Assembly (NCBI GenBank): GCA_964532395.1 | Contig: CAZHHS010000002.1 | Span: 222 to 32,937, forward strand | Length of the DNA: 32,716 nucleotides | Reading direction: 5' to 3' | Source: an uncultured Desulfobacterales bacterium | Lineage (GTDB): Bacteria; Desulfobacterota; Desulfobacteria; Desulfobacterales; C00003060 | Shown: positions 1 to 32,716 of the stretch, piece by piece | Layout of the letters: every line of letters starts with the position of its first letter | Numbering within the stretch: the first letter of the stretch is position 1 | Notes under the pieces: model-generated | Told to the model about the DNA's origin: nothing | What the model saw: the letters and a program-made list of their open reading frames with translations, nothing else | Database searches by the model: none | Made by a program: the position numbers and the translations under genes

Positions 1-57
1 GCCCTTAACCCCCCAAAGAAGGCCCTTGGCGAAAAGCCGACGCAAACGGGCGGCCAT
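1..57 (-). CDS. 5' end (19 codons) of an ORF that runs off the window; possibly the next Hmc-operon subunit
   Basis: ATG at 57..55 directly abuts the TAA of the preceding small ORF (TAAATG). It reads MAARLRRLFAKGLLWGVKG... and is too short to identify. Confidence 0.25.
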   Translation of the reverse strand, partial: MAARLRRLFAKGLLWGVKG

Positions 58-201
58 TTACTCCGGCCAATCTTTCTCATCTCTGCCTACCAGGAAATTC
101 CACATGGCCAGCATCGCTAAGAGAACGACGCCCATCAGCACATAGGTCATGCCCTTGGAATAGGTAAAAAACGCTTGCAACGTGTGAAAAGTCGTATCCA
201 T
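58..201 (-). CDS. hmcD: HmcD-like small single-helix membrane protein (47 aa)
   Basis: Not in the ORF track (<60 aa). ATG 201..199, TAA 60..58, GGGAGG SD about 9 nt upstream. The translation MDTTFHTLQAFFTYSKGMTYVLMGVVLLAMLAMWNFLVGRDEKDWPE has one hydrophobic helix. Its position directly after hmcC matches the small subunit of the Desulfovibrio vulgaris hmc operon. Confidence 0.5.
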   Translation of the reverse strand: MDTTFHTLQAFFTYSKGMTYVLMGVVLLAMLAMWNFLVGRDEKDWPE

Positions 202-225
202 AGTCTTCTTCCTCCCAACAACCCC

Positions 226-1398
226 TTAGTGGGCGTCCTTATACTCCGGGTGTTCGTAGAAAATCGGCATCCGCTTCGCGATAAACCGAAATGCAATGAT
301 GAAAACCGTCACCAAGAACACCGTGATTCCAATCTCCATCCAGTGGGGAAAATATCGCTCACTCGAGGGTAGCCGCCAATTAAAAGCCACCATAGAAACG
401 TTAAACCGGTTCACCACTATCCCAAGAACGGTCCATAAGGCGGTCCACTTTACCAGCGTGACATTCTTGTCTCGTACGGCAACGGCATACAAGAAACCGG
501 GCAATGCGACGAAACCCAGCACCTCCACAAGAAACCAGACACCATAGGAGGTGCCCAGGTAATGCCAGTTATTATCCATTGAAAGTCCGAACACCTTCAT
601 GGCAAAATAGCCCCCCATTACCCAGCAAGCGCCCTTAGCGAAACCGAACGTGACATGGGAGTTTTCAGCCAAGTGTGTCTCGTCCATCTTGTCATGGAAA
701 TAACGGTGGGAGAGGGTACTCTCGAATATCACCATGGACAAACCGGCGAAAATGCTTGAAACGAAGAAAAAGACGGGCAAGTAAGTGGAGTACCATAGTG
801 GGTGAACTTTGGACGGCGCAATGAGAAAGAGCGCCCCCAAAGAAGACTGATGCATGGTCGATAAGATGACACCGAAGATGGTCAAAACCAAGGTAAGCTT
901 TACCACAATGTTTCGCACCTTCTTTAGGCCCAACCACTCCAGTGCTGCCGGCGAATATTCAATCAGCAGAACAGTCAAGTAGAGGAAAACACAAAGACCC
1001 ACTTCGAACAACACGGAGGTAGTTCCCTGCTGAACGAAGATCGGGTATGGCAAGCGCCATGGTCGGCCGACATCGTAATGCAAGGCCAGTACGACCAAGG
1101 CATAGCCAAGAAATGCAGTGAGAATCGCCGGCCGGACCGCTGAGTGATATCTCTTCAGCCCGAAGATGTAACAGGCCGCAGAAGTCGTGTAACCACCGGC
1201 CGCCAAAGCAACACCGCACAACAGGTCGAAGCTGATCCATATCCCCCAAGGGTTGTTGTCGGAAAGGTTGGTGATCGCCCCCAATCCTCCCGTAAAGCGA
1301 AGGACCGTGAGGATCAGCCCCATCAAAACAATAATCCCGGCCACAATATTGAAAGGATTGAACAGGGACTCATTGGCCGCAGTAGCTTCTTCGGACAT
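226..1398 (-). CDS. hmcC: NrfD/PsrC-family polytopic membrane quinone-interacting subunit (HmcC-like)
   Basis: 390-aa highly hydrophobic protein with multiple TM helices (e.g. GIWISFDLLCGVALAAGGY). Its ATG overlaps the hmcB stop (TAATG). Gene order is cytochrome, then Fe-S protein, then NrfD-like. Confidence 0.85.
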   Translation of the reverse strand: MSEEATAANESLFNPFNIVAGIIVLMGLILTVLRFTGGLGAITNLSDNNPWGIWISFDLLCGVALAAGGYTTSAACYIFGLKRYHSAVRPAILTAFLGYALVVLALHYDVGRPWRLPYPIFVQQGTTSVLFEVGLCVFLYLTVLLIEYSPAALEWLGLKKVRNIVVKLTLVLTIFGVILSTMHQSSLGALFLIAPSKVHPLWYSTYLPVFFFVSSIFAGLSMVIFESTLSHRYFHDKMDETHLAENSHVTFGFAKGACWVMGGYFAMKVFGLSMDNNWHYLGTSYGVWFLVEVLGFVALPGFLYAVAVRDKNVTLVKWTALWTVLGIVVNRFNVSMVAFNWRLPSSERYFPHWMEIGITVFLVTVFIIAFRFIAKRMPIFYEHPEYKDAH

Positions 1399-2456
1399 TA
1401 TGAATTCTCCTCCTTGTCATTCGCCGTAGCTTCTTCAACCGCTTTCTTCACTTCCACCTCGACAAGCCGTTTATGCTTTAGTTCCGCCTGCTCCAAGGCC
1501 TTCGACAGCTTGGCTTCGGCATCTGCGCTTGCCCTGGTGAGTGCAGACCTCACGGCTTGACGTCTCTCCTCCGCGGCAATCTTGTCCTTTCGTTTCGACA
1601 CTGCATAGATGCCGCCCAGAAGAACAGGCCAGAGACCGGCGATCACCGGAACAGAAGCCAATGCGCCGGAAGTTAGCTTAGGCGCGGCTGTCACGCCCAA
1701 ATCTTCCTGCATCCCCACCTCGCTGAACGGAACGCCCGAGACATACATCCAGCTCGTGCCGCCCATCTCATGTTCACCGTAAATGTGGTCGACATATTGA
1801 TCGGGAAAACTGCGGATACGTTCCCGAGCGATGGTGATCAGGTCCTCTCGTTTTCCAAACGTCAACGCCTCCTTTGGACAGGCTTCCACACATCCAGGCA
1901 ACTTGCCCTTTAAAAGCCTCGGGGTATAGCACATCGTGCACTTCATGATTCTCGGTTCAAGCGGCTCATCGTACTCGTAAGCGGGAACATAGAACGGACA
2001 GGCAATCATACAGTATCGACATCCCACACAAACGGACGCATCATAGGTGACCGCCCCTTCCTCCGTCTTCTCAAACGCCCGGACGAAACACGCCGAGGCG
2101 CAAGCCGGTTCCAAGCAGTGATTACACTGCATCTTGCGATAGTCCGGACCGTCTGTTCCTTCAATAGCGTCATAACTGTTCACCACAGTGTAAGTTCCGG
2201 CATCGGTCCTTCTCTTGTCCTCCAACACCGATAAATCATCAAAGGGTCGTTTCGGGTCGGGTAGCTTATTCACCTCATTACACGCCGCTTCGCATTTCCG
2301 GCATCCAATGCAGCGCGTCATATCGTGAAGCACCCCCAAACTCTCCGGGTAACCCGTGAAATGCTTGTTTCCAGCGGCCCGGGCTGATCGACCCACCGTC
2401 AAAGACATCCCCGCAGCTCCCATCCATCCTAAAAATCTCCGTCGTGATATAGCCAT
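1398..2456 (-). CDS. hmcB: Tat-exported multi-[4Fe-4S] ferredoxin-like subunit with C-terminal TM anchor (HmcB-like)
   Basis: Twin-arginine signal [13 protein letters not shown] lies right after Met36 of the track ORF. Cys clusters: [40 protein letters not shown]...CVEACP. A C-terminal TM helix is followed by a charged tail. I moved the start to ATG 2456 because 2493-2599 is filled by three perfect stem-loops; the track start 2561 is the alternative. Confidence 0.85.
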
Positions 2457-2492
2457 ATCAAAAACCCCTTCAAAAGAAATGCGAGTCAAGGA

Positions 2493-2599
2493 CCACCCGC
2501 AGAGCGGGTGGCTTGAATTTTCGGCCCAAGGCCGAAAAGGCAAAAGCAACCTTGCTTTCATCCTTGCGTTTGCAACCTGGTGCTAATAAGGTTGCAAAC
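2493..2599 (-). other. Three consecutive perfect stem-loops in the hmcA-hmcB intercistronic spacer
   Basis: CCACCCGC-AGA-GCGGGTGG (2493-2511), TTTTCGGCC-CAA-GGCCGAAAA (2518-2538) and GTTTGCAACC-N12-GGTTGCAAAC (2568-2599). Confidence 0.6.
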
Positions 2600-2611
2600 A
2601 ATGATCCTGCC

Positions 2612-4267
2612 CTATTTCTTCTTTTCTTTGTGACATGCCTTACAATCTCGTGGCTTTGGCTTTTCCAATTTCATTTCTTTATGACATCCGAGACACTGTA
2701 TATGGTAGGCGCCCTTCAAACCCGGCCTGAGCAAATTATTGTCGTCAAAAGGTCGGCCGTGGCACCGGGAACACTTGGGTGGTTTCTTTGCCGGCGGGCT
2801 GCCGTGATGGCAACCCTGACACAAAGTTCCCTTATCCCGATGGAAATAGGTCGCCAGTTTCTTGTCCTTCGTCTTCTTAACCAACGCTTTGACGATTTTT
2901 CTGTGTGGGAGCTCAGCTGCCTCATATTGATCAACAAGCGTCTTAATCACCACCTTTTCCGGAATGTCGTCGTCTTTATAAGTCCCCTCCATGGGGGGTC
3001 TTGCCTCAAGCATTTTCTTGGCCACATCCTCGGGCTTCATTCCTGGTTCTACCATCTCCCCCGGGTTCATGTGGCAGGTCCCACAGGCCGACGGGTCGGG
3101 CCTCCCGGTCCGTCCGATAAAGGCATGGCAACCGGCACATTCCTTTTCTTGCTGCCTCTCGTTGTGACACCCCAGGCAACTTTGTTCCCTGTCCGGTTGA
3201 TGCATTGCCTGGGCGAGTTTGATGAAATCGCCGTCCTTATTACCCTCTAGGGTGTGACATTTCTGGCTGCATGAATCGAGGCTTTGATGGTGACAAACAC
3301 GGCAGGTGTCGTTGTAGCCTTCATGGTCCTTGTGATTAAAGGGAACCGGATCCATCAGGACCAGGTCCTTTTTCTTCTCCGCCGGAAGCTCTTTTTTGGG
3401 GCCCTGGATCAGAACGAAATCGGGTTGCTTCCGTTCAATCCGCGGAACCTTTTCAATGGTTTTAATCTGCTCTTGCGCCTGGGGATCATGGCAACCCCTG
3501 CACGCTACCGGGCCGATCGCCTTTTTCTCGACCAGTGTGGGATCCTCGGCCCGTCGCCTTCTGTGGCAGTCGACACATGAAACATGCGATGCCAGGCGTA
3601 TGGACATGCGGTTCTCCTCGGTCTGCGCCTTGTGGCAATACCGGCAGGATCCTTCCTTGTCCTTGGCATAATAGAGTTTCTTCTTGATCTCGTCATACTG
3701 ATGGTGGCACAGACCGCACTTGGTCTCATTCTTCACCTTATCTTTCGTGGCCTCTATATGTCGATAATGCAGCGATTTATCCATTACCATGGGTTGCCAA
3801 GAAGATACGATCTGATTGTCCTCAGGTTCTACGTGACATTTGCCGCAACGCTCCACGGGCCCACTTTTTTGCCCTGCCTTGACATATTCCTTGTGACAGC
3901 TAATGCATTCCGTATGATAGACATCCAAGACCTGCTCCCGACTCGTATCTTCGAGGCGCTTGAATTTCGGCGATAATGCCTTCTTCTCCACCAAGGACGG
4001 TGGACGCTTCGCCTCTAGATGGCATGCCTTGCAATCCTTGTCACGTTTCGCCAGAGTCTCCGTATGCCGGTCATGCAGAAAGACAACCGCCGGTCTTTCA
4101 ATTTCCCCAAATTGTTGGAGTGTATCGATGGTTAGAATGTCGGCTCGGGCCTCCGAAGTGGACACTTGGGGTTCCGAAACCGCCGTATTTCCCACCGCGT
4201 ATACGGCAATGGAGCCTACGGCAACCAGGATACCGGCCAGCCCTAAATAGAATTTTGCTTTTAGCAT
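2612..4267 (-). CDS. hmcA: High-molecular-weight 16-heme periplasmic cytochrome c (HmcA-like)
   Basis: 551 aa with an N-terminal hydrophobic signal/anchor. I counted 15 CxxCH plus 1 CxxxCH (CSQKCH), giving 16 heme-binding sites. Lys-rich. It is followed by hmcB/C/D-like genes. Confidence 0.9.
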   Translation of the reverse strand: MLKAKFYLGLAGILVAVGSIAVYAVGNTAVSEPQVSTSEARADILTIDTLQQFGEIERPAVVFLHDRHTETLAKRDKDCKACHLEAKRPPSLVEKKALSPKFKRLEDTSREQVLDVYHTECISCHKEYVKAGQKSGPVERCGKCHVEPEDNQIVSSWQPMVMDKSLHYRHIEATKDKVKNETKCGLCHHQYDEIKKKLYYAKDKEGSCRYCHKAQTEENRMSIRLASHVSCVDCHRRRRAEDPTLVEKKAIGPVACRGCHDPQAQEQIKTIEKVPRIERKQPDFVLIQGPKKELPAEKKKDLVLMDPVPFNHKDHEGYNDTCRVCHHQSLDSCSQKCHTLEGNKDGDFIKLAQAMHQPDREQSCLGCHNERQQEKECAGCHAFIGRTGRPDPSACGTCHMNPGEMVEPGMKPEDVAKKMLEARPPMEGTYKDDDIPEKVVIKTLVDQYEAAELPHRKIVKALVKKTKDKKLATYFHRDKGTLCQGCHHGSPPAKKPPKCSRCHGRPFDDNNLLRPGLKGAYHIQCLGCHKEMKLEKPKPRDCKACHKEKKK

Positions 4268-4621
4268 GTCGTTAACCCTCGTCGTTAAGCAGTTTAGCCC
4301 CCACGTTCATGTGACGTCGTTTAATGGGGACGTGGCAAAAAATCTGGTGACACCCCTACAGGGCTCAGTGCGCCTGGCTGAAATGCACAAAACGTAATAC
4401 CTGTTGTGACCATGGATGATTTACTATACTGAAATAATATAGATAGTAATACTCTAACTAACAGCCTCTTACCCGGCTGTCAAGAAAAAAATAAATCTCC
4501 ATCTGGTCAACAACAAAAAAAGCAAAGGCGTCCGAGATCAGGGTCACTGCCTCATTCCTTTTTCATACCGGTACTCGCCCTGAGAGCAAATATCGCCGCC
4601 GATCCCAGACTCTTTGCCTCT

Positions 4622-4680
4622 GCCACACAAAAAGCCCTTCGGAAACAGAACATATATGGTCTGCAATGCCAAAAGGGCTT
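4622..4680 (-). terminator. Intrinsic terminator-like hairpin after the RHH gene
   Basis: On the minus strand, AAGCCCTT...AAGGGCTT encloses an inner CAGACC/GTTCTG stem and is followed by TTTTGTGTGG. Confidence 0.45.
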
Positions 4681-4690
4681 GTGGTGCACA

Positions 4691-4873
4691 TCATGTCTTC
4701 TTCCGGGTCCGTTTTAGGGTCGCCTCTTTTCGCCAATCCGTACCATGCGATTCGAGATACTTCTCAATCGCCTGCTTGGCTGCTGCCGAAATGCTGATAA
4801 ACTGTTTGTCCGCAACTTTCTTGAGGGCCGCTTTCATGCGGGGATCGATTTTAACGGTAAGCAAGAAACCCAT
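4691..4873 (-). CDS. Ribbon-helix-helix (CopG/Arc/MetJ-type) small DNA-binding protein
   Basis: 60 aa. The N-terminal beta-strand-like LTVKIDPRMKAALKKVA is followed by two short helices (ISAAAKQAIEKYL). The GGAGG SD abuts the ATG, which is suboptimal spacing. Confidence 0.55.
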   Translation of the reverse strand: MGFLLTVKIDPRMKAALKKVADKQFISISAAAKQAIEKYLESHGTDWRKEATLKRTRKKT

Positions 4874-4974
4874 CCTCCTGGCCAGGTAAAAGAAATACCC
4901 ATGAGATCATACTTTTAGCCCCAACGCGAACCTCCCGCAGGAGGCGAAGGCTTAGCCGCTCGATATATACTAAA

Positions 4975-4989
4975 TTAGTAGAGTACTAA
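4975..4989. promoter_or_regulatory. Palindrome TTAGTA-GAG-TACTAA in an AT-rich stretch about 100 nt upstream of the RHH gene; candidate operator
   Basis: Perfect 6-bp arms adjacent to a TATATA (minus-strand -10-like) box at 4964-4969. Confidence 0.3.
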
Positions 4990-5158
4990 ACATTATTTCT
5001 CCATGCAAGCAGAAAATGACAAACCCCAAATATTTTATTCAGTCGGTAATACTCAGACTATATTTTGGAAGGAAGAACGGAATTGTGTTGCCGGAGCGTG
5101 GAAAGCATTCCGGGGGTTGTCACCAGGGAAAGGCGTCCCAGTTCCTCATGGGCACGTC

Positions 5159-5578
5159 CTACTGGACGGTCTCAGGACTTGCGGCGTCTGCCTTCGCTTT
5201 TCGCCGGGCTTCTATGCGTTTCATCGCCCGCTCCAAGGCGATGTCGAGGGCCTCCTGGCTGATCGGCTTGGCCACGAAGTCAGCCGCCTCAAGGGCCTTG
5301 CTTCTGATCGCCAGGTCCTGGTCGCCATAGCCGGTAATCATGATGACCTCCGTATCGTGACGCTCCGTTTTGACCTGGCGAAGAAGCTCCATTCCGTCGC
5401 CTCCCGGCATCTTAATGTCAGCCAGTACGATGGCAGGCAGAAGCCGCCTGAACATCTCCAGAGCCTTTGCCACACTTTCTGCGGTATGGACTTCATAGCC
5501 GGCATCGGTCAAAGAGATGCTTAGCACATTGCGGATCCCCTCTTCATCGTCTACCAACAATATTCTTTCTTTCATCAC
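5159..5578 (-). CDS. Stand-alone CheY-like response-regulator receiver protein
   Basis: 139 aa with LLVDDEE...D(I)KMPGGDG...ITGYGD...KP receiver signature and no output domain. Its start overlaps the kinase stop (ATGA). Confidence 0.9.
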   Translation of the reverse strand: MMKERILLVDDEEGIRNVLSISLTDAGYEVHTAESVAKALEMFRRLLPAIVLADIKMPGGDGMELLRQVKTERHDTEVIMITGYGDQDLAIRSKALEAADFVAKPISQEALDIALERAMKRIEARRKAKADAASPETVQ

Positions 5579-7899
5579 TTCTCTCCGGCAACGGGAAATT
5601 TCAGGACGAATGTCGTGCCGCCGGACGCTTTGGAAACGACACGGATTTCACCATCATATTCCTGGATGATGCCATAGCTTATGGAAAGACCCAATCCCGT
5701 ACCTTTCCCCACCTTTTTTGTGGTAAAGAAGGGCTCGAAGATCTTGTTCTGAATGGCTTCTGGAATCCCCGTACCCGTATCCGCAACTTCGACACGGATT
5801 TGATCGCCCTCCAACTGGGTCTTAAGTGTAATTCTTTTCTCCGCCTGGCCGGGGGCGCATCCTTGCCACCGATCTTCGATCGCATCTCGCGCATTGGTCA
5901 GCAAGTTAATGAAGACCTGCTCTAATCGATTCGCATCGGCTGAGATATGCGGCAGATCTTCATCCAGTTCCTTCGTTACGGTAATGTCCCTGAGTGTCAG
6001 CTGCTGACTGAAAATCTCAAGGGCCTTGCTGAGCGGTTCATTCACCTGAACTTTTTCTCTTGTCACATCAGATTTTCGCCCAAATTCGCGCATATGCTTG
6101 ATGATCCGTGACGCACGATCCACATGCCCGTCAATCTCGTCGGCCATGGTCTTCAAGATTTCTTCTTGGATACCTTCTTTCGCATCCACCTTCTTTTTCA
6201 GAAATGTACTTGCCGTTTTAATGACGGAAAGGGGTTGATTCAGCTCATGAGCAACCCCGGTGGCCATTTCCCCCAAAGTGGCCATCTTGCTGGCCTGGAT
6301 GAGCTGGGTTTCCTTTACCAGACTTTCCGTCACATCCACTGTAGTGGCAATGATACCGTATTTTCGGCTGTATTTCGTCCGGCAGGCATAGACATCCACG
6401 TAGAAATGGCTGCCATCCTTACGCTGGTGTCGGATCTTCGGATAGGCGCTGCAAAGCGTTGACGTCAACAGTTCGCTGGTCGCCAAAACACCGTCTTGAA
6501 AATCATCCGCACCCAAATCGAAAAATGACTTTCCAATCAATTCCGCCTTGTCGTACCCGTAACAAGCCAAGGCTCGGGCATTGACATCGAGAATATCGAA
6601 CGTCCCCAGTTCCAGCAGAAAAATCGAGTTTGGATCGTAATCGAACAGCGTTCGGTACTTCTCCTCCGACTCTCGAAGTTCCTCTTGAGATGCGTGGAGT
6701 GCATCCTCGGCTTGCTTTCGTTCCGTAATATCGACGACGTTACCCAAAATGGCGGGTTTTCCCAAATACTCAATGCGCGCATTGCGCCGCTTGATCCATA
6801 CGGTTTCACCACCTTTGGTAAGCCCCCTGGCATCATATTCCGCCGGCGCTTCTTCGCCCTTCAAGCGCCTTTCCCGAATATCGTCCGTAAATGCCCTGTC
6901 TTTGGGATGAACCAGTTCGCGAGAGGCAATACCGACAAGTTCCTCCCTGGGATACCGATAGATTTGTGCCAGCCTCTCATTGGCAAAGACGATCTGCCCG
7001 TCCTGGTCGATATAAATCCCGGTCGGTGAATTGTTCACCAGCGTGCTGTATTTGTGTTCGCTCTCTTTCAGCGCCTCTTCAGCCCGCTTTCGGGCCGTAA
7101 TGTCCAGAGACGATTCGATAATTTGTGAAACATGGCCGTCGGCATCAAGGATGGGATACCCGTGGACCTCAACGTTCCTTGGGTTGCCTTCCTGATCGTA
7201 ATGGAGATGCTCCACCGTAACCGGCTTTTTGGTCTGCCGGATAGCTGCCAGCGGGCACGGGTGGCTAGCAGACTCACAAGGCGTGTTGCTCTTGTGTGTC
7301 AGCTGATGACAAGTGATCTTTTCCGGCAAGGTCCCTTTGTGCGACGCTGAATTGGCCATGGTTACGGTGTAGTCGGAGGCATTGATGACGTAGAACGGAT
7401 GGGGCAGCGATTCAATGATCAAGCGCAAAAACTCGGTTTGACGCTGTGTTTGTTCCTCCGCTCGCTTACGATTATCCATCTCCCGTGAAACACTCTCGAT
7501 CATTCCGTTGGTCATCTGTTTGAGGGCTTCCAACAACTCAATGTCAGAACTTCCGTGAACCCGTGTCATCAGATCACCTTCTGAAGCCTTGTGTAACACA
7601 TCAAAATACTCCGCCAACCCCATGGCAAACTCATGAGATAGCTCGACGATCTCCGAAAGATTTTTTGCCGTGATGTTTACGCATCGCTTGATCTCAGCAA
7701 CCAGATCCGACTCCGATGTTTCGTCCACCTTCACCTGAGGGTTGCCAGCGGCGATCTCTTTCAAGGCTTCGAGGATCTCCGACAGGCCTGAAGCAACGTT
7801 CGGTGACATCTCGTCTGCCTTTGGATCTCGTTCGGCCAACCTGGCCTCCAGCTCGTGAACCCTTCCTTCCAACTCCTCGCGTGTCAGTCCCGTCGTCAT
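5575..7899 (-). CDS. Soluble multi-PAS sensor histidine kinase
   Basis: 774 aa with no TM segment. It has an N-terminal coiled coil, at least three PAS-like modules separated by RKRAEEAL / RKQAEDAL linkers, HisKA (GVAHELNQPL) and HATPase (DTGTGI, GTGLGLSISYGI). Confidence 0.9.
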   Translation of the reverse strand: MTTGLTREELEGRVHELEARLAERDPKADEMSPNVASGLSEILEALKEIAAGNPQVKVDETSESDLVAEIKRCVNITAKNLSEIVELSHEFAMGLAEYFDVLHKASEGDLMTRVHGSSDIELLEALKQMTNGMIESVSREMDNRKRAEEQTQRQTEFLRLIIESLPHPFYVINASDYTVTMANSASHKGTLPEKITCHQLTHKSNTPCESASHPCPLAAIRQTKKPVTVEHLHYDQEGNPRNVEVHGYPILDADGHVSQIIESSLDITARKRAEEALKESEHKYSTLVNNSPTGIYIDQDGQIVFANERLAQIYRYPREELVGIASRELVHPKDRAFTDDIRERRLKGEEAPAEYDARGLTKGGETVWIKRRNARIEYLGKPAILGNVVDITERKQAEDALHASQEELRESEEKYRTLFDYDPNSIFLLELGTFDILDVNARALACYGYDKAELIGKSFFDLGADDFQDGVLATSELLTSTLCSAYPKIRHQRKDGSHFYVDVYACRTKYSRKYGIIATTVDVTESLVKETQLIQASKMATLGEMATGVAHELNQPLSVIKTASTFLKKKVDAKEGIQEEILKTMADEIDGHVDRASRIIKHMREFGRKSDVTREKVQVNEPLSKALEIFSQQLTLRDITVTKELDEDLPHISADANRLEQVFINLLTNARDAIEDRWQGCAPGQAEKRITLKTQLEGDQIRVEVADTGTGIPEAIQNKIFEPFFTTKKVGKGTGLGLSISYGIIQEYDGEIRVVSKASGGTTFVLKFPVAGEK

Positions 7900-8075
7900 G
7901 GGAAATTCCTCGTCTGATAGTGTGATTATGAGGGAATCCTATGCCAGTTCTGATGGTTTCGTCAAGTCCAAGGCCTTTACGGGGCCCACTTGAAGTACAC
8001 GTGTACGTCGATATGTTCACCGCCGCCAACCTCCGGCAAACTCGGCAAGCGTTAGATTTGGGGAAATTGGACACC

Positions 8076-8104
8076 TTGACGGCATATCCCACCGGTAGTA
8101 TGTT
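8076..8104 (+). promoter_or_regulatory. Sigma-70-like promoter for fdhD (TTGACG-17 nt-TATGTT)
   Basis: Hexamers have exact 17-nt spacing, 35 nt upstream of ATG 8139. This supports the shorter fdhD start. Confidence 0.4.
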
Positions 8105-8138
8105 TATTTCAGTATTGCATACCGGAAAGGCTACCGAC

Positions 8139-9020
8139 ATGTCACCGAATCTTTCGAAAGAGGCTGACCGAATCCCCGGTGGTTCGACCCAAACGGTCAG
8201 GGTATGGCCGTTTGAGGGTAAACCGGCGTATCAGGAAGACCAGGAACTGATCGCGGAAGAGCCTTTATCCATCTATGTGGAAGGAAAACCCTATTCCGTC
8301 GTGATGCGTACCCCGGGAGAGGAGAATGCTCACGTAGCCGGTTTTTGTTTGTCCGAAGGGATTGTGGACGGTATGGACGATCTCGCCGCCTTGGACTATT
8401 GCACTGATACGGAAGGCAATGTCGCAACCGTCACCCTCGATTCAAAACGGCGTCATGCGGTGTCTCAGCTTCTGGAAAGACGAGGCTTTGTTAGTCAGAC
8501 CAGTTGCGGGATCTGCGGAAAGGAGATGATCGAGGCGTTACAACAAGCCCTGAGACCGATTCCCAATGCCGGACAATTTACGGCAGGGCGTATCCGCGCA
8601 TGCCTGCAAAGGCTTTCAGAACGTCAGAAACTCTACGCCAAGACACGGGCGTCTCACGCGGCCGCGCTTTTCGATGCGGCCCCGGAAATGCTTGCCATGT
8701 CGGAGGACGTCGGTCGCCACAATGCCTTGGACAAGGCCATCGGGACGGCCTTGATAAACCAAGACCTTGCCAAAGCCTGTCTCGGCATCCTTTCCTCCCG
8801 CATCAGTTACGAGTTGGTCCAAAAAGCAGCCCGAGCTGAAATCCCTATCCTCGTCGGGATGTCACGTCCGACGGCCCTGGCCGTGCAATTGGCCACCGGA
8901 CTCAACATGACCCTCGCCTGCGATAACAAACACGGGGGATTGGCCGTTTACTGCGGCCTTCATCGCATTGTCGGGGCGGGCACCGATCCGGGCGCCGCAC
9001 ACCGCGGCATAAGCCCATGA
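8139..9020 (+). CDS. fdhD: FdhD-family sulfurtransferase (formate dehydrogenase / Mo-bisPGD enzyme maturation)
   Basis: Motifs seen: LSIYVEGKPYSVVMRTPGEE, HVAGFCLSEGIV, SCGICGKE, HAAALFD, EDVGRHNALDKAIG. I moved the start from 7941 to ATG 8139 (GGAAAGG SD, promoter upstream, typical family length). Confidence 0.85.
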   Translation: MSPNLSKEADRIPGGSTQTVRVWPFEGKPAYQEDQELIAEEPLSIYVEGKPYSVVMRTPGEENAHVAGFCLSEGIVDGMDDLAALDYCTDTEGNVATVTLDSKRRHAVSQLLERRGFVSQTSCGICGKEMIEALQQALRPIPNAGQFTAGRIRACLQRLSERQKLYAKTRASHAAALFDAAPEMLAMSEDVGRHNALDKAIGTALINQDLAKACLGILSSRISYELVQKAARAEIPILVGMSRPTALAVQLATGLNMTLACDNKHGGLAVYCGLHRIVGAGTDPGAAHRGISP

Positions 9021-9472
9021 ATATGTCCGTCGAAACGGGAATCGTTGAAAGCATTGAAAACGGTTGGGCCCACGTATTGACCCAACGCAAGGGCAGCTGC
9101 GAAGGCTGTAGTCACAAGGGGCACTGCCATATCATCCCCGGCATGGATAAAATGAGTGTAAAGGCACGAAACGCCGCCCAGGCCCGGGTGGGAGACCGGG
9201 TCGAGCTCCGGCTAAGTTCGAAAACGCGACTCAAGGGCCTTTTTGTCATGTATATGTTTCCGGTCATCGGGCTCCTGGTCGGCGCCTTTTCAGCGGACGG
9301 TCTGTCAAAGCTGATCGGGCTGAACCGGGATTTCGGCCTTTTGGTGTTTACCCTACTGGGTCTGGTGCTGGCACTCCTTATGGCCCGATGGGTCAGCCGA
9401 CGTATGGAAAGACGACAAGAACTCACTCCGGTGGTCTTTCGAATCCTCCGAAGCACCAAAGCGCCTTCCTAA
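9017..9472 (+). CDS. RseC/MucC-family (SoxR-reducing-system-like) membrane protein
   Basis: 151 aa. The N-terminal soluble domain has a Cys/His cluster (CEGCSHKGHCH), followed by two TM helices. Its ATG overlaps the fdhD stop (ATGA). Confidence 0.7.
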   Translation: MNMSVETGIVESIENGWAHVLTQRKGSCEGCSHKGHCHIIPGMDKMSVKARNAAQARVGDRVELRLSSKTRLKGLFVMYMFPVIGLLVGAFSADGLSKLIGLNRDFGLLVFTLLGLVLALLMARWVSRRMERRQELTPVVFRILRSTKAPS

Positions 9473-9497
9473 GGCCCACAAAACCCACTCCCAGGTC

Positions 9498-9526
9498 TTG
9501 ACAATCCTCCCAAGAAACCATATTGT
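9498..9526 (+). promoter_or_regulatory. Sigma-70-like promoter (TTGACA-17 nt-TATTGT)
   Basis: Near-consensus hexamers with exact 17-nt spacer in an intergenic region, about 85 nt upstream of a strong SD and a small ORF. Confidence 0.4.
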
Positions 9527-9610
9527 ATACCTTGACTATATATATAGAGAAATTAAACAAGCGTGAATGTGTGTAAGGGTTTGTCGACCACTGGTAAAGG
9601 AGGTGAGACC

Positions 9611-9685
9611 ATGAAAAGGTTCATGTTGCCCAGAACGGCCCATTGTTCGGAAGGCTGTAGTCTGAAGCCCTGGGCATGGCTCTAA
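9611..9685 (+). CDS. 24-codon small ORF (MKRFMLPRTAHCSEGCSLKPWAWL) with strong SD
   Basis: AAAGGAGGTGA sits 4 nt upstream of the ATG and a consensus-like promoter lies upstream. There is no recognisable family, and it could equally be part of an sRNA. Confidence 0.3.
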   Translation: MKRFMLPRTAHCSEGCSLKPWAWL

Positions 9686-9723
9686 AAGGCCCTACGTACA
9701 CGTTTCTACGGGGTTGCAATACT

Positions 9724-9744
9724 AAAAAAAGGCCCCAAAGGGCC
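9724..9744 (-). terminator. Rho-independent terminator of the O-methyltransferase gene
   Basis: On the minus strand, GGCCC-TTTG-GGGCC is followed by TTTTTTT, 10 nt after the stop codon. Confidence 0.65.
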
Positions 9745-9753
9745 AAGCCACGT

Positions 9754-10749
9754 TCAAACCACCCCCATCATAACACCCGAATCCGTCGGCCCGTGGAAAG
9801 GCATCCGCTCAATTTGACGGATGCCGGCGCCGGAAAGCATCTCCCCAATCTGTTCTTGCGAATATGCACGCCCTTTAGGGGTGCCCAAGAGCATATTCAA
9901 GGAAAACAGGGCCGGAAACAGGGGGCCGTCCATCGTGTCGTCCAATATGAAATCGTGGACCAGGATCTTGCCCCCCGGTCCGAGTACCGACACCGCTTTT
10001 TCAAGGATTTCCCGACAAGCCTGGGGACCGTGGGCGTGCAGGATATGGGACAGCCAGGTGACATCATATCCGCCGGGAATATCCTCTTTCATATAATCAC
10101 CGGGGACGAACTCAATGCGGTCTGACAGTTCGAACCGCCCGATGATCTTTTCCGCAAACGGTCGCGTCGTCGGCAAGTCGTAGACCGTTGCCTTCAAGTC
10201 CGGGTTCCTCAAACAAAAATGAACGGCATAGGTGCCCGGTCCGCCGCCCAGGTCCAACAGCCGGTGACACCCGGAAAGGTCGATCGCTTCTGCCATGGCG
10301 GGCGCCGTACGCATCGCCGTATTGAACATCCCCATGAGAAATGACTCCCGCCATTCCCCTTCGCTGTAAGATGCCCGTTTCCGGACCGGCTTGCCCTCGC
10401 GAACCGCCTCGTCCAACTTCACCCATGATGCCGCCAGATGGTGATGGTGGAGAATCATGTGCCCGATGTACCCGTCGGAATCCTTGCACAGCAGAGACCG
10501 ACCGGCCGGCGTATTGGCAAACCGGTCCCCCTCCTTTTGAAGCAGTTTCATTGCCGTCAGGGCATGAAGAAGCGTCTCCGTGCCCCGTCGATCCCCCTTC
10601 AGTCGCTCTGCGATTGTTTCAACCGAGAGGCTATCATCCCCAATCAGGGTGAAAACCGCCAGTTTGACCCCGGCATGCAACGTACAACTCTGCCAGTAAT
10701 ATCCGGACAGTCCCAACAGACTCCCTTCATGCCATTCCTCGTTTTCCAA
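9754..10749 (-). CDS. Class I SAM-dependent O-methyltransferase (winged-helix dimerisation domain plus Methyltransf_2-like domain)
   Basis: 331 aa with SAM motif LLDLGGGPGTYA, an acidic D after the beta2 strand (VYDLP) and a GDY...D motif. Confidence 0.85.
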   Translation of the reverse strand: MENEEWHEGSLLGLSGYYWQSCTLHAGVKLAVFTLIGDDSLSVETIAERLKGDRRGTETLLHALTAMKLLQKEGDRFANTPAGRSLLCKDSDGYIGHMILHHHHLAASWVKLDEAVREGKPVRKRASYSEGEWRESFLMGMFNTAMRTAPAMAEAIDLSGCHRLLDLGGGPGTYAVHFCLRNPDLKATVYDLPTTRPFAEKIIGRFELSDRIEFVPGDYMKEDIPGGYDVTWLSHILHAHGPQACREILEKAVSVLGPGGKILVHDFILDDTMDGPLFPALFSLNMLLGTPKGRAYSQEQIGEMLSGAGIRQIERMPFHGPTDSGVMMGVV

Positions 10750-10784
10750 ATCAGACCTCCAAGAAACCCACTCTGCGGTTCATC

Positions 10785-12170
10785 TTACATCATGCCATAT
10801 TTTTTCAATTTTTTGTGAAGCGTCCGGCGGGTAATGCCCAGTCTTCTGGCCGTCTCACTCTTGTTACCGGCGGCGGCATCGAGAGTCGCCAGCACCGTTT
10901 TCTTTTCGACTTCCTCCAAGGAAAGTTCCGCGGAAACCGCCTCAGGCTCGGGAGGTTCCTCTGCCGGAGCCGGACGGACCTCCCCCTGGATGGACAGAGG
11001 TAGATCCATTTCGGACACATACTCCCCTCGGGAGAGAATCACACAGCGCTCGAGCGCATTCATCAGCTCCCGCACATTTCCCGGCCATTCATATCGCAGG
11101 ATTCGGTCCATGGCATGCGGGGAAAACCCTTTAATCTTTTTTCGGTTCTTCTCGGCGAATGAATCCAGAAAATGCTGTGCCAAAAGCGGAATGTCTTCGC
11201 GACGGGCTCTAAGGGACGGCACGGGAAGGGTCACCACATTCAGGCGGTAATAAAGATCTTCTCGGAAGGCACCTTCCTCGATTTGGGCCATCAAATCCCG
11301 GTTGGTAGCGGCAATGACCCGAACATCTACGTTTATAACCTGCTCCCCGCCCACCCGTTGAATCTCTTTCTCCTGTAACACCCGGAGCAGTTTGGCCTGC
11401 ATGGCCACCGACATTTCACTGATTTCGTCCAGGAAGATGCTTCCCTTGTGGGCCAGGGCGAAACGGCCTTCCTTGCGACGATCGGCTCCCGTAAAGGCCC
11501 CTTTTTCATGGCCGAAGAGTTCCGACTCCAACAGAGTCTCCGTAATAGCCGCACAGTTTACTTTGATAAAGGGCCCGTTCCGTCTGGCACTATTACGGTG
11601 TATCGCCGTAGCCAGCAGCTCTTTACCGGTTCCCGATTCCCCGGTGATCAACACCGCCGCCTCTGTAGGGGCCACCATGGCCACGGTTTCCAGCAGGTTC
11701 ACCATGACCTCGCTTCGGCCGATAATATCACCTGTGTCGAATCCGGCCCCCAGGCTTTCTTTGAGCGCCCGATTCTCTTCCTTCAACCGACTGTGGTCCA
11801 TGGCCCGCTCGATGACGAGACGGAGTTCATCAAAATCGAGCGGTTTGGTCAGATAATCATACGCCCCCTTTTTCAAGGCATCCACGGCGGTTTCCACGGA
11901 AGAGTAGGCCGTCATAATGATTACCGGTATGGCGGGATTGAATCGTTTGATTTCCGCCAGGGCCTCCAGGCCGGAGAGTTTTACCATACGCACGTCCATC
12001 AGGACCAAGTCATAGGATCGGTCACACACCTTATCGACACCCTCTCGACCGTCCGCCGCCTCCGCCACGGCATACCCCCAGCCCCCCAGTATGGTCCGCA
12101 GCATGGCCCGGTGCCCAGGGTCGTCATCCACTACCAGAATCGTCTTTTCCGCCTCAGACACGACCGTCAT
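10785..12170 (-). CDS. Sigma-54-dependent response regulator (NtrC/ZraR/AtoC family)
   Basis: REC domain (VVDDD...MDVRM...KP), AAA+ activator domain with GESGTGKE and the GAFTGA loop, and a C-terminal Fis-type HTH (ETARRLGITRRTLHKKLKKYG). Confidence 0.92.
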   Translation of the reverse strand: MTVVSEAEKTILVVDDDPGHRAMLRTILGGWGYAVAEAADGREGVDKVCDRSYDLVLMDVRMVKLSGLEALAEIKRFNPAIPVIIMTAYSSVETAVDALKKGAYDYLTKPLDFDELRLVIERAMDHSRLKEENRALKESLGAGFDTGDIIGRSEVMVNLLETVAMVAPTEAAVLITGESGTGKELLATAIHRNSARRNGPFIKVNCAAITETLLESELFGHEKGAFTGADRRKEGRFALAHKGSIFLDEISEMSVAMQAKLLRVLQEKEIQRVGGEQVINVDVRVIAATNRDLMAQIEEGAFREDLYYRLNVVTLPVPSLRARREDIPLLAQHFLDSFAEKNRKKIKGFSPHAMDRILRYEWPGNVRELMNALERCVILSRGEYVSEMDLPLSIQGEVRPAPAEEPPEPEAVSAELSLEEVEKKTVLATLDAAAGNKSETARRLGITRRTLHKKLKKYGMM

Positions 12171-14007
12171 CCTCCCGCCCCGTGTCCATCAAGACCACGG
12201 TCACCTTCGTTCCCCGGCCCGGCTCACTTTCAATATTTATTTCCCCGCCGTGGGCCTCGACAATCTTGTGGACGATGGCCAGACCCAGACCGGTTCCGTC
12301 GGCCTTGGTCGTAAAATAGGGATCAAATATCCGCTCTCGATCTTGTGTCGGTATTCCCGGCCCATCGTCGCTAATGGTAATCATCGTGCATTTCTTTGCC
12401 TCGTTTCGAGACACCGCCACCGCCATCGTGCCCCCGTCCGCCATGGCTTGGATGGCATTCAGGTACAAATTGAGTAGCACCTGGCTCATTCTGTCCGCGT
12501 CTACGTTGATCTCCGGTAAATCGTCCGGAATGACCGCTTCCAATTCGACACCTCGGGAACGGGCATCTCCCTCAATCAGTCTTAATGAATGCCGAACCAA
12601 ATCCGCCACTCGAACCGGCGCAGTAGACAATTGACTGGGACGGGCAAACTCGAGTAATTGCCCGATCACTCGGTCCAACCGTTCCACCTCTTGGATCATG
12701 ATCCTGGCCGTTTCCTGATCTTCCGGCACTTCCCGGAGCTTTTCCTTGAAATAGGTGGCGAACCCCTTGATGGAGCTCAACGGATTGCGAATTTCATGGG
12801 CCACACCGGCCGCCAGGCGACCCACAGCGGCCAGCCGTTGACTCCGTTTCACTTCTTGTTCCAAACGCCGCACTTCCGTAAGATCACGAAAGATAAAGAC
12901 ATATCCCAGGAAGGCCCCGCCCTCCCGTCGCACCACGGAAGCACTCACGCGAAGCGGGACAATGGCATTCGCACCGACTCTGCATTCCATATCTTGCTCC
13001 ACGATGGTGTTCTTGTCCTTTAACTCCCGGCTCAGCTGCCACAGCTCCGGTGGTAATGCCTCCTCGGCCGACTCACCGATCACATACGTGTGATACTTGC
13101 CCAAAATGGTTTCCGCCGTGTCGTTGAAGGCGGCCACCCGACCCCTTTCATTTGTCGCCACCAGCCCCATGGGAAGATGGCCCACTACCTGGTCGGAATA
13201 CGCCTGTACCTCGGCCAAAGACCGCCGGGCCAGCTTATATCCCTGGGCGAGAAACAACGATACCATTCCGGCCAAACCGGCAAAGAGGACTCCCGCAGAC
13301 ATCATGAGCGTATTTCGGGTCGCTTCAGCCCTCGCGGACTCCAGCGGGGCCACTTCCAATCCGACGAATATGAAATGAACGGGCCGACGGGGACCTTGCG
13401 GGGGATTCCAGTAAAACCGGCACCAGTCCCCCTGATTGGCCCCGTTGTTTCCAAAAGGACCGTCAAACCTTTCCCACTCCCATGACTGGGTGCGGGACAT
13501 GATCATCCCGCGGCGCCGCAGGGTCTTGCGGGCATGGGTTATACCGATCGGGGAAAAGGCCCGGTATACTTCAAATACGGAGGTTCCGTCTTTCATCCGG
13601 ACCCGCTGCCATTTTTCATCATCTTCACTCTCCAGCACCACCTCCGCATTGAGTTTGTGATGAACCTTTCCAATCCGTTCCGGATCGCTGTGTGCCACCG
13701 CCCTTCCCCGTTCATCCGTAACCGCCAAGTAAACGATGCCGGGTTCCCGTGCGGTTTCCACGAGTAGCCGCTGCACCTGCATACCGCTCCATCCCATGCC
13801 CATCATGCCCGTTCTGGCACCGGCCTCAAAGGAACGTATCAGGGCGGCCCCCTTTTCCACCAGGAGCCGGGTCATGTTTTCCTTGTCCTTGTTGATGCTG
13901 TTGGCCGCCATAAAAAAGGCGATCGGCGCCAGCACGGCGAGACTGCCCAACACCGCCCATGGTAGGACCAACATCCACAAACTTCTTTTCTCTGTTTTTC
14001 TCATCAC
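12154..14007 (-). CDS. Membrane sensor histidine kinase with periplasmic domain (ZraS-like)
   Basis: 617 aa with two TM segments flanking a periplasmic domain of about 190 aa, a PAS-like region, HisKA (GVAHEIRNPL) and HATPase (DDGPGI, GTGLGLAIV). It overlaps the regulator start by 17 nt. Confidence 0.9.
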   Translation of the reverse strand: MMRKTEKRSLWMLVLPWAVLGSLAVLAPIAFFMAANSINKDKENMTRLLVEKGAALIRSFEAGARTGMMGMGWSGMQVQRLLVETAREPGIVYLAVTDERGRAVAHSDPERIGKVHHKLNAEVVLESEDDEKWQRVRMKDGTSVFEVYRAFSPIGITHARKTLRRRGMIMSRTQSWEWERFDGPFGNNGANQGDWCRFYWNPPQGPRRPVHFIFVGLEVAPLESARAEATRNTLMMSAGVLFAGLAGMVSLFLAQGYKLARRSLAEVQAYSDQVVGHLPMGLVATNERGRVAAFNDTAETILGKYHTYVIGESAEEALPPELWQLSRELKDKNTIVEQDMECRVGANAIVPLRVSASVVRREGGAFLGYVFIFRDLTEVRRLEQEVKRSQRLAAVGRLAAGVAHEIRNPLSSIKGFATYFKEKLREVPEDQETARIMIQEVERLDRVIGQLLEFARPSQLSTAPVRVADLVRHSLRLIEGDARSRGVELEAVIPDDLPEINVDADRMSQVLLNLYLNAIQAMADGGTMAVAVSRNEAKKCTMITISDDGPGIPTQDRERIFDPYFTTKADGTGLGLAIVHKIVEAHGGEINIESEPGRGTKVTVVLMDTGREDDGRV

Positions 14008-14188
14008 TTGCCTGTGCGTGTTTCCAACGGCCTACAGGCCCCCAATCCACCCCAATCTTTGGGTGAGCAATTTTCAGGCCACTAGCCCTACCCCCCGGGG
14101 CGGCCGACCGATTCGCCGCCGCTTGAGGCGCAACAGGACCCGGAAGGGGGGATAAGCATGGCATGCCCCCCTTCAACCCGGGTATTTT

Positions 14189-14204
14189 GTATCCACATGG
14201 ATAC
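14189..14204. promoter_or_regulatory. Perfect palindrome GTATCCA-CA-TGGATAC; candidate enhancer (UAS) for the sigma-54 activator
   Basis: It lies 130-145 bp upstream of the -24/-12 promoter. A half-site, GTATCCAC, recurs at 14231-14238. Confidence 0.5.
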
Positions 14205-14333
14205 GGACGCGAAAGATTACTGTGAACAAAGTATCCACTTGGGAGCTCCCCGTCAACGGTAAACTCTGCTCAACGAATGGCGCTACGTTTTTTTATCCAA
14301 ACATATCAAGATGTTATATTTAGCAAGGCGCCC

Positions 14334-14348
14334 TGGCACATCCTTTGC
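14334..14348 (+). promoter_or_regulatory. Sigma-54 (-24/-12) promoter TGGCAC-ATCCT-TTGC
   Basis: Exact match to TGGCAC-N5-TTGC (GG-N10-GC), 60 nt upstream of the zraP-like ATG and divergent from a sigma-54 two-component pair. Confidence 0.8.
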
Positions 14349-14407
14349 CAGTATGGGTTGCCAATTGGTATTGAACAACAACTTAAACAAGAAGGAGGTC
14401 GCAGAAA

Positions 14408-14893
14408 ATGAAAAAATGGATAACCACTTTGGGCATTGTGATACTGGGTGTATGCATCGCCATGCCCGCCTTTGCGGGGCACGGAAAGCGAAAGGGCCAC
14501 GGGTCTTGTTGGAAAGGATCCGATACCCGCGCAAATCTAACAGAGGAACAACAGGCCAAACTCGAGGCACTGCACGACGACTTCTACGCGGACACTGCCG
14601 AAATCCGACATGAACTCTGGGCCAAGACGGATGAGCTGGGGATTCTTCTCGACCGCACCGATCCCGACCTGGAAAGGGCGAAATCCTTGCAGAAAGATAT
14701 CAGCGAACTCAAAGGCCGAATGGCCCAAAAGCGACTCCACCGTAATATCGAAGCCCGGAAGATCGCGCCCGACGCGTCGATCGGCCGTGGTCACGGCAAA
14801 GGTCCGCACGGCCGGCGCCACATGAGGGGCGGTCAAGGAGAAGGCCATCCCTGGGGAAGGGGGCGAGGGTGTCAGCGTCCCTGCGGGTATTAA
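14408..14893 (+). CDS. Periplasmic CpxP/Spy/ZraP-family protein with Gly/His/Arg-rich tails
   Basis: Signal peptide (ILGVCIAMPAFA), LTxxQ motif (LTEEQQAKLEAL), helical core, and His/Gly-rich N- and C-terminal segments (GHGKRKGHG; GRGHGKGPHGRRHMRGGQGEGHPWGRGRG). Confidence 0.8.
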   Translation: MKKWITTLGIVILGVCIAMPAFAGHGKRKGHGSCWKGSDTRANLTEEQQAKLEALHDDFYADTAEIRHELWAKTDELGILLDRTDPDLERAKSLQKDISELKGRMAQKRLHRNIEARKIAPDASIGRGHGKGPHGRRHMRGGQGEGHPWGRGRGCQRPCGY

Positions 14894-14979
14894 CTCCCCG
14901 ACATCGCGTTAAGACCTAACATTAAGACCGGACTTAGACCGGACTTAAACCAGAATAGACTCGAATACGGCCGCATTTC

Positions 14980-15022
14980 TCGCCCTCCGCGCCTCACGCA
15001 TAACGGGACGCTCGGAGGGCGA
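14980..15022 (+). terminator. 10-bp stem-loop (TCGCCCTCCG / CGGAGGGCGA) downstream of the zraP-like gene; no U-tract
   Basis: Perfect 10-bp stem with a 23-nt loop. A tandem 11-bp repeat AGACCGGACTT x2 sits at 14925-14946 just upstream. Confidence 0.3.
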
Positions 15023-15057
15023 AGGAACATGTGAGATAAAAGCCAAGGGAGGAGACC

Positions 15058-15291
15058 ATGTACAACTATGACGTAACTAACAGACTGGGATCACCGATGT
15101 TGGATATGCCGAAAGGCTTTGATTTCGGCGAGCTGGCGATTCAACGACCCGACAACCTGCCGCTTGAGGTGGATTCCAAGTTAAGCCGATATAACGAGGC
15201 AATTAAACGTTTCGACATTCAGGAGGCGGAACAGGCGGCAGACGAAATCCTGGAATGGCTCCACTCCAACGGTACCGCAGATCCGACCTGA
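15058..15291 (+). CDS. Hypothetical acidic 77-aa protein
   Basis: Strong SD (AAGGGAGGAG) 4 nt upstream of the ATG. No motif I recognise. Confidence 0.5.
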   Translation: MYNYDVTNRLGSPMLDMPKGFDFGELAIQRPDNLPLEVDSKLSRYNEAIKRFDIQEAEQAADEILEWLHSNGTADPT

Positions 15292-15368
15292 CACAGGCCG
15301 GGGCACACCACGGCGCCGGGAACGGCAATGGCAGGGGCTCGGAGATGGGGGTTCATGATCCCCCGTCG

Positions 15369-17360
15369 TCACACGGCCTCGGCAGTGTCCACCTTTTTAT
15401 GCAGGTCATTTAATCCGGACAGTCGACGACTACGAACCAGAGGTAGATGGAGACCCAATACCGCACTATGCGGATTGCAAAGAAAATCCATGCGCTTTTC
15501 AACCGATCGGAAGGTGGATTCCCCGGATTGAAACCTTTCGATCTGCTCGGCGACGTCCTCAGTGGCCGCCGCTGCCACGTCAAGCCCCAGCCGTTGCGCT
15601 ATTTCCTGTAAGATCTCTCTGTGAAGACGGGACGCCGCCAGGGGAGAAATGACAGGGGAAAGCGTACGCAGGTTCTCCGCGTAATCCACGATCGTACCAT
15701 GACTCTCATAGACCGTGGCAGCGGGAAGTACGAGGTCGGCCTCGCAGGCAAGGCCTGACAAATGCGAACATTGGGCGATCACGAATCCCGTGTTCTCCGG
15801 TCTCGAAACCGCCACGTCTCCCAATGCATATAAGACGTCCGGGCTATCCGTATCGATGGTCGGCTTCCCGGTAATCCCCATCAAGAGCGTGCCTTTTCCG
15901 TTGGCCTCAAAAGGGACGGATAAGACCTGACCCTTTTTCAAGGCCAAATTGCGAGATGCCTGGAAGAAAGCCGGTATCGTCACGATCACCGGCCGATTTG
16001 CCTGGGCGTAAAGCGCCGCCGCCGCTTGCTCGGCTTCATGGTTCACCGACACCGGGTTTTGTTCGCTATTCAGTATTTCGGTCAGGCGCTGAATCGAGGC
16101 GAGCTCGTCCCCGGCAAGGACTGCGTGCGCCACCTGAGCAATCCGTGTATCCGCGGCATTAACGACCACCAGTTTGGTACCACGCCGAACCATGTGTCGC
16201 AGCGTAACGTCCAGTGCAGGAAACACGCCCTCCCATTGGGACGGCGCCAATCCGACCAGCACAACCAGATCCGCCGCCCGAATATCCACCTGTCCCGCAA
16301 TAAGCGACGGCACATCGCCGTATAACCCGACCGTCGAAGACGCCGCCTGAAAGCCGGCCGCCTCGGTCAAGCGGCGAACGGTCAGTAAGTCTTCGTTTAA
16401 CAGATTTCCCGCGGTCACGATTTCCTTGGTTGTGGCCCTTTGACAGGCCTCGATGAGGACAGACAAAGCATCTTCCCAGGCAACCGTTGTAAACGTTCCG
16501 TCAATTTTTTGTAAAGGGGTGCTCACCCGGGTATCATCATCGATACCGTCAAACCCGAATCGGCCGACGGCACAGATATACTCTTTCGCCGTATCGCCGT
16601 CACCGGGGGCGTTTACTTTTTCCACTCTGCCCGCCCGGACGCTTACCGACGTGCTGCACGCGTCCGCACAAGACAGGCATATAGAAGGACGACGGACATA
16701 CTCCCATTCTCTACCCCGGTATCCGCCGGCAGGGACCTCGGTAATGGCATTGACGGGACATACCTCTACACAACTGCCGCAAAAGGTACACCCCGATTCT
16801 TGAAGCGGTCGGTCGGCCGCAGTGGTGACACGGGATCCCACACCTCGGCCAAAAAAATCGAGGACCGACGTGCCCTGGGCCTTACAGACGCGGACACACC
16901 GGCCACACAGAACACAATAGTTGGGGTCTCGACGGATAAGGGTATTGTCTTGGGCCACGGGAAAATCAAACCGCTTTTCAGTAAATGAAGATTTCTTGAG
17001 ACCCAGGTCGTAAGCATATTCCTGTAATCTGCATATACTCGCCTTCGTACAAGTCATGCAGTCCATGGGATGCATAGAAAGGATCAAATCGATGACATAC
17101 CTTCTATGTGTTCGGAGGACTTCGGTTTGCGTACTTACCTCCATGCCGTCCTTGGCCCGTGTGGTGCAAGCCGCCATGGGTCGTTTCAAACCGGCCACCT
17201 CCACCAGGCAGAGTCTGCACGCCCCGATTCCCTTATACCCTTTCAAATGGCAGAGGCTGGGGATGTGGATTCCCGCCTCTTCGGCAGCATCCATTAGCGT
17301 GATGCCTTCCGGCACCTCAAGCACTTGTCCGTCCATTGTAAGTTGTATTGAACCGGCCAT
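15369..17360 (-). CDS. NuoG/HydA-N-terminus-like Fe-S subunit with a degenerate molybdopterin-oxidoreductase domain (no catalytic site seen)
   Basis: It has a 2Fe-2S ferredoxin fold (C...GACRLCLVEV...C), a His/Cys cluster (HPMDCMTCTKASIC) and 2x[4Fe-4S] (CVLCGRCVRVC, CTFCGSCVEVCP). A MopB-type CLSCADAC...C cluster is followed by ICAVGRFGFD. There is no Cys/Sec-His active-site motif, no H-cluster motif and no C-terminal cap domain. Start set at ATG 17360 (GGGAGGA SD); the track start 17417 is the alternative. Confidence 0.8.
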   Translation of the reverse strand: MAGSIQLTMDGQVLEVPEGITLMDAAEEAGIHIPSLCHLKGYKGIGACRLCLVEVAGLKRPMAACTTRAKDGMEVSTQTEVLRTHRRYVIDLILSMHPMDCMTCTKASICRLQEYAYDLGLKKSSFTEKRFDFPVAQDNTLIRRDPNYCVLCGRCVRVCKAQGTSVLDFFGRGVGSRVTTAADRPLQESGCTFCGSCVEVCPVNAITEVPAGGYRGREWEYVRRPSICLSCADACSTSVSVRAGRVEKVNAPGDGDTAKEYICAVGRFGFDGIDDDTRVSTPLQKIDGTFTTVAWEDALSVLIEACQRATTKEIVTAGNLLNEDLLTVRRLTEAAGFQAASSTVGLYGDVPSLIAGQVDIRAADLVVLVGLAPSQWEGVFPALDVTLRHMVRRGTKLVVVNAADTRIAQVAHAVLAGDELASIQRLTEILNSEQNPVSVNHEAEQAAAALYAQANRPVIVTIPAFFQASRNLALKKGQVLSVPFEANGKGTLLMGITGKPTIDTDSPDVLYALGDVAVSRPENTGFVIAQCSHLSGLACEADLVLPAATVYESHGTIVDYAENLRTLSPVISPLAASRLHREILQEIAQRLGLDVAAAATEDVAEQIERFQSGESTFRSVEKRMDFLCNPHSAVLGLHLPLVRSRRLSGLNDLHKKVDTAEAV

Positions 17361-17401
17361 TGATCCTCCCTGACACACCTTTTCATCCACGGTCTGCACA
17401 A

Positions 17402-18013
17402 TCAGTAAACACCGCATTTATACGCTTCAGCAGCGATCTTCGTCGCCGGTTTGTCCGCCACGACAATGGCCCCGGCAGGACATACCTCGAGACAATCCCC
17501 CCTTTTGAAGCATCGTTTCTCCCGGATCTCGAAAGGCGAAAACCCTGTGTCATGCAATGCCGTTTTCTCCATACCCAAAATGGCATTGTATTCACACACG
17601 GCCTTACACTCACCACACATGGTACACCTGTCGGGAACAATCCGATACTCGATGAACGCCTCACATGCCCGGTCCGAGCACTTTCCCTCCGTATGCGCTG
17701 CAAAGGCGTCATATGCCATACATTCCAACAAATAGGCGGCCGTGTTGCCGCCCTTCTTGCACAATGAGCCGACCTGCATATTTTCCGCTATATATCGGAG
17801 GGCAGCCAAATCTCGCTGGTCACCCCGTCCGTCGGCGATGCGAGCCAGCCTGGCTTTTGCCTCAACGGTGCCAAGGGCACAGGGAAAACACCGACCACAC
17901 ATGACCTCTGAAAGAAACCGGTCCACATAGGCGGTACACCTTTGGACGGGGCAGCGCTTTTCCTCCGCCTCTGCTCTTAGCCGGGCATCAATCGTGCGTT
18001 TCTTTGACTCCAC
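17402..18013 (-). CDS. Small Fe-S protein: NuoF-C-terminal-like [4Fe-4S] domain fused to a 2x[4Fe-4S] ferredoxin domain
   Basis: CGRCFPCALGT...(about 40 aa)...SLCKKG mirrors the N3-cluster motif SCGKCxPCR...LC of NuoF. It is followed by CTMCGECKAVCE and CFKRGDCLEVCP. Confidence 0.75.
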   Translation of the reverse strand: MESKKRTIDARLRAEAEEKRCPVQRCTAYVDRFLSEVMCGRCFPCALGTVEAKARLARIADGRGDQRDLAALRYIAENMQVGSLCKKGGNTAAYLLECMAYDAFAAHTEGKCSDRACEAFIEYRIVPDRCTMCGECKAVCEYNAILGMEKTALHDTGFSPFEIREKRCFKRGDCLEVCPAGAIVVADKPATKIAAEAYKCGVY

Positions 18014-18021
18014 ACATCACC

Positions 18022-20361
18022 TCAATAGATCTCACGCGCCATGTAAACCACTTCCGGCAAGAGATAGGACACCAAGTCTCTGTAGGTAATGATACCCGCG
18101 ATCTTATCGTCCTCCACCACCGGCAGGTGCCTCTTCTTCTGGTCCGAAATCACCGACATTGCGGCGCTCACGTCCACGGACGCCTTAAATGTAATCAGGT
18201 TTCGGCTCATTGCGCTACGGATCGGTCGGCTCCCAAAAGCCACCCCCTTGGCTGTGAGATGAACCACGTCTCTTTCCGTAAAAATACCCACCAGCTGGTC
18301 ATCTTCGTCCACGACCAGAACCGCGCCGATGTTTTTATCCACCATAAGCTTAACCGCTTCCGAGATGGGGGTGTCTTGGGAAACGGTATGTACGACTGAG
18401 GGCTTCGATTCCAAAACATCTCGCAGTGTCATATGGACTCTCCTTTCGATGACCTCCAGACTCTCAGCAGGGATCTTGAATTCTTCCGTAAGTTCAAATT
18501 GCCGCTTTTTGAGGATGCGAACCGCGTCGACCGGACAGGCCTCATAGCAAGCTCCGCATTTTGTGCAATACGCCTGGTCCACGAAATAGGCGTCTTTGAC
18601 AACCTTTATGGCGTCGAACGCACAGGCATCTTCACAAAACCCGCAGCGGAAACACTCACCGACGTTTATCACGAAAAAACCGGTTCCTTTACAACTCCCG
18701 GCTCGACAGTATCGGTCATATACGTGTTCCCGATACTCTTCTCGGAAATACTTGATGGCGCTTAAAACCGGGTTGGGCGCCGACTGTCCCAGGCCGCACA
18801 GCGAGCCCTCCTGAACGAAACGCCCCAACTCGACCAGTCGCTTGATGTCTCCCCGTTCGCCCCGGCCTTGGCTGATTTTTTCCAATAGTTGGAGCATTTG
18901 ATAGGTGCCGATCCGGCAGGGCGGACACTTCCCGCACGACTCCGCCTGGGTAAAAGCCAGGAAATAGCGGGCCACATCGACCATACAGGTGTCCTCGTCG
19001 AGAACAACCATGCCGCCCGAACCGACCATGGAACCCACCTTGTTCAAAGAATCAAAGTCGACCGGCATATCCAGATGCTTCTCGGGAATACAGCCCCCGG
19101 ACGGCCCCCCGGTTTGTACCGCTTTAAACCGCTTTCCCCCTTGTATGCCGCCACCAATATCGAAAATGACCTCCCTCAAGGTAATGCCCATCGGAACCTC
19201 GACCAAACCCGTGTTGACCACTTTTCCCGTAAGGGCAAAGACCTTGGTACCCGGGGAGGTCCGAACCCCGATACGGCTGAACCATTTCCCGCCCTTTTCA
19301 ATGATGGGTGGCAGGCATGCGTACGATTCGATGTTGTTCAGATTGGAGGGGTATCCCCAAACCCCGCCGCCCGGATTGGACAGCCGCGGCGGTCTGGGTC
19401 TCGGAAACCCCCGTGCCCCCTCGATGGACGCCACCAGCGCCGTCGATTCACCGCATATGAATGCCCCCGCCCCCTCCCGAATATCCAGGTGCAGGGACAT
19501 CCCGGTCCCCAGAATATTTTCGCCCAGCAAGCCCAACTCCTCGGCTTGGTTGATGGCGATTCTCAGATTCTTCACCGCCCGTGGATATTCATGACGCACG
19601 TAGATGAATCCGTACGATGCCCCGATAGCATACGCACACAGGAGCATCCCCTCGATCAGGCTGTGCGGATCGCCCTCCATGATCGCACGATCCATGAAAG
19701 CACCGGGATCTCCCTCATCGCCGTTGGCAATGACAAACTTCACATCCCCCGGGGCCTTCTTGGCGTGCCGCCACTTGGTACCCGCCGGGAATCCCGCGCC
19801 CCCTCTACCCCGCAAATAGGCCGTCTCGACCTCCCGGAGGACGTCGTCGGGAGTCATGGACCGGAGCGCCTTCTGAATGGCGGTATATCCACCCGTAGCT
19901 ATATAGTGCCGTATGTTCGTCGGATCGATGCGCCCGTTCTTTTTAAGGACTATGCGGTCTTGTTTTCGGTAAAACGGGATAGAAGAGAGCCGCTCGCACG
20001 GCTGTGACGTGTCGCGATCCATATAGAGCAGACGCCGTATCGGCGGCCCGGCAGACACGGCATTGGTAACCAACGCGGCGGCGTCCGATTCTCTCACGCG
20101 CTGATAGAAATACCCTTTGGGGTCGATTTGCACCAGCGGCCCTTTCTGACAAAGCCCTTGACATCCCGTTTTGATTACCTCGACATGGGAACCTTTCCGT
20201 TTGTTTTCCGCCTCAATGCCCTCGACTAACCGACCGGCACCCGAAGCCAGACAGGCAGTCCCCGTACAGACCCGAATGCGTTCCCTGTCCGGAGGGAAAA
20301 CCTCATCACGTAAATATTGGCGCCAGCTATCGAGTTCTTGAACACTCATTGCATATGTCAT
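18022..20361 (-). CDS. NuoF/HydB-like NAD(P)H-binding flavoprotein with N-terminal Trx-like [2Fe-2S], C-terminal 2x[4Fe-4S] and a C-terminal CBS pair
   Basis: N-terminus CTGTAC...CQGLC. Core motifs GRGGAGFPAG, GDEGDPGAF and ESCGKCPPCRIGT...SLCGLGQSAPNP. Ferredoxin motifs CFRCGFCEDAC and CTKCGACYEACP. The last 136 aa form two CBS repeats (ISEAVKLMVDKNIGAVLVVDEDDQLVGIFTERD ; VSAAMSVISDQKKRHLPVVEDDKIAGIITYRD). Confidence 0.9.
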   Translation of the reverse strand: MTYAMSVQELDSWRQYLRDEVFPPDRERIRVCTGTACLASGAGRLVEGIEAENKRKGSHVEVIKTGCQGLCQKGPLVQIDPKGYFYQRVRESDAAALVTNAVSAGPPIRRLLYMDRDTSQPCERLSSIPFYRKQDRIVLKKNGRIDPTNIRHYIATGGYTAIQKALRSMTPDDVLREVETAYLRGRGGAGFPAGTKWRHAKKAPGDVKFVIANGDEGDPGAFMDRAIMEGDPHSLIEGMLLCAYAIGASYGFIYVRHEYPRAVKNLRIAINQAEELGLLGENILGTGMSLHLDIREGAGAFICGESTALVASIEGARGFPRPRPPRLSNPGGGVWGYPSNLNNIESYACLPPIIEKGGKWFSRIGVRTSPGTKVFALTGKVVNTGLVEVPMGITLREVIFDIGGGIQGGKRFKAVQTGGPSGGCIPEKHLDMPVDFDSLNKVGSMVGSGGMVVLDEDTCMVDVARYFLAFTQAESCGKCPPCRIGTYQMLQLLEKISQGRGERGDIKRLVELGRFVQEGSLCGLGQSAPNPVLSAIKYFREEYREHVYDRYCRAGSCKGTGFFVINVGECFRCGFCEDACAFDAIKVVKDAYFVDQAYCTKCGACYEACPVDAVRILKKRQFELTEEFKIPAESLEVIERRVHMTLRDVLESKPSVVHTVSQDTPISEAVKLMVDKNIGAVLVVDEDDQLVGIFTERDVVHLTAKGVAFGSRPIRSAMSRNLITFKASVDVSAAMSVISDQKKRHLPVVEDDKIAGIITYRDLVSYLLPEVVYMAREIY

Positions 20362-20376
20362 CTTTGTCCAAGCCTT

Positions 20377-20862
20377 TTAGGTATCGATGATTCGCTGAAT
20401 CACTTGACCAACCCCGTCACAAGAGAGTTCTCCCACCACGTCGCTGTTGACGGAAATGACGGGAGCCAACCCGCAACACCCGATGCAACTCACCGTTTCC
20501 AAAGTCATGGCCAGATCCGGGGTGGTACCCCCGACCGGCACCTGGAAGCGGTCTTGGAGGAGGGACAGCACCTCGGAAGCCCCCTTCACATGACACGCCG
20601 TACCCATACAGACCTTCACCACTGTCCTGCCTCTCGGTGAAAAGTGGAACTGGTCATAGAAACTGGCCACTCCGTATACCTCCGCCAACGGAATAGACAA
20701 TCTCTGTGCAAGCGCTTGTAATACTTCAGGGGCCAGATATCCCAATTCATCCTGGAGTCGATGGAGAAGAGGAATCAGCAGGCCTCTGTCTCTCGCGAAT
20801 GCAGGGGTTGTTTGGGCCGCTCTTTCCAGGGCGCCACTCATCATCAGTGCGTCGATATCCAT
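20377..20862 (-). CDS. NuoE/HydC-like thioredoxin-fold [2Fe-2S] subunit
   Basis: 161 aa with the CMGTACHVKG...CIGCCGLAP pattern typical of NuoE/HndA/HydC. Confidence 0.9.
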   Translation of the reverse strand: MDIDALMMSGALERAAQTTPAFARDRGLLIPLLHRLQDELGYLAPEVLQALAQRLSIPLAEVYGVASFYDQFHFSPRGRTVVKVCMGTACHVKGASEVLSLLQDRFQVPVGGTTPDLAMTLETVSCIGCCGLAPVISVNSDVVGELSCDGVGQVIQRIIDT

Positions 20863-20928
20863 CAGGTCACCTCGTTGATAAGAATCTGTTGAATCGATTC
20901 TGCAATCAGTAGTCTATTTCCCAGTGAA

Positions 20929-20944
20929 TACCAGTTCCGTGCCA
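20929..20944 (-). promoter_or_regulatory. Possible sigma-54 promoter TGGCAC-GGAAC-TGGTA upstream of the nuoE-like operon
   Basis: Perfect -24 element with correct spacing, but the -12 element reads TGGT instead of TTGC. It lies 67-82 nt upstream of ATG 20862. Confidence 0.3.
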
Positions 20945-21035
20945 ACGAAACAGGGCCTGGAAGCCTTCAGCTCACGATGGCGTAACCTTTTGATATTCTG
21001 TTTTTATTCCGTCCGTGTCAGTTACCACCCTCAAA

Positions 21036-21074
21036 ACGATTAAAAACCGGCCGGGGCGTTTCGCCCCAACACCG
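21036..21074 (-). terminator. Orphan minus-strand intrinsic terminator-like hairpin
   Basis: On the minus strand, GGGGCG-AAA-CGCCCC (extendable by G.U/G-C pairs) is followed by GGCCGG and then TTTTTAATCGTTTT. No annotated minus-strand gene ends here. Confidence 0.4.
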
Positions 21075-21154
21075 AACAAAAACACCCCAAGCATGATCTC
21101 TCGAGAGAGCGGCTGCATCGCTTCAGCCGAACAGCGCCTGGAAAACAAGACCAG

Positions 21155-21183
21155 TAGACATGGGCAGCTAAAAAACGTATACT
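21155..21183 (+). promoter_or_regulatory. Sigma-70-like promoter (TAGACA-17 nt-TATACT) giving a roughly 260-nt leader for the S1-domain gene
   Basis: Good hexamers with an exact 17-nt spacer. The next plus-strand gene starts at 21450. Confidence 0.45.
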
Positions 21184-21311
21184 CAAATTTTGCACCCCAA
21201 TTTTAACCGGACTGCCTCCAACACTGGAGTCTAAGGCCGCTATATGCAGGAAGGTGCGGGAAGGAATTTCGTTGAACGAGGGCCTACACGGATAGCGCCC
21301 ACCTTCCTTTC

Positions 21312-21400
21312 GGGAACCGCTTGACGGAATTGTAGGCCCGAGTGAAGCGGAGTTCCTTCCCGCACCGGGCAAAAAGCCTTGTACCGGGTGCAACACTTGA
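21312..21400 (+). repeat. Copy 1 of an 89-90-nt two-hairpin repeated element
   Basis: Compared with 25630-25719 in the same orientation, 84 of 89 aligned positions are identical, plus one 1-nt indel. Hairpin 1 is GGAA/CCGCTT...AAGCGG/TTCC. Hairpin 2 is GCACCGG...CCGGGTGC. Confidence 0.75.
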
Positions 21401-21449
21401 GACGTATACTTCCTTTTCAAGTCAATAACCGAAACAACGGAGGGATTGG

Positions 21450-22682
21450 ATGGACGAAACAGGTAAAGCGGATTCCGTAAACAAGCCGGCGGAAGAAGAT
21501 TTTGAAGCGCTCTTGGAACAAGGCATGGGGGACCCGGCGGTTTTTGATCCGGGAGACAAGGTAAACGCCGTCATCACCCAAATCACCCAAGACTGGACGT
21601 TCATTGACTTCGGCGGAAAGGCGGACGGCTACATCGGGACCAACGAATTTATAGATGGGCAAGCACAGATCACCGTCCAAGAGGGAGATACCCTAGACGC
21701 CTTCTTTTTACCGTCCCCACGTCATCCCATGCGGTTTACGACCCGGCTTACCGCGGAGACAGTAGAAACGGACGCCTTAACGGATCACCTGGCGGACGCC
21801 TATCATAGCGGTATCCCCTTGGACGGGACCATAGAAAAGGAGATCAAGGGGGGCTTCGCCGTTAAAATAGGCGGAAATCTCCGCGTCTTTTGTCCCTACT
21901 CTCAAATGGCCATCCACAAGACAGCAGACCCGGCCCAATACATCGGACAGAGCCTCACCTTTAAGATCATCCAGTTTGAAAAGGGCGGTCGTAATGTCGT
22001 CGTCTCTCACCGGGTCATTTTGGAGGAACAACGCGAAGAGGCCAAGAAAGCGCTTCGACAAACACTCCACGAGGGCACCACCGTAACGGGCGCCATCACG
22101 TCAATCGCCTCATTCGGCGCGTTTGTAGACATCGGCGGTCTTGAGGGCCTGATTCCCATATCGGAAATATCCTGGGGCCGGGTGGCGGATATTCACGACC
22201 ATTTACGCATAGGACAAGAAGTGGACGTGGTTGCCAAGTCCTTGGACTGGGAAAATGACAAGTTTTCATTCAGTCTCAAAGAAACCCGAACCGACCCGTG
22301 GGAAAACGTTCCCGCCAGCTATCCCGAAGGCTCACTCCATACGGGTACCGTCGCCCGCCTGGCCCCATTCGGGGCCTTCGTCACTCTTGAACCGGGCGTA
22401 GACGGACTCCTGCACATTTCGGAACTCGGCAAGGAAAGGCACATCCATCACCCCAAAGAGGTGTTGGCGGAAAACCAGGCCGTCGAGGTGAAGATCAGTC
22501 GGTTGGATGTCAAACAAAAACGTCTCTCCCTTGAACTGCCCACAAAAGACCTGCAACAAAGCGATGCATACCAAAAATATGTGGCGCAGAACCACAGTTC
22601 CGGTTCCATGGGGACCCTGGGCGATCTTTTGCGCGCCCGTATGGACCGGACGGACCAGAAGGACGAAAAGAAGAAACCGTAG
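21450..22682 (+). CDS. Multi-S1-domain RNA-binding protein (ribosomal protein S1-like)
   Basis: 410 aa with about four S1/OB repeats (e.g. GTTVTGAITSIASFGAFVDIGGLEGLIPISEIS ; GSLHTGTVARLAPFGAFVTLEPGVDGLLHISEL) and a GGAGGG SD. Confidence 0.85.
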   Translation: MDETGKADSVNKPAEEDFEALLEQGMGDPAVFDPGDKVNAVITQITQDWTFIDFGGKADGYIGTNEFIDGQAQITVQEGDTLDAFFLPSPRHPMRFTTRLTAETVETDALTDHLADAYHSGIPLDGTIEKEIKGGFAVKIGGNLRVFCPYSQMAIHKTADPAQYIGQSLTFKIIQFEKGGRNVVVSHRVILEEQREEAKKALRQTLHEGTTVTGAITSIASFGAFVDIGGLEGLIPISEISWGRVADIHDHLRIGQEVDVVAKSLDWENDKFSFSLKETRTDPWENVPASYPEGSLHTGTVARLAPFGAFVTLEPGVDGLLHISELGKERHIHHPKEVLAENQAVEVKISRLDVKQKRLSLELPTKDLQQSDAYQKYVAQNHSSGSMGTLGDLLRARMDRTDQKDEKKKP

Positions 22683-22691
22683 CTTTTAAGG

Positions 22692-22718
22692 TTCTTCTCC
22701 AATTTGCTTGGAGAAGAG
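22692..22718 (+). terminator. Stem-loop TTCTTCTCCAA-TTTGC-TTGGAGAAGAG right after the S1-gene stop (no clear U-tract)
   Basis: 10-11-bp stem, 10 nt after the TAG stop. Confidence 0.4.
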
Positions 22719-22722
22719 GGTC

Positions 22723-22890
22723 AGTGTACTGTCATGTATCAAGTGTCTGGTCTGAAAGAAAGTGAAGCATTACGTACGTCATTCCGGCGAAAGCCGGAAT
22801 CCAGTTTTGTGGCGAATTCGGAGATTCTGGATTCCGGGTCAAGCCCGGAATGACGGCACGTTGACAACATTATGCATATGACAGGACACT
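22723..22890. repeat. Composite palindromic element: outer 15-bp inverted repeats enclosing an ATTCCGG-type REP-like double hairpin
   Basis: Outer arms are AGTGTACTGTCATGT and ATATGACAGGACACT (13/15 complementary). Inner arms are ACGTACGTCATTCCGGCGAAAGCCGGAATCCAG (from 22773) and CTGGATTCCGGGTCAAGCCCGGAATGACGGCACGT (to 22860). Each arm is itself a hairpin. Confidence 0.7.
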
Positions 22891-22934
22891 AGGAGTCAAG
22901 GATCCAAGGGCTTGTTTTCCTAATCTGACCGACA

Positions 22935-23139
22935 AGCATTGGGACCGCTTCAAATTTTAAAGCACCTAACTGTCTGAGGCCACTAGAGACCCTTGATTCC
23001 GTTGGCGGGGCGCACGTCGAATGCACCACGCACGTTGCAAGACCCATATAACAAACTCAGAAAAGACGGTCCCAACGGAATTTAGGGTCTCTTGGGGCCG
23101 AGTTTTAGGGGCTTTAAAATTTCAAGCGGTCCCAATGCT
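22935..23139. mobile_element. MITE-like 205-bp element: about 70-bp imperfect terminal inverted repeats around a 66-bp core, flanked by CGAC(A/C) direct repeats
   Basis: Left arm 22935-23005 and right arm 23072-23139, with about 54/70 complementary by manual alignment. Flanks are CGACA (22930-34) and CGACC (23140-44). It has no coding capacity. Confidence 0.55.
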
Positions 23140-23217
23140 CGACCTTCTCAAAGACGACAAGTCAAGTTTGTTGGAAGTCTTTTGCGAGGGTGTCGGTTTT
23201 AAAGGTTTCGGTCCCAC

Positions 23218-23934
23218 CTATCGCTTATCGGAGTAATACCTTGCCAACCGGTGAGGCGATACGCCTGCCGTATATCTCAGGATCATCGACCAGTTTCTCA
23301 CCGTAGTAAAAAGGGCTTGCTCTTTCTCCCACCGCCGTGCCGAAGTCCGAACGAATCCATCGACGAGCTTGAACCCGCCCAGGCGTCTCAACCGTTCCAC
23401 CAGCCCGACATCTTCCATAATCGGCCAGTCCGGAAATCCACCTGCCAGAAAATAGGTGGCCCGGCGAACGAAAATCGCCTGGTCCCCATACGGGAGCGCA
23501 AACAGTTTGGACCTCAAATTGGCCCAGCCGGCGATGAGACGACGCCCCAGGGAGGGCGGATCGATTGCCAGACGAAAGGCCCCAAAGGCGATGTTCGGGT
23601 CGAAAAGTGCACCTTCAATGAAGCGGCCATAAGTGCTGGGAAGTCGGGTATCGGCATGAACAAAAGCGAGAACATCGCCTGAGGCATACGATGCCCCCGC
23701 GCGTTGTTGCGCTCCTCGTGACTTGGGGGAAGCCAAAACCTCACATCCATAATCCCGGGCGATCACGCAGGTCTTATCCGCGCTTCCTCCGTCGACAACC
23801 AGAATCTCGAACGCCTCATCCCCCAACGCCGCCAGCGTTTTGGCAAGATACCGTTCTTCATTGAAGGTGGGTATAATAATGGATAGTCTCATAACCCTCA
23901 GTGTATGCCTCCTTGACACCGGATTACAGACCAT
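23218..23934 (-). CDS. Family-2 glycosyltransferase (GT-A fold)
   Basis: LSIIIPTFNEERYL...VVDGGSADKT...FVHADT motifs. The start is ambiguous (ATG 23934 or ATG 23892 = MRLSIIIPT). Confidence 0.8.
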   Translation of the reverse strand: MVCNPVSRRHTLRVMRLSIIIPTFNEERYLAKTLAALGDEAFEILVVDGGSADKTCVIARDYGCEVLASPKSRGAQQRAGASYASGDVLAFVHADTRLPSTYGRFIEGALFDPNIAFGAFRLAIDPPSLGRRLIAGWANLRSKLFALPYGDQAIFVRRATYFLAGGFPDWPIMEDVGLVERLRRLGGFKLVDGFVRTSARRWEKEQALFTTVRNWSMILRYTAGVSPHRLARYYSDKR

Positions 23935-23973
23935 ACCATAATACCCTAATTCACTGTAGCGGGAAGGACCCTT

Positions 23974-24567
23974 ATGGCCTTATTTGTAAGCCTCTGGATC
24001 AAGCTGTTTTTTGTTTTGACCCCGTTTTTTGGCCTCACCATGTTTCTTGGCATGACGGAGGGATACGATGCCGCCCGTCGCCGTAGGCTGGCCTTGGCCG
24101 TGTCGGCTGCCGTGGCGGTAACCGGCCTGGTACTGTTCTTTGCCGGTCGGCAGATTTTTTCAGTGTTCGGGATTACCCTGGACTCCTTCCGAATCGGGGC
24201 CGGGGTATTGTTGTTTCTTTCGGGCATACGGCTCGTCCATGGCAGCCCCGGCGCCGCCGGGACGACCGGTGACGGCGATGTCGCCGTTGTGCCGTTGGCC
24301 ATCCCCATCCTCGTGGGCCCCGCCACCACCGGGACGCTTTTGGTCATGGGCGCTGAGTTAAACACCCTGTGGGCCAAGGCTGTCGGCTGCCTGGCCTTAC
24401 TTCTCGCAGTCGCCTGTGTGGGAGCCGTACTGCTCGCAGGATCCTTTATCCAACGCTGCTTGGGCACGAGAGGCATTGCCATTCTCAGCAGACTGACCGG
24501 ACTGATTCTGGCTGCTATTGCCGCACAAATGATCATGACAGGAATTCAGGGCTTCCTCGGAATCTGA
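23974..24567 (+). CDS. MarC-family (UPF0056) integral membrane protein
   Basis: 197 aa with six hydrophobic segments and the characteristic LFFVLTPFFGL and VVPLAIPILVGPATTGT motifs. Confidence 0.85.
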   Translation: MALFVSLWIKLFFVLTPFFGLTMFLGMTEGYDAARRRRLALAVSAAVAVTGLVLFFAGRQIFSVFGITLDSFRIGAGVLLFLSGIRLVHGSPGAAGTTGDGDVAVVPLAIPILVGPATTGTLLVMGAELNTLWAKAVGCLALLLAVACVGAVLLAGSFIQRCLGTRGIAILSRLTGLILAAIAAQMIMTGIQGFLGI

Positions 24568-24634
24568 ACCGATAGGAGACTCATCGAACCCGGGAATTTC
24601 AACGCGGGGGAAAGGGCGCGGGAGGTAAGAAACG

Positions 24635-24889
24635 GTGAAAAATGTAGTGCAACCGGAAAACGAGGCGGAAGCAAACGCAATCAAGTCCCTTTTGGAAGAA
24701 CAGGGCATACATGCAGAGATACAATCGTTTCATGATACGGCATACGACGGCCTTTTCCAATCGCAATACGGGTGGGGCGTAATCCGGGTGTCCGAGGCTG
24801 ATTTACCGGAGGCAAAACGGATCGTGGAAGAATGGAAGCATGCGACGCCTCAAGAACTCCCATGGCAAGACGAGCGAAATCATGACTGA
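24635..24889 (+). CDS. DUF2007-like small putative signal-transducing protein
   Basis: 84 aa with a GTG start and GGGAGG SD. The pattern ENEAEANAIKSLLEEQGIHAEI...SEADLPEAKRIVEEW resembles the DUF2007 fold family. Confidence 0.55.
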   Translation: MKNVVQPENEAEANAIKSLLEEQGIHAEIQSFHDTAYDGLFQSQYGWGVIRVSEADLPEAKRIVEEWKHATPQELPWQDERNHD

Positions 24890-24907
24890 AGACACAACGG
24901 GAAAGCC

Positions 24908-25609
24908 TCATGCCGAACCATCAGAAAGCTTAGATAATGCGGCTCGCGCAAGACCGCTCACCGTGGACGTAACCAATGCATTGTCGACAAAAAGTGAAAT
25001 TTCTCGGTCATCGTCCAGACACCCTTTTAGGTTCTCCCGTGCCGCTTCAACGCCCAACAACCCTGCAGCCCGAGCGGACAGACCTCTGACGGTAGCATCC
25101 TGAAACGCCAGGTGGGGAATCACGCAATCCTTCCCCTCTTTCACCAGGTGAGGCTTTACTTCGGCCACCCGGCCGATCGCCCACAAGGCCCCCCGCTGAA
25201 GGGCCTCATACTCCAGGTAGTTGCGTTCCGGACAAACATAGGAAACCAAAAGGTCGGCGAACTCTTCTCCCAGCCGGTCGTGAACAGCCACCGCCTCCCC
25301 CATCGCCTCCGGAACCCCCCATCCGATCCCTCCGGATTCATCGTTTAACATCCACATAAACCGACGCATGATCACCCGAGCCCCTTCCATATCCTGATCA
25401 GCCAAATTGGCGACCACACGCCCCGCCGCCGTAATCGCCCGCCACCGGATTATCTCCTCGCCGGTCAGAAAAAGGGACATAAGGGGATTGATCACCTGTC
25501 GCGGGGGCTCCCGAAGAAGCACCGACAAGGTATCAGAGAAGTCAGGGGTATGAAGGAGTTCCCGGAGATCTTCCTTGCGTCTTTTCCATTTCCTGGTCGT
25601 TTTCTTCAT
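24908..25609 (-). CDS. HEAT/armadillo-like helical-repeat protein of unknown function
   Basis: 233 aa, basic N-terminus, repeated helical segments (RWRAITAAGRVV, ALQRGALWAIGRVA, VRGLSARAAGLLG). Family not identified with confidence. Confidence 0.55.
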   Translation of the reverse strand: MKKTTRKWKRRKEDLRELLHTPDFSDTLSVLLREPPRQVINPLMSLFLTGEEIIRWRAITAAGRVVANLADQDMEGARVIMRRFMWMLNDESGGIGWGVPEAMGEAVAVHDRLGEEFADLLVSYVCPERNYLEYEALQRGALWAIGRVAEVKPHLVKEGKDCVIPHLAFQDATVRGLSARAAGLLGVEAARENLKGCLDDDREISLFVDNALVTSTVSGLARAALSKLSDGSA

Positions 25610-25629
25610 CCTTAGGACGGGTCATGTAG

Positions 25630-25719
25630 GGGAACCGCTTGACGGAATTGTAGGCCCCGAGTGAAGCGGAGTTCCTTTCCGCACCGGACGAAAAGCGTTG
25701 TACCGGGTGCAAAACTTGA
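25630..25719 (+). repeat. Copy 2 of the 89-90-nt two-hairpin repeated element
   Basis: See copy 1. It fills the 120-nt spacer between the grx::ahpF-like stop (25730) and the HEAT-like start (25609). Confidence 0.75.
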
Positions 25720-25729
25720 ATTACCCTGG

Positions 25730-26920
25730 TTACCTCTGGTTCATTATGTACGTATAAGCTGAAAGCGCCGCTTTTGCGCCTTCTCCGGCAGCCACCACGA
25801 TCTGTTTAAACGGCACACTCGTAACATCGCCGCAGGCAAACACCCCCGCCAATCCGGTACGACATTCGGCATCCACCAGAATCTCTCCGACACCGTTTAC
25901 GTTCAGCGTGTCCACCACCATCTCCGAATTCGGACGCAGACCGATTTCAACAAAGATCCCGGACACGGGCAGCTTCTTTACTTCACCACCGTTCACCGAC
26001 CGGATCTCGACTGCTTCCACATTCGATTCGCCCAAAATCCGGATCACTTCATGCTCAAGAAACACCTCAATCTTGTTCGAATGGCTGACTTTGTCTTGCA
26101 GGACCTGATCCCCGGTCAAGGAGGTCAGAGACACCAGGTAAAGCCGGTCGGCCACTTTGGAAAGATCCAGCGCCGCCTCCAGAGCGGAATTCCCGCCCCC
26201 GGCAATCGCCACATCGAGACCGGCAAACAGGGGCGCATCACAGGTAGAACAATACGCCACGCCCATCCCCGTCAATTCCTTTTCGCCGGGGACCCCCAGC
26301 CGTTTGGGCCGCTTGCCCGTCGCAATAATCACCGTTTTGGCAAAATAGATTTCGTCTTCCGACGTCACCACCTGCTTGATCTTGCCGGCCGCAACCAGGC
26401 GGGCTACGTTCACACCCACCTGTTTTTCCAAGTGGTACTTATCGACGTGCTCCTCAAACCGGGTGACCAGCTCCGCCGTATCCATCTGAGTAAACCCCAG
26501 ATAATTGTCGACATCGTAGGCCCACGTAACCTGCCCGCCGATGTCCTGAGTCAAAATCAGGGTTTTCATTAGTTTACGGGCGGCATAAACGGCGGCACTG
26601 AGCCCGGCCGGACCGCCGCCGATGATAATGACGTCATACAGGGTGTCCACCCACCCTTTGTCCTCACCTCCCAACAACCGGCTCAGCCCGCCCGTGGCTT
26701 CCAGATTGACCAGATCACTGTACCCACCGATCGGTTGGTCGGAAACCAGGATCTGGGGCAAGCGCCCGCCGCCGGTTTCCTCCCTCATCTGTGCCCACCC
26801 CTGGGACCCGTATGGCGCGGCTATCACTTCAAACGGAATGCCTTTTTCCTTCAGAAAGGATTTGGCACGATCACAGAAAGGGCATCCCTCGGAAGCATAT
26901 ATCTTTAGACGCCCCACCAC
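25730..26920 (-). CDS. Glutaredoxin-domain fusion to an AhpF/TrxR-type flavoprotein disulfide reductase
   Basis: N-terminal Grx fold with CPFC. FAD motif DVIIIGGGPAGLSAA, redox disulfide CSTCD, second dinucleotide motif IAGGGNSALEAA. The C-terminus (GEILVDAECRTGLAGVFACGDVTSVPFKQIVVAAGEGAKAALSAY) closely resembles AhpF as I recall it. Confidence 0.85.
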   Translation of the reverse strand: MVGRLKIYASEGCPFCDRAKSFLKEKGIPFEVIAAPYGSQGWAQMREETGGGRLPQILVSDQPIGGYSDLVNLEATGGLSRLLGGEDKGWVDTLYDVIIIGGGPAGLSAAVYAARKLMKTLILTQDIGGQVTWAYDVDNYLGFTQMDTAELVTRFEEHVDKYHLEKQVGVNVARLVAAGKIKQVVTSEDEIYFAKTVIIATGKRPKRLGVPGEKELTGMGVAYCSTCDAPLFAGLDVAIAGGGNSALEAALDLSKVADRLYLVSLTSLTGDQVLQDKVSHSNKIEVFLEHEVIRILGESNVEAVEIRSVNGGEVKKLPVSGIFVEIGLRPNSEMVVDTLNVNGVGEILVDAECRTGLAGVFACGDVTSVPFKQIVVAAGEGAKAALSAYTYIMNQR

Positions 26921-26942
26921 ACCTCCGGATAATTAATGACCA

Positions 26943-27215
26943 TCAGTCGGCGTTCAGAGATGAACTTCCTTCAAGGCACATGAGGGCCTGCTCCAGGCTC
27001 TTTTGATCAAACCCGACCATCACTTGATTACAGACCGAGATCACGGGAACCCGGAGGGCCCCGCCCGAGATCGTGCGCATTTCCTCAAGCGCCGCCCTCT
27101 CCGACGTGACATCGTAATCGATAAACTCAACACCTTTTTGCGACAAGAACTCCTTCGCTCGCTTACAGTGCGGTCAAGTCGGTGAGCTGTAGATCTTTAC
27201 TTCTTGATCACTCAT
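26943..27215 (-). CDS. Selenocysteine-containing YruB/NrdH-like glutaredoxin (UxxC active site), 90 codons with in-frame TGA at 27176..27174
   Basis: The track shows only the C-terminal 67 aa from an internal TTG. Extending upstream in frame gives MSDQEVKIYSSPT-U-PHCKRAKEFLSQKGVEFIDYDV..., the canonical Grx beta1-CxxC-alpha1 region with TGA at the first Cys position. The ATG at 27215 has an AAGGAG SD 7 nt upstream, and a hairpin starts 11 nt after the TGA. Confidence 0.7.
27140..27162 (-). promoter_or_regulatory. Candidate bacterial SECIS hairpin
   Basis: The mRNA segment GCGAGCGAAGGAGUUCUUGUCGC starts 11 nt after the UGA. It has a GCGA/UCGC lower stem, bulges, a GAAG-type upper stem and a G/U-containing apical loop. 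Confidence 0.4.
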
Positions 27216-27293
27216 CGAAACACTCCTTACTTCTCAAACTCAATTCGTGTAAAGGGCAAATGCCCGTTGGTCTTATGCGGACCCCCTTTAGTC

Positions 27294-27452
27294 CTACTCC
27301 TTTTCAAAATCCTCTTTGGCCGCCCCACACACGGGACAGGTCCAATCCGCCGGAAGATCTTCAAACTTGGTCCCCGGCTCGATACCGTTGTCCGGATCCC
27401 CCTGGGCCGGATCATACACATAGCCACATACCGTACATACATACTTGTCCAT
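27294..27452 (-). CDS. rub: Rubredoxin (52 aa)
   Basis: Not in the ORF track (<60 aa). The translation [52 protein letters not shown] has the two CxxCG knuckles and the conserved YxYDP / FEDLPxDWxCPxCG signature. GGAAAGGAG SD. Confidence 0.92.
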
Positions 27453-27504
27453 GTCTCAAACTCCTTTCCAATAGTTTAGTTTCAAATCGAAACCCCATAC
27501 CCTT

Positions 27505-28470
27505 TCAACTCCCAACCAAGTCTTTGACTTTTTCCGCGATCTTGTCACGCGTTTCCCGCATGAACTCAACCGGCTTTCCCGCCGGGTCGGCAAAATCCCA
27601 TACCTCCATAGGCGAATCGGCGAAGACGGGACATCCCTTTTCACACCCCATGGTGACCACCAAGTCAGGCACGCCGACACGACCGACAACCGTCTCCAGA
27701 GATTTCGGACTGGCATACCCCATGTCCACACCCTTTTCACTCATCACCTGTTGCATAACCGGATCCACCTGATCGGCAGGGGAATCGCCACCACTATGGG
27801 CTTCAATCTTGTCCCCCGCCATTTGCTCGGCAAAGGCAGCCGCCATCTGGCTACGACAGGCATTTTGGGTACAGACGAAGACGACCTTCTTCCGTTTTAA
27901 AAAGGGGGCCACCATTTGCTCAGCCCTTTTTCGAACATCGTCCAATGCCGTGGGATGACGGGCGATATCTCCGGCGGCTTCAATCTTTCTAAACGTCAGG
28001 GATCCGTCAAAACCGGCTCCGACGGCGTCAAAAAAGTATTTCGCCGTCAGGCTCACCCCCTCGAAGAGGTTCTTTCCCTTGGTCGCCCCCAGGGACAAGA
28101 GTAATCCCGACCGAAAGTCCCTTTTGGGATCGTCGAGCTTGTGGACGTACTTCCTGGCCCAAAGCGCCTGGGTCCGATCAATAAGCCCCTTCATGTATGC
28201 AGTGGCACCATAAAAGAATATCGGCGTAGCCATCACCACGAGGTCCGCACGACGCAAAAGGGGATACATCTTCTGCATATCATCGTCAATCGGACAAAAC
28301 CCTTCCCGCTCGCAGGTGCCGCACTCCACACAGGGGGTGATCTTCTCTCTCGACACATCCACACGCAGACATTCGGCGCCCAGTTGCTCGGCGGTTTCAA
28401 GAAATGTCGAAAGGGCAATACCCGTGTTCCCCTTCACTCGAGGGCTTCCCTGCAACCCAAGAACAAACAT
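27505..28470 (-). CDS. Fusion of an iron-sulfur flavoprotein (Isf/NADPH-dependent FMN reductase fold) and a low-molecular-weight PTPase/ArsC-type arsenate reductase
   Basis: Residues 1 to about 185 are a flavodoxin-like fold with the compact Isf motif CVECGTCEREGFC (Cx2Cx2Cx5C). Residues from about 190 to 321 carry the LMW-PTP P-loop VVFVCTQNACRSQMA (Cx5R-S) and a downstream GCEKGCP Cys pair. Confidence 0.8.
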   Translation of the reverse strand: MFVLGLQGSPRVKGNTGIALSTFLETAEQLGAECLRVDVSREKITPCVECGTCEREGFCPIDDDMQKMYPLLRRADLVVMATPIFFYGATAYMKGLIDRTQALWARKYVHKLDDPKRDFRSGLLLSLGATKGKNLFEGVSLTAKYFFDAVGAGFDGSLTFRKIEAAGDIARHPTALDDVRKRAEQMVAPFLKRKKVVFVCTQNACRSQMAAAFAEQMAGDKIEAHSGGDSPADQVDPVMQQVMSEKGVDMGYASPKSLETVVGRVGVPDLVVTMGCEKGCPVFADSPMEVWDFADPAGKPVEFMRETRDKIAEKVKDLVGS

Positions 28471-28520
28471 GATATACTCTCCTAAAGCACGACTCGCCTA
28501 CCTCGTTTGACCCTTGGGGG

Positions 28521-30476
28521 TTACATCTCCCGGCGGGCCGCCATATCAAACAAGACCCGCTCTCTCGCCTTATCGATACCCAGGGTCTTTCTCTTTTCGT
28601 CAATATGAGAAATCATCAGTCGCGCCATCTCCTGAGGATCCGGGGCAAACCCCCACTTGCCCATACCCTGCGTCTCAAGGCCGCTGAACAACAGCTCATG
28701 GAAACCGGTCTTCTCCACAATGGGGAAGGTAACACCAAAGACCGTATACACCCCGGAGGCCACGAAATAGTGGCCGATCGAAATGGCCTTTTCACTCATC
28801 CACTCCGGTGCCGCCCCCGCCGCCGGGAGTTCGGCAATGCTGTTGCCCAGCCCCCCCTCACGAACCATTTCACTGGCAGCAATGAGAATCCGGCTGTTGT
28901 CGACACAGGATCCGCATCCCAGTACCGGCGGCATACCCACCGTTTCACAAACTTCCGCCAATCCCGCGCCCGCCATCTCGGCAGCCTCGGGACGGTAAAA
29001 TCCCTGTTTGGCCAAGGCGATTTGAGAGCACCCGGTCTGTAAAACCAAGACATCATTTTTGATGAGTTCCTTGACCAACTCCACATGGACCCAGTCTTGT
29101 TTGGCCCGGGGATTGGTACATCCCACCACACCGGCCACCCCGCGGATACGGCCATTGATAATGTTGTCATTGAGTGGCGTATAGGAAGACCGGAAACTGC
29201 CGCCCAGCATATAATTGATGTATTCGTGAGAGAACCCGTGAATCCCTTCGTTTCGGTCCTCCGGAATGTCTACGGGAATTCGGCGATTTTTGAACCGTTC
29301 GATGGCCAACTCCATAATCCGGTCCGTACACTTGCGGGGACTCAGTTCCTCAAATTCGATATGCTCAGCGCCATCGATGTGACACCGGGGGTTGGTGGTG
29401 AAAAACTTGGTGCCGTAGCATTGAGCCACTTTGCTCAAACTCTGCTTGATGCATTGTACGTCCACCCCCATGGCATCCACCGCCCCGGTGATCAAGACGG
29501 CTTCGGTGGACATGAAATTGCCGGCGTGGGGAATTCCATGGCGGGACAACATCTCCGCCCCCGAGCAGCACATCCCCACCAGGTTGATCCCTTCCGCACC
29601 GGCACTTTTAGCCGACTCAAGAAATTGGGGATCGTTTGCCGATGCCAGTATGGACTCAAACAGGTTCGGCTCGTGACCATGGATAATCACATTGACCTGG
29701 TTCTTCTCCAACACGCCCATATTGACATCCCCGGCCGTGGGTACGGGCGTGCCGAAGAGGATATCGGAAATCTCGGTGGCCACCATCGACCCCCCCCACC
29801 CATCGGCCAAGGCCGTGCGGCTGCACTGTCGGGTAATGTTCTCGTAATCCTGGTCCACGCCCATGTGGGTCCGGTGCATGAGTTCCATGATTTCCCGCAT
29901 CGCCCCACGGGGAACTATCCCCTGTTTTCGCCAGGTTTCCAAAGTCGCGGGCGGCACCCGCTTGGCGAACGGAATTTCTCCTTCCACCTGCATATAGGTC
30001 CGCTCCAATTCCTTGTATAAGTCTTCCGCAATCTCCTTTGCGTCACGACCCTCTGTATCGATTTCTACGGATTGAGCCACTTTTTTCAGTTTATCCGTAT
30101 CTTTGATCTTGTACTCGGTGAGTTTTCCCTCCACCACCTCTCTGAATACGTCAAGCATACTCATGCCGTGATCCGTATGTGCCGCCGCGCCACTGGCCAC
30201 CATCCGGGCAAAATTTCTGGCCATAATGGTGTCGATCGTAGCCCCACACACCCCCACCTTGCCGTAGGGATCCTTGGCATTCAACCGACAGGGCCCCATG
30301 GAACAGTGTTTACAACAGGCGGAGTCAGCCCCGATCGGACAGGCCTTCATCGTGGCGGCCCGGTCAAACGCCGTTTCCACCCCGTCAGCTTTGGCCTTCT
30401 CCAACATCTGAGCCGTCGCGTCACATGACGTTACTTCATGAACATTGAGTTGTTTGCGCTTTTCCGTCTTCGCCAT
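28521..30476 (-). CDS. cooS: Anaerobic Ni,Fe carbon monoxide dehydrogenase catalytic subunit
   Basis: 651 aa. The N-terminal D/B-cluster pattern is CPIGADSACCKHCSMGPCRL...C. C-cluster ligand contexts IIHGHEPN, GMCCSG, DVQCI, GCTNPR, TGCS and GCGSCVDNSR are all present. Confidence 0.92.
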   Translation of the reverse strand: MAKTEKRKQLNVHEVTSCDATAQMLEKAKADGVETAFDRAATMKACPIGADSACCKHCSMGPCRLNAKDPYGKVGVCGATIDTIMARNFARMVASGAAAHTDHGMSMLDVFREVVEGKLTEYKIKDTDKLKKVAQSVEIDTEGRDAKEIAEDLYKELERTYMQVEGEIPFAKRVPPATLETWRKQGIVPRGAMREIMELMHRTHMGVDQDYENITRQCSRTALADGWGGSMVATEISDILFGTPVPTAGDVNMGVLEKNQVNVIIHGHEPNLFESILASANDPQFLESAKSAGAEGINLVGMCCSGAEMLSRHGIPHAGNFMSTEAVLITGAVDAMGVDVQCIKQSLSKVAQCYGTKFFTTNPRCHIDGAEHIEFEELSPRKCTDRIMELAIERFKNRRIPVDIPEDRNEGIHGFSHEYINYMLGGSFRSSYTPLNDNIINGRIRGVAGVVGCTNPRAKQDWVHVELVKELIKNDVLVLQTGCSQIALAKQGFYRPEAAEMAGAGLAEVCETVGMPPVLGCGSCVDNSRILIAASEMVREGGLGNSIAELPAAGAAPEWMSEKAISIGHYFVASGVYTVFGVTFPIVEKTGFHELLFSGLETQGMGKWGFAPDPQEMARLMISHIDEKRKTLGIDKARERVLFDMAARREM

Positions 30477-30506
30477 TGGTTCCTCCTATACAGCCATGAC
30501 ACTATG

Positions 30507-31727
30507 TTACATCATATCTTGGTCACTTTGTTCCACGGCCTTATCGATTTGAGTCTTGAGCTGCGGTGGGAGCCCCGGAATGTCCACGCTCAAGAAGCCT
30601 CGAACGATGGTGGCCGTCGCCTCATCTTCACTCAGACCACGGGACATGAGATAGAGGATTTCTTCCTGGGCGATCTTACCCACGGCTGCTTCGTGAGACA
30701 TCTCCACCCCTTCCGCTTTGCCTTGAAGTTCCGGTATCGCATGAATGCCGCCTCCGTTTAAGATCAGCCCACGACATTCCAGATGCGCTTTCACGCCGGG
30801 CTGCTCGCCGACGAGATCTCCACGGGCGACCACGTCCGCCCCGTTGGTAATGGCTCGCGCCACGATTTCCGCCCGCGTTTCCGGTTCTTTTAAAAAGATT
30901 CGCCCCCCCACGTCGATTTCCGACCCTTTACTGCCCACCACAAGGCTGTAAAACCGCGCCACGGCGCCCTTGCCGATCAGATGGGTGGTGGGATATGTCT
31001 GAAGGGATTTAACCGGCTTCATACAAATGTAATTATTTAGAAACAGCCCCCCTTCCTCGACTTGCCCGACCGAGCGGGGCCGAACCATCATATCCTCAGC
31101 CCAATTGTGAATCATGGTGAAGCTGAGCTTGGCATTCTTCTTTACAAAAAATTCGGAGATCCCCACATGCAACCCCTTTTTTAGGTGGGGCGCCGTTGCA
31201 CAACCGGTTATGATGTGCAGTTCCGAGTCCTCTTCCGCAATGATGATGTTATGCACGTTTTGACTCAAGCCGTGTTTTTCCAGATATAGACAGGCTTGCA
31301 CCGGATAGACCACACGACTCCCCGGAAGGGCGCGAATCACATAGCCGTCGTGCAGATCGAGTTTCGCCCGTGCGGTATACTTATCCGTATCCACCGAGGC
31401 CAGCTTCCAGTAATAGTCTTTCACCCAATCATACTGCTCAAGGGCTTTTTTGATGGGGATTAATTCCAAACCGTCCTGTTTGGCGTGACTGTGGATCACG
31501 GTGGAATCTTTTTGAATATACGTCCCGGATCGGCCCTGTTCAGTGGTATCGATGCCGGCCATAATCAATCGATTTTTATCCGCTTCAGTCAGGCTATTCA
31601 GATCTTCCAAATAGTCATGTGGCACCGGCCCGGAATCATAGGCCGCCAAATCGATGTCCGTACCCAATGCCGCCTTTTTGTTGATCGCCTTTTTCGCCTT
31701 CTCATCTAAAACGTGCATTTGACACAC
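30507..31727 (-). CDS. sufB: SufB/SufD-family Fe-S cluster assembly scaffold protein (short form)
   Basis: 406 aa with a beta-helix-type repeat region and a C-terminal ...HEAAVGKI..E.ILYLMSRGLSEDEA motif typical of SufB/SufD. It overlaps the sufC stop. Confidence 0.8.
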   Translation of the reverse strand: MCQMHVLDEKAKKAINKKAALGTDIDLAAYDSGPVPHDYLEDLNSLTEADKNRLIMAGIDTTEQGRSGTYIQKDSTVIHSHAKQDGLELIPIKKALEQYDWVKDYYWKLASVDTDKYTARAKLDLHDGYVIRALPGSRVVYPVQACLYLEKHGLSQNVHNIIIAEEDSELHIITGCATAPHLKKGLHVGISEFFVKKNAKLSFTMIHNWAEDMMVRPRSVGQVEEGGLFLNNYICMKPVKSLQTYPTTHLIGKGAVARFYSLVVGSKGSEIDVGGRIFLKEPETRAEIVARAITNGADVVARGDLVGEQPGVKAHLECRGLILNGGGIHAIPELQGKAEGVEMSHEAAVGKIAQEEILYLMSRGLSEDEATATIVRGFLSVDIPGLPPQLKTQIDKAVEQSDQDMM

Positions 31728-32461
31728 TCCTCATATCCCACTCGACTGATACATCTAAATATTTCTCTTGGATTGCTTGTACAGGTCAACACACCGTTAT
31801 AGAGCACTTGGCCCTTGTCGGCGGTAATGTAATCCAAGATAAAACCCGTGTGAGTGATGATCAAACCCATTCGGGTTCTTTCCTGATGCATCTCCTTCTG
31901 GCTCTTCTCCGGACTGATTTTGAAATCTCTTTGCAACAACTGGCTGATCGTGTTTCCAATGAGCGAAATATTTTCTAGATCTACGCCGGATTCAGGCTCG
32001 TCGAAAAGCAGGAGGTCCGCTTTTTGGGACATCAGCTGCAACAACTCGGAGCGCTTGATCTCCCCCCCGGAGAAACCGGCATTGATATCCCGTTCCAGAA
32101 AGTCCGAGAAATTGACCGACTCCGCGAGCGCGTCGACATCCACGGCATCGGAGGCACAGATCTCCACCATCTGCCGGGTTTTCACCCCATTGATCGTAGG
32201 CGGACGTTGATACGACATACCGATGCCCAATCGGGCCCGTTCGTTGATCGGCATATGCGTGATATCTTCGCCCTTGAACACGATCTTGCCGCCGGTGACC
32301 CGATACTGGGGATATCCCATAATCGTCATCAACAGGGAGGTTTTCCCGGAGCCGTTGGGCCCAAACAGTATATGGGTTTCTCCCACCCCGATCTCCAAAT
32401 CGATATGCCGCAAAATTTCTTTGTCTCCCAGCTTTACCTGTAAATCTTCGACTTGTAGCAT
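31706..32461 (-). CDS. sufC: Fe-S cluster assembly ABC-type ATPase SufC
   Basis: Walker A GPNGSGKTS, ABC signature FSGGEIKR, Walker B LLLFDEPESGVD and H-loop ITH. Confidence 0.9.
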   Translation of the reverse strand: MLQVEDLQVKLGDKEILRHIDLEIGVGETHILFGPNGSGKTSLLMTIMGYPQYRVTGGKIVFKGEDITHMPINERARLGIGMSYQRPPTINGVKTRQMVEICASDAVDVDALAESVNFSDFLERDINAGFSGGEIKRSELLQLMSQKADLLLFDEPESGVDLENISLIGNTISQLLQRDFKISPEKSQKEMHQERTRMGLIITHTGFILDYITADKGQVLYNGVLTCTSNPREIFRCISRVGYEECVKCTF

Positions 32462-32716
32462 CTCTTTTCTCCAAAACCACAGGGTCTACAAAAAGTGGGG
32501 ATACGTCGCTGATACCCCTTTTCGGATTCATCTTTTCTTCCGTTTATCACTCATACCATAAAAGAGACAGTGTTTCTAAGCATTTTGCCCGACCATCGTA
32601 TAACAAGCTGATAATATAACCCTTTTCTCGGCAACGGCCGGCGTGGGCGTTCCCTGATACCAGGCTAATAGGCATATCTGACGGCTGCCCAGATATTGCT
32701 GTTGTTTTCAAATTGG

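What the first reader, a model, noticed from the sequence alone, without database searches (positions are those of the whole stretch)
15369..20862. Orphan HydBC/Bfu-type NuoE-NuoF-NuoG-like module with no catalytic partner
- Four co-directional genes encode a NuoE-like 2Fe-2S protein, a NuoF-like flavoprotein, an extra small Fe-S protein and a NuoG-like subunit.
- The NuoF-like protein has both the N-terminal Trx-like 2Fe-2S domain and the C-terminal 2x[4Fe-4S] domain. This is the architecture of HydB/HndC subunits of flavin-based electron-bifurcating Bfu enzymes.
- In the NuoG-like subunit's MopB-like domain I find no Cys/Sec-His active site, no H-cluster motif (TSCCP) and no C-terminal cap.
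- The module therefore has the NAD(P)H/ferredoxin-handling core of a bifurcating hydrogenase or formate dehydrogenase but no visible third-substrate site. The nearest candidate partners in the window are only fdhD (about 6 kb away) and cooS (about 8 kb away).
Basis: partly seen in the sequence, partly recalled or inferred. Interest (0 to 1): 0.65.

Follow-up and report, generated by a model that had tools for sequence, protein, structure and literature searches.

The report
Bfu redox module detached from CO dehydrogenase
These four genes encode an NADH- and ferredoxin-handling iron-sulfur module with no catalytic site of its own; in most relatives the same four genes sit directly behind the CO dehydrogenase/acetyl-CoA synthase genes, so its likely partner is a CO dehydrogenase encoded elsewhere.

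Summary
Window 15369-20862 (- strand) holds a tight four-gene operon:
- a NuoE-like BfuC;
- a 203-aa protein "X", a copy of the C-terminal Fe-S half of BfuB;
- a 663-aa NuoG-like BfuA with all five Fe-S sites. Its MopB-like domain lacks the Sec/Cys-His loop, the MGD motif and the cap.

"Orphan" holds only locally. Among 41 distinct relatives with enough upstream DNA, 35 have cooS immediately upstream of bfuC. The usual order is acsE-cdhD-cdhE-acsB-cooS-bfuC-bfuB-X-bfuA.

The window's Desulfobacterales-like clade is nested beside those loci. It has lost the linkage, and it has a clade-specific sigma-54-type promoter and a lost Cys ligand in X.

The cooS 7.6 kb away looks like a paralogue rather than the cognate partner. 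It is about 46% identical to the module-linked CooS proteins, which are about 68% identical to each other.

Best reading: a Type-3-like member of the Bfu family that couples NAD(H) and ferredoxin to a Ni-CODH. Bifurcation and the partner are inferred, not shown.

"Codh-Bfu" was previously predicted from only four Firmicutes sequences with a different architecture, so this is a new variant of a known kind. Interest is moderate.

The parts
20377..20862 (-). bfuC: NuoE/HydC-like thioredoxin-like [2Fe-2S] subunit (161 aa)
   Evidence: PF01257, E 4e-44. Best PDB matches are the HydC subunits of bifurcating hydrogenases 8a6t_C (8e-41) and 7t2r_C. Below the NuoE equivalog cut-off (132.6 < 141).
18022..20361 (-). 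bfuB: HydB-type flavoprotein (779 aa). It has an N-terminal Trx-like [2Fe-2S], an FMN/NAD(H)-binding NuoF core, an N3-type [4Fe-4S], a hinge Cys3-His site, a C-terminal 2x[4Fe-4S] domain and a C-terminal CBS pair.
   Evidence: Pfam domains. 7t2r_B (A. mobile NiFe-HydB) E 1.7e-218 over residues 26-614, with the cluster cysteines aligned except A. mobile Cys476, which is Ser here. Below the NuoF equivalog cut-off (455 < 558.65).
18025..18444 (-). CBS-pair extension of bfuB (about residues 640-779); a likely adenosyl-ligand sensing domain
   Evidence: PF00571, two stretches, E 8e-26. Present in all window-clade loci and in roughly half of the related BfuB genes.
17402..18013 (-). X: 203-aa Fe-S protein, a copy of the C-terminal half of BfuB. 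It has an N3-type CxxCxxC...C site, a Cys/His hinge-like site and a two-motif ferredoxin domain. The second Cys of the second motif is Arg here.
   Evidence: PF10589 plus Fer4_7. 7p5h_B residues 465-623, E 1.6e-19. Invariant ligands. The Cys is replaced by R/K/T/S only in the window clade. The gene is conserved between bfuB and bfuA in essentially all relatives.
15369..17360 (-). bfuA: 663-aa NuoG/NiFe-HydA-like scaffold with clusters A1-A5 and a cofactor-less MopB-like domain
   Evidence: Pfam. Ligands C37/48/51/65, H97/C101/104/110, C149/152/155/159, C191/194/197/201 and C228/231/235/263 are invariant. Deletion of the Sec/Cys-His loop and no cap. Sequence and fold matches tie between 7t2r_A and complex I NuoG.
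20929..20944 (-). sigma-54-type -24/-12 element TGGCACGGAACTGGTA, 67-82 nt upstream of the bfuC ATG
   Evidence: TTGGCACrGAACTGGTATTC is invariant in window, L001, L020 and L004 while the flanks diverge. The exact pattern occurs only upstream of bfuC in the six window-clade loci among 102 loci. The -12 element is GT rather than the consensus GC.
20983..20996 (-). IHF-site-like ATATCAAAAGGTTA between the palindrome and the -24/-12 element
   Evidence: Matches WATCAA-N4-TTR (read). The ATATCAA core is invariant in the four-way alignment. The consensus is from my own knowledge.
21053..21067 (.). Perfect palindrome GGGGCG-N3-CGCCCC about 110-140 bp upstream of the -24 element; a candidate enhancer-binding-protein site (alternatively a terminator-like hairpin)
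   Evidence: Unique in the window. Conserved in L001 and L020 and partly in L004. Also scored as terminator-like.
28521..30476 (-). cooS: Ni-CODH catalytic subunit (651 aa). It is a candidate partner, but it is in a separate transcription unit and is probably a paralogue of the module-linked cooS.
   Evidence: PF03063, E 5e-169. Passes TIGR01702 (592.8 > 478). 44.6-49.5% identical to 41 module-linked CooS, versus a median of 68.5% among those. Separated from the module by the opposite-strand S1 gene.

Best explanation
The four genes encode a Bfu-type electron-transfer module.

- BfuB binds FMN and NAD(H), and carries the extra Fe-S domains that mark the ferredoxin branch of bifurcating HydABC-type enzymes.
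- BfuC supplies the [2Fe-2S] cluster next to the flavin.
- BfuA is a non-catalytic wire with five Fe-S clusters.
- X adds up to three more clusters plus a B2-like Cys/His site. It is the likely adaptor to a separate catalytic subunit, or a second ferredoxin-docking branch.

The family this module belongs to is a dedicated partner of Ni-CO dehydrogenase, usually the CODH of CODH/ACS. The inferred reaction is 2 CO + 2 H2O + NAD+ + 2 Fd(ox) <-> 2 CO2 + NADH + 2 Fd(red) + 3 H+.
- It would run towards CO2 reduction in autotrophs.
- It would run towards CO oxidation during acetyl-CoA cleavage in sulfate reducers.

In the window's Desulfobacterales-like clade the module has been unlinked from cooS/acs. 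It is transcribed on its own from a sigma-54-type promoter, and BfuB carries a CBS pair that probably gates activity by an adenosyl ligand.

Shown here: gene content, cofactor-ligand conservation, absence of a catalytic site, synteny in relatives, and promoter conservation.

Inferred: complex formation with CODH, use of ferredoxin, bifurcation or confurcation, the role of X, and the roles of the CBS pair and sigma-54.
For: - Domain architecture and ligand conservation.
- Closest solved relatives of BfuB and BfuC are subunits of proven bifurcating enzymes: 7t2r, 8a6t, 7q4v, 9n5u and 7p5h.
- BfuA has no catalytic site. It matches cofactor-less NiFe-HydA and NuoG equally well.
- Synteny: cooS lies 15-480 nt upstream of bfuC in 35 of 41 distinct loci with at least 1.5 kb of upstream DNA, mostly as acsE-cdhD-cdhE-acsB-cooS-bfuC-bfuB-X-bfuA. 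With partial CooS hits counted, the split is 42 linked to 7 unlinked.
- Further acs-linked or Prismane-linked cases were reached through X homologues.
- In an NJ tree the window clade sits beside CODH-linked loci.
- Window BfuB is 71% identical to L006 BfuB, the same as the median among CODH-linked loci (72%). The module is therefore an in-family orthologue.
- Literature: the Bfu family and a predicted Codh-Bfu (PMC9304861). NuoEFG-like COGs were noted in WLP-type Ni-CODH contexts (PMC6344411). The NiFe-HydABCSL structure shows how a cofactor-less HydA wires to separate catalytic subunits (PMC8880783).
Against: - In the window and its clade (L001-L005, L020, L100) no cooS or acs gene is in the operon.
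- The local cooS is 7.6 kb away, behind an opposite-strand gene, and is only about 46% identical to module-linked CooS. In L004, a cytochrome c3 gene occupies the spot where L001 has cooS.
- Three other relatives are also unlinked (L010, L053, L086), and L010 is basal in the NJ tree. The ancestral state is therefore not settled.
- X in this clade has lost a Cys ligand, which could mean a changed partner.
- Gene adjacency does not prove a physical complex.
- CO oxidation does not thermodynamically need bifurcation, a point also raised in PMC9304861.
- A. mobile B2 ligand Cys476 is Ser in the window BfuB.
- The NJ tree has no support values.
Confidence: 0.5

Rival explanations
1. Repurposed stand-alone module. 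After losing linkage to CODH/ACS, the clade's BfuCB-X-A works either as a self-contained NADH:ferredoxin oxidoreductase or with a new, unidentified partner. It would be under sigma-54 and CBS control.
For: - The stand-alone operon is conserved at BfuA identities of 58-100%, with its own clade-specific promoter.
- A clade-specific Cys-to-R/K/T/S change gives a [3Fe-4S]-type motif in X.
- The local cooS is a paralogue.
- Other unlinked cases sit next to different redox genes: Sec-FDH plus FTHFS in L053, and NfnAB-like genes in L086.
Against: - BfuA keeps all five clusters, including the A4/A5 arm. X is retained, which argues for a continuing need to wire to something.
- BfuB and BfuA show no accelerated divergence relative to CODH-linked orthologues.
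- A Bfu core with only two substrates would have no third reaction to couple.
Confidence: 0.27
2. NADH-input module of an 11-subunit complex-I-like Nuo enzyme encoded elsewhere (a 'Nuo-Bfu'), as is common in Desulfobacterota that lack nuoEFG.
For: - BfuA matches complex I NuoG as well as it matches NiFe-HydA, in both sequence and fold.
- Nuo-Bfu is a proposed Bfu type (PMC9304861).
Against: - In Nuo-Bfu the bfu genes sit inside the nuo operon. No nuo gene was identified in the window's Pfam-scanned ORFs or in the tables of called genes for the related loci.
- None of the three subunits reaches the NuoE/F/G equivalog cut-offs.
- Relatives are linked to cooS/acs, not to nuo.
Confidence: 0.08
3. 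Electron module for a separate formate dehydrogenase (HylABC-FdhF2-like), given fdhD about 6 kb away.
For: - FdhD is present at 7941-9020.
- One relative (L053) has the module next to NuoEF-like genes, a Sec-FdhA and FTHFS.
- G. acidurici Fdh-Bfu uses a BfuA with A1-A5 plus a separate FDH subunit.
Against: - No FDH catalytic gene was found in the window.
- In L053 the FDH brings its own NuoE/NuoF-like genes.
- Only 1 of about 41 informative contexts is FDH-adjacent.
- fdhD lies beyond the ZraPSR-like unit and on the other strand.
Confidence: 0.07
4. A decaying remnant of a former CODH/ACS operon with no current function.
For: - Loss of linkage to cooS/acs.
- One lost Cys ligand in X.
Against: - All reading frames are intact. 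Every other cofactor ligand checked is conserved, apart from A. mobile Cys476, which is Ser in BfuB here.
- The operon and its promoter are conserved across lineages down to 58% BfuA identity.
Confidence: 0.03

Closest known systems
Acetomicrobium mobile electron-bifurcating NiFe-HydABCSL (PDB 7t2r/7t30); Type 3 'NiFe-Bfu' of Schut et al. 2022
   Same: - Best PDB match for BfuB (E 1.7e-218) and BfuA (E 9e-54); second-best for BfuC (1.6e-39, after 8a6t_C).
- The BfuBC core has the same domain set.
- BfuA is about 670 aa with clusters A1-A5, has no catalytic cofactor, and wires to separate catalytic subunits.
   Different: - There are no NiFe small or large subunit genes here.
- An extra subunit X lies between bfuB and bfuA.
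- BfuB carries a CBS pair.
- A. mobile B2 ligand Cys476 is Ser here.
- The usual genomic partner is cooS/acs, not hydSL.
Predicted 'Codh-Bfu' of Firmicutes (Acetohalobium arabaticum, Clostridium cellulovorans; Schut et al. 2022, PMC9304861)
   Same: - A Bfu core genetically coupled to a Ni-CODH.
- Placed in BfuB clade 49 together with NiFe-Bfu, which is also this module's best PDB match.
- Extra genes lie between bfuB and bfuA.
   Different: - Codh-Bfu rests on 4 sequences, all from Firmicutes. It is Type 2 (BfuA lacks A3 and A5), with CODH plus two Fe-S subunits sandwiched between bfuB and bfuA.
- In the present family BfuA has A1-A5, cooS lies upstream of bfuC inside an acs operon, and the only inserted gene is X.
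- The window itself has no linked cooS.
Respiratory complex I NuoEFG / Nqo1-3
   Same: - Homologous subunits.
- NuoG likewise has a cofactor-less MopB-like domain. The fold match is as good as that to 7t2r_A.
   Different: - NuoF lacks the N-terminal [2Fe-2S] and C-terminal 2x[4Fe-4S] domains that BfuB has here.
- Scores fall below the NCBIfam equivalog cut-offs.
- No nuo membrane-arm genes were identified nearby.
NAD-dependent formate dehydrogenase FdsGBA, and HylABC-FdhF2 / StnABC
   Same: - The same E/F/G-type scaffold.
- StnC (8oh5_C) and the related 9bov_A also align over the MopB-like region.
   Different: - No Sec/Cys-His loop, no MGD motif and no cap.
- No GltD/NADPH domain.
- No adjacent fdhF.

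Membership tests
Bfu (BfuABC) electron-bifurcating family (Schut et al. 2022) | BfuB with an FMN/NAD(H)-binding NuoF core and the B1 (N3-type) [4Fe-4S] | tested here: met
   PF01512 E 4e-39 and PF10589 E 9e-34. GRGGAGFP, GDEGDPGAF and CGKCxPC...C align with 7t2r_B.
Bfu (BfuABC) electron-bifurcating family (Schut et al. 2022) | Extra BfuB clusters absent from non-bifurcating homologues: an N-terminal Trx-like [2Fe-2S] and C-terminal 2x[4Fe-4S] | tested here: met
   PF01257 at residues 23-99 and Fer4 dicluster at 565-615. All Cys align with A. mobile HydB.
Bfu (BfuABC) electron-bifurcating family (Schut et al. 2022) | B2 hinge cluster ('4Cys + His' in A. mobile HydB) | tested here: inconclusive
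   The equivalents of C438, the His and the two Cys of 'H..D..C....C' are present. A. mobile Cys476 ('QKIC') is Ser here ('EKIS') and Thr in 8a6t_B. The metal content cannot be read from sequence.
Bfu (BfuABC) electron-bifurcating family (Schut et al. 2022) | BfuC with the C1 [2Fe-2S] | tested here: met
   PF01257 E 4e-44. The alignment to HydC 8a6t_C keeps the C..C...C..C motif.
Bfu (BfuABC) electron-bifurcating family (Schut et al. 2022) | Tightly coupled reduction of NAD+ and ferredoxin by a third substrate | not testable with these tools
   Needs enzyme assays.
Type 3 Bfu (BfuA with the A3 cluster plus separate catalytic subunits) | BfuA retains A1-A5 and has no catalytic domain of its own | tested here: met
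   The ligand sets of all five clusters are invariant in 15 sequences. There is no active-site loop, cap or H-cluster domain.
Type 3 Bfu (BfuA with the A3 cluster plus separate catalytic subunits) | Additional catalytic subunit genes in the same cluster | tested here: not met
   The window operon holds only bfuC-bfuB-X-bfuA. The feature is met in 35 of 41 relatives, where the catalytic genes are cooS and acs.
Codh-Bfu as defined by Schut et al. 2022 | Ni-CODH gene inside or adjacent to the bfu cluster | tested here: not met
   cooS lies 7.6 kb away in another transcription unit and is probably a paralogue. It is adjacent in most relatives.
Codh-Bfu as defined by Schut et al. 2022 | Type 2 BfuA (lacks A3 and A5) | tested here: not met
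   The A3 and A5 ligands are present and invariant.
Respiratory complex I NuoEFG | Scores above the NCBIfam NuoE/NuoF/NuoG equivalog cut-offs, with nuo membrane-arm genes nearby | tested here: not met
   132.6 < 141, 455.3 < 558.65 and 284.8 < 470.05. No nuo genes were found in the window.
Mo/W-bisPGD formate dehydrogenase alpha subunit | Sec/Cys-His active-site loop, MGD-binding motifs and a C-terminal Molydop_binding cap | tested here: not met
   The loop is deleted, GQNNVQG is absent and the cap is absent in an alignment with Sec-FdhA (L053) and FdsA (L014). PF01568 does not hit.
[FeFe]-hydrogenase HydA | H-cluster domain | tested here: not met
   No Fe-hydrogenase large-subunit domain in the Pfam scan. 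PDB matches to HydA cover only the N-terminal Fe-S part, residues 5-283.

The most novel reading that the evidence does not exclude
BfuC-BfuB-X-BfuA defines a widespread, uncharacterised class of NAD(H)- and ferredoxin-coupled (confurcating or bifurcating) CODH/ACS. In this class a BfuB-derived adaptor subunit X wires the Bfu core to the Ni-CODH. That would let Nitrospirota-type autotrophs pay for CO2 reduction to CO partly with NADH instead of only with low-potential ferredoxin.

The window's clade would be a derived offshoot. It has been detached, rewired (a [3Fe-4S]-type site in X) and placed under sigma-54 control, with a CBS pair on BfuB as in about half of related BfuB genes. It may have a new partner.
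Probability: 0.35. Interest if true: 0.75.

Novelty: new variant of a known kind. Interest (0 to 1): 0.5.

Why it matters
How the carbonyl branch of the Wood-Ljungdahl pathway is supplied with low-potential electrons is a central energetic question for autotrophs and acetate oxidisers living near the thermodynamic limit.

- A Bfu module hard-wired to CODH/ACS would change the ferredoxin and NADH bookkeeping of the pathway in Nitrospirota and related anaerobes.
- It would extend the predicted 'Codh-Bfu' type from four Firmicutes sequences to a large environmental family with a different architecture.
- The detached version in this window is a natural experiment. It offers the module without its usual partner, with a changed cluster ligand and its own regulation.
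- That makes it a convenient target for expression, for partner identification, and for asking what the CBS pair senses.

Tried and rejected
- The genome-contig scan with the single BfuA protein gave only 9 loci, 4 of them in-family. The alignment-based metagenome scan was what worked.
- I tested whether the neighbouring histidine kinase and sigma-54 response regulator (10785-14007) control the module. This was rejected as the simplest reading.
  - They form a zraP/zraSR-like divergent unit with the Metal_resist gene.
  - That gene has its own near-consensus sigma-54 promoter (14334-14349).
  - Its upstream palindrome (GTATCCACATGGATAC) differs from the module's.
  - The regulator upstream of the module in L086 is only 42% identical, and L086 has no such promoter.
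- I considered the conserved hairpin at 21050-21070 as a riboswitch or sRNA terminator. Rfam gave nothing at gathering score, and only one chance-level hit in 20800-21500.
- I tested the local cooS as the cognate partner. Its identity pattern argues for a paralogue.
- Read-through or Sec recoding at the end of bfuA to recover a cap domain is ruled out. The downstream DNA holds a convergent 77-aa ORF and the zraP-like gene instead.
- The AlphaFold model of BfuA was only moderate (mean pLDDT 68.6). It is good in the MopB-like domain and poor in the Fe-S regions. It could not separate NiFe-HydA from NuoG as the nearest fold.
- Literature searches found no paper describing this four-gene unit or its X subunit.

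Full report
**1. What is there**

The - strand of window 15369-20862 carries four tightly spaced genes. The gaps between bfuC and bfuB and between bfuB and X are 15 and 8 nt.

- BfuC (20377-20862, 161 aa) is a thioredoxin-like [2Fe-2S] protein (PF01257, E 4e-44).
- BfuB (18022-20361, 779 aa) has, in order:
  - an N-terminal Trx-like [2Fe-2S] domain;
  - the NuoF FMN/NADH core;
  - SLBB;
  - the N3-type [4Fe-4S] domain;
  - a C-terminal 2x[4Fe-4S] domain;
- X (17402-18013, 203 aa) is a copy of the C-terminal half of HydB. It aligns to 7p5h_B residues 465-623 (E 1.6e-19).
- BfuA starts at ATG 17360 and is 663 aa. This start has an AGGAGG upstream and agrees with homologue N-termini. Its domains are Fer2_4, the His-ligated [4Fe-4S] domain, 2x[4Fe-4S], a Molybdop_Fe4S4 domain and a Molybdopterin domain. 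It has no Molydop_binding cap and no H-cluster domain.

**2. The module has no catalytic site of its own**

I aligned six BfuA-family members with a selenocysteine FdhA found in locus L053 ('CARL-U-HAPT', TGA-encoded) and with a Bradyrhizobium FdsA. Three features stand out:
- The whole BfuA family has a deletion exactly at the Sec/Cys-His loop.
- The family lacks the GQNNVQG MGD motif.
- The family lacks the roughly 120-residue cap.

By contrast, every ligand of the five Fe-S sites A1-A5 is invariant across 15 family members.

In both sequence and predicted fold, BfuA matches two kinds of cofactor-less scaffold equally well. One is the A. mobile NiFe-HydA (7t2r_A). The other is complex I NuoG.

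**3. It is a Bfu-type core, not NuoEF**

- BfuB matches the bifurcating A. mobile NiFe-HydB over residues 26-614 with E 1.7e-218, and the cluster cysteines align. Its next-best matches are the HydB/NfnB/StnB subunits of other proven bifurcating enzymes.
- BfuC matches HydC proteins best.
- None of the three subunits reaches the NCBIfam NuoE/F/G equivalog cut-offs.
- One caveat: A. mobile Cys476, a ligand of the unusual B2 cluster, is Ser here, as it is a non-Cys residue in [FeFe]-HydB.

**4. The 'orphan' status is local**

BfuA belongs to a large family of proteins about 665-680 aa long. More than 2000 hits have E < 1e-20, and the named ones are mostly Nitrospirota/Thermodesulfovibrionales MAGs.

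*Context in distant relatives.* The first four distant relatives I looked at (45-50% BfuA identity) all gave the same order: cdhD-cdhE-acsB-cooS-bfuC-bfuB-X-bfuA, with acsE upstream where the locus reaches that far.

*The wider survey.* An alignment-based metagenome scan returned 80 loci. tblastn mapping of the window proteins and of the L006 CODH/ACS proteins gave these results:
- Of 41 distinct loci with bfuC and at least 1.5 kb of upstream DNA, 35 have cooS ending 15-480 nt upstream of bfuC.
- Counting partial CooS hits at contig ends, the split is 42 linked to 7 unlinked.
- X is present between bfuB and bfuA essentially everywhere.
- bfuB is often duplicated in tandem (2-3 copies), and about half of the copies carry the CBS pair.
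- X homologues led to two more cases. One is an acs cluster with RACo and CooC followed by bfuC...X-bfuA. The other is a Prismane-family gene directly upstream of bfuB.

*The exceptions:*
- the window's own clade (L001-L005, L020, L100);
- L010;
- L053, where the module is followed by NuoEF-like genes, a Sec-FdhA and formate-THF ligase;
- L086, where it is next to NfnAB-like genes.

*Phylogeny.* In an NJ tree rooted with FdhA and FdsA, the window clade sits beside a CODH-linked clade (L006, L019, L021, L024, L027), and L010 is basal. The tree has no support values, so this is suggestive only.

**5. The cooS in the window is probably not the cognate one**

- It is a bona fide Ni-CODH (TIGR01702, 592.8 > 478).
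- It is separated from the module by about 7.6 kb. That stretch holds an oxidative-stress-like gene set and an opposite-strand S1-domain gene, so there is no operon link.
- It is uniformly 44.6-49.5% identical to 41 module-linked CooS proteins, while L006 CooS is a median 68.5% identical to the others.
- Window BfuB is 71% identical to L006 BfuB, the same as the in-family median of 72%. The module is therefore an in-family orthologue, whereas this CooS is an outlier.
- In L004 (58% BfuA identity), a cytochrome c3 gene occupies the spot where L001 has cooS, upstream of the FMN_red-LMWPc gene.

**6. Clade-specific features**

*(a) A promoter.*
- A 20-nt element, TTGGCACrGAACTGGTATTC, lies 67-82 nt upstream of bfuC. 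It is invariant in the window, L001, L020 and L004, although the flanks in L004 are unalignable.
- The exact TGGCAC-N5-TGGTA pattern occurs only at this position, in the six window-clade loci among 102 loci.
- Together with an upstream IHF-like site (ATATCAA-N4-TTA) and a perfect palindrome GGGGCG-N3-CGCCCC at about -110 to -140, this is the layout of a sigma-54 promoter. That reading is my inference from general knowledge, and the -12 element is GT rather than GC.
- The adjacent kinase and NtrC-type regulator more probably serve the divergent zraP-like gene. That gene has its own near-consensus sigma-54 promoter and a different palindrome.

*(b) A changed ligand in X.*
- X has a second ferredoxin motif. 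In about 60 other sequences this motif reads CxxCxxCxxxC.
- In the window clade it reads CxxXxxCxxxCP, where X is R, K, T or S.
- This is the classical [3Fe-4S] signature. That interpretation is from my own knowledge and is not tested here.

**7. Mechanism (inferred)**

By analogy with NiFe-HydABCSL, whose electron path is FMN-B1-A1-A2-A3-S1-[NiFe] (PMC8880783):
- Electrons would pass between the flavin on BfuB and a separate catalytic subunit, through the BfuA clusters and probably through X.
- The C1/B2/B3/B4 branch of BfuC and BfuB would serve ferredoxin.
- With a Ni-CODH as partner, the enzyme would couple CO/CO2 to NAD(H) and ferredoxin.
- X keeps the B1-, B2-, B3- and B4-like sites of BfuB. 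It could be the CooF-like adaptor to the CODH, or a second ferredoxin-docking branch.
- The CBS pair suggests control by an adenosyl ligand.
- None of these steps has been demonstrated.

**8. Relation to what is known**

- Schut et al. 2022 (PMC9304861) defined the Bfu family. They predicted a 'Codh-Bfu' from four Firmicutes sequences. It is Type 2 (BfuA lacks A3 and A5), with the CODH genes sandwiched between bfuB and bfuA.
- Inoue et al. 2019 (PMC6344411) noted at COG level that NuoE/F/G-like proteins occur in WLP-type Ni-CODH neighbourhoods.
- I found no paper that describes the bfuC-bfuB-X-bfuA unit, its X subunit, its CBS variants or its detached Desulfobacterales form.
- I therefore file it as a new variant of a known kind. 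It passes the Bfu core tests. Its BfuA is Type-3-like. It fails the published Codh-Bfu definition on two tested points: cooS is not adjacent in this window, and A3 and A5 are present.

**9. Verdict**

- Most likely (about 0.5), this is a CODH-partnered Bfu module whose partner is encoded elsewhere.
- The main rival (about 0.27) is that the detached clade has been repurposed.
- Interest is moderate (0.5). It would be higher if the family is shown to make CODH/ACS NADH-coupled.

Noticed in passing
window 12154-14893 (HK 12154-14007 -, RR 10785-12170 -, Metal_resist gene 14408-14893 +, promoter 14334-14349 +): A ZraPSR-like envelope or metal-stress unit. A Spy/ZraP-family gene is divergent from a PAS histidine kinase and a sigma-54 NtrC-type regulator. 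It has a near-consensus sigma-54 promoter (TGGCACATCCTTTGCC), an IHF-like site (ATATCAAGATGTTA) and a perfect palindrome GTATCCACATGGATAC upstream. The same arrangement is conserved next to the module in L001-L004.
   Followed up: partly
window 15058-15291 (+): A 77-aa ORF with no Pfam hit, convergent with bfuA. A 77-aa gene is called at the same position in L001-L005. Function unknown.
   Followed up: no
window 25730-30476 (-): cooS is followed by an FMN-reductase/LMW-phosphatase (ArsC-like) fusion, a 52-aa rubredoxin (27294-27452), a small Grx-like ORF and a glutaredoxin-AhpF/TrxR-like fusion. Together they look like a thiol/oxidative-stress redox cluster. The part after cooS is conserved in L001, L004 and L100.
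   Followed up: partly
window 226-4267 (-): An Hmc-like transmembrane redox complex: a 551-aa multihaem cytochrome c3-family protein, a 4Fe-4S protein (387 aa) and an NrfD-like membrane subunit (390 aa). This fits a sulfate-reducing Desulfobacterota host.
   Followed up: no
window about 21190-21420; inverted repeat arms 21253-21288 / 21331-21366: A roughly 230-nt insertion in the leader of the S1-domain gene, relative to L001 and L020. It carries 36-nt inverted-repeat arms (81% complementary), so it may be a small mobile or structured element. There is no Rfam match.
   Followed up: partly
L018, L033, L037, L050, L055, L061, L062, L079, L082, L084, L096: Tandem duplication of bfuB (2-3 copies, with or without CBS pairs) between bfuC and bfuA in many CODH/ACS-linked loci. 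In some of them X lies between the copies.
   Followed up: no
L006 12120-14024; also L007, L021, L023, L027: A roughly 634-aa protein with no Pfam domain lies directly downstream of bfuA in one CODH/ACS-linked subclade. Identity is 63-64% between the more divergent loci.
   Followed up: no
L053 12505-19329: In one relative the module is followed by a cNMP-binding protein, a second NuoE/NuoF-like pair, a selenocysteine (TGA) FdhA and formate-THF ligase. This is the methyl-branch entry of the Wood-Ljungdahl pathway.
   Followed up: partly
window 7941-9472 (+): FdhD, followed by an RseC/MucC-family gene. The window FdhD ORF (359 aa) is about 66 aa longer than the 293-aa gene called in L001, so the true start is probably internal. 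No FDH catalytic gene was found in the window.
   Followed up: no

Follow-up and report, generated by a model that had tools for sequence, protein, structure and literature searches.

A cluster of eight co-directional genes in an uncultured Desulfobacterota (Thermodesulfobacteriota) bacterium, predicted to form one operon, encodes a ligand-complete CO dehydrogenase subunit (CooS) among redox-stress proteins. The explanation we favor, with modest confidence, is a rubredoxin-centered oxygen/ROS-defense and redox-repair operon into which CooS was recruited as a low-potential electron source.

Organization of the gene cluster

We assigned the genes of the window (the whole 32,716-nucleotide stretch of DNA analyzed) to families by Pfam and NCBIfam profile matches, judged against NCBIfam cut-offs. 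The features are as follows.

32498..32518, minus strand: terminator-like hairpin, lying between sufC and the co-directional gene that precedes it (consensus scan alone)
31706..32461, minus strand: SufC-like ABC ATPase, 251 aa (ABC_tran; TIGR01978, 172 bits, below the cut-off of 212.8)
30507..31727, minus strand: SufB/D-like Fe-S scaffold protein, 406 aa (SUFBD_core, 1.2e-40, 140 bits)
28521..30476, minus strand: CooS, monofunctional Ni-CODH catalytic subunit, 651 aa (TIGR01702)
27505..28470, minus strand: Isf::LMWP fusion, an iron-sulfur-flavoprotein-like FMN domain joined to an LMWP/ArsC-like domain (Pfam FMN_red, LMWPc)
27294..27452, minus strand: rubredoxin, 52 aa, with CTVC and CPVC (NF045768, 108 bits, above the cut-off of 90)
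26943..27215, minus strand: glutaredoxin-like selenoprotein (Sec-Grx), 90 aa (Pfam Glutaredoxin; in-frame TGA)
27140..27162, minus strand: candidate SECIS-like hairpin, GCGA...GAA-GGAG-UUC...UCGC, 12 nt after the UGA (found by eye)
25730..26920, minus strand: Grx::AhpF/TrxR-like flavoprotein disulfide reductase, 396 aa (TIGR03140, TIGR01292, PDB 1FL2)
24908..25609, minus strand: DVU0298-family HEAT-repeat protein, 233 aa (NF045662, 227 bits, above the cut-off of 75)

The seven genes from sufC to the flavoprotein gene have the positions and tight spacing that an earlier note on this DNA had described. sufC and sufB overlap by 22 nt, and the gaps that follow are 30 nt (sufB/cooS), 50 nt (cooS/isf::LMWP), 52 nt (isf::LMWP/rubredoxin), 78 nt (rubredoxin/Sec-Grx) and 22 nt (Sec-Grx/Grx::TrxR). 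That note had ended the cluster at 25730, but an eighth co-directional gene, of the DVU0298/HEAT family (24908-25609), lies 120 nt downstream of the Grx::TrxR gene. It is syntenic in a 98%-identical strain (locus L087) and an 88% relative (L001), so the cluster reaches past the earlier limit; the same family recurs in the ROS islands of L006, L033, L037, L048 and L086. This gene is the last of the run, the neighbor beyond it being convergent. At the other end, the hairpin at 32498..32518 is probably the upstream operon boundary; in L087, a 473-aa gene upstream of sufC ends 192 nt ahead of it. The consensus scan predicted no terminators between the operon genes. Because the gaps are short (22-78 nt) and predicted terminators absent, and on these two grounds only, we infer a single transcript.

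The labels sufC and sufB/D held at family level and not as specific identities, since all equivalog cut-offs were missed: the SufB/D-like protein scored 171 bits against a TIGR01980 cut-off of 346, and matched SmsB and SufB models, all below cut-off. The SufC-like protein is 94-96% identical in L001 and L087. In locus L043 a SufC-like protein of 73% identity is encoded downstream of cooS, and SufCB again adjoins cooS in a second, independent arrangement.

CooS and the missing CODH partners

CooS scored 593 bits against the TIGR01702 cut-off of 478. As had been read by eye, it keeps the D-cluster (C46, C54), B-cluster (C55, C58, C63, C77) and C-cluster (H268, C304, C342, C453, C483, C524) ligands, together with H100 and K563, and the complete set lines up with the motifs of two solved clade-E CODHs. 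Its nearest solved structures are likewise clade-E enzymes (6T7J, 6YTT, 6B6V). The D-cluster motif is of the Cx7C type and not CxxC; we take the former to be the O2-labile [4Fe-4S] type and the latter that of the O2-resistant D. vulgaris enzyme. A D-cluster of the O2-labile type counts against an oxygen-defense reading.

The usual CODH partners, which the earlier note had found missing beside CooS, are missing more widely: the window has no cooC, cooF, ACS or Ech gene anywhere. It extends just 255 nt upstream of sufC, so on that side the absence of cooC and cooF is taken from L087 and L001, whose upstream regions hold no cooC, cooF, ACS or Ech. The pattern extends across the clade: in 76 relatives cooS likewise has no cooC, four-cluster cooF, ACS or Ech gene beside it.

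CooS need not be an electron source at all. It could be a protective scavenger of CO, which inhibits heme and diiron O2 reductases and hydrogenases, or could catalyze an HCP-like, non-CO reaction. In relatives cooS adjoins cytochrome bd and FDP genes, and ChCODH-IV has been described as a high-affinity CO scavenger in work cited in PMC13056359. Electron donation and scavenging can, however, coexist, and a non-CO reaction fits poorly with a canonical C-cluster ligand set unlike that of clade D/HCP-like variants and with ChCODH-V being the weakest PDB match. We regard this as the least probable of the readings considered here.

Gene neighborhoods in relatives

Among 33 well-flanked loci with CooS 76-88% identical, surveyed over 10 kb around cooS, 28 have ROS-scavenging or thiol-redox genes within that distance, and 13 of these 28 have at least two ROS genes. 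The neighboring Pfam families are rubrerythrin, desulfoferrodoxin, flavodiiron protein (FDP), flavodoxin, Tpx and ferritin, as well as cytochrome bd, Ni-SOD, Fur/PerR, Grx, FTR-B and Trx2. Rubredoxin directly follows cooS, at most 400 nt downstream, in 10 loci from several families of MAGs, and an FDP gene comes next in seven of them (by tree labels). Rubredoxin orthologues in relatives are 70-86% identical, with either cooS or Isf::LMWP as the gene immediately before them. In the CooS tree, the window sits in a sub-clade whose members have a co-directional ROS island; in the other sub-clade, what lies near cooS in many relatives is limited to a sigma54 activator and a divergent Grx/FTR-B pair. 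This CooS family is habitually found in oxygen-stress islands of sulfate-reducer-type bacteria, which suggests that CO oxidation feeds oxygen defense there. Gene identities and relatives' neighborhoods agree with the earlier description of the CooS neighbors as redox-stress and thiol genes, and comparative genomics gives strong backing to the oxidative-stress analogy drawn from them.

The conserved element is this theme and not the seven-gene order, since no relative outside one narrow lineage (CooS identity 88-99%) shows the exact arrangement. The downstream half, Isf::LMWP-Rd-(SecGrx)-(Grx::TrxR)-FDP-Fd-HEAT, is a conserved module that also occurs without CooS, and calling the unit CODH-centered, as had been done, is not justified. 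One could see in the cluster a juxtaposition of housekeeping SufCB, a CO-metabolizing CooS and a redox-stress module, possibly co-transcribed, with no shared electron flow: the gene order is lost outside close relatives, each module exists separately, and CooS stands alone or beside unrelated genes in six loci (L003, L022, L045, L055, L074, L080). We consider this unlikely, given the 22-78-nt gaps without predicted terminators, frequencies of ROS/thiol genes (28 of 33 loci) and cooS-rubredoxin pairs (10 loci) far above chance for a 20-kb window, and the two independent joinings of SufCB and cooS.

Thiol-redox proteins

The Sec-Grx, proposed earlier as a selenoprotein, is real. Its active site reads T-U-P-H-C, where U is encoded by the UGA at 27174-27176. 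Four loci of three lineages (the window with L001/L002, L085 and L086) keep the TGA at the same codon, and in paralogues this residue is Cys. It exceeds the NF041212 cut-off (67.5 bits; cut-off 66) and falls below that of TIGR02196 (77.8; 88.6). The hairpin at 27140..27162 is a weak candidate SECIS-like element: it folds no better than shuffles (z = 0.46), and the four sequences have no clear covariation.

The flavoprotein scored below cut-off with both TIGR03140 (315 bits) and TIGR01292 (289 bits). It carries a Grx CPFC motif, CSTC at residue 224 and a dinucleotide-binding GGGNSA at 241, and its best PDB match is the C-terminal half of AhpF (1FL2, 243 bits).

In the fusion protein, the Isf-like domain has C47-x2-C50-x2-C53-x5-C59 and the LMWP/ArsC-like domain C200-x5-R206, C276, C280 and D295; across 20 homologues, each of these motif residues, the catalytic Cys, Arg and Asp among them, is either invariant or conserved to at least 90%. 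The family counts 2902 matches. Among PDB structures, C. glutamicum ArsC (3T38) matched best. No solved structure named by its depositor as ISF was among the hits of the Isf domain, whose AF2 model has low confidence. Membership of the LMWP/ArsC-like family stands; the specific name ArsC does not, as scores of 71 and 61.5 miss the NCBIfam ArsC cut-offs (157.6 and 174.3) and all other equivalog cut-offs were missed too.

The earlier note had joined these proteins into a linear relay, from CO through CooS, rubredoxin or Isf, Grx::TrxR and Sec-Grx, ending at the ArsC-like domain or at disulfides, peroxides or metalloids. All components are adjacent, the ArsC-like domain has the three-Cys, thioredoxin-coupled pattern of 3T38, and neither the HRR NADPH motif nor AhpF's acidic residue is present in the flavoprotein, which leaves room for a non-pyridine donor. 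Nevertheless, this protein is nearest the NADH/FAD half of AhpF and keeps GGGNSA, whereas 6GNA-6GND, which we take to be FFTR-type ferredoxin-dependent reductases, reach only half the best score; nothing indicates its reduction by rubredoxin or Isf. In addition, the Rd/SecGrx/TrxR module is found elsewhere without CooS, the usual acceptors of rubredoxin are diiron enzymes and not flavoprotein disulfide reductases, and no ars genes (arsR, arsB, acr3) lie nearby in the contexts sampled. The relay is therefore not supported, and we hold it to be very unlikely.

Proposed mechanism

In the oxygen/ROS-defense operon that we favor, the core module would comprise Isf::LMWP, rubredoxin, Sec-Grx, the Grx::AhpF-like reductase and the DVU0298/HEAT protein, with the clade-E-like CooS and the SufC/SufB pair having joined upstream of it in the window lineage. 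CooS, its Ni inserted by a CooC/AcsF presumably encoded elsewhere, would oxidize CO and pass low-potential electrons, without CooF, directly to rubredoxin and/or the Isf Fe-S/FMN domain; we found no precedent for direct transfer from CooS to rubredoxin. These carriers may then supply enzymes that reduce O2, H2O2 and superoxide. Rubredoxin is an electron donor to ROO/FDP, rubrerythrin and desulfoferrodoxin, and relatives encode flavodiiron protein, rubrerythrin and desulfoferrodoxin in the same island as potential acceptors. The window contains no terminal O2/ROS reductase genes; here such enzymes would have to be encoded elsewhere, or the Isf domain itself might perform the reduction. In Methanosarcina, ferredoxin reduced by CODH supplies the electrons with which ISF reduces O2 and H2O2. 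In a parallel arm, the AhpF-like flavoprotein, probably reduced by pyridine nucleotide, would keep its own Grx domain and Sec-Grx reduced, and these could re-reduce disulfides, including those of the three-Cys ArsC-like domain. SufCB would remake Fe-S clusters damaged by oxidants.

Comparison with known systems

Thioredoxin-coupled LMWP-type arsenate reductases (S. aureus pI258 ArsC, C. glutamicum ArsC1') share with the window domain an aligned CX5R P-loop, two downstream Cys and Asp-Pro; the window domain, however, is fused to Isf, scores far below the ArsC cut-offs and is never accompanied by ars genes in the sampled contexts. Methanosarcina thermophila ISF, which receives CODH-derived electrons through ferredoxin, shares the compact Cx2Cx2Cx5C motif and the FMN_red fold with the window domain, which is fused to an LMWP/ArsC-like domain.

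In C. pasteurianum, a TrxR-like/Grx-like redoxin pair lies near the rubredoxin gene. The Cp34/Cp9/Cp20 system, to which the earlier note pointed in agreement with the literature, comprises an NADH-dependent TrxR-like protein, a Grx-like redoxin and a peroxiredoxin (Reynolds et al. 2002, as cited in PMC3720550). In both systems a TrxR/AhpF-like flavoprotein adjoins a small YruB/Cp9-type redoxin; in the window, by contrast, the flavoprotein has its own N-terminal Grx domain, Sec replaces the first Cys of the redoxin, and a peroxiredoxin is absent from the operon and present in the relative L085.

Desulfovibrio oxygen defense (rubredoxin with ROO/flavodiiron protein, rubrerythrin and desulfoferrodoxin; PerR regulon) has the same rubredoxin hub, and in relatives one island combines these terminal enzymes with a Fur/PerR gene. 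The window itself lacks the terminal enzymes, and whereas the classical input is NADH:rubredoxin oxidoreductase, here the place just ahead of rubredoxin is taken by CooS and/or Isf::LMWP.

The C. hydrogenoformans CODH-IV operon, also correctly cited in that note, contains cooS-IV, a cooF-like gene, an FAD/NAD oxidoreductase and rubrerythrin, with a proposed role in oxidative stress (Wu et al. 2005, PMC1287953). Both operons combine a monofunctional CooS with a flavoprotein oxidoreductase and peroxide-defense proteins, without ACS or hydrogenase, and in both CO is the proposed reductant for ROS removal. Unlike CODH-IV, the window lacks CooF, its flavoprotein is Grx::AhpF/TrxR-like and not FNOR, and rubrerythrin is present only in its relatives. 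ChCODH-IV belongs to clade F and the window CooS is nearest clade-E enzymes, so the likeness is one of analogy and not of shared descent, and to it the window adds rubredoxin, Sec-Grx, Isf::LMWP and SufCB.

Organization of the operon

Pfam and NCBIfam assignments define a run of co-directional open reading frames on the minus strand at 24908-32461.

Genes of the run, from sufC onwards (coordinates, strand, product, supporting match)
31706-32461, minus, SufC-like ATPase (TIGR01978, 172 bits, below the 212.8 cut-off)
30507-31727, minus, SufB/D-like protein (SUFBD_core; below the cut-offs of the SufB, SufD and SmsB models)
28521-30476, minus, CooS (TIGR01702, 593 bits, above the 478 cut-off)
27505-28470, minus, FMN_red::LMWPc fusion (Pfam matches to both domains)
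27294-27452, minus, rubredoxin (NF045768, 107.6 bits, above 90)
26943-27215, minus, 90-codon glutaredoxin with a single in-frame TGA
25730-26920, minus, Grx::AhpF/TrxR-like flavoprotein (AhpF structure 1FL2, 243 bits)
24908-25609, minus, DVU0298-family protein (NF045662, 226.8 bits, above 75)

The first seven genes are spaced as the earlier note had described, with a 22-nt overlap followed by gaps of 30, 50, 52, 78 and 22 nt, and the DVU0298-family gene forms an eighth co-directional member 120 nt beyond the flavoprotein gene. Because the gene after it is convergent, the run ends there. A terminator scan placed one terminator-like site just upstream of sufC and none in the intergenic gaps of the run, and we infer that the eight genes form a single transcript. 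DVU0298 is the NCBIfam name of a HEAT-repeat family; Table 2 of PMC2901600 gives the same locus tag for the CODH gene of D. vulgaris Hildenborough, which we read as the wrong tag entered in place of that of cooS, with no bearing on the HEAT proteins.

The window ends 255 nt upstream of sufC, and this interval contains no sigma54 promoter. Across 76 loci, searches upstream of cooS gave only six weak sigma54 matches; in many relatives a PAS-sigma54 activator gene neighbours cooS. Alignment of the upstream region with that of L001, a close relative with the same operon order, gave short conserved blocks only, with no recognisable operator, and scans for Rfam families and tRNAs detected nothing in the window.

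Other redox and regulatory genes lie elsewhere in the window. A minus-strand cluster at 15369-20862 encodes a NuoE-like protein, a 779-aa NuoF-like protein with two CBS domains, a 203-aa NADH_4Fe-4S/Fer4 protein and a 682-aa NuoG/FdhA-like protein that has a Molybdopterin domain and no Molydop_binding domain; the product may be a complex akin to formate dehydrogenase or a bifurcating one of the Bfu type. Synteny with L001 covers the NuoE-like gene and the first part of the gene for the 779-aa protein, at which point the L001 locus ends. The genes at 226-4267 (minus), for an NrfD-like membrane protein, a 4Fe-4S protein and a 551-aa multihaem cytochrome c, resemble an Hmc/Tmc-like transmembrane redox complex. 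The segment 10785-14893 has a Metal_resist (ZraP/Spy-like) gene beside those for a histidine kinase and a sigma54 response regulator; ahead of the Metal_resist gene, at 14334-14349, lies a near-consensus sigma54 promoter, TGGCACATCCTTTGCC. Tandem FdhD/NarQ-family and RseC/MucC-family genes (7941-9472, plus) lie near a PAS histidine kinase (5575-7899).

CooS retains its cluster ligands and has none of the usual CODH partners nearby

The CooS match to TIGR01702 is full length. By comparison with the ChCODH-II residue numbering, the ligands that had earlier been aligned by eye are all present: C46 and C54 of the D-cluster; C55, C58, C63 and C77 of the B-cluster; and H268, C304, C342, C453, C483 and C524 of the C-cluster, with H100 and K563 also kept. 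The same motifs align with those of the solved CODHs 6T7J and 9FZY. Scores against PDB entries were highest for the enzymes of Thermococcus AM4 (585), C. autoethanogenum (580) and D. vulgaris (551 bits; clade E), lower for ChCODH-IV (504), ChCODH-II (447) and R. rubrum (397 bits; clade F), and lowest for the inactive clade-D ChCODH-V (301 bits). By this ranking, with clade labels from PMC13056359, CooS is likely to belong to clade E. We also considered for sufC the "ABC transporter" context of clade B and set it aside: those genes are NitT/TauT transporters, and CooS is not clade-B-like. An exact-sequence look-up of CooS returned no record, and relatives were used in its place.

The absence of CODH partners remarked on in the earlier note was borne out by Pfam and NCBIfam searches, which found no CbiA/CooC-type, CooF-type, ACS/CFeSP or Ech genes in the 32.7-kb window. 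Gene content further upstream was read from L087, a 98%-identical strain, and from L001 (CooS 88% identical). No cooC or cooF lies upstream of the operon in either; L087 has co-directional MMPL, TP_0789-like and 473-aa genes, and L001 has the same three together with a divergent unknown ORF. Among 76 relatives, neither CooC nor CooF adjoins cooS, bar MinD-Fer4-type ORFs at two loci (L034 and L038), which are atypical as CooC and contain ferredoxin motifs. Nickel insertion into CooS would be provided in trans.

Neighbourhoods of cooS in relatives

Close homologues of CooS number in the thousands, and the best 120 share at least 79% identity with it. We retrieved the 80 best species-level genome loci, all from Desulfobacterota MAGs and with CooS 76-81% identical. 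Conservation of the neighbourhood, on which the earlier note had staked its proposal, holds for the functional class of the neighbours but not for the seven-gene order, which is confined to L087, L001 and L002, another close relative. Of the 33 loci in which cooS has 5 kb or more of flanking sequence on each side, 28 have a ROS or thiol-redox gene nearby: at least one ROS gene occurs in 16 (at least two in 13, at least three in 9) and at least one thiol-redox gene in 21. Neighbours confirmed by Pfam comprise rubrerythrin (Rbr), desulfoferrodoxin (Dfx), flavodiiron protein (FDP), flavodoxin (Fld), Tpx/Redoxin, ferritin, cytochrome bd, Ni-SOD, Fur/PerR, Grx, an FTR catalytic-subunit-like protein, Trx2, a single-cluster ferredoxin and a multihaem cytochrome. 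A typical island, on one strand (for example L033, L037, L046 and L048), reads Rbr-Tpx-Dfx-Fld-(DUF4177)-CooS-Rd-FDP-(CydAB)-DVU0298-...-Grx-FTRb-(Isf::LMWP), where Rd is rubredoxin and Isf::LMWP the FMN_red::LMWPc fusion. No more than 400 nt downstream of cooS, 10 loci have a rubredoxin 70-82% identical to that of the window, and 17 relatives have a rubrerythrin gene that runs in the same direction as cooS.

A neighbour-joining tree divides CooS into two sub-clades. The first, which includes the window, has the co-directional ROS island; the second has a thiol-redox context, with a divergent Grx/FTR-B pair and a PAS-sigma54 activator. At loci of the second sub-clade (for example L005, L008, L021 and L035), the pair, a Grx and a ferredoxin:thioredoxin-reductase-catalytic-subunit-like protein, lies about 0.3-3 kb upstream of cooS on the opposite strand, and the activator gene adjoins cooS. 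On a branch of the tree different from that of the window, L043 carries cooS-sufC-sufB-grx at 9986-14354, with SufCB orthologues (70-73% identical) downstream of cooS, the second case of SufCB next to a CooS of this family and one independent of the first. Upstream genes at this locus encode Rbr, Dfx and flavodoxin. At several loci, a DVU0298-family HEAT gene precedes one for a multihaem cytochrome some 500 aa long (L006 14184-16828, L033 6720-10419, L048 17945-20167); Grx/FTR-B-like genes come next in L006 and L033, the latter with a gene for Ni-superoxide dismutase as well.

The downstream half of the operon as a module of its own

The genes downstream of cooS also occur at loci that lack it.

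Gene orders at Isf::LMWP loci without CooS
L084: Rd-Rbr-Dfx-Fld-...-Isf::LMWP-Rd-FDP
L085: Grx-FTRb-Prx-...-Isf::LMWP-Rd-SecGrx-Grx::TrxR-FDP-Fd
L086: Isf::LMWP-Rd-SecGrx-FDP-Fd-...-DVU0298-like

From these orders, the position immediately ahead of Rd(-FDP) is taken by Isf::LMWP in some genomes and by CooS in others. In the lineage of the window the two stand in tandem, SufCB has been added, and FDP and Fd have been lost from the run.

The Isf-like domain of the fusion (FMN_red, 69 bits) has the flavodoxin-like FMN fold and compact Cx2Cx2Cx4-7C [4Fe-4S] motif of iron-sulfur flavoproteins, here C47-x2-C50-x2-C53-x5-C59. These four cysteines are invariant in 20 homologues, among which the motif residues of both domains are invariant or at least 90% conserved. 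A PDB sequence search with the Isf domain gave only weak FMN_red-type matches, none of them an ISF by depositor name; the AF2 model is confident for the LMWP domain and has pLDDT 40-70 for the Isf domain. An analogy with ArsH-ArsC was rejected: there is no ArsH model match, and the Fe-S motif is of ISF type. The fusion belongs to a large, uncharacterised and generically annotated family (2902 database matches at E <= 1e-20). A metagenome scan for the fusion yielded mostly distant single-domain proteins, and also L087 with its upstream sequence.

In the earlier note, electrons ran in one line by way of the flavoprotein and Sec-Grx to the ArsC-like enzyme or other disulfide, peroxide or metalloid targets. 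The LMWP domain does have the pattern of LMWP-type thioredoxin-coupled arsenate reductases, a CX5R P-loop, two resolving cysteines and a catalytic aspartate (C200-x5-R206, C276, C280 and D295, aligned with the three-Cys C. glutamicum ArsC 3T38). Its ArsC equivalog scores are far below the cut-offs (71.3 vs 157.6; 61.5 vs 174.3), and Isf::LMWP has no ars genes next to it in the window or at L001, L085 and L086; the L084 locus has, about 6 kb off on the opposite strand, an ORF cut by the locus end that looks like a permease and matches ArsB/CitMHS in Pfam. We consider this linear chain with an arsenate end-point a weaker reading than a defence system centred on rubredoxin.

The rubredoxin itself has two CxxC pairs, CTVC and CPVC. 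The glutaredoxin that follows has the active site T-U-P-H-C, its in-frame UGA aligned to the redox cysteine of homologues, as expected of a bacterial selenoprotein. Orthologues in L001/L002, L085 and L086 (70-78% identity) share the position of the TGA and keep the reading frame before and after it, so that the form T-U-P-H/Y-C is common to all of them and the window; in about 35 Grx paralogues the Sec position is occupied by Cys (C-x-x-C). The selenocysteine assignment is based on this codon conservation and not on a SECIS, which is weakly suggested by a small hairpin downstream of the UGA that folds no better than shuffles (z = 0.46, single sequence) and gave no covariation in an alifold of four orthologues. 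The window contains no selA, selB, selC or selD. Sec-Grx scores 77.8 vs a cut-off of 88.55 against TIGR02196, the model for YruB/Cp9-type redoxins, and 67.5 vs 66 against NF041212.

The flavoprotein most resembles the FAD/NADH half of AhpF, and has CPFC in its Grx domain, GGGPAG at residue 101, CSTC at 224 and GGGNSA at 241, giving it the FAD and NAD(P)H Rossmann motifs and redox CxxC of the AhpF/low-Mr TrxR group. Its pyridine-nucleotide specificity residues are not conserved, and because it has neither the TrxR HRR NADPH motif nor the AhpF acidic residue, its electron donor is not readable from sequence. At the other end of the operon, the Suf proteins score below the cut-offs of the SUF models (SufC 172 vs 212.8; SufB 171 vs 346; SmsB 185 vs 650), and no sufS, sufD or sufE adjoins this SufBC-only pair.

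A proposed rubredoxin-centred defence

Rubredoxin feeds ROO/FDP, rubrerythrin and desulfoferrodoxin, and the ISF of Methanosarcina reduces O2 and H2O2 using CODH-derived electrons. The evidence favours reading the operon as rubredoxin-centred O2/ROS defence and repair, into which CooS has been recruited as a low-potential electron source. Electrons would pass from CooS to rubredoxin or the Isf domain, Sec-Grx would reduce the LMWP domain, and SufCB would serve the repair of Fe-S clusters; the flavoprotein would probably take its electrons from a pyridine nucleotide.

More broadly, and with considerable doubt, we propose that a Desulfobacterota-wide subfamily of CooS lacking CooC and CooF might act as a physiological rubredoxin reductase, in which trace CO would drive O2/ROS reduction from CooS through rubredoxin to flavodiiron protein, rubrerythrin and desulfoferrodoxin, an anaerobe's CO:O2 oxidoreductase. 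Isf::LMWP would offer another way in for electrons at the position of CooS, and the system would here be coupled to a Sec-based Grx relay and a repair-dedicated SufCB. If CooS does feed rubredoxin, orphan CODHs gain a function, the stress hypothesis for CODH-IV reaches a second clade and phylum, and CO joins the reductants that help strict anaerobes to survive oxic pulses in sediments. The Isf::LMWP fusion, widespread and unstudied with its roughly 2900 database matches, and the DVU0298/HEAT family are flagged as candidate parts of such a defence.

Comparison with known systems

Sulfate reducers and related bacteria commonly carry orphan monofunctional CODHs, for which genome papers record no pathway context (for example PMC2702500). 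Recent surveys of the genomic context of CODHs (PMC6344411, PMC13056359) do not mention a rubredoxin or ROS-defence setting, and full-text search found no description of CooS inside Desulfobacterota ROS islands, an absence that applies to the literature searched and is not proof. That a CODH could supply reductant for peroxide removal has been proposed for ChCODH-IV (PMC1287953). The likeness to a CODH-IV-type operon drawn in the earlier note stands for the idea of reductant supply but not for the gene content: ChCODH-IV is a clade F enzyme partnered by CooF, FNOR and Rbr, whereas the window has no CooF, FNOR or rubrerythrin. The analogy with Cp34/Cp9/Cp20 is likewise partial; the window has no peroxiredoxin gene, but the reductase-redoxin pair matches, with the Grx::TrxR gene adjoining that of Sec-Grx.

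Follow-up and report, generated by a model that had tools for sequence, protein, structure and literature searches.

A probable selenocysteine-containing redoxin of the YruB/Cp9 type encoded next to rubredoxin and CO dehydrogenase in an uncultured Desulfobacterales bacterium

Organization of the locus

The window, that is, the whole stretch of 32,716 nucleotides analysed here, contains a minus-strand gene string in which the gene for the Ni,Fe-CO dehydrogenase catalytic subunit CooS, a rubredoxin gene and the gene for a small glutaredoxin-like redoxin with an in-frame TGA are found together (Table 1). This CO dehydrogenase and rubredoxin context had been noticed in the original prediction, which was made from the sequence alone, and both neighbours indeed score above the cut-offs of the respective models. 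In 18 of the 33 clade-1 loci, the gene immediately preceding the redoxin is that for rubredoxin. The flavoprotein reductase gene, which in the window begins 22 nt past the redoxin stop codon, is located directly downstream of the redoxin in 30 of the 32 clade-1 loci. The best match of the reductase in the PDB is the C-terminal module of AhpF (1fl2, E=3e-71); in one locus (L012), the reductase is a standalone protein that lacks the fused glutaredoxin domain. Clade-2 homologues of the redoxin are standalone genes without a reductase.

Table 1. Coordinates of the genes and sequence features discussed in the text (positions in the window)
Feature	Position	Strand	Basis
Predicted Sec-containing glutaredoxin-like (YruB/Cp9-type) redoxin, 90 aa	26943..27215	-	Translation, Pfam Glutaredoxin, 66 other loci
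Redoxin start codon ATG	27215..27213	-	Direct reading
Shine-Dalgarno sequence AAGGAG	27223..27228	-	7-nt spacer to the ATG at 27215
Redoxin stop codon TGA	26945..26943	-	End of the 90-aa frame
In-frame UGA, predicted U14 of the U-P-H-C site	27174..27176	-	Aligned TGT/TGC or TGA in 67 loci
SECIS-like hairpin, nt 15-37 from the U of the UGA	27140..27162	-	Synonymous-site constraint, pairing, recoding tests
Rubredoxin, 52 aa	27294..27452	-	NF045768, 107.6 bits (cut-off 90); next gene upstream
AhpF/TrxR-like flavoprotein disulfide reductase (CSTC) with a fused N-terminal glutaredoxin domain (CPFC)	25730..26920	-	Pfam Pyr_redox_2 and Glutaredoxin
FMN-reductase fused to a low-molecular-weight phosphatase/ArsC-like domain	27505..28470	-	Pfam FMN_red and LMWPc
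Ni,Fe-CO dehydrogenase catalytic subunit CooS	28521..30476	-	TIGR01702, 592.8 bits (cut-off 478)
DVU0298-family HEAT-repeat protein	24908..25609	-	NF045662, 226.8 bits (cut-off 75); downstream of the reductase

Several other genes of the string are shared with related loci. The gene for the FMN-reductase/ArsC-like fusion, a protein that is also matched by TIGR02689 and related models below their cut-offs, is syntenic in L001, L007, L008, L010, L011, L019 and L045, and the HEAT-repeat gene is syntenic in L001, L007-L010, L012 and L013. The linkage of CooS to the redoxin is limited to the window, L001, L007, L008 and L066. Neighbours in related loci include a flavodiiron protein, a desulfoferrodoxin-like SOR, an AhpC/TSA peroxiredoxin and rubrerythrin-family proteins. 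In L049 alone, the redoxin module is followed by an AhpC/TSA gene, and no peroxiredoxin gene is found in the operon of the window. A scan of this operon for promoters and terminators yielded counts at the background level.

The redoxin frame and its fold

The redoxin frame is interrupted by a single in-frame TGA, which occupies the position of the first cysteine of the glutaredoxin CxxC motif (SSPT-U-PHC). Translation across this codon reads MSDQEVKIYSSPT*PHCKRAKEFL..., and the protein ends with ...SSSLNAD. The ORF listing gives just a 67-aa, TTG-initiated fragment (26943..27146). In all these respects, namely the ATG, the AAGGAG sequence in front of it, the single TGA and the truncated ORF, the gene is as originally described. 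The claim that read-through yields a 90-aa protein with a glutaredoxin fold is likewise borne out by profile comparison: with U replaced by C, the protein matches Pfam Glutaredoxin with E=1.6e-15, residues 6-61 being aligned to profile positions 1-55. By itself, the 67-aa fragment reaches 20.4 bits, under the gathering score of this family (PF00462; 22.9), compared with 47.5 bits for the read-through product with X at the TGA position and 57.5 bits with C. Read-through restores profile positions 1-18, and the domain is complete in no other form. The C/UxxC site lies at the start of helix 1, as expected of a glutaredoxin domain. Besides the active site, the redoxin contains two further conserved cysteines, C62 and C80.

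Homologous loci and the exchange of selenocysteine and cysteine

The start codon and the N-terminal peptide are retained in all 67 homologous loci (window included), and in the related loci the conserved ATG is preceded by an AAGGAG or GGAGG Shine-Dalgarno sequence. The position of the selenocysteine (Sec) codon is occupied by TGA in 57 of these loci and by TGT or TGC in the other 10, in agreement with the proposal that the TGA stands where the first Cys of a CPxC motif belongs. The TGA-bearing loci span about 57-96% identity with the frame kept, and the closest pairs of Sec and Cys forms are 87-93% identical. Two checks had been proposed for the N-terminal part, an alignment with full-length Cys homologues over the first 24 residues and conservation upstream of the TGA; the Cys homologues (P0002-P0025) align over this region, and the conservation is present across the 57 TGA-bearing loci, in which the upstream peptide is under purifying selection. 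Among the Sec forms, the proline at position -2 is invariant (57/57) and the threonine at position -1 is found in 54 of the 57, each of these residues being encoded by four codons. Such a combination of fixed amino acids with high synonymous diversity shows that translation runs through the codons ahead of the TGA. The nearest relatives are metagenome-assembled genomes of Desulfobacterales, a group rich in selenoproteins (PMC13326102).

A SECIS-like element downstream of the UGA

The original prediction included a stem-loop that begins 11 nt after the UGA and was taken for a bacterial SECIS element. This stem is present in the minimum free energy (MFE) fold of the window RNA, whereas the helix conserved in the family starts at 15 nt: nt 19-25 (counted from the U of the UGA) pair with nt 31-37, giving 7 bp, and the loop (nt 26-30) has the sequence A-G-U-U-Y and lies 22 nt after the UGA. 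The more stable register in the window pairs GCGA (nt 15-18) with UCGC (nt 34-37) and GAA with UUC around a GGAG loop, that is, a stem of 4+3 bp with an interior loop and a UGA-loop spacing of 20 nt. The hairpin energy in the window is -5.9 kcal/mol in this originally proposed register, which is probably lineage-specific, and only -3.1 kcal/mol in the family register because the codon for Leu+10 is TTG.

The assignment of the stem as a bacterial SECIS is favoured by constraint at the level of the family and by the size and spacing of the loop. In the Sec forms, and only there, synonymous variation is frozen from codon +6 to codon +11. Glu+8 is encoded by GAG in 57/57 Sec forms, compared with a GAG:GAA ratio of 31:26 at Glu+31; Leu+10 is CTT in 53 of 57 (0.47 bits, against 2.29 bits at Leu+29), and Ser+11 is TCG in 46 of 54. 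The cells of the helix are paired in 90.8% of cases versus 22-70% in slid controls, and in 40 of the 57 Sec forms the native sequence falls within the top 5% of its own synonymous recodings for stability. The Cys forms are relaxed, with GAG at Glu+8 in 7 of 10 (Fisher p=0.0025) and an MFE of -5.3 kcal/mol, compared with the mean of -8.8 kcal/mol for the Sec forms (Mann-Whitney p=5e-4). The window hairpin taken by itself, on the other side, is no stronger than shuffled sequences (z=0.19), and 13% of the synonymous recodings of the window are at least as stable as the native hairpin.

No compensatory changes in the helix were counted among the Sec forms because the helix is nearly invariant; with no covariation signal available, the synonymous-site and recoding tests were used instead. 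RNAalifold, applied to 53 Sec-form sequences, does not recover the hairpin and returns only a trivial 3-bp helix, and no Rfam family matches either the whole window at gathering thresholds or positions 26900-27300 at E<=10.

Like the bacterial SECIS consensus (bSECISearch, with E. coli fdhF as the archetype), the hairpin is located inside the ORF; its apical loop is 4-5 nt long, has G as the first or second nucleotide and G or U after it, and lies 20-22 nt from the UGA; the loop size, the position of the G and this spacing also agree with the published bSECIS model (PMC13188914). The hairpin does not resemble fdhF in sequence, and it is represented by no Rfam model. The published energy criterion of -7.5 kcal/mol or lower is passed by 45 of the 57 Sec forms; the hairpin of the window on its own misses this bSECISearch value and reaches -11.2 kcal/mol with a lower stem (nt 2-10/43-53) that is unconserved in L008 and was dropped from the element.

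Decoding of the UGA

The TGA, the fold, the pairing of Sec and Cys forms, the conserved N-terminus, the constraint on the RNA and the synteny all point to a genuine Sec-decoded redoxin gene at 27215..26943 (probability roughly 0.8), in which Sec would actually be inserted at the UGA (27176..27174). The redoxin is the only one of the 25 window genes with an in-frame TGA; a mechanical search for other TGA-interrupted genes in the window produced 251 candidates, none of them convincing. The selA, selB, selC and selD genes are absent from the 32.7-kb window, and no tRNA-Sec is found in the window or in any homologous locus analysed.

Given the weak hairpin of the window, it is conceivable, albeit improbable, that the gene encodes a selenoprotein in its relatives but that the SECIS has decayed in the window, L001 and L007, so that insertion is inefficient and the gene is drifting towards loss or towards Cys. 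These loci account for 3 of the 6 weakest hairpins among the 57 Sec forms (-5.9, -5.7 and -5.7 kcal/mol), and the near-invariant Leu codon CTT is replaced by TTG or CTG in this lineage, resulting in an A.G mismatch. However, the TGA, the start codon, the Shine-Dalgarno sequence and the N-terminal peptide are intact in these loci as well as in L008, at 78-96% protein identity; the GAG codon that carries the loop G is still present; and a subclade-specific Arg codon, CGA, provides an alternative 5' arm (GCGA) for the same 3' arm. Moreover, bSECIS elements are heterogeneous among the published examples (PMC13188914).

A pseudogene, in which a nonsense mutation would have hit the active-site Cys and at most a non-functional 67-aa product would be made from the TTG, is very improbable. 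Gene finders report this fragment alone and an AAGGAG sequence sits 3 nt before the internal TTG, but such a spacing is too short for bacterial initiation, and the internal start is unconserved, most relatives having ATG at another codon and AAAGAG in place of AAGGAG. Furthermore, the fragment, which stays under the Pfam threshold, lacks strand beta-1 together with the active site, and the same TGA recurs in 57 loci with the frame, the start and the upstream peptide conserved, so that on the comparative data this explanation appears to be effectively refuted. Decoding of the UGA as Trp or Cys, via a reassigned code or near-cognate read-through, can be given hardly any weight: Trp does appear at this position in several database entries for homologues (P0022, P0028, P0030, P0108, P0123 and P0134), but in P0030 it arose because the gene caller applied code 4 to a TGA (L087), TGA is the normal and commonest stop codon in the window, ending 11 of the 25 genes next to 79 ordinary TGG codons, which excludes reassignment of the genetic code, a redox-inert Trp at the position of the CxxC nucleophile would be biochemically senseless, and the Sec-specific RNA constraint would be left without explanation.

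The selenocysteine reading has consequences for database records. The window gene and hundreds of relatives in public databases are stored as 'glutaredoxin family' fragments of 67-73 aa without the active site, and a few entries show Trp in place of Sec; as a result, counts of the Desulfobacterota selenoproteome and reconstructions of redox pathways miss these redoxins. In addition, the Sec and Cys forms of the family, with identities of up to 93% within pairs, make up a clean natural series, and the SECIS is short and well defined; such a series could be employed to test what advantage Sec brings to catalysis and which sequence features SelB requires for binding outside Enterobacteria.

Family affiliation and relationship to known systems

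Exchange of Sec for Cys in the thioredoxin-fold oxidoreductases of anaerobes is textbook knowledge. Sec-glutaredoxin with a UxxC site (PF00462) already appears among the experimentally verified families of prokaryotic selenoproteins (PMC13188914; PMC1794560), with WP_010943784.1 as the representative (PMC13188914), so that the novelty implied by the original prediction was overstated: because the family is established, the window gene amounts to an annotation correction, not a discovery, and the Sec redoxin opens no new question. Such proteins have been reported in Geobacter sulfurreducens, Alkaliphilus metalliredigenes and Moorella thermoacetica (PMC1794560), and the one from Clostridium oremlandii has been studied experimentally (Kim et al. 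2011, cited in PMC13188914). The window redoxin shares with the published Sec-glutaredoxins the small thioredoxin fold, the match to Pfam Glutaredoxin, the predicted Sec in the first position of UxxC, the existence of Cys homologues and an intragenic SECIS-like element that closely follows the UGA. It differs, in a comparison by description, in its YruB/Cp9-like features with C62 and C80 and in the linkage to rubredoxin and an AhpF-like reductase.

The best NCBIfam model for the redoxin is TIGR02196 (YruB), with 77.8 bits, below the cut-off of 88.55. Proteins of the YruB/Cp9 type have the N-terminal motif [IV]-x-[ILV]-[YF]-[ST], a conserved Pro and Gly-Phe, and a length of 75-80 aa (PMC3720550). 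The redoxin carries the corresponding features (VKIYS, V-P57-V and V-G68-F69) but is longer, with a C-terminal extension of ~10 residues that bears Cys80; it also has the gene context of this type, an operon with a TrxR-like reductase and rubredoxin. Cp9/YruB ferries electrons from an NADH-dependent TrxR-like reductase to peroxiredoxin (PMC3720550), and in C. pasteurianum the genes for these three components, the reductase Cp34, the glutaredoxin homologue Cp9 and the peroxiredoxin Cp20, are accompanied by a rubredoxin gene (Reynolds, Meyer & Poole 2002, according to PMC3720550). The system in the window resembles Cp34/Cp9/Cp20 in the best-scoring model of the redoxin, the N-terminal motif, the cis-Pro and the GF motif, and in having a TrxR/AhpF-like reductase and rubredoxin adjoin the redoxin in one operon; in L049, a peroxiredoxin adjoins the module as well. 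The differences are a predicted Sec nucleophile instead of Cys, the length of 90 aa and the TIGR02196 score below the cut-off, a reductase that usually has an extra N-terminal glutaredoxin domain, the lack of a peroxiredoxin gene in the window operon, and the addition to this operon of CooS, SufBC-like genes and the FMN-reductase/ArsC-like fusion. If the relationship holds, the clostridial TrxR-like/Cp9/peroxiredoxin system would be extended to a selenocysteine form.

The downstream flavoprotein is also reminiscent of the AhpF/AhpC system: its FAD/NAD(H)/CxxC module is closest to the C-terminal part of AhpF and, as in AhpF, is preceded by a CxxC domain with a thioredoxin fold. In contrast to AhpF, however, this N-terminal part is a single glutaredoxin domain and not a double thioredoxin fold, the score against TIGR03140 (315 bits) is below the AhpF equivalog cut-off of 502.9, and a separate small redoxin, predicted to contain Sec, is interposed.

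Three other affiliations were considered and rejected. The match to NF041212 (Uxx-star glutaredoxin-like (seleno)proteins) is marginal (67.5 bits; cut-off 66) and covers profile positions 1-67 of 70, with 68-70 unmatched; a Cys-form homologue, P0135, bears the NCBI name of this family. The 'star' is taken here, on the basis of the names of families in PMC13188914, to denote a C-terminal U-x-x-stop motif, whereas the predicted Sec of the window redoxin sits in an N-terminal UxxC site and neither Sec nor Cys stands three residues ahead of its stop codon. The NrdH redoxin model (TIGR02194) gives 38.7 bits against a cut-off of 85.75; the active-site motif is UPHC, compared with C-[VMI]-Q-C in NrdH (PMC3720550), and the neighbourhood lacks nrd genes. 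The model for selenoproteins homologous to the AhpF N-terminal domain (TIGR02187), which are two-domain glutaredoxin-like proteins, gives no match at E<=1e-3, and the redoxin is a single 90-aa domain.

Predicted function

According to the standard bacterial pathway, the hairpin in the coding sequence (nt 15-37, as counted from the UGA), with the G in its apical loop, would recruit SelB and Sec-tRNA(Sec), and the UGA would then be read as Sec rather than as a stop. The product would be a 90-residue redoxin of the YruB/Cp9 type with a thioredoxin fold and Sec as the nucleophile (U14-P-H-C17), expected to alternate between selenol/thiol and selenenylsulfide states. The AhpF/TrxR-like flavoprotein encoded 22 nt downstream would re-reduce it, and this coupling to the adjacent reductase is rather likely. 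The electron donor and the clients are suggested by the conserved synteny and by analogy with the Cp34/Cp9/Cp20 system: the redoxin may hand electrons to thiol-dependent clients, for example, peroxiredoxins, and may be part of an oxygen/peroxide defence module together with rubredoxin. In this lineage, the putative module shares the operon with CO dehydrogenase and the FMN-reductase/ArsC-like fusion, and the latter protein is itself a possible client.

It is less likely, but deserves consideration, that the protein is a real selenoprotein but not a carrier of the Cp34/Cp9 type: it would then function as a GSH-dependent glutaredoxin or act on another client, for example, the ArsC-like domain encoded two genes upstream. 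The similarity to Pfam Glutaredoxin and to TIGR02181 (Grx3), the standalone clade-2 homologues without a reductase and the lack of a peroxiredoxin gene in the window operon speak for such a role, as does the reduction of a selenoprotein MsrA by the Sec-glutaredoxin of Clostridium oremlandii, as given in the title of a reference in PMC13188914. Nevertheless, YruB, the top NCBIfam model, outscores Grx3 (54.2 bits), the linkage to the reductase in nearly all clade-1 loci includes the version without its own glutaredoxin domain, and the linkage to rubredoxin parallels the C. pasteurianum operon (PMC3720550).

If the redoxin is a carrier of the Cp34/Cp9 type, a more far-reaching and still doubtful scenario is that rubredoxin, the Sec-redoxin and the glutaredoxin-fused AhpF-like reductase form a selenium-dependent Cp34/Cp9/Cp20 relay for peroxide defence that is widespread in Desulfobacterota and is wired into a CO dehydrogenase operon in this lineage, where CO- or flavin-derived electrons would be fed into a selenol-based, thiol-reducing chain. 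Under this scenario, there would be three successive redox centres, from CSTC via CPFC to UPHC, and the additional invariant cysteines C62 and C80 of the redoxin might supply a fourth.

Identification of the predicted selenocysteine redoxin

The analysis supports the view that the Sec redoxin, a predicted 90-aa protein of the YruB/Cp9 type with a U14-P-H-C17 active site, is a mis-annotated, further instance of an already known selenoprotein type. This reading is supported by the active-site codon, which is TGA in 57 of 67 family loci (Sec forms, the window counted) and TGT or TGC in the other 10 (Cys forms), by the domain scores and by an RNA constraint specific to the Sec forms.

The gene starts with an ATG (27215..27213, minus strand) separated by a 7-nt spacer from AAGGAG (27228..27223), and the frame is open to the TGA stop at 26945..26943, with a single internal in-frame TGA at 27176..27174; the translation is MSDQEVKIYSSPT*PHCKRAKEFLSQKG...LNAD. 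The mechanical ORF list contains only a 67-aa piece of this gene, from the TTG at 27146. This fragment matches the Pfam Glutaredoxin profile with 20.4 bits (gathering threshold, 22.9 bits) and only at positions 19-55. For the read-through product, the score rises to 47.5 bits if the stop is replaced by X and to 57.5 bits if it is replaced by Cys, and the U-to-C version aligns residues 6-61 with profile positions 1-55 (E=1.6e-15). A complete thioredoxin-fold redoxin is obtained only when the UGA is decoded. The ORF, internal TGA and Shine-Dalgarno (SD) sequence of the original prediction are borne out at the coordinates given.

A reassigned genetic code is excluded because TGA is the commonest ordinary stop in the window (11 of 25 genes), and the Sec redoxin gene is the only one of these 25 that carries it in frame.

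A published list of experimentally verified prokaryotic selenoproteins includes Sec-Grx (PF00462, UxxC; PMC13188914), which genome surveys had earlier reported from Geobacter sulfurreducens, Alkaliphilus metalliredigenes and Moorella thermoacetica (PMC1794560). The Desulfobacterales rank with the bacteria richest in selenoproteins (PMC13326102). The nearest curated model is TIGR02196 (YruB), with 77.8 bits, under the 88.55 cut-off. The window protein is marginally above the threshold of the broad model NF041212 'Uxx-star' (67.5 vs 66), and NCBI labels a Cys-form relative (P0135) 'Uxx-star'. This identity is rejected, the eponymous C-terminal U-x-x-stop being absent in the window protein, as are NrdH (38.7 vs 85.75 bits, no CVQC motif, no nrd genes) and the two-domain 'AhpF N-terminal homologue' selenoprotein (no TIGR02187 match).

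Selection on the protein and fate of the family in databases

DNA of 86 related loci was fetched, and the orthologous gene is present in 66. Upstream of the active-site codon, all 67 loci, including the window, retain the ATG, an SD-like sequence and the peptide [IV]K[IV][YF]xxPx, which settles in favor of the original prediction the question of homologue conservation upstream of the TGA. In the Sec forms, Pro-2 (codons counted from the UGA) is present in 57 of 57 and Thr-1 in 54 of 57, each encoded by four different codons; such fixed amino acids with free third positions 5' of the TGA are indicative of purifying selection on a translated peptide. The closest Sec/Cys pairs are 87-93% identical (e.g., L020/L038 and L053/L062). 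Sec and Cys forms alike retain two additional cysteines, C62 in 65 and C80 in 66 of the 67 loci. Both are missing from the nearest solved relative, 7c10 (Cp9-like), and from the more distant proteins P0035 and P0119. The presence of these near-invariant residues is a modest addition to the literature consulted; at the far end of the fold, they might provide a second disulfide or a metal site.

Protein searches returned full-length homologues of 85-95 aa with TPTCP[YHF]CK and, far more numerous, 68-73-aa entries that begin with MAKEFLS, the start Met lying five codons past the active-site position. The latter comprise more than 100 database clusters (in P0026-P0120 and P0136-P0234), for which JGI and NCBI use the name 'glutaredoxin' or 'glutaredoxin family protein', and are truncated calls of Sec forms, without strand beta-1 and the active site. 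Six public proteins (P0022, P0028, P0030, P0108, P0123, P0134) have Trp at the Sec position (TWPHC, GWPYC). These are code 4 gene calls, as checked for P0030, whose contig (L087:36-293) reads TGA at the Trp position. Selenoprotein genes on short metagenome contigs can thus be silently 'rescued' with a wrong amino acid.

A conserved RNA element downstream of the UGA

Synonymous sites are nearly frozen in the 57 Sec forms at codons +6 to +11 (Ala-Lys-Glu-Phe-Leu-Ser). Glu+8 is GAG in all 57, compared with 31 GAG and 26 GAA at Glu+31; Leu+10 is CTT in 53 of 57 (0.47 bits, vs 2.29 bits at Leu+29), Ser+11 is TCG in 46 of 54 (0.76 bits, vs 2.11 bits at Ser-4), and Ala+6 is only GCG or GCA. The consensus GCGAARGAGUUYCUUUCGC can form a possible 7-bp helix (nt 19-25 with 31-37, the U of the UGA being nt 1) with the loop A-G-U-U-Y. 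Over 53 distinct sequences, 90.8% of the cells pair, vs 22-70% with the 3' arm slid by 1-3 nt. No compensatory changes are found among these sequences because the helix is nearly invariant; the hairpin was therefore compared with synonymous recodings of the same peptide (200 per sequence). The hairpins of 40 of the 57 Sec forms fall within the top 5% of their own recodings; the mean MFE of the Sec forms is -8.8 kcal/mol. RNAalifold on the Sec forms did not recover the family hairpin, and an Rfam search gave no match at the Sec redoxin locus.

The signature is relaxed in the Cys forms: only 7 of the 10 retain GAG (Fisher p=0.0025), the mean MFE is -5.3 (Mann-Whitney p=5e-4), both p values being only indicative as phylogenetic non-independence is ignored, and an MFE of -7.5 kcal/mol is reached by 2 of 10 vs 45 of 57 Sec forms. 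Published bSECIS criteria comprise loop size, a G in loop position 1-2 followed by G/U, and 16-37 nt from UGA to loop (PMC13188914); the family hairpin agrees with these in loop size, loop G and spacing (22 nt). A conserved RNA element is present at the position expected for a bacterial SECIS, and this compact family consensus modestly extends the literature consulted.

The window hairpin is one of the weakest in the family, and the fold of the 67 nt that start with the UGA is no more stable than that of shuffled sequences (z=0.19). Leu+10 is TTG here, which leaves the family register with an A.G mismatch and two G.U pairs (-3.1 kcal/mol). The best fold (-5.9) pairs GCGA (nt 15-18) with UCGC (34-37) and has an inner GAA:UUC helix and the loop GGAG; the GCGA arm arises from a subclade-specific Arg codon, CGA, and the UCGC arm is shared with the family helix. 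The stem-loop originally predicted 11 nt after the UGA is indeed the most stable fold of this copy. It is a lineage variant of the family element, whose conserved form begins 15 nt past the UGA. The two nearest relatives, L001 and L007 (96% protein identity), have equally weak hairpins (-5.7). Such low stabilities would fit a SECIS that is decaying in this lineage, which is nevertheless very unlikely considering that the TGA and the N-terminus are intact in all three loci.

The hairpin of the window includes an AAGGAG (within 27146..27157, minus strand) 3 nt upstream of the TTG picked by ORF finders, which accounts for the spurious 67-aa call; in most relatives, the corresponding sequence is AAAGAG.

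Genomic context and proposed mechanism

The Sec redoxin belongs to a single minus-strand gene string without terminator-like breaks (promoter and terminator scan counts are at background level).

Features of the Sec redoxin gene string in the window
Feature	Position	Strand	Remarks
SufC-like ATPase	31706-32461	-	
SufB/D-like protein	30507-31727	-	
CooS	28521-30476	-	TIGR01702, above cut-off
FMN-reductase fused to ArsC/LMW-phosphatase-like domain	27505-28470	-	
Rubredoxin	27294-27452	-	NF045768, above cut-off
Sec redoxin	26943-27215	-	
Cys62 (VC62NQV)	27030..27032	-	near-invariant across the family
Cys80 (MC80LE)	26976..26978	-	near-invariant across the family
Grx domain (CPFC) + flavoprotein disulfide reductase (CSTC)	25730-26920	-	start 22 nt past the Sec redoxin stop
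DVU0298-family HEAT-repeat protein	24908-25609	-	downstream of the reductase

The body of the reductase most resembles the AhpF C-terminal module (1fl2, E=3e-71), and the Glu of the AhpF LLEF segment aligns with Ser. Residues about 255-275 are LYLVSLTSLTGDQ, the AhpF equivalent being VTLLEFAPEMKADQ and that of E. coli TrxR HLIHRRDGFR. An acidic residue is typical of NADH users and an Arg pair of NADPH users; because this segment of the window reductase has neither, the electron donor may not be a pyridine nucleotide.

In the established bacterial pathway, Sec insertion involves SelB, Sec-tRNA(Sec) and the hairpin (PMC13188914); by extension, SelB-bound Sec-tRNA(Sec) would recognize the hairpin, with insertion of Sec at the UGA. 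In Clostridium pasteurianum (Reynolds, Meyer & Poole 2002, as described in PMC3720550), the YruB protein Cp9 accepts electrons from Cp34, a TrxR-like protein that depends on NADH, and passes them on to the peroxiredoxin Cp20. Synteny and this precedent suggest that the U14-C17 selenenylsulfide would be reduced by the downstream flavoprotein, probably via its own CPFC domain, and that the Sec redoxin would then reduce thiol-dependent clients. There is no peroxiredoxin gene in the window operon; the ArsC-like domain encoded two genes upstream is a candidate client.

The protein containing this domain is an unusual fusion of an NADPH-dependent FMN-reductase (residues 1-109) and an LMW phosphatase/ArsC-like domain (196-318, CTQNACRS); its gene, located between those of CooS and rubredoxin, recurs in syntenic position in several related loci. 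The SufC-like and SufB/D-like genes, directly upstream of cooS, overlap by 22 nt; the best model for the SufB/D-like protein is SmsB (minimal SUF-like), far under the cut-off, and the pair may function in Fe-S or Ni-Fe cluster maturation dedicated to the window CODH. The HEAT-repeat protein, with no assigned function, may be part of the redoxin module because it is syntenic in L001, L007-L010, L012 and L013. Elsewhere, the window encodes an Hmc-like set (226..4267, minus strand: a 551-aa multihaem cytochrome c, a 4Fe-4S protein and an NrfD-like membrane subunit) and a cluster of NuoE/NuoF-like proteins with a 682-aa molybdopterin-type oxidoreductase (15369..20862, minus strand), with an FdhD gene nearby (7941..9020); neither cluster contains an in-frame TGA.

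Two clades

The family splits into two clades among the related loci. In clade 1, to which the window belongs, the reductase gene lies directly downstream of the redoxin gene in 30 of the 32 loci with sufficient flank, and the rubredoxin gene directly upstream in 18 of 33. Such tight and widespread linkage of a Sec YruB/Cp9 redoxin to rubredoxin and an AhpF-like reductase in Desulfobacterota is a modest advance on the literature consulted. Linkage to CooS is confined to the window, L001, L007, L008 and L066. The Grx fusion is an optional part of the reductase, since the L012 version (L012:4261-5185, 308 aa, starting MYDVIIIGGG) lacks it; a flavodiiron protein (ODP beta-lactamase fold and flavodoxin) follows at L012:5188-6385. 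In L049, the module also adjoins genes for a desulfoferrodoxin-like protein and an AhpC/TSA peroxiredoxin, and in L017 and L066 genes for rubrerythrin-family proteins. These clade 1 neighbors, the flavodiiron protein included, are those with which anaerobes usually defend themselves against oxygen and peroxide.

Clade 2 (25 loci within L047 and L054-L086, e.g., L075:4001-4261) is characterized by UPYC and ...SGARSVPVI[SA]AC... No reductase or rubredoxin is found near these redoxin genes, and the reductant would therefore be encoded elsewhere. The clade 2 gene is standalone; in 16 loci it converges with uvrA, and in L075 a gamma-glutamyltranspeptidase-like gene lies upstream of it.
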